Assembly: GCF_000143415.4 (NCBI RefSeq)
Contig: NW_003314337.1
Coordinates: 575,234 to 639,233 of the forward strand
Source of the DNA: Selaginella moellendorffii
Lineage: Eukaryota; Plantae; Lycopodiophyta
Direction of reading: 5' to 3'
DNA length: 64,000 nt
The notes under the pieces were generated by a model, which saw nothing but the letters and a program-made list of their open reading frames with translations, was not told the origin of the DNA and did not search any database. Below are positions 1-64,000 of the stretch, piece by piece. The translations under genes were made by a program, and so were the position numbers. Position 1 is the first letter of the stretch. Every line of letters begins with the position of its first letter.

Positions 1-1251
1 TGGAGTCCGAGATGGAGTCCGAGATGGACCCGAGATGGAGTCCGAGATGGAGCCTGAGATGGAGTCCGAGATGGAGCCTGAGATGGAGTCCGAGATGGAG
101 TCCGAAGTCGAGACCGAGACCGGGACCGAGACCGAGACGAGACCGAGACCGAGATCGGGACCGAGACCGAGACCGAGGCCGAGGCCGAGACCGAGCCCGA
201 GCCTGAGTCCGAGTCCGAATCCGAATCCGAGTCCGAGTCCGAGTCCGGAGCCTGAGAGGGTGAAAGCCCAAAGCGTTCGTCTCCCAGACCCTGGGGGGTT
301 CGGTGAGCTCCAAAAGTATAGTAGGGGGAGGACTGCAGTGGAGCCAGTTTGGCCAGGAAAGGCCAGTTTGGCCCAGGAAGGCCAGACCCAGTGTTGGGTG
401 ATGAACTGACCACTGGGAAGTCCAAGACTAGAGTTAATATGGACCGACAAGCAGGGTAGCTTGGTGAAGTGTTCAAGAGCCGGCTCTAGTTCCCCCGGGA
501 GATCGACTGGCCGATGCTCCCAATCCAAGTGTGGGTGGCACTACCTACTTGGATACCAGGCGTGGCTCAACGGAACCTCACTCTAAGCCCATGGCTAGAG
601 CACCTAAAGGCGATAGGTGGGGAGAGTACCTAGGTGGCTCGCGTAAGGCCACGTTGTTCCAAAATGTCGTCCCAAAGGCCCAGACTGTGGAAAGGAAGAG
701 GAGCAGTCCTCTGGGGTAGTGACCAAGGACACAGTCGTGTGGTGAGGAAGTCCCAGAGGACCGTGGGACTTAGTGGTCGGGCCTGTGGGCCTCGATCCAG
801 TGGCAGTGTTGGCAAACACGGCCAGGGGCAGAAAGGGACTTGGTAGGAACTGACAAAGGGACTTTGGGGAAGGCGATTCCCCAGGTCTGTGGGCATCCTA
901 AGGATGCTAAGGAGTGGATCTAGGATGACCCCTCGTAGACAGATGGCCCAGTCTTGGAGAGACGGGATGGTGATGCAAGTGGTATTGGACCATTTGCGCA
1001 GCAAAGGTGAATGGGCATGGCCTTAGCATAACGGGCCGAGATGTCAGTGGTACCTTTGGGTGTCGGTCATGGGATCGGACACGTGGAGCACTTGGACCAA
1101 GTGCAAAGGTTGAGTGGCATGGATGCCATTCTCGGGGCTAGCAAGCCCCAAGTCCTGAATGGGACTTATGGAGGTTGTGAATGAGACTCCTCCAAGTGGT
1201 CGGAGGTGTGGTTAAGTGACTAAAGTAGAATGGAAAAATTAGTCGCTTACA
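1..1251 (+). mobile_element. LTR (family A, ~1.7 kb), 5' end outside the window, inserted into the transposase of DNA transposon copy 1
   Basis: Near-identical to LTRs at 15509-17185 and 17507-19303. Ends ...AGTCGCTTACA at 1251, followed directly by transposase sequence (tgcctttgatgc) that is uninterrupted in copy 2 (~25733). Confidence 0.92.
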
Positions 1252-3406
1252 TGCCTTTGATGCAATTTTGGAATTCATCGTAGAGTTGTGGGAGGGTGAG
1301 GACATTGGATCGCCGGAGGGACTCTGCCAGGTGACTGAACATGGCATCGACGTCTTCATGAGTGTGCCCAACCATGAGAAAGCCAAGTGTAACCGTTTCA
1401 AATATGCCTTTGGCAACAAGCATCGCCAAGTACGCGAAGACATACATGTTTTTGTTCTCACTGCCAGCATTGTCTGTTTGGAGCAGAAGATGGGGTGGAA
1501 GGCCACATCGGCCGCAAGAACTTCCTTGAGATTCTGCTTCGTTTGGATGAGGCTGTGCATTCACCGGGCGACCAGCCTCGTCGGAATGGCATGAGGCCTC
1601 ACGTGATAACCCTACAATCTGACGGCCAACATATTCACTGGGATGGCATGGGGCCCCACGCGATACTGCAAACCTTTGCTCCTCCTCCAGCTGAACCCTG
1701 TATGGGGTTCGATCGACAAGGGCCTTATGCAAGGGTTGGCCGTTCAGCTCAGTCTGCACACTTTGTAGAGACCTTAAGTGTTTTGCTAGGGACGCAATCA
1801 TCATGTTTGCACCCCCGCCACCCCATAGAGGTACAAAGAAGTTCCCATAGTTCTGGGCACCATGCCCATGAGCGATTATGCCAAACAGAGACACAGGCAG
1901 CTGCATGGATGAAGAGATTGCCTTGGGGGCAGGATTGAGTCGAGGTAAGCACGTCTTTTTCTGGTCCATTTTGTCGTGGATGATGCAGAGGTAAGAGTCA
2001 GGTCTCTCCATGGAGAGAATCCTGTTATGATAATATGCAGTCCTGCAACTTCTCTACTCGATGTCGTGGTCGAGCTGCCTTCTAACCAACGTCTCTCGCT
2101 CTTGAGCGCTGCAAGAATTCTTCGACAAAGCCATTTTGATAGCAGTGCACTCGTCACACTTTGAAAAGCTGGAGTACTTTCCTATACTCACATCCCTGAA
2201 CCTGTTGCTCCACAATCTACTAAATCTAGATTGGCTCAGCTTCCTGTAGCCATTACTCTGGAGTTCCCGATTCACATCTTCCAATATGGCCCCCTTGGTA
2301 TATATGGAAGGGAGAACTCGTTGGGTGTCTCGTGTTCCATCTTCCAAGAGGCGGGTTTTATGTGGTTGCTGCTCGCTACATGTCTCGACAAACCTCTTGA
2401 AGATTGCCTCTCCATATACAACATGACCCCTGGTTTTGTGCGTACCGTCGTTCCCATGGACTGCCTGTTGAACCCTTTGTTCCTCGAACTCAGTTTTGAT
2501 TCTGTAGAATGTGGTTCGAGGGACTCCATAAATGATTCTCCATGCCTTCATGCAGACCAAACCCCTCTGGAAGACCATGCCCCCCACCTGATGTTCTGAA
2601 GCATCAACAGATGACCGTAATGCCTCATACACAAAATTGCGAGCTGCCTTCCAGGACAATGTCTTGTATCTTGCTCTCTCCTCTTCAATAGCATCCCAAT
2701 CAGCATGTTGACAGCACCTCCTCTTGCAACAAGCAACTGTCGAGACCATTCGACCCTCCATCGCCATTTTCTGCCTTTTCGGTTCGTTGCTCAGATCCCT
2801 TTGGCTGCGCTGTAGGAAGGTGTACTTTCTTTTCCCATGAAGAGATGTTCTGTCATCAGTTGTAGTGGTGTTTGATTGTGAATCCTTCACATTCTCAAAC
2901 ACTAAATGCCTCAATTTCCACCGCACAATGCTTCCAATAGTCAGACTGTTTTCTTCTGTGTCAACAACCTCTAAAATCGCAACTCCAATATCATCCCAGC
3001 CCAATTCTTGATTAGCAACTGCATCTCTTGGATCGACAACTGTGGCTAAGCCCTCAGCTACCACCTCCCCCTCGGGGTTGTTTAGAAACACCTTTGCCTG
3101 AATCCATGTAGCACAGTTCTTAAGATCCACGGAGGGAACATGCGTCGCACTTGCGCTGTCCCCAACATCTGCTTTCTTTTGCAGATTTTTCAAGGCAACA
3201 ACAACATTTACCCCGACGACCATCTCTCCTCGTTCAATAGCGACCACATTCCCATCGAAGACAGTCTCTACTGATACAGCAGCATTGCCTTCCCCAAGCC
3301 TTTGACAGTGTATAGCAAAGTTCCGATCCATAGACACAAGGGTCCCTTTTGCAACTCTCTTCCCACCATTCAAAATGTAAACCTTTTCCCCAACCCTGAA
3401 GGCCAT
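1252..3406 (-). pseudogene. Sola/DUF7869-like DDD transposase, copy 1 (nonsense codon and LTR insertion)
   Basis: Motifs FSKCDEC, IIHDKMDQ, LQTDNAGSENKN and FLMVGHTHEDVDAMFS. TAG at 2054-2056 where copy 2 has CAG. Truncated at 1252 by the LTR. Confidence 0.85.
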
Positions 3407-3550
3407 TCTGAAAGTGCAGAAAAGAAGTTAAGACCATACAAAAAATGATTGGAGAATGGCCTAAATCATAACATACCAAATAGCATGAGGCCACATGCCA
3501 TTATTCAAACATGCTATTGACACCCACGTGAAATTTCGCATTCACAAAAT

Positions 3551-3780
3551 TGGCATGAGCCCTCATGCCATTAGTGGTACCACTAATGGCATGAGGCCTC
3601 ACGCTATCTTTGGCCCCTGCTAGCCTGTTGCTATATTCCTTTTGCCTTGTTGCAACTGTATATATTTTTGTGTGCATGACTAGTCACCCATACAAAAATA
3701 TATACAGTTGCAGCAAGGCAAAAGGAATATGGCAATAGGCTAGCAGGGGCCAAAGATGGCATGAGGCCTCATGCCATCTT
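3551..3780. repeat. Long inverted repeat (~95-bp arms centred on GACTAGTC near 3682) plus a short foldback centred on GTGGTACCAC, bounded by 22-bp palindromes
   Basis: 3586-3682 is the near-perfect reverse complement of 3683-3780. About 206 bp of this block is absent from copy 2 (28040). Confidence 0.9.
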
Positions 3781-4898
3781 GATATACACACAGCTGCAGG
3801 CAAGTAAAAACATACATGACAATACGCTAGCCATGAAATTGCAAGGGCCTAAGATGGCATGTGGCCTCATGCCATCTCTAAATGTGGTCCTAAACCATTC
3901 CATGGTGAACATACCAGGAAGCACAAGTGCCGAATATCAAGAGGAAGCGGTAGCCACACCAAAGACAGTGCCGCTCGCAACACCGCAACTACTCGTAGCG
4001 CCGCTCGCAACACCGCAACTGCTCGTAGTGCCGCTCGCACAAACTGCCACTCGCATAAACTGCCGCTCGCAATGGCGCTCGCAATGCCGCAACTGCTTGT
4101 AGACGCATAAACCACAACTCACAACGCCGCTTACACAAGCAGCGCTCACTGCGCTCAGCGGAACCAAGAACACGGCACACAAAAATGATAGACCTAGGAA
4201 TGAGTTCGAGAATTCAAAAATAACACACGCTTGAACGTCACATCAAATCCTCTGACAAACCAGATGTTATGATTCCTCTGACAAATTTCAAACTGAGTAG
4301 CTTCTAGACTTTGCTGTCGTAGGTTGAACTTTGTCACATCATGTCCTTGCCTCGATCCAGCTGTGCCATGTCAGTGATTCGAACTTTGCCATGCCATGTC
4401 AGCGATCCGCGCCAAGATTATTCGCCGTGTAAAGGAATAATTATGCTGTGTGTGTACGTCCATTTATGGCAATATAAGGCCACACGCCATTCAAAGAATA
4501 ATGCTAGTCGAGCATTTTTTGGTGCATTTTTGGGTTCAAAATTGCATGAGCCCACACGCTATAAAGTTTACCTGTACCAAAAATAGAAACAGCTTTATTT
4601 ACTTGGGAATTTAAGTGGTTGAGGCATTTTTAAACTTACAAACACATGCCCTACTTACATTCCTTTGGTTGCTTAAAATTCAAAAATATTATAAACCTTT
4701 CTTTTTGCATTTTCAATGTTTTCAATTATGGTTTTTGATTTTCGCAGGACCAGCCTAGTAATCTATTTGCATCCCGTCATGTTTATAGCTAGCTTTCGTT
4801 TGTCCCCTTCACTAGCCTGAGATACATCTGCTCGGAATCTGCCTCTTACAGCATTTGCCTAGAAAGGGCATCTTTCTTCACGCAGCATTTGCCACATG

Positions 4899-4930
4899 TT
4901 TAGGGTTAGGGTTTAGGGTTTAGGGTTTAG
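4899..4930 (+). repeat. Interstitial plant telomeric repeat / telobox cluster
   Basis: TTTAGGG TTAGGG TTTAGGG TTTAGGG TTTAG between the two divergent transposon genes. Confidence 0.85.
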
Positions 4931-6172
4931 CAATTCAGTAGCTTGATAAACATGAAAATACAGAACTTGATACAAAATCCTTTGATATGTCACAATGCCC
5001 CTAGGACCATAAACACATTTCAATAGAGAGGGTCCTTTCATTTCATAACTCTTTACATAGATCTTGGTGAAACCAGAGTTAGTGAAGTTGGTTTCTTGTG
5101 ATCCCGCATCTGATTGTGATGTCCCTTTGCAGTGTCGATGGAAAGGTCAATGCACACCAAACTGTAGAATCTTGGAGCAAAATAACGGTCGGATCTATGG
5201 CAAATGCCCTTGAAACATTGTAAGGCTCGTGTGGTCTCATGTGGTGTCCGATCGAGATGCTTCTTTGCAGGGTCATCAAGAAGGACATTGTATACCATTC
5301 TGTAAAATCTAGTTGCGATCTAACGGTTGGATCTCCAGGAAACTCAAAACAATCTCGCGCCTGTCAGAATATTCTAGGAATATACTCGTATGTGCTCCTG
5401 AAAATGGCATGTGGCCCCATGCCATTCAAGAGATAACGCCAGATGACGCGGAGCATTTTTTGGTGCATTTTTTGGGATCAAAATTGCATGAGCCCACATG
5501 CTTGAACGTCACATCAAATCCTCTGACAATTTATTTAGCTGAACATCTGGCATTTTTGGAAATACAAGATGCTTTGGAATATCCAATCATGCATGGTATA
5601 AATATAGCGAGGGTATTAAATGATATCCCAATCATGATCTTTCTTTTGGATTTCGCGTGCATGCAGTCCGAGGAATGATGACGTTGCGGATTTCTTTTGG
5701 ATTTCATGCATGCGCGTGCCGATCCAGAAATTAATGGTGGCGCCCAAGTCCGAGGAATGATGACATGGCGGGATTACCAACCGTCGTGACATTTCGCACG
5801 TGTGAGGTTAGGTTTTGCATTTTGCTTCGTACTCGCGCTCGCACACTCGCGCTCGCATCGCGCTCCCACTCGCGCTCCCACTTCTCTACAGGTTTCTCGT
5901 GTGCATCGGCGTCCACTCGCGCTTGCATCACACTCGCGCTCGCATCGCGCTCGTGTGCATTGGCATCCACTTCAAGACACACCCAGTTTGTAACTTCGCC
6001 GCCAACTCTGCCGCCCACTCCGCCACCCACACGCAGCCCACTTGGCATCCCGGGAGATTTCAGCGCCACTCTCCAACTGTAAGTGGCAGAGTAGCCTTGC
6101 TGCTACGATCCGCTGCACACACAGTGCACATTCGCCAGCGAGTCCGGTTGTCACGCCTCCATTCGGCTTCAA

Positions 6173-9100
6173 ATGGTAAGTCTTTTAGGCTAAGTAGAAA
6201 ATGGCATGAGGCCACATGCCATTCAGTAGCAACATTGGCATGCACCGATTGGGCTCTCGAGTGCAGTCCGGTTATAGATGGCGTGTAGCCTCACGCCATC
6301 TTAGGATGCAGCCTCAAGACATCTGATGCAGTGGTGAATGGCGTGTGGCCTCACGTTATTTCCAGCTACTAGCTTTTCATCTGTCAGCTCTAATTGTTGT
6401 GCATTTCTGAACAGGCGAGGAATTGCGTTCTTCTTCTAGCCATTGTCAATGTGGATGCAGAGAAGGGGGAGGAGCTCACCAGTTGGACTTTCGGGATGGA
6501 AGGCAAGGATCTGAGGCTGTACAACACAGATGGTAGGAGAAAAGAATGCATGGGGATCCTCATCCAAGTGACAGACACTCCATGCAGTTCCATGCAAGAA
6601 TATGGACTGGCACTTGTGGTAGAGACAGCGTCTGCCTTCAAGATCCACCTTGCACATCCTAGCGGCTTCCCGGAGGGGGGCAGCGGCTATGAGGAATTCC
6701 TAGAGGGAGCTAGGGAGAGGTTGTCCAGGAGGCCCACAATTTCAAAGACGCTGCGGGTCTATGAAGATCACATGGAATCCACGGACCTCACCTACGGCGA
6801 TGTTCAAAAACTATATTCCAACATTGAGCCGTTGAGAGTGCCTCCAGTTCGCGAAGCGAAGGGGAAGGGGGTCGATCTAGAAACTACCCCGAAGCAGAAA
6901 AGGGTGGTCAAGCTCAAGCCGACGTCCGACTCTCCTCCAAAAAAGAAGCTACTCGGTGATGCCATTGCCTCGGGTTCGAACACTACACCCACCAAAAAGA
7001 AGAGCCGCAAAGAGCAGAAAGAGCAAGAAGAGGTAGCAAAAATCGTCACAGATAATAGTACTTGTTACTATTCCAACAAAGTATATACAATCGACGTGAG
7101 CCGTATCGACATCCAAAGCAAATACAACCACAGGCTAGTATCTGATGAGTGGGTGGAGAAACTGAAGCAGAAGATGCTGGCAAGTCCAGTAACATCCAAC
7201 ATCGCAGACGTGATCCCCTACTACCGAACAATGAAGGGCGAGACGAGGTTTCCAGACTTGATCAATAGGAAGGTGTTGGACGAGCAGAACATCCGGTTCT
7301 ATGCCATCTCCGGGCAGCATTCTAGCTTGGCGATGCAAGAGATAGTTGTGGATATTATGGTGGGCGAGGAGGTGAAGAAAGTCTTCAAGACAAGAGTTGT
7401 CCGCCTGATAAAAGGCAACTCGCCCCTCCGATCTATCATATACATCTCCCACGCGTAGAATGTCAAGCAAGAAACGTGCTACAAATCGGGTCTGCACGAG
7501 ACATTGGCACGAACACGGAAGCTCTGGGTTCAACTGAAGAAGCCACAAAAACCAGGACAAGGACGTGCACTAGCAACTAGCGCCTGGCAGGTAAGCCTCG
7601 TTGCATGTGGCATAGCATGTGGCCTCACGCCATTTCCATTGCAGGAATTCTCGAGTCTTCTCTCGAAAACACTGGGGGTCAATGACACACTCAGCATCCA
7701 TAACATTCTACTCGCGACAAAAGTTGTTTTTGACAAATGGGTAGATGTGCTAAGGAGGTACTATGACGGGGAGTTGCCAAACTCAATGGGTGTGGAGGAC
7801 GGCCGGAAGCCCAATGATTTGAAGCTCAACACCTTGCGTTTCTCGCGGTCTCTAGACGACGACGACCTTCTGACAGTGGCTAATGCTCTTCTACGTGGTG
7901 AGGTAGTCTTCAACAAGACCAAAATGACTCCCGGCCATATTGTGACATACGAGGACTTGTGCACGACTCTGAGAGCTCGTGCGCTATTGAAGGATTGGAT
8001 CTTCGAGCAAGTGGCCGTGGAGAGGGTGAGCATCGACACCACGCAAGAGATGATGGAAGCGCTGGAGTTGTCAAATGAAGACATCGACGAGTACGTGAAG
8101 GGAGCCCCCAAGTTCATCGATCTGCTGCGGGATGCCACGAAAAGTAAAGCTGAGAAGTTGGATCAGTATCCAAATTTCATTAAGATTGATGTCGACCGCC
8201 GGCTTCAGAAACAGCTCGACCCCACAGCAGAGGCCTATCGAGAACCTTACCGGGTATACTTGAATTCAGATGAGGATCAAAGGTGGAGGAGCATCATTTT
8301 CCGTGGAGATGAGCAGGTCAAGAACATCTTTTGTGTGATGGACTTCACAAACGAGGAGATCACTCATGCAGACGAAGTCAGCTCCATCATTGACTTAATG
8401 GTGGGACTTGCGGAGGTGGAATCTTTAGTCCACTATATGATCTACGACTCCGAATCCTATCACAAGTTCTGGAAGGCCTTGAACGAGGTGAAGGCTCGGT
8501 TGAAAGGCAAGGAGATGCGGGAGATCCATGGGATAATGGCTAAGAAGAAGATACCGACGAATGTCCGCATCTTCACACTTGCCCTTGTTATTGGTCCTGC
8601 AGCAGAGTGGGACTGGAGTGACTTCCCAGCTTCGTTCGACAAGGCCAATCGAATTGATCTGAGGGAGGTCAATTTACCCGTGCCTGAGGAACTGAAGACG
8701 GCTATGGAGCTTTCGAATCCAAAGAAAGCTCCAGGTGCAGCATGGGAAATGCTCAGCTGGGTCTTCAACGCAATAGCGGGTGGGTCACCTGCTTCCGACT
8801 CCAAGGGCAAATGCGTTGTCGAGTACAACTGCGGCGGACTATTCTTTCGAGCCGCACTACTCAAGGGTGTCCCGTGTGTTGCGGTGACAAACTCCATTGA
8901 AGAGGTGACTTCAATGGAGCATATAATTACAGTTGCCAAAGAAAAACAGTATCTTCTCTGCGAACCTGGTGAGTACACACTTTAAGTTTAAATGTTATCT
9001 CACAAGCTCTGTATGCAGGAGTGTGGCCACCCCCAGATGCTGAAACGGCGTTAACAGCTACTGTTGAAGATACCCATGTTGGGCCGAGCTCACAACCTGC

Positions 9101-11772
9101 ACAAGGTCACGTGAGGCCTCACGCCATTTTGATTATAGATCGTTGTGAATATTCAGACACGAGGACTGAAAAGTGCACTGGTGGCACATCGAAGAAGGAC
9201 AAACAGACAAGCAATAGGAAAAAAGGAGGTACAAATTATATTTGCAATGGCGTGTGGTCTCATGCCATTCCTTGCAGGAGAAACTTCTTCAAAGGCAAAA
9301 CAGGCAAGCACCAGCCAAGCTCAAACTGACAGTGGTCATAAAAAGCGAAAGCACGTTGGACAGTCGTCGAGATCAGAGGCGTTTGATTCGAAAAGGAAGA
9401 AGGGCAACGAAAAGATGATAGGTAATGCCTCGCGGTTATGGCGTGTGTGCTCATGCCATTCATTGCAGATCAAGGGCTGAGTGAAAGCAGGCAGTCACCA
9501 CCTCCTGACTCAGATTCCTATGGCGGACTCCCCTTCCCCAATCTCAATGGAGAGGTACAATGGATGAGGGAAGCTTTTCAAGTCAGGGCCATGTTTTTCT
9601 CATCTCGTCGTCTTCGAAGGGTGCAAGAACGTGCAGAAACCATGTTAAGACAGTCGGGTGAGGATACGGTCCTAGGTCACGCACTAAAACAGGCTATGGA
9701 TGTCTTGTATTTTGAGATGGAGACTCGGCCAGATGATTTTCCCAAGATGGTCCTGGAAGAACAAGCCATCCAGCCTGAGCAGCCTATGGAAGAAATGCAG
9801 GAGGGGGATGAGGAGCCAGAGAAAGATAATGAGCAGGAAGAGCAGAAGGACGAAGAGGAGGACAAAGAAGAGGAGGACGAAGAGGACTTGGATGGTCCTC
9901 ACAATGGTGACGATCACAATAACGACGACGACGATGATGACGACGATGGCCAGCCTGAGGTGGCCAAAGAGTAGCGGAGGAAGGTCATACAAGACAAACC
10001 ATCAGGTAAATAATAGTACATCCATTCCTAACCTTTTACCATTTCTAACATTGTCCATGTAGGTCGCAGAGCAAATGGTAAGTAGAGATTATTCAGTTGA
10101 ATTTACAAACTCTAGCCTTTAGTGTCGAGGAAGGATAGTGCCAAGCAAGGGTCGAAACGTATGTCCAATCCTTCAGAATCAGCAGTGCGCCCAAGTGATA
10201 TCGGTCCTAGTTCCTCAATAGCAGTTGATGGTAAATACAGTATAGTCGATTCAATGTGCTAATGAGTTTGTTTTTAGTAGCACGGGAGGATACCATCTCA
10301 ATCGAAGGGAGATATTTGGACATGCATATGGATCTGCCAGTGGACTCTACTTGGCTGCAAGAGTCATCAGAGCTGGTGGAGGCTACTATCCATATCAACG
10401 CCAAGCAAGCTGACCACGCTCCACTTGATGCTGCCCATACCACTAAGTCAATCTTGTCCACGTATCCAACTGACGGTGACCAGGCGCCATTGGACCCACA
10501 TGAGGCCGCCCCAGCCGCTGAGCCGGTCGTATCCTCATTTCCAACGGACTCAACGTGTGCCCAATCGTCTGACTACGCGCCGTTGGAACCTCCCTACACC
10601 GACCCTGCTGCCTGTTCGGTCATGTCCACTTTGCCAATGGAGGCACCAGCTGAAATGGCGTGTGATCACACGCCATTGGAACCACCCCATGCCACTGTTG
10701 AGCCAGTTGTACTAGAGTCTACAGCTGAAATGGCATGTGCCCACACGCCATCGGATGCGATTGACCCCACATTGCAGAGGAGAGTATTTCCGCCGTTCAC
10801 GTTTCCTCGACCAAAACCCTCTCAACGACCATCGGGAGCACCATTCGCTAATATTGTAGATGGTAAAATTGACTTGTACCATTTTTTATGCTGACGCATT
10901 TCATTTCAGAGTCACGGCGAAGGTACTGTATCGTTTTTGATCTGAACGGTGTCCTTTTCTCCCATGAGCATGGCTCGTCCTCGAATGTCATTGCACCCTC
11001 CAAAGCCTGCGGTCGCAAGTTGGTCAAAAGAGACAGATTCACATTAATCACACAGGAGAAACTGCGGGATCTAATAATGACCATGCGACACTTAAAACAG
11101 AGGGCCGGGTTCAATTTGCAATTGGGAGTTTGGACATCCATGATGCGCCACAATGCATTAACATTGCTACAGATGATGCATGATCAGACGCGAGTAATAT
11201 TACCATTTGACTTTCTCCTAACGTAGGAGGATTGCTTGACTATGGTCCATGTGAGGGGTAGCAAGCCCATCTTCGTCAAGCCAGAGGCTGTAGTGATGAA
11301 CCGGACTGCTAGCTCAAGTGAAATCCTCATCATCGATGACTCGCCGATTAAAACTGCAGTGAACACGCACACATATGCAGTGCACCCCATCTCTTGCAGT
11401 ATGGAAACTAGGGAGAAGAAACCGTATGTTCTGGGGGACCTTGCAAAACGGCTTGGAGCGATGGTGATAGAGAACCGGCCAGTCCAGGAGGTGGCTGCAG
11501 AAATCAACCAAATGGCAGATGGAATGGTATATCAGAAGCCATTTGATTGGACAGACACCAGTCATCATTTATGGCATGTATATTGTCTAGCCAAGCACTA
11601 TCCGCATCTCCATAATCTGCTCAACCGGATGGGTTTTTCGACCACTGAACATGAGCGTGGACGTATTAGAGAAGAGATGGCATTACTATTGGGTTTAAAT
11701 CCTCATAGTGTGGAGAGTGATGAAATTCCAAGATTATTGTATAGGCGTTGGAGGCAAAAAATAACAGTCTGA
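6173..11772 (+). pseudogene. Multi-exon transposon accessory gene (ParB-like / MTase-like / FCP1-like HAD), copy 1, inactivated
   Basis: Same exon structure as 30820-36396. CAG>TAG stops at 7456, 9972 and 11224. The GTAAG donor near 9106 is lost. Confidence 0.75.
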
Positions 11773-12190
11773 GATGGCATGTATTTATTTAAAAATGTAA
11801 CTTATTATGGCATGGGGTTCCATGCCATTGTATTAATATTAAAAGACAATTCTTTGAGAGGATTTGCATTATACTAGAAGTGTTACAGCATGTTATTGGA
11901 AGTTTACGAAGTTGTTTTATTAATAAGGGGAAAGTAAAGATTGAATGGGGACTTGGGCTCCACCTAGACTTGGAGCAACTGAGCCAATATTAAAAGGATG
12001 GAAAGAAATTGGACGACGATGACAAGGAGAAGAGAGAGGTGAAGTAGTGGCAGGGGGAGGAGAAGTGATTGAGTAGACATTTCCTTGTTTAAAATAAAAT
12101 GGCATATGCCTCAATGCAGTTGAATTTTGTTATATTTATATACTATATAAAGGTTTGGAAACCTTATTTTACAAGTGGGATAATGACAAT

Positions 12191-12214
12191 TCCCACTTTA
12201 ACGAAATAGAGCTT
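12191..12214. repeat. Right terminal inverted repeat (24 bp) of transposon copy 1
   Basis: TCCCACTTTAACGAAATAGAGCTT is the exact reverse complement of 24131-24154. Confidence 0.92.
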
Positions 12215-13840
12215 TCAAGGAAACAACTCTAGAAAAAGTTCACGGTAATCACACTATGTGAGAAATGCATCAACTTAAATGAGTTAGGAGGCAACCTCTT
12301 TATCTAATGCGGATGCGCTACCAGCTCAGACACCTTCCAGCCGTCGCTGACAAGGAAATGACCAACGGAGTCAGCCACCCTTGCTGCTCTGGGAGTCACC
12401 CAGCTTACAAAAGTGTGATATGCCCTGCCCGCAGAGACATAGAGAGAGGAACCAGAGGCCCCAACCCTCCTGAGCAAAGAAACCAAACCCGTCGGTAAGG
12501 TTTAGATAGACTACTGTAAACAGGCAGTTAGAGTTGTTTACACGGTCACGCCCTTTCAACGGAATAAGGAACATCGACAGAGAGGTGGGTGATGTGACCA
12601 GTCGACAGTAGCTACCCCATGACTAGAGATTTCACCATGCACACGAAGTGCCGAAGCCAGTCTGCCCATTACTGGCCCAAACTCAAAGAACAATAGATGG
12701 ACAATATCAAAGTCATAGACAATGATATCTTAGAGTCGGAATTATCAGTGAATAAATCTTATATTAGAACACACAAGTATTCCAAGTATGTTATCATCTG
12801 ATAAATTAGTATTATAGGATAGGAACCACCAAGATCACTATCATTGGAAAACATAGGATTAACCATCCAACAAAATTCAATAGCAAGTATATCATCAAGT
12901 AAACTCAATGATAAAACTTAACTACCGAAGATGGTAGACAGGATGCCAAACAACTTACTAAAGATAACTCAAAGAACACAAAGTATCATTGACTAACAAG
13001 TACAATACTCGCGAATGTATCACCTGAAGGAAATAACATCCTAATCTATAAGAACTAACTCAGGCAATAATCAATAGAACAAAATGAATGTTGCAAAGCA
13101 AGCAAATATAGTGTTCATGCCAATCATCGCACTAGCCAATCCAGATAGATCCCAGCCAATAACACCAAGGAACTCAAGTTGCCTAAGCAAGTGTCAGCAA
13201 CATCCTACTGATGTCTCAATCCCAAGAGACCAAACCAGAGCAAACCACAAATAATATGTGGTATTGCGAAAAGCCATAAGCCATCAAAGATAAGAACTAA
13301 CCATCATGAAAGATCATTAATTATCCCATCAATAAAGAGATGCATAATCACCATCTAAGAAGGAATCCACCATCCTAAAGAACGGCAAACCATTTTATAC
13401 CAACAATAATTAAGCAAAACCTTTTTGACAAAGATAATCAACTATCCCAGATAATAGTCAATCATCACCAATGATTGCTAGATGCAAAAGCCAACTTCAA
13501 CATTGAAGCTAATAAGTCAAAATGTCTTCCCCACGTTAGGCCACCGGTATGCCGAAATAGCGCCAAACTCCGTTTGGCTCCGTTTTGCGTGCTGGTCCTG
13601 GCATTGGGATGCTGGTTGCTTCAGGACTGTTCCAAGTCACTCCGGGCCCCTGTCCCTTCGCTCCTTGGGCTGTGTGCTCAGGAGTTGCTCCGTGGTTCGG
13701 TTCCATCACTCCTTGGCTCCATGCTTGGGAGTTTGGCACCGTTCGTTCGTTCAGTGGCCCAAGGCCCTGAACCTTGGGTTCCTATGGACACGTGGCATGG
13801 ACATGTGGCATGTGACATGTGGCATCTGTCACGTGGCACA
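12215..13840 (-). mobile_element. Possible LTR or noncoding fragment of a second retroelement family
   Basis: Noncoding and strand-skewed. The minus strand begins TGTGCC at 13840, where pol-like sequence starts. ACRTGGCA repeats at ~13788-13838. No second copy to confirm. Confidence 0.3.
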
Positions 13841-14889
13841 AAGAGGGTTTATGTTCTGCTTCGTGGTGTTATCCTATGGTAAATCACCATAGGATAAAGG
13901 GTCAAAACCACGTGTGCTACATCAATATTGGCTTGAAGACGGCCTTCTTTATTTTTTGGGGACGGATTCTGATGATCATTTATGGTTGGTGGTGCCTTCT
14001 ATCTTTATTCTGTGGTTTCTCCATGCCTACCATGATTCTCCTATTTTAGGTGGGCATATGGGACATCGTCGTGTCACTGAACAGGTCTTTCTATTAACCG
14101 GAGACGCGACGTGATGTTATCCGATATGTGCGTAGCTGCATTTGGTGCCAAGCTCGTAATACTCCCCCTCGTGCTGCAGAAGGATGGTTGGAGTCAATTG
14201 CAGTTTCCCATCCATTTGAGTTGGTGGCGTTTGATCTTATGGGACCTTTTCCATGGTTGATTGTTGGCAATAAGTATGTTATTATTGCTTATGACTACTT
14301 GACTCGTTAGGTGGAAGTTGGTGCTCTTGTTAGTGCCTCTGCAACTGCTGTTGGATATTTTCTCCTCAATCGAGTGGTGTTCTAATATTCTTGTCTAGAG
14401 TGGATTCATTTAGATAATGGTCCCACATTTATGGCTGAGGCATTTCATATTTTGATGTCTCGGTTGGGGATACACCACACTTTCACGAGTGCTTATCATC
14501 CACAATCAGATGGTCTAGTGAAACGGTTCGTTCGGACATTCAAAGGGATGATTGCGAAGTATGTGAACTTTCAGCATTCAGATTGGGATGTCTCTTTGGT
14601 ATGCATATGTCACAGGGGTGTAGAGTTCTGTTGGTGCTTCACCATATAAACTCCTATATGGTCATGATACGATTTTACCAACAGAGTTGGGTTTACCTTA
14701 GAAATTGCCACATGCTATGGATGCTAGGTCGTGGGATTAGTATTTGATGAGTATTTTTCCATTTGTCAAGTAGAGTCTATTGAACACTTAGGCTGCATAC
14801 AAGTCGGACAACAACGACGCTACAACTCCTATCATCATCCACCTGTAGAGTACAAAGTGGATGATTTGGTGTTAGTCCGTTTTCCCCAT
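13841..14889 (+). pseudogene. Degenerate Ty3/gypsy integrase
   Basis: HDSPILGGHMG and RSCIWCQ (HHCC), VAFDLMGPFP, GNKYVIIAYDYLTR, DNGPTF, TSAYHPQSDGLV. Many stops and frameshifts. Confidence 0.85.
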
Positions 14890-15162
14890 TGTGAAACACA
14901 AAACCCCTAGGCCCTAAAGTGGAGCTGAAAGGGTGCCACGTGGTAGTGGTCGAAGTGAAAGCCAAACAAGCGTAACACGTTTGGACTAAAAGCTCTGACT
15001 TGAAAGGTCGAGAGCAGGAGTGGAACTCCCAACGAAGGGCTCAAAGAACAAGCACGAAGTGAGCAATAAGTGAGTCTCTAGAAAAGGGACACAAGAGGAC
15101 CAACACATGACACGTGGAAGTGTCAGAGATAGAGTCCGAGATGGACCCGAGATGGACCTGAG
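14890..15162 (+). mobile_element. Diverged 5' fragment of a family-A LTR
   Basis: Starts TGTGAAACACAAAACCCCTAGG, homologous to the LTR start. Interrupted at 15163. Confidence 0.8.
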
Positions 15163-15508
15163 TGTAAGCGACTAATTTTTCCATTCTACTTTAGTCACTT
15201 AACCACACCTCCGACCACTTGGAGGAGTCTCATTCACAACCTCCATAAGTCCAATTCAGGACTTGGGACTTGCTAGCCCCAAGAATGGCATCCATGCCAC
15301 TCAACACTTGCACCTGGTCCAAGTGCTCCACGTGTCCGGTCCCAAGACCGACACCCAAAGGTACCACTGACATATCGGCCTGTTACGCTAAGGCCATGCC
15401 CATTCACCTTTGCCGCACTAGTGGTCCAATACCACTTGCATCACCATCCCGTCTCTCCAAGACTGGGCCATCTGTCCACGAGTGGTCATCCTGGATCCAC
15501 TCCTTAGC

Positions 15509-17185
15509 TGTGAGACACAAAATCCCTAGGCCCCAAAGTGGAGCCGGAAGGGCGCCACATGGTAGTGGCCGAAGCGAGAGCCAAACGAGCGTAACACGTT
15601 TGGACCAAAAGCTCCGACTTGAAAAGTCAAGAGCGGGAGTGGAACTCCCAACGAAGTGCTCGAGGAACGAGCACGAAGCGAGCAAAAGGCGAGGCTCCAA
15701 AAAGGGACCCAAAAGGACCAACACATGACACGTGGGAGTGTCCGAAATGGACTCGAGTTGGAGTCCGAAGTGGAGTCCGAGATGGACCCGAGTTGGAGTC
15801 CGAAGTGGAGTCCGAGGTGGACCCGAGATGGACCCGAGTTGGAGTCCGAAGTGGAGCCCGAGATGGAGTCCGAGATGGAGTCCGAGGTGGACCCGAGATG
15901 GAGTCCGAGATGGACCCGAGATGGAGTCCGAGATGGAGTCCGAGATGGACCCGAGATGGACCCGAGATGGAGTCCGAGATGGAGTCCGAGATGGAGTTCG
16001 AGATGGAGTCCGAGATGGAGTCCGAGATGGAGTCCGAAGTCAAGACCGAGACCGGGACCGAGACCGGGACCGAGACCGAGACCGAGACCGAGATCGGGAC
16101 CGAGACCGAGACCGAGCCCGAGCCCGAGTCCGAGTCCGAATCCGAGTCCGAGTCCGAGTCCGAGTCCGAGTCCGAGTCCGGAGCCTGAGAGGGTGAAAGC
16201 CCAAAGCGTTCGTCTCCCAGACCCTGGGGGGTTTGGTGAGCCCCAAAAGTATAGTAGGGGGAGGACTGCAGTGGAGCCAGTTTGGCCAGGAAAGGCCAGT
16301 TTGGCCCAGGAAGGCCGGACCCAGTGTTGGGTGATGAGATGCCCACTGGGAAGTCCAAGACTAGAGTGAACACGGACCGACAAGCGGGGTAGCTTGGTGA
16401 AGTGTTCAAGAGCCGGCTCTAGTTCCCCCGGGAGATCGACTGGCCGATGCTCCCAGTCCAAGTGTGGGTGGCACTACCTACTTGGATACCAGGCGTGGCT
16501 CAACGGAACCTCGCTCTAAGCCCATGGCTAGAGCACCTAAAGGCGATAGGTGGGGAGAGTACCCAGGTGGCTCGCGTAAGGCCACGGGGTTCTGAAATGT
16601 CGTCCCAAAGGCCCAGACTGTGGAAAGGAAGAGGAGCAGTCCTCTGGGGTAGTGACCAAGGACACAGTCGTGTGGTGAGGAAGTCCCAGAGGACCGTGGG
16701 ACTTAGTGGTCGGGCCTGTGGGCCTCGATCCAGTGGCAGTGTTGGCAAACATGGCCAGGGGCAGAAAGGGACTTGGTAGGAACTGACAAAGGGACTTTGG
16801 GGAAGGCGATTCCCCAGGTCTGTGGGCATCCTAAGGATGCTAAGGAGTGGATCTAGGATGACCCCTCGTAGACAGATGGCCCAGTCTTGGAGAGACGGGA
16901 TGGTGATGCAAGTGGTATTGGACCATTTGCGCAGCAAAGGTGAATGGGCATGGCCTTAGCGTAACGGGCCGAGATGTCAGTGGTACCTTTGGGTGTCGGT
17001 CATGGGATCGGACACGTGGAGCACTTGGACCAAGTGCAAAGGTTGAGTGGCATGGATGCCATTCTCGGGGCTAGCAAGCCCCAAGTCCTGAATGGGACTT
17101 ATGGAGGTTGTGAATGAGACTCCTCCAAGTGGTCGAAGGTGTGGTTAAGTGACTAAAGTAGAATGGAAAAATTTAGTCGCTTACA
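15509..17185 (+). mobile_element. Solo LTR, family A, TSD TTAGC
   Basis: TGTGAGACAC...GTCGCTTACA, with TTAGC at 15504-15508 and 17186-17190. Confidence 0.95.
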
Positions 17186-17506
17186 TTAGCATCCTTAGGA
17201 TGCCCACAGACCTGGGGAATCGCCTTCCCGAAAGTCCCTTTGTCAGTTCCTACCAAGTCCCTTTCTGCCCCTGGCCGTGTTTGCCAACACTGCCACTGGA
17301 TCGAGGCCCACAGGCCCGACCACTAAGTCCCACGGTCCTCTGGGACTTCCTCACCACACGACTGTGTCCTTGGTCACTACCCCAGAAGACTGCTCCTCTT
17401 CCTTTCCACAGTCTGGGCCTTTGGGACAACATTTCGGAACACCGTGGCCTTACGCGAGCCACCTGGGTACTCTCCCCGCCTTTCGCCTTTAGGTGCTCTA
17501 GCCATG

Positions 17507-19303
17507 TGTGAGACACAAAATCCCTAGGCCCCAAAGTGGAGCCGGAAGGGCGCCACATGGTAGTGGCCGAAGCGAGAGCCAAACGAGCGTAACACGTTTG
17601 GACCAAAAGCTCCGACTTGAAAAGTCAAGAGCGGGAGTGGAACTCCCAACGAAGTGCTCGAGGAACGAGCACGAAGCGAGCAAAAGGCGAGGCTCCAAAA
17701 AGGGACCCAAAAGGACCAACACATGACACGTGGGAGTGTCCGAGATGGACTCGAGTTGGAGTCCGAAGTGGAGTCCGAGATGGACTCGAGTTGGAGTCCG
17801 AAGTGGAGTCCGAGATGGACCCGAGTTGGAGTCTGAAGTGGAGTCCGAGAAGGACCCGAGTTGGAGTCCGAAGTGGAGTCCGAGGTGGACCCGAGATGGA
17901 CCCGAGTTGGAGTCTGAAGTGGAGTCCGAGATGGACCCGAGATGGAGTCCGAGATGGAGTCCGAGGTGGACCCAAGATGGACCCGAAATGGAGTCCGAGA
18001 TGGAGTCCGAGATGGACCCGAGATGGAGTCCGAGATGGACCCGAGGTGGAGTCCGAGATGGAGTCCGAGATGGACCCGAGGTGGAGTCCGAGATGGAGTC
18101 CTAGATGGAGTCCGAGATGGAGTCCGAAGTCGAGACCGAGACCGGGACCGAGACCGGGACCGAGACCGAGACCGAGACCGAGATCGGGACCGAGACCGAG
18201 ACCGAGGCCGAGGCCAAGACCGAGCCCGAGCCCGAGTCCGAGCCCGAATCCGAGTCCGAGTCCGAGTCCGAGTCCGAGTCCGAGTTCGAGTCCGAGTCCG
18301 GAGCCTGAGAGGGTGAAAGCCCAAAGCGTTCGTCTCCCAGACCCTGGGGGGTTTGGTGAGCTCCAAAAGTATAGTAGGGGGAGGACTGCAGTGGAGCCAG
18401 TTTGGCCAGGAGAGGCCAGTTTGGCCCAGGAAGGCCAGACCCCGTGTTGGGTGATGAGCTGCCCACTGGGAAGTCCAAGACTAGAGTGAACACGGACCGA
18501 CAAGCAGGGTAGCTTGGTGAAGTGTTCAAGAGCCGGCTCTAGTTCCCCCGGGAGATCGACTGGCCGATGCTCCCAGTCCAAGTGTGGGTGGCACTACCTA
18601 CTTGGATACCTGGTGTGGCTCAACGGAACCCGCTCTAAGCCCATGGCTAGAGCACCCAAGGGCAGAAGGCGAGGAGAGTACCCAGGTGGCTCGCGTAAGG
18701 CCACGGTGTTCCGAAATGTTGTCCCAAAGGCCCAGACTATGGAAAGGAAGAGGAGCAGTCCTCTGGGGTAGTGACCAAGGACACAGTCGTGTGGTGAGGA
18801 AGTCCCAGAGGACCATGGGACTTAGTGGTCGGGCCTGTGGGCCTCGATCCAGTGGCAGTGTTGGCAAACACGGCCAGGGGCAGAAAGGGACTTGGTAGGA
18901 ACTGACAAAGGGACTTTCGGGAAGGCGATTCCCCAGGTCTGTGGGCATCCTAAGGATGCTAAGGAGTGGATCCAGGATGACCACTCGTGGACAGATGGCC
19001 CAGTCTTGGAGAGACGGGATGGTGATGCAAGTGGTATTGGACCACTAGTGCAGCAAAGGTGAATGGGCATGGCCTTAGCGTAACGGGCCGAGATGTCAGT
19101 GGTACCTTTGGGTGTCGGTCTTGGGACCGGACACGTGGAGCACTTGGACCAGGTGCAAGTGTGGAGTGGCATGGATGCCATTCTTGGGGCTAGCAAGTCC
19201 CAAGTCCTAAATTGGACTTATGGAGGTTGTGAATGAGACTCCTCTAAGTGGTTGGAGGTGTGGTTAAGTGACTAAAGTAGAATGGAAAAATTAGTCGCTT
19301 ACA
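17507..19303 (+). mobile_element. Solo LTR, family A, TSD CCATG
   Basis: TGTGAGACAC...GTCGCTTACA, with CCATG at 17502-17506 and 19304-19308. Confidence 0.95.
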
Positions 19304-20522
19304 CCATGGGCTTAGAGCGAGGTTCCGTTGAGCCACACCTGGTATCCAAGTAGGTAGTGCCACCCACACTTGGACTGGGAGCATCGGCCAGTCGATCTCC
19401 CGGGGGAACTAGAGCCGGCTCTTGAACACTTCACCAAGCTACCCCGCTTGTCGGTCCGTATTCACTCTAGTCTTGGACTTCCTAGTGGTCAGTTCATCAC
19501 CCAACACTGGGTATGGCCTTCCTGGGCCAAACTGGCCTTTCCTGGCCAAACTGGCTCCACTGCAGTCCTCCCCCCTACTATACTTTTGGGGCTCACCAAA
19601 CCCCCCAGGGTCTGGGAGACGAACGCTTTGGGCTTTCACCCTCTCAGGCTCCGGACTCGGACTCGGACTCGGACTCAGACTCGGACTCGGACTCGGATTC
19701 AGACTCGGACTCGGGCTCGGGCTCGGTCTCGGCCTCGGCCTCGGTCTCGGTCTCGGTCCCGATCTCGGTCTCGGTCTCGGTCTCGGTCCCGGTCTCGGTC
19801 CCGGTCTCGGTCTCGACTTCGGACTCCATCTCGGACTCCATCTCGGACTCCATCTCGGACTCCATCTCGGGTCCATCTCGGACTCCATCTCGGACTCCAT
19901 CTCGGGTCCATCTCGGACTCCATCTCGGACTCCATTTCGGGTCCATCTCGGGTCCACCTCGGACTCCATCTCGGACTCCATCTCGGACTCCATCTCGGGT
20001 GCATCTCGGACTCCACTTCGGACTCCAACTCGGGTCCATCTCGGGTCCACCTCGGACTCCAACTCGGACTCCATCTCGGACTCCATCTCGGACTCCACTT
20101 CGGACTCCAACTCGGGTCCATCTCGGGTCCACCTCAGACTCCACGTCGGACTCCATCTCGGACTCCATCTCGGGTCCATCTTGGACTCCACTTCGGACTC
20201 CAACTCGGGTCCATCTCGGACTCCACTTCGGACTCCAACTCGAGTCCATCTCGGACTCCACTTCGGACTCCAAGTCGAGTCCATCTCGGACACTCCCACG
20301 TGTCATGTGTTGGTCCTTTTGGGTCCCTTTTTGGAGCCTCGCCTTTTGCTCGCTTCGTGCTCGTTCCTCGAGCACTTCGTTGGGAGTTCCACTCCCGCTC
20401 TTGACTTTTCAAGTCGGAGCTTTTGGTCCAAACGTGTTACGCTCGTTTGGCTCTCGCTTCGGCCACTACCATGTGGCGCCCTTCCAGCTCCACTTTGGGG
20501 CCTAGGGATTTTGTGTCTCACA

Positions 20523-23500
20523 ACTCCACCACCCATAGACGAAGTTCGATGTCCTCATCGAACGGTAAACCCTTTCATAAAGTGACACCCACACGTGTTA
20601 CCATTTCCATCCTTGGCACCTAGCCAATCTTTGTCTATGGTTTGACATCAAAGGCTCACCATGCCTTGTCCATCCTTTAAGGAGCGTAGTCTCTCCAACT
20701 TAGAGACTGATTGGACCACATGTAATGGTTCTCTCCTTTTATTGGTTTAGTTCTCGCTAAACCTCTTAGAGACCCTTCTCTAAGTCAATCCCACTACTCC
20801 TTCTCGAGTAGTCTCAATTTCCATGGATATAACCTTTGCACTTTGGAACTTTGAATTTTGACTTCTTGGAGTCAATTTCCTAGGTGTCTCCGACACCTTG
20901 CCTTGCACCTTTTGTGCAACTCCACTTCCCATCCTAGGAAGTTCTCTACTCGAGGGCACCATCATTATCTCTTCTATTTCGGGCCAAAGTTCCAGTTATC
21001 ATACTTTGTGCTAGGGCTGTTCATGGCCCTATCATTTGGCTACCTTACCGCTCCCTCCCTTGGACCTTCCACTTTCGCCAAATCGGAGCATTTCGGAATC
21101 CCTCCTTGGAAACACACTTCCTTTCCCGCAACTTGTTAGTGTCCAACACATTAGTGTTCCTCGCCTAACTTTGTCACTTGGATTCCTTCCAAGGGATTCC
21201 ACGGCCCTATCTTGGCCACTCATCTTTTGCTCCTATCCGTTGATTGTTGCACCAAGCAACATCGAATCTCTACCTCCCTCCTTGAGGTATTGTTTCGGTT
21301 CCATAGCAAAGACTCTTCTTTGCCAAGTCCGGAGGATGTTCACCCCTAGTACGTCTCTTTAGCATCTTCTGCTATGGGCTCTATCCACGGCCCAACTTCG
21401 TGACCCTCCCATGGGTCTTTTATAGAGACTACTTTCCTCGGACTCACTATGCCATCGCACGGACATAGTTTATTTCCCTTAGGTGCTCTTCCCACTTGGT
21501 CATCATGACCAAGCCACACCACCTTAAACAGTTCAATTTCAACATTTTGAACCAGGAACTTCATTCCTTAGCCAACCAAGGACCTTGTCCTTATCTGGCC
21601 ATAAGATCACCTAGTGATCTCACCTTGGCACCTTAACAGATTTGCCAAGAGGTACTTGGTCTTCTAGACCTCCAAGTTGTTGACTATAACCCCGGGGGCA
21701 TCCCCCACACTTGGCGGTGCACCCAAGCTAGCCCTTACGGCCAAGGGTTCATAGCAACTGAGATTAGGTGTCCCCATCTCACTCACCACGACCTTGGTGC
21801 CACTTGCACCAAAGCGTTCAAGTTAGATATGCCGAGCTTTCACACTAGGCAATCTAACCGTGCATCACGACTCCGAGGCATCCCTCGCTTGGCGGTGTGC
21901 CCAAACCAGTCTCCACACTGAGAGTCCATGACCACCGAAATATGAGTGTCCTCATATTCCAAACCATCACCACGCCCTAGTGATTTGGGACTCGAACCCA
22001 AGCACTAGAGGGTCGGGACTCGAACCCAACCTCGGTATATGCATCTACAGAAGGCATCACACTAGATGCCTGGCGTGACTCCCCACGCCGGTGCACCAAC
22101 CTATTTTTAAAGCGCGCTACAGATCACAGCTTAGGAACCTAGTTCCTCCACACTGCCAAGTCCTCTCACTTGACATGTCTGTGATCATGCATGGACTCCT
22201 CCATGCTCGGCCCCATGGCCCACCCTTTTTGAAGTTATCACCTTCAACTAGGGTATTTGTTCCCCCGACGTGCCAATCTCGCTTGGCAAGTCCTCCGACC
22301 ACTGTAACATGGTTCCTGCATAGGCGTGAAAGTCCTTGACCATCGACTTTCGTTCAAAGCCCTCTCTTTGAACATTCGGGAACTACTTCCCTAACCTTGA
22401 TAGCCTTGCCTCATAGCAAGCTTCAAGACCACGCTTCTGCTGCGCCACTCTGATTTCGCGCGTTCCATGAACCATTTACACTTGGCCTTTCTAGGTACTA
22501 AGCTACCTAGAATCGTCTTTGGGAACCTTGAAGGAACTCTGTCCCTCAGCTTGCTAAGGCCTCCCTTTTTGCAAGCCTTCAAAATGCCACATAGTCTAAC
22601 ATGGACAATTCCATATTTTAGACTCTCCATGGCATCACGGTTGCTAGCGGCAACACCCTCGAGCCCCCACTTGATTCTCCACTCCCAGCTGGCATAACCA
22701 ACCTTGGTTATGCCCTTCGATTCCTATGGTTTGGTTCTATCCCCTTACTACTTGCTTTTTGGCTTCACACCTTTCCTTTGGTCATTCTCCTCCAGACCAG
22801 GAGGATAGCTTTGCACTTTCTATCACGCTTTGGCAAGTATTCTTAGGGATGAACTTACCCAATAGCCTAGGGAGTGGTTCCTCAATCCAGGTATGCTCAC
22901 CTTATAATCCCACACACTGGGATTACATTGTTGCTTATGGGCCTTTACATGCCCATCACTAGCCTTGCCAAAATTCCATTTTTGGCTTTGTCCAACTCGG
23001 GTAGACAGTCTCTCCTGTCTCCACAACCTTGGACATTTGGATAGCACCTTCTATCCATCATTCGCTAGGGACTTAGTCCCTTGGGCTTTATCCATTGCCC
23101 TCACGACATCAAACACCACCTTCTGGTGTTCTAGAGTGTCCGGGTGTCCCAATGATGGCTTTCTTGACAATGAGTATTTCCTTTTATGACATTGACTTAC
23201 TATATCGCAACACAAGCAACTTATCCCCCGTAAGGGTATATCCAACTTCCTTATGCTATTAAGAAGTCTTGGGTAGCTACCTTCTACCCGTTTAACCAGT
23301 TATTTTGCACCTCTTGCTTAGTTGCCTCATAGTTGTCAAGTCCTACAACTCATTGCTTGGTGCTTTCACACCTCCATCATTATCTGGGTCACCACACTCC
23401 AATTGCATGCTCTGCAGCTTAGGCTATGCCATTCCCATTTCCATTGGGATTCCTTTGGCAAGGGGTTCTCATGAACCCACCATCATAGCCTCAAGGTATC

Positions 23501-24130
23501 ACACCTTGGCACATTTGGTGTCTCCACACCATTGGCTCCACGAGCCTACCTCTATGACATTTCCCTTTCGTGTCTAAGTCTTTGCCAAGACCAACACCGC
23601 TCTTTCTCATGCCAACCATCCGTTAGCACTGCCCCATAGAGGTCACACACAACTTTATGTCAAAGTTGTTTTCTTCTGGGAACACCTTTCCCATAACTTT
23701 AGCATGGCACATTTTGCCATCGATGAGATACTCTCTGTTCTCATCCTTGGATCCTATGATCCCCCCCCATCCTTTGTGGGGTACAACGCACCTCAATCCA
23801 AATGCTTCTATCAGTCCTTTTAGGACCATCCCTTGACTCTACTTGAGTCGTCTACCAGTTTTGGACTTAGTTAATCCACCGACCTGTAAGGTCCTACTTG
23901 TGAGGCACTAGCTCACTAGAATACACTTCTTGCATTTCTGTCCTACTCAAAGGGACTATTTTCACAAGTGTTACTCCGTCACTTGATTTTGTTCCCTGGG
24001 GGCAACCTTTACCCCTTAGGACTACTTGTCCATGTGATGAGAATACCAACTCATCCACTTAATACACCCCCAACTCCTTGGGTTGTTCCAGCATTTATTA
24101 GAGGTAGCCCCGGCTACCATTTCCAGGACT
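20523..24130 (-). mobile_element. 3' internal (noncoding) region of the family-A LTR element with PPT, cut off by transposon copy 2
   Basis: On the minus strand GGGTGGTGGAGT directly precedes the LTR's TG start. This LTR has no TSD. No recognisable pol motifs in 3.6 kb. Confidence 0.6.
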
Positions 24131-24819
24131 AAGCTCTATTTCGTTAAAGTGGGATTTATTCAGTAAAATGGGACTAGGTACAAATTTTCAAGTATTTGAA
24201 AATGACGTGAAATTATATGTTTTTTGTCCAGGGGCTAGACATATCTGGGGCATGGTGACTAGCGCGGTGACTTTGTGTCCAGACTGAGTCCATCTGGTTG
24301 TATAAAAAATCTCATTGTCAAGGTGAACAAGCCGAATCTGAAGCTAAAGAAGAGCGATGGCATGCGCGCACACACTATTTGTTTGTTCATTGAGCGTGTG
24401 GTGAGCTTTCCAAGATGAACGTCATTCCTATTAGCCAGACATATAACTTAATGGTGAGAACATTTAGATATTATTCAATGTTATCTTTTTCTAACGAATC
24501 TAATTGTGAAGGTGTAGCAAGAGGCATTGCTAGTCTGGAGAAGTCATTTAACTCATTTGACCCTTAGTGTATTTTCATGAAACTAAATAACATTCATATT
24601 ATTAAGGAATTTCTCTAGTACCTTTTTTTTACGACATAGAGGCTTGCATTTCTTTCAAAGGTGATTTAGTAAAAGGCCTGAGGGCACATGCCATTCTATT
24701 TCTCAGACCGGTATTAAGATATACTAGTGCAAAGGGCCACATGCCATCACGCCTCCTCTGATTCAGATTCGGATTGTTCACCTTGAAATAAAATACATTA
24801 GAAACTTAGTAAAGGAATA

Positions 24820-27800
24820 TTAATGAATCTCACCTTGAACCCGGGTTATGAATGCTCTTGCTGCATCTCTTGCATGGTCTGGCAAGGTGATGGTGGCACT
24901 CTGCTTCCGCATCCAACCATGCACAACATTATCCACCGATATGCTCATGCTGGGATCCCTTGGATTCAGCACCCATCTCTTTTCTAGGCAATCCTTCGTA
25001 TATCCGGAACTTGGCTTGAACCACTCCACAGTTACATTGAAGGAGTTAGTTTCCGCGTCCTCCTCTGCATCAGTGATACAGCGCCCCACCCATATCATTT
25101 GTTTTTTATTACTGGGTCTGACAAGCACGACCATTCCTTTGCAGACCTGTACTGGATTGAATGCTGAATCCGGCTTCTTGTTCCTCGGCCCACAATAGTG
25201 ATCCTCAACATCGTTATCTGTCACTGCATTTCTAGAGGACATTTTCCGCTACTATCTGGTGCTTTGGGTTCTGGCCAAAAGGACTCTTCCAATTCTTCAT
25301 ATACAACCGGCCCATTTTGGATAGCAGATATAATCTTCTCCCAGTATTCGAGCAAAGGCTTGCACCTCTTAAAATAGGATTCTCCACCAAACACCAACCC
25401 CCTCTTCCAGAAGGCAATATGCTGTCTAATCCCGGCCACTATACTTTCCTGGTCTTTGAGTCCATCCGGGTGCATCGGCCGTGGGGAACCCTGAGGAATC
25501 ATAGGTTCCCCAATTATGGGATCTCTCTTGAAGAGTTCAATGCCATCCACTGGCAGCCACACTGTGTCCCATTCTCTCATCTTGTACCTCATCACTGGAG
25601 CACCGTCACGCATGCTGAAATGAAACTAAAGAGGCTTGGAGTGGCCAATCAGCGTTTCGGATCCGTCCCTGATGTAGCCTCTTACAAACCCCTTAAAGTC
25701 TGGAACCTCTGTCACAAGTGCAGCTTCAACAGTGCCTTTGATGCAATTTTGGAATTCATCGTAGAGTTGTGGGAGGGTGAGGACATTGGATCGCCGGAGG
25801 GACTCTGCCAGGTGACTGAACATGGCATCGACGTCTTCATGAGTGTGCCCAACCATGAGAAAGCCAAGTGTAACCGTTTCAAATATGCCTTTGGCAACAA
25901 GCATCGCCAAGTACGCGAAGACGTACATGTTTTTGTTCTCACTGCCAGCATTGTCTGTTTGGAGCAGAAGATGGGGTGGAAGGCCACATCGGCCGCAAGA
26001 ACTTCCTTGAGATTCTGCTTCGTTTGGATGAGGCTGTGCATTCACCGGGCGACCAGCCTCGTCGTAATGGCATGAGGCCTCACGTGATAACCCTACAATC
26101 TGACGGTCAACATATTCACTGGGATGGCATGGGGCCCCACGCGATACTGCAAGCCTTTGCTCCTCCTCCAGCTGAACCCTGTATGGGGTTCGATCGACAA
26201 GGGCCTTATGCAAGGGTTGGCCGTTCAGCTCAGTCTGCGCACTTTGCAGAGACCTTAAGTGTTTTGCTAAGGACGCAATCATCATGTTTGCACCCCCGCC
26301 ACCCCATAGAGGTACAAAGAAGTTCCCATAGTTCTGGGCACCATGCCCATGAGCGATTATGCCAAACAGAGACACAGGCAGCTGCATGGATGAAGAGATT
26401 GCCTTGGGGGCAGGATTGAGTCGAGGTAAGCACGTCTTTTTCTGATCCATTTTGTCGTGGATGATGCAGAGGTAAGAGTCAGGTCTCTCCATGGAGAGAA
26501 TCCTGTTATGATAATATGCAGTCCTGCAGCTTCTCTGCTCGATGTTGTGGTCGAGCCGCCTTCTAACCAACGTCTCTCGCTCTTGAGCGCTGCAAGAATT
26601 CTTCGACAAAGCCATTTTGATAGCAGTGCACTCGTCACACTTTGAAAAGCTAGAGTACTTTCCTATACTCACATCCCTGAACCTGTTGCTCCACAATCTA
26701 CTAAATCTAGATTGGCTCAGCTTCCTGTAGCCATTACTCTGGAGTTCCCGATTCACATCTTCCAATATGGCCCCCTTGGTATACATGGAAGGGAGAACTC
26801 GTTGGGTGTCTCGTGTTCCATCTTCCAAGAGGCGGGTTTTATGTGGTTGCTGCTCGCTACATGTCTCGACAAACCTCTTGAAGATTGCCTCTCCATATAC
26901 AACATGACCCCTGGTTTTGTGCGTACCGTCGTTCCCATGGACTGCCTGTTGAACCCTTTGTTCCTCGAACTCAGTTTTGATTCTGTAGAATGTGGTTCGA
27001 GGGACTCCATAAATGATTCTCCATGCCTTCATGCAGACCAAACCCCTCTGGAAGACCATGCCCCCCACCTGATGTTCTGAAGCATCAACAGATGACCGTA
27101 ATGCCTCATACACAAAATTGCGAGCTGCCTTCCAGGACAATGTCTTGTATCTTGCTCTCTCCTCTTCAATAGCATCCCAATCAGCATGTTGACAGCACCT
27201 CCTCTTGCAACAAGCAACTGTCGAGACCATTCGAACCTCCATCGCCATTTTCTGCCTTTTCGGTTCGTTGCTCAGATCCCTTTGGCTGCGCTGTAGGAAG
27301 GTGTACTTTCTTTTCCCATGAAGAGATGTTCTGTCATCAGTTGTAGTGGTGTTTGATTGTGAATCCTTCACATTCTCAAACACTAAATGCCTCAATTTCC
27401 ACCGCACAATGCTTCCAATAGTCAGACTGTTTTCTTCTGTGTCAACAACCTCTAAAATTGCAACTCCAATATCATCCCAGCCCAATTCTTGATTAGCAAC
27501 CGCATCTCTTGGATCGACAACTGTGGCTAAGCCCTCAACTACCACCTCCCCCTCGGGGTTGTTTAGAAACACCTTTGCCTGAATCCATGTAGCACGGTTC
27601 TTAAGATCCACGGAGGGAACATGCGTCGCACTTGCGCTGTCCCCAACATCTGCTTTCTTCTGAAGATTTTTCAAGGCAACAACAACATTTACCCCGACGA
27701 CCATCTCTCCTCGTTCAATAGCGACCACATTCCCATCGAAGACAGTCTCTACTGATACAGCAGCATTGCCTTCCCCAAGCCTTTGACAGTGTATAACAAA

Positions 27801-27887
27801 GTTCCGATCCATAGACACAAGGGTCCCTTTTGCAACTCTCTTCCCACCATTCAAAATGTAAACCTTTTCCCCAACCCTGAAGGCCAT
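24820..27887 (-). pseudogene. Sola/DUF7869-like DDD transposase (~1020 codons) with two N-terminal Tnp1/En/Spm-like domains and a C-terminal beta-rich Tudor/BAH-like segment
   Basis: The 753-aa ORF continues in frame past TAG at 25626 (KPL*FHFSMRDG). A frame change near 25230 leads into DVEDHYCGPRNKKP...VTVEWFKP. Candidate catalytic Asp residues in HDKMD, QTDNA and GHTHEDVD. A splice acceptor lies just upstream of the ATG. Confidence 0.82.
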
Positions 27888-29206
27888 TCTGAAAGTGCAG
27901 AAAAGAAGTTAAGACCATACAAAAAATGATTGGAGAATGGCCTAAATCATAACATACCAAACAACCTCAATAGCATGAGGCCACATGCCATTATTCAAAC
28001 ATGCTATTGACACCCACGTGAAATTTCGCATTCACAAAATTGGCATGAGGCCTCATGCCATCTTGATATACACACAGCTGCAGGCAAGTAAAAACATACA
28101 TGACAATACGCTAGCCATGAAATTGCAAGGGCCCAAGATGGCATGTGGCCTCATGCCATTTCTAAATGTGGTCCTAAACCATTCCATGGTGAACATACCA
28201 GGAAGCACAAGTGCCGAATATCAAGAGGAAGCGGTAGCCACACCAAAGACAGTGCTGCTCGCAACACCGCAACTACTCGTAGCGCCGCTCGCAACACCGC
28301 AACTGCTCGTAGCGCCGCTCGCACAAACTGCCACTCGCATAAACTGCCGCTCGCAATGCCGCAACCGCTCGTAGACGCATAAACCACAGCCCACAACGCC
28401 GCTTACACAAGCAGCGCTCACTGCGCTCAGCGGAACCAAGAACACGGCGCACAAAAATGATAGACCTAGGAATGAGTTCGAGAATTCAAAAATAACACAC
28501 GCTTGAACGTCACATCAAATCCTCTGACAAACCAGATCTTATGATTCCTCTGACAAATTTCAAACTGAGTAGCTTCTAGACTTTGCTGTCGGAGGTTGAA
28601 CTTTGTCACATCATGTCCTTGCCTCGATCCAGCTGTGCCATGTCAGTGATTCGAACTTTGCCATGCCATGTCAGCGATCCGCGCCAAGATTATTCGACGT
28701 GTAAAGGAATAATTATGCTGTGTGTGTACGTCCATTTATGGCAATATAAGGCCACACGCCATTCAAAGAATAATGCTCGACATAAGGCCACACGCCATTC
28801 AAAGAATAATGCTAGTCGAGCATTTTTTGGTGCATTTCTGGGTTCAAAATTGCATGAGCCCACACGCTATAAAGTTTACCTGTACCAAAAATAGAAACAG
28901 CTTTATTTACTTGGGAATTTAAGTGGTTGAGGCATTTTTAAACTTACAAACACATGCCCTACTTACATTCCTTTGGTTGCTTAAAATTCAAAAATATTAT
29001 AAACCTTTCTTTTTGCATTTTCAATGTTTTCAATTATGGTTTTTGATTTTCGTAGGACCAGCCTAGTAATCTATTTGCATCCCGTCATGTTTATAGCTAG
29101 CTTTCGTTTGTCCCCTTTGCTAGCCTGAGATACATCTGCTCGGCATCTGCCTCTTACAGCATTTGCCCAGAAAGGGCATCTTTCTTCACGCAGCATTTGC
29201 CACATG

Positions 29207-29239
29207 TTTAGGGTTTAGGGTTTAGGGTTTAGGGTTTAG
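29207..29239 (+). repeat. Interstitial (TTTAGGG)4 telomeric repeat / telobox cluster
   Basis: Four perfect TTTAGGG plus TTTAG, at the same position as in copy 1. Confidence 0.88.
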
Positions 29240-30819
29240 CAATTCAGTAGCTTGATAAACATGCAAATACAGAACTTGATGCAAAATCCTTTGATATGTC
29301 ACAATGCCCCTAGGACCATAAACACATTTCAATAGAGAGGGTCCTTTCATTTCATAACTCCTTACGTAGATCTTGGTGAAACCAGAGTTAGTGAAGTTAG
29401 TTTCTTGTGATCTCACATCTGATTGTGATGTCCCTTTGCAGTGTCGATGGAAAGGTCAATGCACACCAAACTGTAGAATCTTGGAGCAAAATAACGGTCG
29501 GATCTATGGCAAATGCCCCTGAAACATTGTAAGGCTCGTGTGGTCTCATGTGGTGTCCGATCGAGATGCTTCTTTGCAGAGTCATCAAGAAAGACATTGT
29601 ATACCATTCTGTAAAATCTAGTTGCGATCTAACGGTTGGATCTCCAGAAAACTCAAAAAAATCTCGCGCGTGTCAGAATATTCTAGGAATATACTCCTAT
29701 GTGCCCCTGAAAATGGCATGCGGCCCCACGCCATTCAAGAGATAACGCCAGATGACGCCGAGAATTTTTTGGTGCATTTTTTGGGTTCAAAATTGCATGA
29801 GCCCACACGCTATAAAGTTTATCTTTGCCAAATAGAGAAAAGTTTATCTGTGTCATGTGAGGTAGTTACAGTCCTTTGTGCTCGGCATCTGCCTCTTGCA
29901 GCATTTGCACTGAAAGGGAATTTTTCTCCATTCAGCATTTGGCCCTGAAAATGGCATGCGCCCACACGCCATTCAAGGAATAACGCCACAGGACGCCTGG
30001 ATTTTTGGGTTTAAAATGTTTAGGGTTTTTTGGGTTTTTTCAAAATATTTTGGGTCCAACGTTTTTTGGGTTTCTTTGGTTCAAAATTGCATGAGCCCAC
30101 ACGCTATAATATTGATTTGAGAGAAAAATAGAAACAGATAGAATTTCTTTATTTAGCTGAACATCTGCCATTTTTGGAAATACAAGATGCTTTGGAATAT
30201 CCAATCATGCATGGTATAAATATAGCGAGGGTATTAAATGATATCCCAATCATGATCTTTCTTTTGGATTTCGCGTGCATGCAGTCCGAGGAATGATGAC
30301 GTTGCGGATTTCTTTTGGATTTTGCGTGCTTGCATGCGCGCGGCAATCCAGAAATTAATGGTGGCGCCCAAGTCCGAGGAATGATGACGTGGCGGGATTA
30401 CCAACCGTTGTGACATTTCGCGCGTGTGAGGTTAGGTTTTGCATTTTGCTTCATACTCGCGCTCGCACACTCGCGCTCGCGCTCGCATCACACTCGCGAT
30501 CACGCTCACATTCGCGATCACGCTCACATTCGCGCCTTCTCTACAGGTTTCTCGTGTGCATCGGCGTCCACTCGCGCTTGCATCACACTCGCGCTCGCAT
30601 CGCGCTCGTGTGCATCGGCGTCCACTTTTGTAACTTCGCCGCCAACTCCGCCGCCCACTCCGCCACCCACACGCAGCCCACTTGGCGTCCCGGGAGATTT
30701 CAGCGCCACTCTCCAACTGTAAGTGGCAGAGTAGCCTTGCTGCTACGATCCGCTGCACACACAGTGCACATTCGCCAGCGAGTCCGGCCTCGATTGTCAC
30801 GGCCTCCATTCGGCTTCAA

Positions 30820-33800
30820 ATGGTAAGTCTTTTAGGCCAAGTAGAAAATGGCATGAGGCCACATGCCATTCAGTAGCAACATTGGCATGCACCGATTGGG
30901 CTCTCGAGTGCAGTCCGGTTACAGATGGCGTGTAGCCTCACGCCATCTTAGGATGCAGCCTCAAGACATCTGATGCAGTGGTGAATGGCGTGTGGCCTCA
31001 CGTTATTTCCAGCTGCTAGCTTTTCATCTGTCAGCTCTAATTGTTGTGCATTTCTGAACAGGCGAGGAATTGCGTTCTTCTTCCAGCCACTGTCAATGTG
31101 GATGCAGAGAAGGGGGAGGAGCTCACCAGTTGGACTTTCGGGATGGAAGGCGAGGATCTGATGCTGTACAACACAGATGGTGGGAGAAAAGAATGCATGG
31201 GGATCCTCATCCAAGTGACAGACACTCCATGCAGTTCCATGCAAGAATATGGACTGGCACTTGTGGTAGAGACAGCGTCCGCCTTCAAGATCCACCTTGC
31301 ACATCCTAGCGGCTTCCCGGAGGAGGGCAGCGGCTATGAGGTATTCCTAGAGGGAGCTAGGGAGAGGTTGTCCAGGAGGCCCACAATTTCAAAGACGCTG
31401 CGGGTCTATGAAGATCACATGGAATCCACGGACCTCACCTACGGCGATGTTCAAAAACTATATTCCAACATTGAGCCGTTGAGAGTGCCTCCAGTTTGCG
31501 AAGCGAAGGGGAAGGGGGTCGATCTGGAAACTACCCCGAAGCAGAAAAGGGTGGTCAAGCTCAAGCCGACGTCCGACTCTGCTGCTCCAAAAAAGAAGCT
31601 ACTCGGTGATGCCATTGCCTCGGGTTCGAACACTACACCCACCAAAAAGAAGAGCCGCAAAGAGCAGAAAGAGCAAGAAGAGGCAGCAAAAATCGTCGCA
31701 GATAATAGTACTTGTTACTATTCCAACAAAGTATATACAATCGACGTGAGCCGTATCGAGATCCAAAGCAAATACAACCACAGGCTAGTATCTGATGAGT
31801 GGGTGGAGAAACTGAAGCAGAAGATGCTGGCAAGTCCAGTAACACCCGACATCGCAGACGTGATCTCCTACTACCGAACAATGAAGGGCGAGACGAGGTT
31901 TCCAGACTTGATCAATAGGAAGGTGTTGGACGATCAGAACGTCCGGTTCTATGCCGTCTCCGGGCAGCATTCTAGCTTGGCGATGCAACAGATAGTTGTG
32001 GATATTATGGTGGGCGAGGAGGTGAAGAAAGTCTTCAAGACAAGAGTTGTCCGCCTGATAAAAGGCAACTCGCCCCTCCGATCTATCATATACATCTCCC
32101 ACGCGCAGAATGTCAAGCAAGAAACGTGCTACAAATCGGGTCTGCACGAGACATTGGCACGAACACGGAAGCTCTGGGTTCAACTGAAGAAGCCACAAAA
32201 ACCAGGACAAGGACGTGCACTAGCAACTAGCGCCTGGCAGGTAAGCCTCGTTGCATGTGGCATAGCATGTGGCCTCACGCCATTTCCATTGCAGGAATTC
32301 TCGAGTCTTCTCTCGAAAACACTGGGGGTCAATGACACACTCAGCATCCATAACATTCTACTCGCGACAAAAGTTGTTTTTGACAAATGGGTAGATGTGC
32401 TGAGGAAGTACCATGACGGGGAGTTGCTAAACTCAATGGGTGTGGAGGACGGCCGGAAGCCCAATGATTTGAAGCTCAACGCCTTGCGTTTCTCGCGGTC
32501 TCTAGACGACGACGACCTTCTGACAGTGGCTAATGCTCTTCTACGTGGTGAGGTAGTCTTCAACAAGACCAAAATGACTCCCGGCCATATTGTGACATAC
32601 GAGGACTTGTGCATGACTCTGAGAGCTCGTGCGCTATTGAAGGATTGGATCTTCGAGCAAGTGGCCGTGGAGAGGGTGAGCATCGACACCACGCAAGAGA
32701 TGATGGAAGAGCTGGACTTGTCAAATGAAGACATCGATGACTACGTGAAGGGGGCCCCCAAGTTCATCGATCTGCTGCGGGATGCCACGAAAAGTAAAGC
32801 TGAGAAGTTGGATCAGTATCCAAATTTCATTAAGAGGGATGTCGACCGCCGGCTTCAGAAACAGCTCGACCCCGCAGCAGAGGCCTATCGAGAACCTTAC
32901 CGGGTATACGTGAATTCGGATGAGGATCAAAGGTGGAGGAGCATCGTTTCCCGCGGAGATGAGCAGGTCAAGAACATCTTTTGTGTGATGGACTTCACAA
33001 ACGAGGAGATCACTCATGCAGACGAAGTCAGCTCCATCATTGACTTAATGGTGGGACTTGCGGAGGTGGAATCTTCAGTCCACTATATGATCTACGACTC
33101 CGAATCCTATCACAAGTTCTGGAAGGCCTTGAACGAGGTGAAGGCTCGGTTGAAAGGCAAGGAGATGCAGGAGATCCATGGTATAATGGCTAAGAAGAAG
33201 ATACCGACGAATGTCCGCATCTTCACACTCGCCCTTGTTATTGGTCCTGCAGCAGAGTGGGACTGGAGTGACTTCCCAGCTTCGTTCGACAAGGCCGATC
33301 GAATTGATCTGAGGGAGGTCAATTTACCCGTGCCTGAGGAACTAAAGACGGCTATGGAGCTTTCGAATCCAAAGAAAGCTCCAGGTGCAGCATGGGAAAT
33401 GCTCAGCTGGGTCTTCAACGCAATAGCGGGTGACTCCAAGGGCAAATGCGTTGTCGAGTACAACTGCGGCGGACTATTATTTCGAGCCGCACTACTCAAG
33501 GGTGTCCCGTGTGTTGCGGTGACAAACTCCATTGAAGAGGTGACTTCAATGGAGCATATAATTACAGTTGCCAAAGAAAAACAGTATCTTCTCTACGAAC
33601 CTGGTGAGTACGCACTTTAAGTTTAAATGTTATCTCACAAGCTCTGTATGCAGGAGCGTGGCCACCCCCAGATGCTGAAACGGCGTTAACAGCTACTGAT
33701 GTTAGGCCGAGCTCACAACCTGCACAAGGTAAGGTCACGTGAGGCCTCACGCCATTTTGATTATAGATCGTTGTGAATATTCAGACACGAGGACTGAAAA

Positions 33801-36396
33801 GCGCACTGGTGGCGCGTCGAAGAAGGACAAACAGACAAGCAATAGGAAAAAAGGAGGTACAAATTATATTTGCAATGGCGTGTGGTCTCATGCCATTCCT
33901 TGCAGGAGACACTTCTTCAAAGGCAAAACAGGCAAGCACCAGCCAAGCTCAAACTGACAGTGGTCATAAAAAGCGAAAGCACGTTGGACAGTCGTCGGGA
34001 TCAGAGGCGTTTGATTCGAAAAGGAAGAAGGGCAACGAAAAGATGATAGGTAATGCCTCGCGGTTATGGCGTGTGTGCTCATGCCATTCATTGCAGATCA
34101 AGGGCTGAGTGAAAGGAGCCAGTCACCACCTTCTGACTCAGATTCCTATGGCGGACTCCCCTTCCCCAATCTCAATGGAGAGGTACAATGGATGAGGGAT
34201 GCTTTTCAAGTCAGGGCCACGTTTTTCTCATCTCGTCGTCTTCAAAGGGTGCAAGAACGTGCAGAAACCATGTTAAGACAGTCGCGTGAGGATACGGTCC
34301 TAGGTCAAGCACTAAAACAGGCTATGGATGTCTTGTATTTTGAGATGGAGACTCGGCTAGATGATTTTCCCAAGATGGTCCTGGAAAAACAAGCCATCCA
34401 GCCTGAGCAGCCTATGGAAGAAATGCAGGAGGGGGATGAGGAGCCAGAGAAAGATAATGAGCAGGAAGAGCAGAAGGACGAAGAGGAGGACAAAGAAGAG
34501 GAGGACGAAGAAGAGGAGGACGAAGAAGAGGAGGACGAAGAGGACTTGGATGGTCCTCACAATGGTGACGATCACAATAACGACGATGACGATGATGACG
34601 ACGATGGCCAGCCTGAGGTGGCCAAAGAGCAGCGGAGGAAGGTCATACAAGACAAACCATCAGGTAAATAATAGTACATCCATTCCTAACCTTTTACCAT
34701 TTCTAACATTGTCCATGTAGGTCGCAGAAGAAATGGTAAGTAGAGATTATTCAGTTGAATTAAGATACAAACTCTAGCCTTTAGTGTCGAGGAAGGATAA
34801 TGCCAAGCAAGGGTCGAAACGTATGTCCAATCCTTCAGAATCAGCAGTGCGCCCAAGTGATATCGGTCCTAGTTCCTCAATAGCAGTTGATGGTAAATAC
34901 AGTATAGTCGATTCAATGTGCTAATGAGTTTGTTTTTAGTAGCACGGGAGGATACCATCTCAATCGAAGGGAGATATTTGGACATGCATATGGATCCGCT
35001 AGTGGACTCTACTTGCCTGCAAGAGTCATCAGAGCTGGTGGAGGCTACTATCCATGTCAACGCCAAGCAAGCTGACCACGCTCCACTTGATGCTGCCCAT
35101 ACCACTGAGTCAATCTTGTCCACGTATCCAACTGACGGTGACCAGGCGCCATTGGACCCGCATGAGGCCGCCCCAGCCGCCGAGCCGGTCGTATCCTCAT
35201 TTCCAACGGACTCAACGTGTGCCCAATCGTCTGACTACGCGCCGTTGGAACCTCCCTACACCACCCCTGCTGCCTGTTCGGTCATGTCCACTTTGCCAAC
35301 GGAGGCACCAGTTGAAATGGCGTGTGATCACACGCCATCGGAACCACCCCATGCCACTGTTGAGCCAGTTGTACCAGAGTCTACAGCTGAAATGGCATGT
35401 GCCCACACGCCATCGGATGCGATTGACCCCACATTGCAGAGGAGAGTATTTCCGCCCTTCACGTTTCCTCGACCAAATTGTAGATGGTAAAATTGACTTG
35501 TACCATTTTTTATGCTGACGCATTTCATTTCAGAGTCACGGCGAAAGTACTGTATCGTTTTTGATCTGAACGGTGTCCTTTTCTCCCATGAGCGTGGCTC
35601 GTCCTCGAATGTCACTGCACCCTCCAAAGCCTGCGGTCGCAAGTTGGTCAAAAGAGACAGATTCACATTAATCACACGGGAGAAACTGCGGGATCTAATA
35701 ATGACCATGCGACACTTAAAACAGAGGGCCGGGTTCAAATTGCAATTGGGAGTTTGGACATCCATGATGCGCCACAATGCATTAACGTTGCTACAGATGA
35801 TGCACGATCAGACGCGAGTAATATTACCATTTGACTTTCTCCTAACGCAGGAGGATTGCTTGACTATGGTCCATGTGAGGGGTAGCAAGCCCATCTTCGT
35901 CAAGCCAGAGGCTGTAGTGATGAACCGGACTGCTAGGTCAAGTGAAATCCTCATCATCGATGACTCGCCGATTAAAACTGCAGCGAACATGCACACATAT
36001 GCAGTGCACCCCATCTCTTGCAGTATGGAAACTAGGGAGAAGAAACCGTATGTTCTGGGGGACCTTGCAAAACGGCTTGAAGCGATGGTGATAGAGAACC
36101 GGCCAGTCCAGGAGGTGGCTGCAGAAATCAACCAAATGGCAGATGGAACGGTATATCAGAAGCCATTTGATCGGACAGACACCAGTCATCATTTATGGCA
36201 TGTATATTGTCTAGCCAAGCACTATCCGCATCTCCATAATCTGCTCAACCGGATGGGTTCTTCGACCACTGAACATGAGCGTGGACGTATTAGAGAAGAG
36301 ATGGCATTACTATTGGGTTTAAATCCTGATAGTGTGGAGAGTGATGAAATTCCAAGGTTATTGTATAGGCGTTGGAGGCAAAAAATAACAGTCTGA
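30820..36396 (+). pseudogene. 11-exon accessory gene, ~1639 aa when repaired: ParB-like domain, degenerate beta-class N6/N4 MTase fold, basic/acidic linker, FCP1/NIF-like HAD domain
   Basis: GT-AG introns at 30823-31061, 32241-32294, 33604-33653, 33729-33784, 33857-33905, 34050-34096, 34664-34720, 34736-34784, 34893-34939 and 35487-35533 join all + ORFs in one frame. The only lesion is a 38-bp deletion near 35477 (intact in copy 1). Motifs: FYAVSGQHSSLA; KCVVEYNCGGLLFRAALLKGVPCVAV; IVFDLNGVL, GVWTS, IIDDSPIK. Confidence 0.75.
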
Positions 36397-36825
36397 GATG
36401 GCATGTATTTATTTAAAAATGTAACTTATTATGGCATGGGGTTCCATGCCATTGTATTAATATTAAAAGACAATTCTTTGAGAGGATTTGCATTTACAGC
36501 ATGTTATTGGAAGTCTACGAAGTTGTTTTATTAATAAGGGGAAAGTAAAGATTGAATGGGGACTTGGGCTCCACCTAGACTCGGAGCAACTGAGCCAATA
36601 TTAAAAGGATGGAAAGAAATTGGACGACGATGACAAGGAGAAGAGAGAGGTGAAGCAGTGGCAGGGGGAGGAGAAGTGATTAAGTAGACATTTCCTTGTT
36701 TAAAATAAAATGGCATGTGCCTCAATGCAGTTGAATTTTGTTATATTTATATACTATATAAAGATTTGGAAACCTTATTTTACAAGTGGGATAATGACAA
36801 TTCCCACTTTAATGAAATAGAGCTT

Positions 36826-39800
36826 CATCGCCTTGGTGTAGATTTTGTACGCTGTGGTGAGCATCGTTATTGGTCTCCAGTTACGCAACTCTTGAAGGTC
36901 CCCTCTCTTTGGAAGTAGTGCGATCTGGCCCTCCAGTATCTCCGCCGGGAGCTGCCCTGCTTGCTGCGCCTTCGTCCAGGCCTCCATCATCAGTGGACCA
37001 ATCACCTCCCAGTTGTTCTGAAAGAATTTCGGGGGCAGTCCATCTACCCCAGGCATTTTGTCATCACTCAATCTGTTCAAGGCCTTGCGGAGATCCTCTA
37101 TGGTGAGATCTGCCACGAGTTGTTTGTTCCATTCCTGTGGGACTCTATGCAGCAGAGTTTTCAACACCTTCTTTGCTGCCTGGGCTCTGGCTGTAGTCCC
37201 TGGTTGTGCTGTGTACAACTGCTCATAGAACCTTTGTGCCAGTTCTTGCATGCCTTGCTGGTCCTCTACCAACTTTCCATCTTCTGCCTTGAGACCAAGA
37301 ATGGGTGGTGAGTCTGAGACTGGGCGGATACCTCTGTAGAAGGCCTTGTTCAGCAGCCGCTCGTTTACAGCAAATAAGTCCTCCTAAGTACGCACTCCGG
37401 AGCTCCAAGCCGCGAATTCCCTCTCCTGTAGTTCTGCTTCCCTCTGATCCAGGGCCGCTTGCCACCTTCCTGCGTCCTTGGCTGTCAGCACCATCCTCTG
37501 AGCTGCTGTCACCTTCTTCCTTGCTAGGCGCAGCTCCTTCATTACTTCGCCCTTTATCGCCCGCTGTCTCTCTCTTAGCTGGTCCGAGCAGCCTTGTAGC
37601 ACTGTGGTGAGCACTAGTTCGCTTCCCTCCAGAATCCGACTAACTTGTGCCGCTGCCTGTGCATCTGCCAGGGTGTGGATTGAGATGGCTCGCTGCACTG
37701 CTTTACCTTTGTCTTTCTGGAGCTTGATTGTACACCGGACTGGGTCGTGGTCCGAAAAAGAGGGGAAACATGGCCACGTCTTGAGACTCCCGCCATCTTT
37801 TCTCACTCTAGGGGAGGCATAGATCCTGTCCAGTTGTGATTGATAGCTTGTTGACTCCCGATGGGTGTAGAGGTGTGCATGGGGGGCGAATCCTTCCTTG
37901 TGCTGCAGGTCTACGAGGTCCAGCTGTTCTGCCAGTGCCAGCCATTGTAGTTGTTCCCGGCCCTGGATGGTCTCTTGGCCTCCTCTCCTGTCCTCTGTGT
38001 TTTCCACCATGTTGAAATCCCCTATCACCAGCCAATGCTCTGCCCGGCCTCTTGTTTTCACTCGAAGTTCTTCCCAGAAAAGGGTCCGAGCCTGTCTATT
38101 GGTTGGGGCGTAGACGTTTAGGATCCCCACTCGTCCAAAGTGCAAGCTGAGCACCAGGAGCTGCGCTCTCCCGGGCACCAACACTTCATGATCCCTCGCT
38201 TGCGCTGACCATCTGGTGGAAACCACAATGGCTGTGCCCCCCCCTAGCCTGGACCGAGCTGCTACCGCTGCGTTCCACCAAGTTTTCCCTCTCATGCCGA
38301 AGTTGTAGTCCGGTTCAGCGTCCATCTTGTGTTCCTGGATGCATAGAAAGTCTATCCCGCCTTCCAGTCCCAACTCCCTTATATGTGACTTGAGTTGGAT
38401 TTTTTTGTTGAGCCTACTGTCCGTGGAACTGAGGCCTCGGCAGTTCCATGTCAAGCACGTTAGGGTCGTCATGGTGCGACATACTTCCAGGAGGACCTGT
38501 TGGTGCTTGGCAGCGCCCTCCACTCTGTGGAGATGGTCCACACTGCCATTGGATTCCCTCGGTGTCTAGCCCAAGAGAATCCCCATACCGTGTACTTTGC
38601 GAATCCTGTCCATTCTATTATCGCTCGCTCCATCCGAGTTTGGTAGTCTCCGAGAGCTACTATCTCTGGGAAAGTCCCACTTCCACGCTGGACCAGCCAA
38701 TCTTCTGCCTCTGACGTTGCCAGCTCTCTCTTCGGGGGAATCCATCGGATCGCCAAATTCACTGTTTTGGGGAGTACTGTCTGGAAGCCTTCCACGCTGG
38801 TTTCCACTGGGGGACCTTCAAAAAGCCTGCTCTTGGAGCCCGAACCTGCTACAGGTGGGGCCATTGGGAACCTGATGTGCGGGGCACAATCTGGATCACG
38901 TTGTAGTAGCACCTTTTCTTCCTCCACTGGAAGCTCGAATGGCCGTTCCAGGGCCAATTTCTCCGTCCTCGCTGTGTATGCCGTCTCCTGGTGGCCCAGC
39001 CTCTGACAGATCCTGCATCTTTTTCCTGTGGTTTCTGTTTGGACCCTGATGTATTGTCCCAATACAGCCAACTCCGTTGGGGTCTCTACTGGAGAGTCTA
39101 CAAAGACTTTTAGCCTGATCGGCCCTAGCACTCCACCAGCTTCCACAGTATCCAGCCCTGAAGCAATATTCCCAATACTGCTTTCCACCAACTCTTTCAC
39201 CACATCCTGTGATCTCATCTCCATCGGGACATCCCAGAGTGCAATATTGAGAGGAAAGCTCCCTCCCTTCAGTCGTGCTTGTTCTTCTGCAGTAAACCTT
39301 GGGACCCAAGGGTGGAAAGACACAGCCCATTGGCTGTCAATCACGCCATGCAGCTCCTCCGCTCGTCTTCTTGCCTCCTCATCCTCGAACACGACTGTGT
39401 AGCACCCTTTACCATGCAGGAGTAGCTTCTGGACCGTGATCCCTTTCTCCAACGATGCGTTGAGCCAATCGATGGCTAGGCGTCCTGTTGGGAAGCTACC
39501 TCGGAAGACCGCAATAGTTGCTTTTAGTTTCAGCTCTGCTTCCTTGGCCGCCACTACTTGCTGCAAGTGGTCCCGCAGCTGCACTGCTTTAGTCCTGCTA
39601 TTGTGCATTACCCTCCCACTGTTGGGGGCCTGCACGTTTGTCTTCGTCTCTAAGCCGTCTCCACTTCCATGCGTGCCCTCCTTGCTGTTCTGTCCTGCAT
39701 CAGCGTCCTGGTCCTTGGGTCCCTCAGGGTCCTTGGACTGGTCCTCTCTCCCACTGTTTCCTCCATCCCTTTCTGCTTGATCTTTGGGGCACTCAGCTTC

Positions 39801-41781
39801 CTCTCTTTCGGACAGGTCTCCTGTTTTCTTTTCGATCACCTTGCCACCCCTCCTGGAGACTTGCTTCTTCTCGTGAACTGGTGAATCCTCTTGCTGTAGG
39901 AATTCTTCCACTGCTTCTGTCCACTCTGTCTTTTCTTGCTCCTTGCTCCACGCCTTCAACTTTCTCCTCGCCGCCTTGCGTTCCTTTTTCTTCTCTATTT
40001 TGTCCTTCTTGCACTCAATCTGGGCCTCTTCTCTCATTTGTTGCATTTCCCTCTTCTGGTCCTCGAGCAGCTCTGTAAGAGGCTTATCTAAGTCTCTACG
40101 CTTCTGCTGCTCCCCTTGGTTGTCTTTCCCCTGTCCGCTTTGGGTGGCCATCCTTTCTTCCAGGTTTAGCGGTTTTGCCTTGTCCAGATTCTTCCTGCTC
40201 TCCATCTCGTCCACAACTAGGTGGAAAGCCTCCTTGTATGCTGGGCCGAGTACTAGGTCCTCCCTGAGTGCATTTGTCTCTTGGTGCCAGATTTCTGCCA
40301 TGAGGATATCCTGGTGTAGGATGAGATCCTCTGAGGAGCTCCTACTAAGCTTCTGCTTGAAGTCCCTCGAGCACCAACGCAGCTCTCCTACGTCGGACAA
40401 GCAAGGCATGCACTCCTGTACGTCAACTATCCTCGTAGGGGGCTTGATCTTTGGTTGAGATCCCACCAATTTAGCGGGAGACTGCAGCTTCGGCTCCTTC
40501 AGTTTATTTGTGAGGTCTGAGAGGCATCTGTGAGCGAACTTGTGACTGAGTGAGACCACAATGTTCCTGTCTCTGATGTTCGCCTGATCCAGTGGCAGGA
40601 CATTGTCCCCTGGTGCATTCTCTCTCCCTTCCTGTTCATTCGGGCTCCTCTGACTTTCCAGGTCGGCCCTTGTCTCTCGTCGCTGGGTGTGTGGTGTTGG
40701 AGAGGGCCCTTGTTCCCCCCTGGGCTCGGTGGTGGGGGACAACGCACTCCCCTGATTATCCTCTTTTCCTGTTTCTGCCCTTGCTCGGCTTGTCTCGCCT
40801 CGCTCACGCGTGCCTCTCCCTTGTTTACGTGGTGTTGTTGTCCGGGAGCCTTCGCCACCTTTCCTCTCCCGATTCGGTGTTACCATTTCCCCTGCCTCTG
40901 GGGCTCTCGAGAGACTCCCCTGAGTTGCGTTTCCCAGCAACTGGAGTTGTTCCACTGGTTCTTTCTCCACTGGAAATATGATGCTTAGCCCCGCACTCTG
41001 CTCTAGTACGCCAAACCTTATGGGACTTCTCGCATCCTCCTCTTTTTCCCATACCTTCTTTGCCAACCTCCCTAGGCTCCTCGTCCACCTGGGGCTTAGC
41101 CTTCCCTCGATCTCGTCCTTCTGCGTTTTTGTTCCCCGAGTGTTTTTAGTGGATTGCGAGTCCTCCTTGTCCCGGCTCGAACCCGACCCTTCGTCTATTC
41201 CAGCTTGGTTAACCTTGCATCTGTCCACCGAACGAACTGAGCTGACTGGGGCACCTCCGACCACTGCTCATGGCTCCCTCGTCTTGGGCCTTCTGGTCGC
41301 AACCATCCCCTTGAGGAGCTTGAGATTCTCTTCTGCCCGGGCCATTGTCTCCTTCGTTTCTCTCTGTATTTCTTCTGTAAGCTCCTCTATCTTTTTCACC
41401 TTCTGCTTCTCACTGTCCAACCCCTGGAGCTGCTCCATCTGCAGGACTCCTCCCTTGGATACATTGCTGCTGAGATCCATATTCGTCTTACCAGGCCCTG
41501 CGCTGCCGTGGCAGCCGAGGGGTTGCTGCTTCGTGCCCATTGGGATTTTGTGGCTTGCTGTTCGTCCTTTGATCAGTCCACCTTGGGGTAGGCGAATACT
41601 GAGACCTCTCCCTCTTGACCCTTGTCCCAGCGTGATGGGCTGCCCTCGAGCTCTTCCTCTGCCTGGCGAATTGATTGGGTCCATCCTGGGCGCAAGAAAA
41701 TGAGACAACACAGAGAACAGAATAGAAAGATCCTTCCCTGGGCCTCACGGCGGATGCCCCTGCCGACGGTGGCAAGTGTGG
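36826..41781 (-). mobile_element. L1/Tx1-like LINE copy A (ORF0, ORF1 and ORF2 N-terminus; 3' part missing at the transposon TIR)
   Basis: Homologous to 45603-50497. ORF2 has CAG>TAG at 37384. Target duplication at its 5' side (41782-41797). Confidence 0.9.
38469..41264 (-). CDS. LINE ORF1 protein, copy A (coiled coil, DUF4283/RRM-like, damaged CCHC knuckle)
   Basis: 931-aa open frame. GKGCYTVVFEDEE...FHPWVPRF; CRICQRLGHQETAY (last Cys lost). Confidence 0.75.
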   Translation of the reverse strand: MVGGAPVSSVRSVDRCKVNQAGIDEGSGSSRDKEDSQSTKNTRGTKTQKDEIEGRLSPRWTRSLGRLAKKVWEKEEDARSPIRFGVLEQSAGLSIIFPVEKEPVEQLQLLGNATQGSLSRAPEAGEMVTPNRERKGGEGSRTTTPRKQGRGTRERGETSRARAETGKEDNQGSALSPTTEPRGEQGPSPTPHTQRRETRADLESQRSPNEQEGRENAPGDNVLPLDQANIRDRNIVVSLSHKFAHRCLSDLTNKLKEPKLQSPAKLVGSQPKIKPPTRIVDVQECMPCLSDVGELRWCSRDFKQKLSRSSSEDLILHQDILMAEIWHQETNALREDLVLGPAYKEAFHLVVDEMESRKNLDKAKPLNLEERMATQSGQGKDNQGEQQKRRDLDKPLTELLEDQKREMQQMREEAQIECKKDKIEKKKERKAARRKLKAWSKEQEKTEWTEAVEEFLQQEDSPVHEKKQVSRRGGKVIEKKTGDLSEREEAECPKDQAERDGGNSGREDQSKDPEGPKDQDADAGQNSKEGTHGSGDGLETKTNVQAPNSGRVMHNSRTKAVQLRDHLQQVVAAKEAELKLKATIAVFRGSFPTGRLAIDWLNASLEKGITVQKLLLHGKGCYTVVFEDEEARRRAEELHGVIDSQWAVSFHPWVPRFTAEEQARLKGGSFPLNIALWDVPMEMRSQDVVKELVESSIGNIASGLDTVEAGGVLGPIRLKVFVDSPVETPTELAVLGQYIRVQTETTGKRCRICQRLGHQETAYTARTEKLALERPFELPVEEEKVLLQRDPDCAPHIRFPMAPPVAGSGSKSRLFEGPPVETSVEGFQTVLPKTVNLAIRWIPPKRELATSEAEDWLVQRGSGTFPEIVALGDYQTRMERAIIEWTGFAKYTVWGFSWARHRGNPMAVWTISTEWRALPSTNRSSWKYVAP

Positions 41782-41797
41782 TAGGTCCCTGGGTCGA

Positions 41798-42607
41798 TGC
41801 AACGTGTATGTACATTTCTCCAAGTCCCTTAGGGACTGATACAAAAAGCAAGAATCCCTTAGTGCTGTTCACTCAACTACGCTGTCCTGCAATTCTCCAC
41901 CTAATAGTGATCGCTGCCCTCCAATCGTGGCTGCTGTGGTCGTCGCCTCCGCAGTGCATCCAGTGCCAGATCGCCACGTCGAGCCTCCTTTGTTACCGTG
42001 TCCGAAGGTCTCCATTTCCACTTGACCTCCCCCTCGTGTTCAGTTCCGTAGCACGGAGTCCATAGTCGTCGCCAAGCTGTGAGTGCCTCCCTGTTTTTCC
42101 CATGTTCCTGGAGCAGCGTATCCCTTAAGCGGATAGCAGCTAGTGTGAGCCTCCACCAGTTCGCCATGATCGCTGAAATCCGAGCGCACTGCCCTTCAAA
42201 GTGGTTGTGGTTCCGAGCCTCCCAGAGTGCCTGTACCCCGGAAGCCCGCCATACCTCCCATCTCGCCCGTCCAAGGGCCTCCCACACTGTAGTCCCAACT
42301 TCGGCGCCTACCGCGTCCCACCTAACTCAGGTGCCCCATCCTGAGCGTCCCCAACACCCGATCTTCCGCCAAGCTGCTCCTGTGCTTGGTCCCCTTGCCT
42401 CTAGAAACCATTGGGTGATATCCCCTTCTCGAATTTCGAACTCCTGCTTGTCCCCTAGTTCCCTCGTCGCTTTTGCTACCTGCCGCCACGTCTCCTTGGC
42501 CACGTCACAATCCCAGAGGAGGTGTGTGACCGTCTCCAGTTCCCCGCATTCCGGACACTTGCGAGCATTCTCCGCTTGAAATCGCTGGCCTACTGGCAGC
42601 CCATTCG
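41798..42607 (-). mobile_element. 5'-truncated LINE copy B
   Basis: 3'-most ~810 bp of the LINE, flanked by GGTCCCTGGGTCGA at 41784-41797 and 42614-42627. CGA>TGA stop at 42327. Confidence 0.92.
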
Positions 42608-42731
42608 AGCCCAGGTCCCTGGGTCGATGCAACGTGTATGTACATTTCTCCAAGTCCCTTAGGGACTGATACAAAAAAGCAAGAATCCCTTAGCGCTGTT
42701 CACTCAACTACGCTGTCCTGCAATTCTCCAC

Positions 42732-45700
42732 CTAGTAGTGATCGCTGCCCTCCAATCGTGGCTGCTGTGGTCGTCGCCTCCTCAGTGCATCCAGCGCCAG
42801 ATCGCCACGTCGAGCCTCCTTTGTTACCGTGTCCGAAGGTCTCCATTTCCACTTGACCTCCCCCTCGTGTTCAGTTCCGTAGCACGGAGTCCATAGTCGT
42901 CGCCAAGCTGTGAGTGCCTCCCTGTTTTTCCCATGCTCCTGGAGCAGCGTATCCCTCAAGCGGATAGCAGCTAGCGTGAGCCTCCACCAATTCGCCATGA
43001 TCTCTGAAATCCGAGCGCACTGTCCTTCGAAGTGGCTGCGGTTCCGAGCCTCCCAGAGTGCCTGTACCCCGGAAGCCCGCCATACCTCCCATCTCGCCCG
43101 TCCAAGGGCCTCCCACACTGTAGTCCCAACTTCGGCGCCTACCGCGTCCCACCTAACTCGGGTGCCCCATCCTGAGCGTCCCCAACACCCGATCTTCCGC
43201 CAAGCTGCTCCTGTGCTTGGTCCCCTTGCCTCTAGAAACCATTGGGTGACATCCCCTTCTCGAATTTCGAACTCCTGCTTGACCCCTAGTTCCCTCGTCG
43301 CTTTTGCTACCTGCCGCCACGTCTCCTTGGCCACGTCACAATCCCAGAGGAGGTGTGTGACCGTCTCCAGTTCCCTGCATTCCGGACACTTGCGAGCATT
43401 CTCCGCTTGAAATCGCTGGCCTACTGGCAGCCCATTCGTCGCCACGAGCCAAGAGGTTACCTTTGATTTTTCCTGGATCGGTTGTTTCCAGAACGCCACG
43501 GTATTGTCAATCACCTGGTCCGCCTCCACTCCTAGCGCGATCCACTTTTGCCACAGTCGTGGGATTTCTTCTCTCTCAAATTCTCTGTTCACCATCAAAC
43601 CGTTCCGCGCATCCTTGACCTCGTAGGTGAAGAAGCTGTTCGCCCCGCGTCTCCACGCTGCTGGGTCCCAGTCCAGGTCTTCTATTAGCTCTTTCCTCCA
43701 CCATATTAGCCGTCCCTCTCCTTCTAGCCAGCATGGTGACTCTACCACTTCTGTCCGAGTTGCTGTCTGTCTTAGAACCCGGATTCGTCCTTTCACTTCA
43801 TCGTCCGTGACCTGCGGCATCTGTTGGGGATTCCCCACCTCGAGGAGTGTGTCGCCTCTCACTACACGAAAGGGCCTACCGAGGTTCTGGTCTGGGTCCG
43901 TCACAAACCACACCTCGATCTCCCCCTCATTCCACGCTGGGGTTGGCATCGTGAATGCCCGAGTCCATTTCCCAAGTGGTACTTGCTCGCCGTCCGACGT
44001 TTCCTCCCTTTGAATTGCCACAAAGTCCCCAGCGTGTAGTCTTCTTTCTGGCCATTTATCCACTGTCCGTGCCTCTGTCACAGCCCGCATTAGCTTCAGT
44101 AGATCCCACTTCACGTCCCGCCACTTCCCTGGCCCGAAAACTTGGAAGCGCCGGGACGATTTCTGTGGATCCGGATCTACCACTCCAACTAGTTGTTTGA
44201 CTGTCCTGAAGCCTCCTTGGTGTACCCGCCTCCATATGGTGTAGTGGTTCTCTCGACCTAGTGTCCTGTCTCCTGCCTTGAACAACTCATTGAAAAAAAG
44301 CGGCTGGTTCAGCCAGTCCTCTGCCCTGTTTGGGATGACCTGCGTCACTGGAAATGACTTCCAGAGCCGATGGAGACCCTGGACCAACTGGCCTCCCCCT
44401 ACCACCTGTGTTTGGCCCTCCGCAAACATCCAGCGGGGGTCCTCATCCCACACTCTTGCGAATCCGTGCTTCGGCCTAATGGCTAGCATGCTCTGCCTGA
44501 ACAAGAGCTTCCAAACTTGGGCCCCCGGTTGAAGGCCCATTAGAATGACTTTGTACCTCAGCGCCTTGCTCATGTCACTTGGGTCGATTATCCCCAAGCC
44601 GCCTAGAACTCGTGGTCTCGCCGTCGACTGCCATGCCACCTTGGCCATCGTCCGGCCACTGACCAGCGCTCCCTTCCACACATACATGCGCACCATGGAC
44701 CTTATGTGCTTGAGTGTTGTCTCTAGAACCGGCCATACTGAGAGGTGGTACCACGTACTCGGCAACACGATGCTTTTCGCCACCACCACCCTTGCCGGCA
44801 GTCCCAGTTTCCGTGGCGCCCATTTCTGAATCGCAGTTCTGGTCCTCCGCAGCAGCGCTGAGTCCTGCGTAGAAGCTTTGAACTCACCTCCTACCTGAAT
44901 TCCCAGGTAGCGTGTGTCCTCCCTTGGTGGTAGCCACTGGAAGTCGATGTCGCGTCCCCACGCCTCTATGTCAGATTCCCCCCAGTTGATTCCTATTGAC
45001 TTGTTCCAGTTGATGGCCGCTCCTGCTGCTGCATTGAAGGCCTCTAGCCTGGCCCTTGCAGTGTCCAGGTTGGCCTTGGTACCTAGCAGAAAGAGTGCTG
45101 TATCATCCGCGAACGCGCTGTCGAGCAGGTCCCTTCCCACCGTTTGAGTTCCTGGGAGTTGCTGTCTTTCCTTGGGTAACTCCACGCCCCTGATTCCTTC
45201 ACCCTCCGCCAGGAACGCCCCTAGAGCCTCCGCAACCATGAGGAAGAGGTACGGAGCCAACGGGCAGCCTTGACGCACCGACCTCCCTAGCCGAAACCGC
45301 GGGCCTGTTTCTCCATTGATGACCACCCTGCTTGATGCTCCCCGGTACAAGAGAGCGATGCGTGTTACCATGGGTGCTGGGATTCCTATCCGTCCCATGC
45401 AGTCCTCCAGGAAGTCCCAGTCCACCCGGTCGTACGCCTTCTCGAAATCCAGTAGCCACGCCACCACATTCTGCCTCGAGGATTTTGCCCATCTTTGTGC
45501 CAGGAGATAGGTCCAGATATTCTCCGCAATCTGTCTCCCTGGTACAAAGCCTGTCTGTTGTTCTCGAATAATGATGGGCATCACCGGTTGCAATTTAAGC
45601 GCCATCGCCTTGGCGTAGATTTTGTACGCTGTGTTGAGCATTGTTATTGGTCTCCAGTTGCGTAGCTCTTGAAGGTCCCCTCTCTTTGGAAGCAGTGCGA

Positions 45701-47249
45701 TCTGGCCCTCCAGTATCTCCGCCGGGAGCTGCCCTGCTTGCTGCGCCTTCGTCCAGGCCTCCATCATCAGCGGACCAATCACCTCCCAGTTCCTCTGAAA
45801 GAAACTCGGGGGCAGTCCATCTATCCCGGGCATTTTGTCATCACTCAATCTGTCCAAGGCCTTGCGGAGGTCTTCTATGGTGAGATCTGCCATGAGTTGT
45901 TTGTTCCATTCCTGCGGGACTCTATGCTTCAGAGTTTTCAACACCTTTTTTGCTGCCTGGGCTCTGGCTGTAGTCCCTGGTTGTGCTGTGTACAGCTGCT
46001 CGTAGAACCTTTGTGCCAGTTCCTGCATGCCTTGCTGATCCTCCACCAACTTTCCATCTTCTGCCTTGAGACCAAGAATGGGTGGTGAGTCTGAGACTGG
46101 GCGGATACCTCTGTAGAAGGCTCTGTTCAGCAGCCGCTCGTTTACCGCCCATGAGTCCTCCTGAGTACGCACTCCGGAGCTCCACGCCGCGAATTCCCTC
46201 TCCTGTAGTTCTGCTTCCCTCTGGTCCAGGGCCGCTTGCCACCTTCCTGCGTCCTTGGCCGTCAGCACCATCCTCTGGGCTGCTGCCACCTTCTGCCTTG
46301 CTAGGCGCAGCTCCTTCATTACTTCGCCCTTTATCGCCCGCTGTCTCTCTCTCAGCTGGTCCGAGCAGCCTTGCAGTACTGTGGTGAGCACCAGTTCGCT
46401 CCCCTCCAGAATCCGACTGACTTGTGCCACTGCCTGTGCATCTGCCAGGGTGTGGATTGAGATGGCTCGCTGCACTGCTTTACCTTTGTCCTTCTGGAGC
46501 TTGATTGTACACCGGACTGGGTCGTGGTCCGAAAAAGAGGGGAAACACGGCCACGTTTTGAGACTCCCGCCATCTTTTCTCACTCTAGGGGAGGCGTAGA
46601 TCCTGTCCAGTCGTGACTGACAGCTTGTTGACTCCCGACGGGTGTAGGGGTGCGCATGGGGGGCGAATCCTTCCTCGTGCTGCAGGTCCACGAGGTCCAG
46701 CTGTTCTGCCAGTGCCAGCCATTGTAGTTGTTCCCGGCCCTGGATGGTCTCTTGGCCTCCTCTCCTGTCCTCTGTGTTTTCCACCATGTTGAAATCCCCT
46801 ATCACCAGCCAATGCTCTGCCCGGCCTCTTGCTTTCACTCGAAGTTCTTCCCAGAAAAGGGTCCGGGCCTGTCTGTTGGTTGGGGCGTAAACGTTTAGGA
46901 TCCCCACTCGTCCAAAGTGCAGGCTGAGCACCAGGAGCTGTGCTCTCCCCGGCACCAACACTTCATGATCCCTCGCTTGCGCTGACCATCTGGTGGAGAC
47001 CACAATGGCTGTGCCCCCCCCTAGCCTGGACCGAGCTGCTACCGCTGCGTTCCACCACGTTTTCCCTCTCATGCCGAAGTTGTAGTCCGGTTCAGCGTCC
47101 ATCTTGTGTTCCTGGATGCATAGAAAGTCTATCCCGCCTTCCAGTCCCAACTCCCTTATATGCGACTTGAGTTGGATTTTTTTGTGAAGCCTGTTGTCCG
47201 TGGAACTGAGGCCTCGGCAGTTCCATGTCAAGCACGTTAAGGTTGTCAT
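42732..47249 (-). CDS. LINE ORF2: APE endonuclease, reverse transcriptase, C-terminal CCHC (zf-RVT), 1505 aa
   Basis: TWNCRGL, CIQEHK, NVYAP, GDFN, SRLDRIY, SDHDPV; WRPITMLNTAYKI, LDFEKAYDRV, RQGCPLAPYLF, FADD, YLG; CPEC...HLLWDC. The ATG overlaps the ORF1 stop. Confidence 0.95.
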   Translation of the reverse strand: MTTLTCLTWNCRGLSSTDNRLHKKIQLKSHIRELGLEGGIDFLCIQEHKMDAEPDYNFGMRGKTWWNAAVAARSRLGGGTAIVVSTRWSAQARDHEVLVPGRAQLLVLSLHFGRVGILNVYAPTNRQARTLFWEELRVKARGRAEHWLVIGDFNMVENTEDRRGGQETIQGREQLQWLALAEQLDLVDLQHEEGFAPHAHPYTRRESTSCQSRLDRIYASPRVRKDGGSLKTWPCFPSFSDHDPVRCTIKLQKDKGKAVQRAISIHTLADAQAVAQVSRILEGSELVLTTVLQGCSDQLRERQRAIKGEVMKELRLARQKVAAAQRMVLTAKDAGRWQAALDQREAELQEREFAAWSSGVRTQEDSWAVNERLLNRAFYRGIRPVSDSPPILGLKAEDGKLVEDQQGMQELAQRFYEQLYTAQPGTTARAQAAKKVLKTLKHRVPQEWNKQLMADLTIEDLRKALDRLSDDKMPGIDGLPPSFFQRNWEVIGPLMMEAWTKAQQAGQLPAEILEGQIALLPKRGDLQELRNWRPITMLNTAYKIYAKAMALKLQPVMPIIIREQQTGFVPGRQIAENIWTYLLAQRWAKSSRQNVVAWLLDFEKAYDRVDWDFLEDCMGRIGIPAPMVTRIALLYRGASSRVVINGETGPRFRLGRSVRQGCPLAPYLFLMVAEALGAFLAEGEGIRGVELPKERQQLPGTQTVGRDLLDSAFADDTALFLLGTKANLDTARARLEAFNAAAGAAINWNKSIGINWGESDIEAWGRDIDFQWLPPREDTRYLGIQVGGEFKASTQDSALLRRTRTAIQKWAPRKLGLPARVVVAKSIVLPSTWYHLSVWPVLETTLKHIRSMVRMYVWKGALVSGRTMAKVAWQSTARPRVLGGLGIIDPSDMSKALRYKVILMGLQPGAQVWKLLFRQSMLAIRPKHGFARVWDEDPRWMFAEGQTQVVGGGQLVQGLHRLWKSFPVTQVIPNRAEDWLNQPLFFNELFKAGDRTLGRENHYTIWRRVHQGGFRTVKQLVGVVDPDPQKSSRRFQVFGPGKWRDVKWDLLKLMRAVTEARTVDKWPERRLHAGDFVAIQREETSDGEQVPLGKWTRAFTMPTPAWNEGEIEVWFVTDPDQNLGRPFRVVRGDTLLEVGNPQQMPQVTDDEVKGRIRVLRQTATRTEVVESPCWLEGEGRLIWWRKELIEDLDWDPAAWRRGANSFFTYEVKDARNGLMVNREFEREEIPRLWQKWIALGVEADQVIDNTVAFWKQPIQEKSKVTSWLVATNGLPVGQRFQAENARKCPECRELETVTHLLWDCDVAKETWRQVAKATRELGVKQEFEIREGDVTQWFLEARGPSTGAAWRKIGCWGRSGWGTRVRWDAVGAEVGTTVWEALGRARWEVWRASGVQALWEARNRSHFEGQCARISEIMANWWRLTLAAIRLRDTLLQEHGKNREALTAWRRLWTPCYGTEHEGEVKWKWRPSDTVTKEARRGDLALDALRRRRPQQPRLEGSDHY

Positions 47250-49981
47250 GGTGCGACATACCTCCAGGAGAACCTGTTGGTGCTCGGCTGTGCCCTCCAT
47301 TCTGTGGAGACGGTCCACACTGCCGTTGGCTTCCCTCGGTGTCTGGCCCAAGAGAATCCCCGTACCGTGTATTTTGTGAATCCTGTCCACTCTGTTATCG
47401 CCCGCTCCATCCGAGTTTGGTAGTCTCCGAGAGCTACTATCTCTGGGAAAGTCCCATTTCCACGCTGGACCAGCCAGTCCCCTGCCTCTGACGTTGCCAG
47501 CTCTCTCTTCGGGGGAATCCATCGGATCGCCAAGTTCACTGTTTTGGGGAGTACTGTCTGGAAGCCTTCCACGCTGGTTTCCACTGGGGGACCTTCAAAA
47601 AGCCTGCTCTTAGAGCCCGAGCCTGCTACAGGTGGGGCCATTGGGAACCTGATGTGCGGGGCACACGCTGGTTCACGTTGTAGTAGCACTTTTTCTTCCT
47701 CCACTGGAAGCTCGAATGGCCGTTCCAGGGCCAATTTCTCTGTCCTCGCTGTGCACGCTGTCTCCTGGTGGCCCAGCCTCTGACAGATCCTACATCTTTT
47801 CCCTGTGGTTTCTGTTTGGACCCTGATATATTGTCCCAATACAGCCAACTCCGTTGGGGTCTCTGCTGGAGAGTCTACAAAGACTTTTAGCCTGATCGGC
47901 CCTAGCACTCCGCCAGCTTCCACCGTATCTAGCCCTGAAGCAATATTCCCAATACTGCTTTCCACCACCTCTTTGATCACGTCCTGTGATCTCATCTCCA
48001 TCGGGACATCCCAGAGTGCAATATTGAGAGGAAAGCTCCCTCCCTTCAGTCGTGCTTGTTCTTCTGCAGTAAACCTTGGGACCCAGGGGTGGAAAGACAC
48101 AGCCCATTGGCTGTCAATCACTCCATGCAGCTCCTCCGCCCGTCTTCTTGCCTCCTCATCCTCGAACACGACTGTGTAGCACCCTTTACCATGCGGGAGT
48201 AGCTTCTGGACCGTGATCCCTTTCTCCAGCGATGCGTTGAGCCAGTCAATGGCTAGGCGTCCTGTTGGAAAGCTACCTCGGAAGACCGCGATAGTTGCTT
48301 TTAGTTTCAGTTCAGCTTCCTTAGCTGCCACTACTTGCTGCAAGTGTTTCCGCAGCTGCACTGCTTTAGTCCTGTTATTATGTATTACCCTCTCACTGTT
48401 GGGGACCTGTACGTTTGTCTTCATCTCTAAACCGTCTCCGCTTCCATGCGTGTCCTCCTTGCTGTTCTGTCCTGCGTCAGCGTCCTGGTCCTTGGGTCCC
48501 TCAGGGTCCTTGGACTGGACCTCTCTCCCACCGTTTCCTCCATCTCTTTCTGCTTGATCTTTGGGGCACTCAGCTTCCTCTCTTTCAGACTGATCTCCTG
48601 TTTTCTTTTCGATCGCCTTGCCACCTTTCCTGGAGACTTGCTTCTTCTCGTGAACTGGTGACTCCTCTTGTTGTAGGAATTCTTCCACTGCTTCTGTCCA
48701 CTCTGTCCTCTCTTGCTCCTTGCTCCACGCTTTCAACTTTCTCCTCGCCGCCTTGCGTTCCTTTTTCTTCTCCGTTTTGTTCTTCTTGCTCTCGTTCTGG
48801 GCCTCTTCTCTCATTTGCTGCATTTCCCTCTCCTGGTCCTCGAGCAGCTCTGTAAGAGGCTTATCTAAGTCTCTACGCGTCTGTTGCTCCCCTTGGGTGT
48901 CTTTCCCCTGTCCGCTTCGGGTGGCCATCCTTTCTTCCAGGTTTATCGGTTTTGCCTTGTCCAGATTCTTCCTGCTCTCCATCTCATCCGCGACTAGGTG
49001 GAAAGCCTCCCTGTATGCTGGGCCGAGTACTAGGTCCTCCCCGAGTACGTTTGTCTCTTGGTGCCAGATCTCTGCCATGAGGATATCCTGGTGTAGGATG
49101 AGATCTTCTTTGGAGCTCCTACTAAGCTTCAGCTTGAAGTCCCTCGGACTCCAACGCAGCTCTCCTGCATCAGTCAAGCATGGCATGCACTCCTGCACGT
49201 CAACTGTCCTCGTATGAGACTTGATCTTTGGTTGAGATCCCACCGATTTAGCGGGAGACTGCATCACCGGCTCCTTCAGTCTGTTTGTGAGGTCTGAGAG
49301 GCACCTATGTGCGAACTTGTGGCTGAGTGAGACCACAATGCTCCTGTCTCTGATATTCGCTCGATCCAGTGGCAGGGCATTGTCTCCTAGGACATTCTCC
49401 CTCCCTTCCTGCTCGTCTGGGCCTCTCTGCGTTTCAAGGACATCCCTTGTCTCCTGTCTCGGGGTGTATGATGTTGGAGAGGGCTCTCGTTCCTCCCTAG
49501 GCTCAGTGGTGGGGGACACCGTGCTCCCTTGATTGTCCTCTTTTCCTGTTACTGCTCTTGCTTGGCTTGTCTCGCCTCGCTCGCGAGTGTCTCTCCCTTG
49601 CTTGCGTGGTGTTGTTGTCCGGGAACCTTCGCCACCTTTCATCTCCCGGTTCGGTGTTGCCATTTCTCCTACTTCTGAGGCTCCCAAGTGACTCCTCAGA
49701 GTTGCAGTTCCCAGCAGCTGGTGCTGCTCCACTGGTTCCTTGTCCACTGGAATTCCGAGGCTTAGCCCCGCACTCTGCTCTAGTGCACCCAACCTTATGG
49801 GACCACTCACATCCTCCTCCTTTGCCCATACCTTTTTTGCCAGCCTCCCTAGGCTCCTTGTCCACCTGGGGCTCACCCTTCCCTCAGCCGTGTCCTCCTG
49901 TGTTTCTTCGTCTACTCCAACTTGGTTAACCTTGCATCTGTCCATTGATCGAACTGAGCTGGCTGGGGCGCCTCCTACCAC
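47246..49981 (-). CDS. LINE ORF1 protein, copy C (start uncertain)
   Basis: 911-aa open frame with a charged coiled coil, a DUF4283/RRM-like region and the zinc knuckle CRICQRLGHQETAC. Confidence 0.85.
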   Translation of the reverse strand: MVGGAPASSVRSMDRCKVNQVGVDEETQEDTAEGRVSPRWTRSLGRLAKKVWAKEEDVSGPIRLGALEQSAGLSLGIPVDKEPVEQHQLLGTATLRSHLGASEVGEMATPNREMKGGEGSRTTTPRKQGRDTRERGETSQARAVTGKEDNQGSTVSPTTEPREEREPSPTSYTPRQETRDVLETQRGPDEQEGRENVLGDNALPLDRANIRDRSIVVSLSHKFAHRCLSDLTNRLKEPVMQSPAKSVGSQPKIKSHTRTVDVQECMPCLTDAGELRWSPRDFKLKLSRSSKEDLILHQDILMAEIWHQETNVLGEDLVLGPAYREAFHLVADEMESRKNLDKAKPINLEERMATRSGQGKDTQGEQQTRRDLDKPLTELLEDQEREMQQMREEAQNESKKNKTEKKKERKAARRKLKAWSKEQERTEWTEAVEEFLQQEESPVHEKKQVSRKGGKAIEKKTGDQSEREEAECPKDQAERDGGNGGREVQSKDPEGPKDQDADAGQNSKEDTHGSGDGLEMKTNVQVPNSERVIHNNRTKAVQLRKHLQQVVAAKEAELKLKATIAVFRGSFPTGRLAIDWLNASLEKGITVQKLLPHGKGCYTVVFEDEEARRRAEELHGVIDSQWAVSFHPWVPRFTAEEQARLKGGSFPLNIALWDVPMEMRSQDVIKEVVESSIGNIASGLDTVEAGGVLGPIRLKVFVDSPAETPTELAVLGQYIRVQTETTGKRCRICQRLGHQETACTARTEKLALERPFELPVEEEKVLLQREPACAPHIRFPMAPPVAGSGSKSRLFEGPPVETSVEGFQTVLPKTVNLAIRWIPPKRELATSEAGDWLVQRGNGTFPEIVALGDYQTRMERAITEWTGFTKYTVRGFSWARHRGKPTAVWTVSTEWRAQPSTNRFSWRYVAP

Positions 49982-49984
49982 TTC

Positions 49985-50401
49985 TCAAGACTCCCTCATC
50001 TTGGGTGTGCTGGCCACTACCATTTCCTTAAGGAGCTTGAGATTTTCTTCTGCCCGGGCCATCGTCTCCTTAGTTCCTCTCTGTATTTCCTCTGCGAGAT
50101 CTTCTATCTTTTTCGCCTTCTGCTTCTCACTGTCCAGCCCCTGAGACTGCTCCGTCTGTGGGACTCCTCTGTTGGATTCGTTGCTGCTGGGATCCAAGTT
50201 CATCTTACCAGGCCCTGTGTTGTCGTGGCAGCCGAGGGGTGGCTGCTTCGTGCCCATTGGGGTCTTGTGGCTTGCTGCTCGTCCTTTGATCAGTCCACCT
50301 TGGGGTAGGCGAATGCTGAGGCCTCTCCCTCTTGTCCCTCGTCCCAGCGTGATGGGCTGCCCTCGAGCTCTTCCTCTGCTCGGTGATTTGTTTGGGTCCA
50401 T
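49985..50401 (-). CDS. LINE upstream ORF (ORF0, 138 aa), in frame with ORF1 across a single TGA
   Basis: The ATG, the 417-nt length and the TGA are all conserved in copy A (41268-41684). Confidence 0.55.
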   Translation of the reverse strand: MDPNKSPSRGRARGQPITLGRGTRGRGLSIRLPQGGLIKGRAASHKTPMGTKQPPLGCHDNTGPGKMNLDPSSNESNRGVPQTEQSQGLDSEKQKAKKIEDLAEEIQRGTKETMARAEENLKLLKEMVVASTPKMRES

Positions 50402-50639
50402 CCTGGGCGCAAGAAAATGAGACAACACAGAGATCAGAATAGAGAGCTTCTTCCCTGAGTCTCGCGGCGGATGCCCCCGCCGACGGTAGCAAGTGTGGGG
50501 AGATTGGGCGCTCTCCCCTTGGCGCTCTTCTACCTCTGACTGCTCCTCCGGTCACGGCAGCCATGGTGCTGGACGCTGCGCCCCTTTCCGCCCTAAAACA
50601 CCAATCATTTTTTTAGGTCCCTTCAGGTCCCTGGGTCGA

Positions 50640-51846
50640 TGCAACGTGTATGTACATTTCTCCAAGTCCCTTAGGGACTGATACAAAAAAGCAAGAATCC
50701 CTTAGCGCTGTTCACTCAACTACGCTGTCCTGCAATTCTCCACCTAGTAGTGATCGCTGCCCTCCAATCGTGGCTGCTGTGGTCGTCGCCTCCTCAGTGC
50801 ATCCAGCGCCAGATCGCCACGTCGAGCCTCCTTTGTTACCGTGTCCGAAGGTCTCCATTTCCACTTGACCTCCCCCTCGTGTTCAGTTCCGTAGCACGGA
50901 GTCCATAGTCGTCGCCAAGCTGTGAGTGCCTCCCTGTTTTTCCCATGCTCCTGGAGCAGCGTATCCCTCAAGCGGATAGCAGCTAGCGTGAGCCTCCACC
51001 AATTCGCCATGATCTCTGAAATCCGAGCGCACTGTCCTTCGAAGTGGCTGCGGTTCCGAGCCTCCCAGAGTGCCTGTACCCCGGAAGCCCGCCATACCTC
51101 CCATCTCGCCCGTCCAAGGGCCTCCCACACTGTAGTCCCAACTTCGGCGCCTACCGCGTCCCACCTAACTCGGGTGCCCCATCCTGAGCGTCCCCAACAC
51201 CCGATCTTCCGCCAAGCTGCTCCTGTGCTTGGTCCCCTTGCCTCTAGAAACCATTGGGTGACATCCCCTTCTCGAATTTCGAACTCCTGCTTGACCCCTA
51301 GTTCCCTCGTCGCTTTTGCTACCTGCCGCCACGTCTCCTTGGCCACGTCACAATCCCAGAGGAGGTGTGTGACCGTCTCCAGTTCCCTGCATTCCGGACA
51401 CTTGCGAGCATTCTCCGCTTGAAATCGCTGGCCTACTGGCAGCCCATTCGTCGCCACGAGCCAAGAGGTTACCTTTGATTTTTCCTGGATCGGTTGTTTC
51501 CAGAACGCCACGGTATTGTCAATCACCTGGTCCGCCTCCACTCCTAGCGCGATCCACTTTTGCCACAGTCGTGGGATTTCTTCTCTCTCAAATTCTCTGT
51601 TCACCATCAAACCGTTCCGCGCATCCTTGACCTCGTAGGTGAAGAAGCTGTTCGCCCCGCGTCTCCACGCTGCTGGGTCCCAGTCCAGGTCTTCTATTAG
51701 CTCTTTCCTCCACCATATTAGCCGTCCCTCTCCTTCTAGCCAGCATGGTGACTCTACCACTTCTGTCCGAGTTGCTGTCTGTCTTAGAACCCGGATTCGT
51801 CCTTTCACTTCATCGTCCGTGACCTGCGGCATCTGTTGGGGATTCC
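50640..51846 (-). mobile_element. 5'-truncated LINE copy D
   Basis: Translation identical to the C-terminus of copy C ORF2. TSDs at 50626-50639 and 51848-51861. Confidence 0.93.
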
Positions 51847-51847
51847 T

Positions 51848-51886
51848 GGTCCCTGGGTCGAGACCCACCCGGAGCCACCTCTTTTT
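51848..51886 (+). ncRNA. 3' half of an interrupted tRNA-like Pol III unit (B-box, 3' stem strand, T5 terminator)
   Basis: GGTCCCTGGGTCGAGACCCACCCGGAGCCACCTC-TTTTT. GGGTCGAGACCC resembles the B-box GGTTCGANNCC. Confidence 0.5.
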
Positions 51887-52530
51887 GGCAAAATTTGAGT
51901 AGTGGAGGGAATATTCTTGGAATAATAGAGAGCACGAGCTTTGGGGGCCGTTTTAGACCCGTGCGTGCATTTCACATGGGACTAACGCCGTTGGGTTCGT
52001 GTTCATGGGGGGCACCCTCCCCAGTGCCAGGAGGTGCAAGGACCTCCCGAGGTTTGCCCCTTTCGCCCAGCAGTTGCAAGGGTTTGCCGTTTTCGACAAG
52101 GCACGCATGGTGCCAGAATGGCATGGGGGGCCCAGCCAATTCGGATTGATGGCCTCGACGCAGGCTTCACCACAGCACTCCTGGGGTCGCGTTCCAGTGC
52201 AGGCCCGAGCACCAGTGCGGTGTTTTCCTTGAGAGTGAGATGCGCTCCCGGCGGCAGCCCACGCATGGGGCCCACGGTCCGTTGGCATGGCTGCGACCGG
52301 GGCGTCACGCCGGCTGGCCCCGCTGGTGCTGGAGCGCGAGTGGGCACACGGATTGCCACGTGGGATGCATCTTCTCCCATGGGAAAAACCGCAAAAGCAG
52401 GCACTCAGGACATGGAAAAATGTACTTGGCCACACGGGCCAGTTGCACGCACCGCCCCGGTCGCTCCCATGCGCCCAAGAGCGAAAGGGGGCCCACGGTC
52501 CACGAGATATGGCAACGGGAACGACACAGA

Positions 52531-52818
52531 ACCCATTGCACTGGTGCGGGACGGTGGGGCAACAAAATCAGGATCCGTTTCTGTGGAAACGGGTGGATTC
52601 ACGCGAGCTTTCCAACAGTTCAAGTCCCATCGCGAACCAAGCTACAGATGCTGCCCACTTGCGCAAAAATGCAGTGTCAAACCCATCGCAATGGTGCGGG
52701 CCGGTGGAGCAACGAAATCCAGATCCGTTTCTGTGGAAACAGGTGGATTCACGCAAGCTTTCCAACGGTTCAGGTCCCATCACAAACCGAGCCACGGATC
52801 TTGCCCACTCGCGCAAAA
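52531..52818 (+). repeat. Two diverged tandem subrepeats, period 150 bp
   Basis: ACCCATTGCACTGGTGCGGG... at 52531 recurs as ACCCATCGCAATGGTGCGGG... at 52681, and both end GCGCAAAA. Confidence 0.85.
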
Positions 52819-53030
52819 CCCATATCCAGACCCTAGCCCTAGCCACGTGTCACGGGGACCGCCAGTCAAACTCATCCCCGCCGGTCAACCACCCCACCGC
52901 ACCAACGGCCGCGATTGCCCCGCTTAACCCCCACTTAATCGCACTAAGCGCACCCCATAATCGCCCTTTGGTAGTTAAACCCCCTCCCATAAACCCAATA
53001 AATTTAACTGACACGAAAAAATGTAACGGA

Positions 53031-53102
53031 GGGGTGGTAGAGGCCTAGTGGCAGAGACCCCCAATGTAAAAACAAGTCCACACAAATAGGTCCCTGGGTC
53101 GA
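53031..53102 (+). ncRNA. 5' half of an interrupted tRNA-like Pol III unit (5' stem strand, A-box, start of B-box)
   Basis: GGGGTGGT, then AGGCCTAGTGG (A-box-like TGGCNNAGTGG), ending in the LINE target GGTCCCTGGGTCGA. Confidence 0.5.
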
Positions 53103-54559
53103 TGCAACATGTATGTACATTTCTCCAAGTCCCTTAGGGACTGGTACAAAAAACAAGAATTCCTTAGCGCTGTTCACTCAACTACGCTGTCCTGCAATTC
53201 TCCACCTAATAGTGATCTCTACCCTCCAATCGTGGCTGCTGTGGTCGTCGCCTCCGCAGTGCATCCAGTGCCAGATTGCCACGTCGAGCCTCCTTTGTTA
53301 CCGTGTCCGAAGGTCTCCATTTCCACTTGACCTCCCCCTCGTGTTCAGTTCCGTAGCATGGAGTCCATAGTCGTCGCCAAGCTGTGAGCGCCTCCCTGTT
53401 TTTCCCATGCTCCTGGAGCAGCGTATCCCTGAAGCGGATAGCAGCCAGTGTGAGCCTCCACCAATTCGCCATGATCGCTGAAATCCGAGTGCACTGCCCT
53501 TCGAAGTGGTTGCAGTTCTGAGCCTCCCAGAGTGCCTGTACCCCGGAAGCCCGCCATACCTCCCATCTCGCCCGTCCAAGGGCCTCCCACACTGTGGTCC
53601 CAACTTCGGCTCCTACCGCGTCCCACCTAACTCGAGTGCCCCATCCTGAGCGTCCCCAACACCTGATCTTCCGCCAAGCTGCTCCTGTGCATGGTCCCCT
53701 TGCCTCTGGAAACCATTGGGTGACATCCCCTTCTCGAATTTCGAAATCCTTCTTGTCCCCTAGTTCCCTCGTCGCTTTTGCTACCTGCCGCCACATCTCC
53801 TTGGCCACGTCACAATCCCAGAGGAGGTGTGTGACCGTCTCCAGTTCCCCGCATTCCGAACACCTGCAAGCACTCTCCGCTTGGAACCGCTGGCCTACTG
53901 GCAGCCCATTCGTCGCCACGAGCCAAGAGGTTACCTTTGATTTTTCCTGGATCGGTAGTTTCCAGAACACCACGGTGTTGTCAATCACCTGGTCCACCTC
54001 CACTCCTAGCGCGATCCACTTTTGCAACAGTCGTGGGATTTCTTCTCTCTCAAACTCCCTGCTCACCATCAAACCGTTCCGCGCATCCTTGACCTCGTAA
54101 GTGAAGAAGCCATTCGCTGCTGGGTCCCAGTCCAGGTCTTCTATTAACTCTTTCCTCCACCATACTAGCCGTCCATCTCCTTCTAGCCAGCATGGTGACT
54201 CTACCACTTCTGTCCAAGTTGCTGTCTGTCTTAGAACCCGGATTCGTCCTTTCACTTCATCGTCCGTGACCTGCGGCATCTGTTGGGGACCCCCCGCCTC
54301 AAGGAGTGTGTCACCTCTCACTACACGAAGAGGCCTGCCAAGGTTTTGGTCTGGGTCTGTCACAAACCACACCTCAATCTCCCCCTCATTCCACGCTGGG
54401 GTTGGCATCGTGAACGCCCGAGTCCATTTCCCAAGTGGTAACTGCTCGCCGTCCGACGTCTCCTCCCTTTGAATTGCCACAAAGTCCCCAGCATGTAGCC
54501 TTCTTGTTGGCCATTTATCCCTTGTCCGTGCCTCTATCACTGCCCGCAGTAGCTTCAGT
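53103..54559 (-). mobile_element. 3' fragment of LINE copy E (more diverged), ending at a G19 run
   Basis: Same 3' terminus next to the target at 53089-53102. No second TSD at 54560. Confidence 0.9.
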
Positions 54560-56189
54560 GGGGGGGGGGGGGGGGGGGCTGCAGGGGGTTCCAAAAGTAT
54601 AGTAGGGATAGTGAAGTCCAGGAACTAGTCTTGAAGGAACTCTCTAGTGGTGCTTCCAAACTAACTTGAGGTTGAGACTGGGGCCGAGGGGCCTTGGGTG
54701 AGAGTGAGCATGGACTCAGGTGGTGTTGGAGGGGCCACCCAAGGAAGTGCTCAAGAGTAGATCCCACTCCCAAAAGAGAAACCGACTGCGGTGCTTCCGG
54801 CTCATGTGGAGTGGTGCCCCACTTGAGTACCTTGCGGCTTAGACGAGGTAAGCTGGCAAATTGGAAAGGAAAAATTTGTGGCTTACAATTTGCTTCAGGG
54901 GCCACAAAATTGGCTGGAAATGACATTGCTCACACTATGATTCATGGGTGCTAATCTGGGATGGAGGCGGTGGATATGAGACATGCAAGCTCTAGAGAAT
55001 GGGGTCAACAAGTGGAAAGGTGCTCCACTCTTGCTAAAGACCATCTAAACAATCCAATAGCAACAGCCTTGACAACTGGCTTCTTTGTCCTCAGATGGAT
55101 GAAGGAGACATCAAGGACAAGGGATTCTCTCTCTAAAATTCCTCTCTCATATAAGCAATGGAATTGTTGCAGGTAGCCCCCACTGAAGGCTATACCTATA
55201 GCATGCTCACATACATGATGGTTTTGGAGAGACCACTTAGAGTTCAGCTTCTAAAGTTCCTCTCCTCAAGTCTCACATTGTCCACAAATGTAAAAACATT
55301 TCTCCTTTCTTGACAGCATCCAGATGGTAGAAAGCTTGTCTCAACTTCAAAATCAAGCTCAAGTGTTGAGCTGAGGTGAAATAAAACTTTCTCTTTCATG
55401 TTTCTTTTTCTAAACTTCTGCTGCCAAGCCAAGATTCCTTGATATTTCATTATTCATGATGATCCTACCAGTGGACTAGAAGAAGGCAATATACAGGTAG
55501 TAGAGAAAGAAACAGGATTTCTCCTTGATTGTTCTTTTAAACCACTTTGAACTGAGCCAGGATGATGAGAACTTGTGTTTGGCTTGGATCGTCTCCTTGA
55601 GATTTTTTGAACAGATTTGCTTCTCCAGTACTATTTTTTATTTCATTCTTACTAGGTGCAAGAAACATATTGGTCCAACAGTGCTACATGACAAGAAGCC
55701 TAGACCCTAGAGCCCTTGTTGGCCCAGCAGAGCTAGCACCACCAGGGCATTGCCATCTTTTGACAGCTCCTGTATTTACCACCTTGCCCTAGCATATCAA
55801 ACATGTGAGGAGGAAAATGACACAGTCTTTGGATTCTTGTACGTTGGCATATTTAATTCTTCATTAAACAAAGCTAAAGTAAATTCCATTAGAAGTTTAA
55901 TACAGCTACAATGCAGACGAGGAGCATGTGATTGAGCCTTCAACATTCAATGGTCCCTTCTACAAATGGGCTTGCAAAGAATCAACATTGAGTGGCCTTC
56001 CAAACCCTTGGAATATAAATACAACCGTATAAAACCCTAAGAATATTCTTCTAGGATCCAAAATATATATTAAAAGAAATAGCTCTGTAGCAGATGATCA
56101 CTTTGCTCATGCCTTCAAAACCTTCAAGTGAGTGCTGATTGCATGACAAGCATCATCACTCCTGCTGATACTAAAGTGAGTAACAACAT

Positions 56190-56800
56190 CAATAAGATTC
56201 CTTATCTTGGCAAGGAGGCTTTTCATTTTGATGATTTAAGCTAATTAAGAGTTTCAAAGTCACTTGTATAACCTTTGCAAAAGTTTTCCAAAATCCACTA
56301 GTGAATTTTGAATCTTGATCACTAATGATGTCTTTTGGTAAACCAAAATTAAGAAAAACCTTCTTCAAATAGATTATAACCAAGTTTAAGGCAGTGACAA
56401 TCTTTCAAAAAGCCAACAACTACACAAATTTATCAAATGATCCACTATAACCCATTCTTGCTCCTTTTTCCTCTGTGTTCGTAGTAAATAAGTGATGACA
56501 TCTATAGAGATGTTACACTAATGGCTCTAAAGAATAGGTGAAGGTTGCAAAATTCCCCCCGGCTTCTCCTGTGGCACCTTTACAAGTTGACAAAGCTTGC
56601 ATATTTTACAATACTCAAAGATATCAACCTTCATATTCCTCCAATAAAAATTGCACTTAATTAACTCATATGTCTTCTTCCCCCCAAAATGACCGGCCTC
56701 TGGACAATCATGATAATGGAATAAAACTTAAGTAATCAACACATCCACCCGTGGCAAATATACATGGCTATTGTAGTATAGAATCCATCCACCAATGAGA
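56190..56800 (-). pseudogene. Degenerate Ty3/gypsy (Tf2/chromovirus-like) integrase
   Basis: FGLPKDIISDQDSKFTSGFW; upstream HDCPEAGHFGGKKTY...FYWRNM and CKLCQ. Confidence 0.75.
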
Positions 56801-58001
56801 AATGTGCTCCCATCTAAACTCGCAAAGAGACCACCTTAGCATCTTGAGTTTGAGCACTTAATCAATTGCCTAAACTCATTGACTGCCTCACTCAAATGAT
56901 GACAAAACCAAATGAGCATTTTGATTAAAGGCTCGCAGCTCATAAATAACATCTTGAATGGTTCAAACCTCTACAACTTCGTCGGCACCATTATTAACAC
57001 CACTATCAACAATAGGATGCCAATTTTCAGTTTGGTCGGCCATCACAATCAACTCTTTTAATACCAATGTTATAATCCAATGCGAAAAGATAAAGATCTA
57101 GTCTCCCTAAACTACACTATACTTCCTCTTGAAGTTCCTCACCACCCAACCACCCCCAAACTACCTCAAAAGTTCCACTGTGCTGCCACTCCATTTTGAG
57201 CCCTAGGGTGGGTTCTTTACCCTAACATGCCTTAATATACAACTTTGAGCTTCCTTTTAACTGATATTGACCATGTGGTCAAAGCTTGCACCTAACAATG
57301 TTAAGGTACTTGAGGCTAGACATGGTTGCACTCCAAGTAAAACTTCCTTAGTGGATTGACTTAAAATTTCAAGGTTTTTTTTATGATGGTTTTATAGATG
57401 AGTGTTTTGCTTAGCTAGCCAATGTGAAGAAATTCTTGGCTACTATAGGAACTCCAAATGTAGAGGCTTTAGTGAATATTCCAATAATTTTACGTGGTGG
57501 AATGGGCTTGAGGAGTCTTGTATTGTAGATAAGAACCCACTAGTGTCTATTATGGATAAGTTTGAGGCTTCTTTTTATTTAAGATTTGCCCCTCACTACG
57601 ACATGAAGAATGCTTGCACAGAACTTTGACATTTCTAGTAAAGGAAAATGACGTTTGGGGACTATATTGAAAAGCTTAGTGGCTTGATTAGCCATGTTCT
57701 CATGAAGGATCCAGATCAAAACAAGTCCTACTTCATTGATAGCCTTTACTATAAAAGTATGCAGCAGCACTTGCATCATTCTTAGCTTACAAAGAGTTTG
57801 GAAGGCCCCTTTGATGCAGCTTGCTGACTTGACAATGAAAAACCCAAGTCTTATAGGTGTTTGAGGAGTCCCTCTATTGATAATTATAATGATGATTGTC
57901 ATAGACACAAGGATAGGCACAAATATCACAAGCTGAAGTCTTTGATGATTACTTCGGATACAAAGAAGTAGTAGTTCTTTATGAAGAATTATAGTCAAAA
58001 T

Positions 58002-58043
58002 TGTCATCATTGCAGCGAACTTGGACACTATAAGGCTGATTGT
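58002..58043 (+). pseudogene. Gag-type CCHC zinc-knuckle remnant
   Basis: Translates CHHCSELGHYKADC (CX2CX4HX4C) within decayed sequence. Confidence 0.6.
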
Positions 58044-59492
58044 CCACAACTGACAAATAAGAAACAGAGCAAAAGTAATGGCTAATCTTTTAATGATGGT
58101 AATCAAATACTAAAAAGTTGCAACATTATTGGGGGAATGAGCGACACTCCCCCAATGCTTGCTCAAATATAAAAAATGCTCTAATGCTCTCCACAAATGC
58201 CTCCCTTTTGCCCTTCTAGGGCAAAGGTTTTATACAAGGAAGATGAGGAATATTTTGAAAATTAGAATATTCTCTCTCACTCTCACACTCTCTAAATGGC
58301 CATTCCTTAACATGCAACCACGGTGGATCGTGTTGGCTCTAGACAAGTGATAACTCTCTGAAGAGTGTAGAGTGTACCTTTGTTGCTGATGCGAAGTGTT
58401 GGTAATTGTATGAATTAATAAAAACACTAGAAAATAAAGTGGAAAAAGAAAGAAAAAGGGTAGGTATGAAATTTTAAAACAGGGAGGAAAACCCAATGGG
58501 AAACCATGTAGTTAAATTATACCCTAATGTGAAAGAAAAAATGAAGAAAAATGTAAAAAGAGAAGAAAAATGGAAGAAAAATAGTGAGTACCCAAAGAGC
58601 TTAACCTATATCTGGATTTCAACTTAGGAAATTATAATATATAAATGTAGCCTTGTAATGACTTCAAGTATGCTCTAAGGATTGGCCAAAATCGAGAAAG
58701 AAAGAGAGGTAAAAGAGGGGATCAAGGGTGGGAAGTGTAGAAATGATGAAAGATGGAATGATATGGTGGAGTGCCAAGATGGTGGTGGTACTCTGAGAAG
58801 GTGGCCATTTCTAAAGTGTCAAGCTTATGGTCGAATATGTCAAACTGAAGAAAACTACAGCTAAAAAGGATGGTATAGTTGCTGGATTACCAGTAAAAAG
58901 AGGTGGTGTGTGTGTCCACTGAGTGCTAGAGCAAGAGAAAGTGGCTTTGGCTTCTGTGGCCTCACCTAAGGATCCACCTAGGTGCCTTGAGTGAACGAAT
59001 TCACCTAGTTGGAATAAAGTCACTCTAGAAAAGCTAGCATGTCATGGTCACAATGATATCTCAAAAAGAGCACGTTCAAATGAGGTGATGTCTTTTGCTA
59101 CTGGTGCATGTATATATGTTCATGGTATAGTGTAAATATAACCTCAAATAGAGATGTGGATGATGGTGATAAAATGAAAGATGCAAGATGGGCATTAGGA
59201 AGTAAGTGTGGGCAGCATTGCTGGAAGTGATTAGTGATGGATCTGTGAGTGTAGATGACATGGAATGTGTGTGAGGAATTTTTGGGGTAGAGTAATGGGA
59301 AGGGAAGGGCAAAAAAGCCTAGAACATAGTCTAAGCCAAGTGAGGAACATCCATACAAATGGCAATGCAGCCTGAGCATGAAAACCAAACCATGGTCTAG
59401 TGGAGAAACACCCTCTGGAAAAAAGAAAAGAAACCATGAAAAGTAAAGTGAAAGGAAGGAAGCAAATGAAAAAGAAAAGAAGAACACCTCAG

Positions 59493-59982
59493 TGTGAGAC
59501 ACAAAATCCCTAGGCCCCAAAGTGGAGCCGGAAGGGTGCCATGTGGTGGTGGCCGAAGCGAAAACCAAACGAGCGTAATACGTTTGGACTAAAAGCTCCA
59601 ACTTGAAAGGTCAAGAGCGGGAGTGGAACTCCCAACAAAGTGCTTGAGGAACGAGCACGAAGCGAGCAATAAGCGAGGCTCCAAAAAGGGACCCAAAAAG
59701 GACCAACACATGACACGTGGAAGTGTCCGAGATGGACCCAAGTTGGAGTTCGAGGTGGAGTCCAAGGTGGATCCGAGATGGAGTCCGAGATGGATCCAAG
59801 ATTGAGTCCGAGACGGACCCAAGATGGAGTCCGAGATGGAGTCCGAGATGGACCCGAGATGGAGTCCGAGATGGAGTCCAAGATAAACCCGAAGTCGAGA
59901 CCGAGACTGAGACCGAGAACAGGACCGAGACCGAGACCGAGACCGGGACCAAGACCGAAACCGAGACCGGGACCGAGACCGG

Positions 59983-60017
<35 letters not shown>

Positions 60018-61186
60018 GGACCGAGACCGAGACCAAGGCCAAGGCCAAGACCGAGACCGAGACCAGGACCGAGACCGAGACCAAGGCCAAGGCCGAGACC
60101 GAGCCCAAGCCCGAGTCTGAGTCTAAGTCCGAGTCCGAGTCCGAGTCCGAGTCCGCGTCCAAGTCCGAGTCTAATTCCGAGTTCGAGTCTGAGAGGGTGA
60201 AAGCCCAAAGCATTCGTCTCCCAGACCCTGGGGGGTTTGGTGAGCTCCAAAAGTATAGTAGGGGGAGGACTGCAGTGGAGCCAGTTTGGCCAGGAAAGGC
60301 TAGTTTGGCCCAAGAAGGCCGGAACCAGTGTTGGGTGATGAGTGCCCACTAGGAAATCCAAGACTAGAGTGAACACGGACCGACAACCGGGTTAGCTTGG
60401 TGAAGTGTTCAAGAGCCGGCTCTAGTTCCCCCGGGAGATCGACTGGCCGATGCGCCCAGTCCAAGTGTGGTTGGCACTACCTACTTGGATACCTGGCATG
60501 GCTCAATGGAACCTCGCTCTAAGCCCATGGCTAGAGCACCTAAAGGCGAAAGGCGGGGAGAGTACCCATGAGGCTTGCGTAAGGCCACGGTGTTCCGAAA
60601 TGTTGTCCCAAAGTCCCAGATTGTGGAAAGGAAGAGGAGTAGCCCTCTGGTGTGGTGACCAAGGACACAGTCACATGGTGAGGAAGTCCCAAGGGACCAT
60701 GGGACTTAGTGGTCAGGCCTGTGGGCCTTGATCCAGTGGTAGCGTTGGCGAACACGGCCAAGGACAGAAAGGGACTTGGTGGGGATCAGAAAGGAGATAT
60801 TGGGGAAGGCTATTTCCCATGTCTGCAGGCATCCTGAGGATGCTAAGGAGTGGATCTGGGATGATCACTCATGGACAGATGGCCCAGTCTTCGAGAGATG
60901 GGAATATGATGCGGGCGGCGTTAGATCACCGGTGTGACCAAGGTGAATGGGCATGGCCTTAGCGTAACAGGCCGATATGTCAATGGTACCTTGGGGTGTC
61001 GGTCATGGGATCAGATACGTGGAGCACTTGGACCAAGTGCAAAGGTTGAGTGGCATGGATGCCATTCTCGGGGCTAGCAAGCCCCAAGTCCTAACTGGGA
61101 CTTATGGAGGTTGTGAATGAGACTCCTCCAAGTGGTTGGAGGTGTGATTAAGTGACTAAAGTAAAATGAAAAATTAGTCGCTTACA
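59493..61186 (+). mobile_element. Solo LTR, family A (older), TSD CTCAG
   Basis: TGTGAGACAC...GTCGCTTACA, with CTCAG at 59488-59492 and 61187-61191. Confidence 0.93.
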
Positions 61187-61191
61187 CTCAG

Positions 61192-63431
61192 CAGATGAAG
61201 TGTTTGAGGTGAGAGTGGTTGTGAGCATGTGGGAGCTCACATCCATCAACATCTACTAGCATATACGCTCCACCTCCAATGTGTCACTGGACAAAGTAGG
61301 GGTCAGTCCAGTGAGGAGAGAACTTCGAAGATGGCATAAACTCACAAGATTGCCATCCTCAAATGGTTCAGATAACTACTGGTGATCAATGACCAACTTG
61401 ATCTTCTGCTTGTCTTGAAGATGTTTAGTTGTGGCTCTTTGCTATTCTTCCAAAGTAAGAATCTCCAAGTCATGCACATGAAGCTTGTCCTCATTGCTAA
61501 GCTATATCTCTGCTGCGTATTGAAGTGAAAGTGAGAGTGATGGCACCTAGATCTCCATTAGAAACATAGCCTCTATCCCATAGATAAGAGAGAATGGAGT
61601 TGCGGAAATGGATGTCTTGAAGGATGGCTGAAAGGCCCACAATACTATAACTAAGTGCTCATGCCAATGCCTCAAATGATCCTCCAAAAGCTTTGAGATG
61701 ATGGTCTTTAATATCTTGTTGCTGAGGAAGCCACTACTACAATTGGAAATCAAGACTGCAAGAACTTTGAATCAACAAACAATGTACTCATAAACAAACT
61801 TTGCTGTAGACTATTGATTTTCTTGTCGCAAAGGGATGGCCTTAACCCATTTTGTGAAGTAGTCCATTGCCACAATGATTGAACTATTAGCACTGCTCAC
61901 ATGCCTTTGCATAGTCCAAGCTACCTTGATGAATCCAGTAGCCATGGCACGAAAGGAGCTATGCTATGACCCATCATGAGAAGTGCCCTACACAAGAGTG
62001 GAAAGCACAAAGTAGCTTAGGGATCTCATGTTCACCCACACACTGCAACAACACATCCTGTGAAGTCCTTTTATAAAGGTGTCTGTCGAGAAGGCAAAAC
62101 CCCCACTCTTGGATCTCTAATGCCTTTTGTTGTGCTTGTGAGGAATCTACTAGGAACTTGCCTGAATCTAGGTACATTGCAATGTCCTATAAGGATGCTG
62201 GGACCATAAAGGAGGTAGCCTCAACAACTAGGAACTCGCTCGGATCCATCACATGCTTCTGTCATGTGTGAAAAGTTGGTTGGAACTCTTGAATAGTCAC
62301 AATCCAAAATGAAGTATGAGGACTGTGAACTAGTCATTGTAAAAGAAAGGTTAGCACATTAGAATAGACATGGAAATGGATATGGGCTCCAGTGAGAAAG
62401 TGGCATTATAGGTTCTATCGCTAATTTCCATCTTACCTTCTGTGCTATCCATGGTGCAATGGGCTGCAACTTGCCACGAGTGGCCGAAGATGATAGAGTC
62501 TTTTAGAGAGGATGTTCCAAGATGCTGGTAGTTGACCATGAGGAAATCTACCTTAGAAATAACCCTACACTAAGACCTTGACACCACAGCAAATGCCCAC
62601 TAGAGGAACAATGTGATTGGCAAAGGTTTTGAGCACAATGAAGGAGCTCTTAGTGATCTGTAGTTGTGCTGAAAGGGCAACTTCAAGAGAGATAATGTTG
62701 CTCCCGGAACCGGAGTTAACCAAAGCATCCATCTTGCAAGAGGAAGTACTAATCTACACCAGGACGAAGAATAGACTAGGATCTCCACCATATCTTATCA
62801 TGTTGATGATGTGCACCTCTTGAGGAGTCCTACTGAGGGTGCTCTGTGGTGTTCTTGACCATATAAACTCCAAATGCTGGCCGAATCTAGAAACAAGGCA
62901 CAACATTTTTCATAGTGAAAAGGTGACGAGAGTGTCAAGCAGTTGTTGAAGAACTGGCTCCGAAACATGAATAGTTGTTGGTGAGATCTTAGGAGGAGAG
63001 GAAAATAGTGACTTGAAGGGGAGCTTACAAGCCACTCTCTGTGTCATTAGATTTTGTGCAGATAAAGATTCATTCTCAACCGATGCTGGGGGATCTATGA
63101 TAGGTTGAGCAGCTGCCTTCTTCTTCGCTTGGGCTCGAGTGGTTGCGGTTTGCTACTATTGTCTATAGAGTTCCTTAGCTACCAAAATCATGTTGACCGA
63201 TGAGGCTAATGCTTTCCCTTTCCTTGATGAAGGGGCTGCCTCAATCACTCATTGCTCCAATTGCTCTTGGTATGTCTCTGGACCACTAAATGGTGTGGAG
63301 TTGTTAGTGAAGGGGCATTACTGGACACATTCAGAGGGTGGAGGCTAAAGCTTTATGTGAAACTTGAAGCAGCATTATGTGTTGTGTGTGTTCATCTTGT
63401 AGTGAGTGCACTAATAGGACTTGAATTAGTG
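61192..63431 (-). pseudogene. Degenerate Ty3/gypsy gag-pol remnant (protease and integrase; no RT/RNase H visible)
   Basis: Protease-like ALVNSGSGSNII near 62690-62725; HLYKRTSQDVLLQCV, MDYFTKWVKAIPL, VLWAF...TPFSLIYGIEA. Confidence 0.7.
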
Positions 63432-63921
63432 TGTGAGACACAAATCCTTAAGCCCTAAAGTGGAGCTGAAAGGGTGCCATGTGGTAGTGTCTGAAGCAAA
63501 AGCCAAATAAGCATAACAAGTTTGGACTAAAAGCTTAGACTTGAAAAGTTGAGAGTAGAAGTGGAACTCCCAACGAAGGGCTCGAGGAGTCCAAGATGGA
63601 TCTAAGATAGACCTGAGATGGAATCCAAGATGGACCCAAAATGGACCCAAAATGGAGTCCGAGATGAACCTGAGATGGAGTTTGAGATGGACCTGAAATA
63701 GAGTCCAAGATGGAGTCTGAGATGGACCTGAGATGGAGTCCAAGATGGACCCGAAATGGAGTCTGAGATGGAACTGAGATTGAGACCAAGAGAGAGACCG
63801 AGTCCGAGTCCGAAATCGAGACCGAGACCAAGACCAAGACTAAGTCTGAATCCGAGACCGAGACCAAGTCCAAGTCCGAAACCAAATACTAATACAGACT
63901 ATTGGGTGAAAGCCCAAAGCA
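63432..63921 (+). mobile_element. Diverged partial family-A LTR
   Basis: Starts TGTGAGACACAAATCC with decayed 12-mer and 6-mer arrays. Similarity is lost at the C15 run (63928-63942). Confidence 0.8.
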
Positions 63922-64000
63922 ATCACGCCCCCCCCCCCCCCCAAAGTAGGGAAAAAGTGGCTTTTACAAAAGAAAGGTGGTAATATATGTTTTTTTTGCA

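Follow-up and report, generated by a model that had tools for sequence, protein, structure and literature searches.

Why do five copies of one LINE within 64 kb of a plant genome all stand at the same short sequence, and does that sequence belong to the host or to the element? The window analysed here is the whole 64,000-nt stretch of Selaginella moellendorffii DNA at positions 575,234-639,233 of the forward strand of NW_003314337.1 (assembly GCF_000143415.4). From the sequence patterns described below, we assign a probability of roughly 80% to the reading that a sequence-specific L1-type APE LINE inserts in antisense orientation at one bond in box B of an orphan, tRNA-like Pol III cassette. 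The lineage of the element is best explained as a Selaginella branch of the plant L1 elements.

The 14-mer GGTCCCTGGGTCGA has five exact matches in the 64-kb window, at 41784, 42614, 50626, 51848 and 53089, all on the plus strand; 0.54 matches are expected, and five or more were seen in 0 of 100 shuffles. At 41784, 42614, 50626 and 53089 it adjoins the 3' end of an L1-type LINE that lies on the minus strand, so that the 3' end of the element is at the low coordinate. In plus-strand reading this end starts with TGCAACGTGTATGTAC... at 41798, 42628, 50640 and 53103, and all four LINE 3' ends (copies B, C, D, and E) follow directly after ...GGGTCGA. The remaining match, at 51848, is the 5' junction of the truncated copy D and has non-LINE DNA directly after it. 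Target sequence of 14-16 nt is repeated at the 5' junctions of copies A, B, C, and D: the duplicated stretch measures 16 nt between A and B (41782-41797, plus strand, TA and the 14-mer, identical over 16 nt to 53087-53102), 15 nt between B and C (the 14-mer at 42614-42627, plus strand, with the preceding A counted), 15 nt between C and D (exact 14-mer at 50626-50639, plus strand), and 14 nt beyond the 5' end of D (51847-51886, plus strand, comprising one extra T, the target copy at 51848-51861 and the native right flank). The bases of the duplications beyond the 14-mer agree with the TA of the native left flank, as present in the target at the E site (53087-53102, plus strand, TA and the 14-mer, native left flank ...CACAAA). 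In the sense orientation of the element, the native flank beyond the target complement reads ...TATTTGTGTGG. The 14-mer is only one part of a larger target, and a truly empty, uninterrupted target site was not found within the 64-kb window.

The copies themselves were delimited by blastn against copy C within the window, and A-D form a head-to-tail stack in which the 14-16 nt of target sequence are the sole spacers. Copy A (36826-41781, minus strand) is a 4.96-kb 5' portion that begins about 125 nt inside the 5' UTR of C, according to an alignment of the two 5' ends, and aligns with C in two blastn pieces of 93% and 88% identity. It holds an open ORF1 of 931 aa, in which DUF4283 is weakly matched, and roughly the first 660 codons of ORF2, with three stops among them; its 3' part is missing, and other DNA adjoins at 36825. 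Copy B (41798-42613, minus strand; blastn match 41798-42607, 97.8% identity to C) is a decayed, 5'-truncated 3' fragment of 0.8 kb in which a stop cuts the ORF2 frame short; its eight private changes are transitions without exception. Copy C (42628-50625, minus strand) is a full-length LINE of 7,998 bp. Copy D (50640-51846, minus strand), a 5'-truncated 3' fragment of 1.2 kb with an open ORF2 remnant, equals C at 100% over 1221 nt of blastn alignment, the 14-mer included, and at 100% over the 366 aa of the remnant by tblastn.

Copy E (53103-54559, minus strand) lies beyond 1,227 bp of non-LINE DNA (51862-53088, plus strand) that separates two occupied targets. It is a 3' fragment of 1.46 kb with an ORF2 remnant open over 455 aa, and its identity to C is 93.8% at the nucleotide level (blastn) and 90.8% over the 455 aa (tblastn). 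No target duplication was found at its 5' junction, where a run of 23 G (54560-54582) precedes unrelated DNA; an inserted element was considered as the cause of the absent duplication and dropped, merely a 34-nt similarity having been found. These observations bear out an earlier note on this DNA, which had placed the four 3' junctions (41798, 42628, 50640, and 53103) exactly after GGGTCGA and had described A-D as a tandem stack with the target regenerated at its right side, as seen in the spacers and in the 51848 motif before non-LINE DNA. Its further claim, that the 5' junctions carry duplications of 14-16 nt, stands for A, B, C, and D; copy E, whose 5' junction the note does not mention, has the G run instead.

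The origin of the motif is indicated by its flanks. With the right flank at 51848 it completes a B-box-like sequence, GGGTCGAGACC (51855-51865, plus strand), which spans the predicted nick between 51861 and 51862 and is followed by a T5 terminator at 51882-51886 (plus strand), while at the E site an A-box-like sequence, AGGCCTAGTGG (53041-53051, plus strand), lies 37 nt upstream of the motif; the A-box-like and B-box-like matches are both 10/11. Such a layout of B box, T5 and A box arose in 10 of 2,000,000 random pairings of flanks drawn from the 64-kb window, which served as the null. Since the 14-mer completes the B box and T5 with its right flank and has an A box at the E site, it is, as judged from this context, host sequence and not merely the tail of an element. 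The earlier note had argued the same way from the 51848 site, which lacks a LINE 3' end, and the flank that makes up the B box and T5 now adds to that argument. ARAGORN recognised no tRNA cloverleaf anywhere in the window, nor in the rejoined site, and Rfam gave no match to the cassette; the 1,227-bp unit at 51862-53088 is likewise without a tRNA or Rfam match. The motif-to-motif period across this non-LINE DNA (51848 to 53089) is 1,241 bp, and a 150-bp stretch is duplicated within these 1,227 bp, at 52530-52818. Each cassette half and the 1.2-kb unit occur only once in the window.

The 14-16-mer might alternatively be the own tail of the element, with the stack resulting from one event in which the reverse transcriptase jumped from each LINE RNA template to the 3' end of another, the 51848 match being a 14-nt stub left by one more jump, and the sites being otherwise unspecific. 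Presence of the motif at every 3' end is what one expects of a terminal sequence, a 9-nt piece of the target sequence (AGGGACCTA) occurs in sense orientation within the 5' end of copy C, and the lack of a 5' duplication in copy E points the same way. Nevertheless, we consider this explanation unlikely: motif and non-LINE flank combine into a B box and a terminator, with a properly spaced A box at the other site, a combination as rare among the random pairings as stated above; a copy of 14 nt only would be required at 51848; and a single event would not be expected to leave the copies unevenly decayed, A and B having stops and C and D being free of them.

Insertion of separate elements into a host target is, by comparison, consistent with the differences among the copies. 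B, C/D, and E are unlike in sequence, which argues for separate insertions, and they are also unlike in truncation point. A and E have no part of the element in common and differ from C to a similar degree, so that they could be one old insertion duplicated with the repeat unit. Thus at least four independent insertion events (A/E, B, C, and D) appear to have occurred at one nucleotide. The few characters that bear on their ages fit the order A, B, C, D with the rightmost copy youngest, as stops in A and B and open, identical frames in C and D are the order predicted for stacking on the right side. That D would be the youngest had been predicted in the earlier note, which had also observed that D matches full-length C, and both the 100% identity over 1221 nt and the stops in A and B agree with it.

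Less probable still is a single old insertion from which the stack and copy E were derived through unequal crossing-over, tandem duplication and deletion in a repeat array. The locus does lie within repeat DNA, the non-overlapping copies A and E show similar divergence from C, and D exactly copies a part of C. However, B, D, and E each end at a different internal point of the element, B and D right beside the motif (E ends at the G run, where the motif is absent), and the combination of different internal ends with common exact 3' ends is the pattern of 5'-truncated retrotransposition rather than of recombination. Moreover, 6.8 kb of C stands between D and the matching part of C, so D is no simple tandem duplicate, and 14 nt is too little for homologous exchange. 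Finally, an assembly artefact with collapsed or mis-joined repeats, behind either the C/D identity or the entire stack, is suggested by the 100% identity over 1221 nt and by the 23-nt G run at the E junction, but it is the least probable explanation of all, given that each junction is different and internally consistent and that the sequences of B and E differ from C.

Copy C encodes both proteins of a two-ORF LINE. On the minus strand its 5' UTR (49946-50625) is followed by ORF1 (49945 to 47246, 899 aa), by ORF2 (47249 to 42732, 1505 aa from the ATG), whose start codon overlaps the ORF1 stop as ATGA, and by a 3' UTR (42628-42731) without poly(A). ORF1 has one CCHC knuckle at aa 730, and its DUF4283 match reaches 19.4 bits, under the 27.2-bit cut-off. 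ORF2 is matched by the Pfam families Exo_endo_phos (E 2e-16), RVT_1 (E 7e-26) and zf-RVT (E 3e-9), and its EN and RT domains align with human L1 ORF2p (8uw3, E 3e-52). Compared with the human L1 EN, the catalytic N, E, Y, D-N, D, and D-H are kept in the endonuclease; the RT keeps FADD, and the CCHC region aligns to 8uw3. By these features copy C still looks functional, and the earlier note, where an apparently intact plant copy was proposed, is upheld by its full length, its open ORF1 and ORF2 and the retained catalytic residues. Recent activity is indicated by the intact copy C together with the 100% identical truncated copy D. All four 3' ends finish at ...CACGTTGCA without an A run; the closest relatives that bear poly(A), P0002 and P0003, have 3' A runs of 11 and 23, one each. 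The 3' UTR of the LINE also contains a hairpin, AGUCCCUAAGGGACU.

The best named matches of the RT are from Selaginella, Cryptomeria, Adiantum, Riccia, Chara, and Closterium. The whole RT region, searched as part of the long ORF2, has best protein matches of only 45% identity, and the RT piece alone matches S. moellendorffii LOC112341605 at 74%. In the RT tree the element is sister to LOC112341605 with 100/100 support, and the two have a clade of fern and environmental sequences as their neighbour, on a weakly supported backbone. The element thus groups with streptophyte L1 LINEs, and there is no evidence here for the Tx1 clade, in a tree composed of streptophyte and environmental sequences and one long-branch turtle protein. 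The LOC112341605 locus (L015, GCA_000143415.2) is a LINE fragment that lies in AT-rich DNA; both its ends are truncated and the motif is absent, and it is uninformative on targeting. Protein word searches returned no near-identical protein, and the C-terminal ORF of D, 374 aa long, had no match in the protein search. The metagenome scan gave 0 matches to the filled junction; its 12 matches to the rejoined empty site were rejected as chance, since all are on GC-rich, bacterial-looking contigs with unrelated flanks. The LINE family is without a representative in the protein and metagenome collections searched.

For the insertion itself we propose steps modelled on TPRT as established for APE LINEs. 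ORF2p would nick the plus strand between TCGA and GACC, and the 3' OH of the nick would prime reverse transcription from the RNA end ...CACGUUGCA. This 3' OH is probably positioned by pairing with read-through RNA in which the complement of the 14-16 nt is present, by analogy with R1-type elements, and the 3'-UTR hairpin AGUCCCUAAGGGACU may help in positioning. In the R1 clade, exact priming is aided where an element is transcribed together with its target or where its transcript runs on into target sequence downstream (PMC4494074, PMC7265360). A second-strand cut 14-16 nt upstream would then duplicate the motif. The motif copy that keeps the native right flank would be a full target again, and later insertions would stack there head to tail. 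The stack would in this way grow rightward, from A through B and C to D, the youngest copy being the rightmost.

At somewhat less than even odds, we suggest in addition that copy C is active now or was so very recently, and that its endonuclease has a strict box B specificity that arose within plant L1 elements, independently of Tx1 and R1. Sequence-specific APE LINEs are textbook animal cases, namely R1, TRAS/SART and the Tx1 clade. Landing precision to one letter has, for such LINEs, been described almost only in animals so far, and our literature search found no sequence-specific APE LINE described from a plant, nor from Selaginella. If the proposed explanation is true, a plant L1 lineage that has lost its poly(A) homes to one B-box bond, which would mean that this lifestyle has evolved repeatedly and would provide a natural experiment in how an APE endonuclease gains specificity. 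If the tentative view of copy C is also true, the element would amount to the first site-specific insertion system that is RNA-templated, comes from a plant and can be put to use, and its landing site would be multicopy and apparently dispensable. Site-specific retroelement proteins are in use for transgene insertion at multicopy safe-harbour loci, as in the R2-based PRINT (PMC11371274). A plant element that is intact and has a defined site of 14-16 bp is thus a concrete candidate for similar insertion work in plants.

Among known systems, the plant L1 elements of the BNR, Ta11, Karma, or Cin4 type have a DUF4283/RRM-like region and a CCHC knuckle in ORF1, and APE, RT and zf-RVT in ORF2. This LINE shares the CCHC knuckle and the three ORF2 domains, its DUF4283 match being weak, and all of its nearest relatives are plant-type LINEs of streptophyte or environmental origin. 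Ordinary plant L1 LINEs are poly(A)-ended and dispersed, whereas the element described here is without poly(A) and all five copies in the window stand at one sequence. In the R1 clade of insects, R1 resides in 28S rDNA and TRAS and SART in telomeric repeats, and the APE endonucleases of this clade nick sequence-specifically and give precise 3' junctions. An APE endonuclease and precise 3' junctions are found here as well; however, the clade is a different one, and the best solved-structure match by sequence is human L1 ORF2p, not the R1/TRAS endonucleases. The TRE5 and TRE3 elements of Dictyostelium use Pol III factors to integrate some distance away from tRNA genes, on the upstream or the downstream side, and the likeness lies in the Pol III landing site, in contrast to which a fixed nucleotide inside box B would be used here. 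Dada elements, which land in tRNA or other Pol III genes (PMC3706591), also have a Pol III-type landing site, but they are DNA transposons.

The Tx1 clade of animals is comparable in way of life. It includes Tx1L, Keno (in U2 snRNA genes), Mutsu (5S rRNA genes), Dewa (the tRNA-Leu repeat spacer), Kibi, and Koshi, which are L1-group, APE-type LINEs with two ORFs that insert at a defined site in a multicopy small-RNA gene or repeat and stand in tandem inside the target array (PMC4494074, PMC3706591, PMC4640811); the clade was reported from animals by Kojima in 2015 (PMC4494074). Unlike in that clade, the target here would be box B of an orphan tRNA-like cassette, and the RT falls among streptophyte L1 sequences in the tree described above. 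What the Selaginella element has in common with the Tx1 clade is the APE-type, L1-group organization with two ORFs, one defined site, and copies standing in tandem.

The LINE family is present in the window as five copies, A to E, all on the minus strand (blastn and tblastn), and tblastn found no further copy of it there. Full-length copy C (42628-50625, 7,998 bp) served as the blastn query; copy A (36826-41781) matches C 45603-50498 in two pieces with 93% and 88% identity, and the 3' end of C is matched by copies B (41798-42607, 97.8%), D (50640-51846, 100% over a 1221-nt alignment including the 14-mer motif) and E (53103-54559, 93.8%). In copy C, ORF1 (ATG 49945 to 47246, 899 aa) has one CCHC knuckle, and the frame 49981-47246, upstream of the ORF2 frame, shows a weak Pfam match to DUF4283. 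ORF2 (1505 aa) starts from the ATG at 47249, its first residues aligning with the beginning of human L1 endonuclease; the 1596-codon frame 47522-42732 matches Exo_endo_phos, RVT_1 and zf-RVT in Pfam, and the alignment shows that ORF2 retains the endonuclease catalytic residues, the FADD motif of the reverse transcriptase (RT) and the C-terminal Cys-His motif. The ORF1 TGA and the ORF2 ATG overlap as ATGA at 47246-47249, which suggests that ORF2 would be translated by termination-reinitiation. Judged from its sequence, copy C is apparently intact and recently active. Copy A breaks off at 36825/36826, the right end of a 12.7-kb TIR element (24131-36825); simple insertion of this element into A was rejected, since the 3' 3 kb that A lacks are absent from the other side of the element.

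The motif GGTCCCTGGGTCGA, read here as the insertion target, occurs exactly five times in the window, in each case on the plus strand, and 0 of 100 shuffles gave five. Directly behind it the antisense 3' terminus of the LINE, TGCAACGTGTATGTAC..., starts at 41798, 42628, 50640 and 53103; the fifth motif (51848-51861) is preceded by the truncated 5' end of D with one extra T, and the DNA downstream of it is non-LINE. The shared stretch measures 16 nt (TA plus the motif) both between A and B and at the native site of E; at the B/C and C/D junctions its length is 15 nt, so that both the junction positions and the 14-16-nt duplications of the earlier note proved correct. At the 5' end of copy C (50603-50625) the sense strand reads TGA-AGGGACCTA-AAAAAAATG... 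immediately after the duplicated motif, AGGGACCTA being a repeat of the closing 9 nt in the 16-nt version of the target. The parent of C may have followed a 16-nt duplication, with transcription starting within that duplication, a candidate 5' transduction of target sequence which, if true, would point to one more insertion at this site.

It had been considered that the 14-mer, adjoining the LINE at four junctions, might be the element's own 3' end; within the window the motif at 51848, with no adjoining LINE 3' end, argues instead for a host target, and the motif with its flanks resembles a Pol III cassette. The motif and its right flank at D contain a B-box-like sequence, GGGTCGAGACC (51855-65, plus strand), which matches the Pol III consensus at 10/11 positions, spans the insertion point and is followed 16 nt later by a T5 run; at the E site an A-box-like match (53041-51, plus strand, 10/11) is found 37 nt to the left of the motif. 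When left and right flanks drawn at random within the window were paired 2,000,000 times, a B box across the join arose in 2,488 pairings, a B box with an A box at the right distance in 51, and both with the T run in 10. This rarity argues that the two flanks are halves of one tRNA-gene-like cassette, with the motif as the putative part common to both. ARAGORN recognised no tRNA in the cassette, either in the window or in the rejoined site, and no Rfam family matched it. From the D junction to the E site the distance is 1,241 bp motif to motif; the window holds only one such unit, and no second copy of it or of the cassette halves was found there. Inside this unit lies a 150-bp tandem duplication (52530-52818, 86% identity), each copy of which carries GTCCCATC(G/A), similar to the plant snRNA upstream sequence element.

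Copies B, C/D and E are unlike in sequence and truncation point and thus represent separate retrotranspositions; at least four insertion events at the same bond would be a safe count. Copy E is the exception among the copies in that its 5' end (54559) runs straight into G23 and then unrelated sequence, and the motif is absent. At this 23-G run (54560-54582) the target duplication and the right half of the cassette are missing, which could reflect deletion, rearrangement or faulty assembly. Copies A and E do not overlap in the parts of the element that they cover, show about equal divergence from C, and could be one old insertion duplicated along with the repeat unit, which would also fit the broken 5' side of E. 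The age order proposed earlier, from older copies on the left to younger on the right, is borne out: the ORF2 part of A has three stops, B has a premature stop and its private changes, polarised with copy E, are all transitions (8/8, against 10 changes of mixed type on the lineage of C), and D is identical in sequence to C; in E a 455-codon ORF2 remnant is open. This order favours successive insertions into the motif copy with the native right flank, and suggests that sequence on the right-hand side of the nick is required for target recognition. Alternatively, any motif copy may be hit, not just the one with the native right flank, and the age order is drawn from a small number of characters.

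The sequence itself shows that the junctions are exact, that the target is duplicated, that the insertion point lies in a B-box context, that the enzyme motifs are intact and that poly(A) is lacking. The steps proposed for insertion at the cassette follow target-primed reverse transcription as established for APE LINEs. The ORF2 protein would nick the sense strand of the cassette between TCGA and GACC, and priming would occur at the RNA 3' end, probably guided by read-through RNA pairing with the 14-16 nt that precede the nick, since this sequence follows every copy. A second cut 14-16 nt upstream of the nick would then regenerate the target site. A predicted hairpin in the 3' UTR, AGUCCCUAAGGGACU, may be the element that the RT recognises; taken as a whole, the 136-nt stretch has no exceptional fold (z = -1.75). 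The hairpin (42650-42670, AAGTCCCTTAGGGACT on the plus strand) and the target (AGGTCCCTGGGTCGA) have GTCCCT in common, which may be chance or a hint that the motif read by the protein is similar in RNA and in DNA.

Elsewhere in the window, the minus strand at 21988-22026 has two sequences that match the B-box consensus perfectly (GGTTCGAGTCC), spaced 28 nt apart in a stretch of strong negative GC skew; ARAGORN called no tRNA there, and this may be another tRNA-derived repeat. A repeat family bearing 12-nt and 23-nt minisatellite arrays has several copies in both orientations (59484-61193, 63442-63911, 15.1-20.5 kb and 111-1251).

The LINE family itself is absent from the protein collection searched and from the metagenome contigs scanned. 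Among named proteins, S. moellendorffii LOC112341605 comes closest, with 74% identity over the RT; this annotated gene, at 9821-12771 of locus L015 (GL377652.1), is a fragment from a sister LINE family with ~71% nucleotide identity. Its reading as a host gene was rejected, as the LINE fragment is truncated at both ends and surrounded by AT-rich DNA; the locus is uninformative on targeting. Environmental plant-type LINEs follow at 40-45% identity; the two examined end in A11 and A23, whereas the Selaginella element has no A run. In the RT tree, built on streptophyte and environmental sequences plus one turtle protein and with a weak backbone, the Selaginella element and LOC112341605 pair with 100/100 support on a long stem and adjoin a fern and environmental clade among other streptophyte LINEs. 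Human L1 ORF2p is the best solved-structure match by sequence. Tx1 is described as a clade of animal elements (PMC4494074), and most reported target-specific families belong to the Tx1 and R1 clades and early-branched groups (PMC4640811). The literature searched yielded no target-specific APE LINEs outside animals, and nothing on Selaginella among reports of target-specific LINEs. The kind of element is known; its host kingdom, lineage and target are new to the literature searched.
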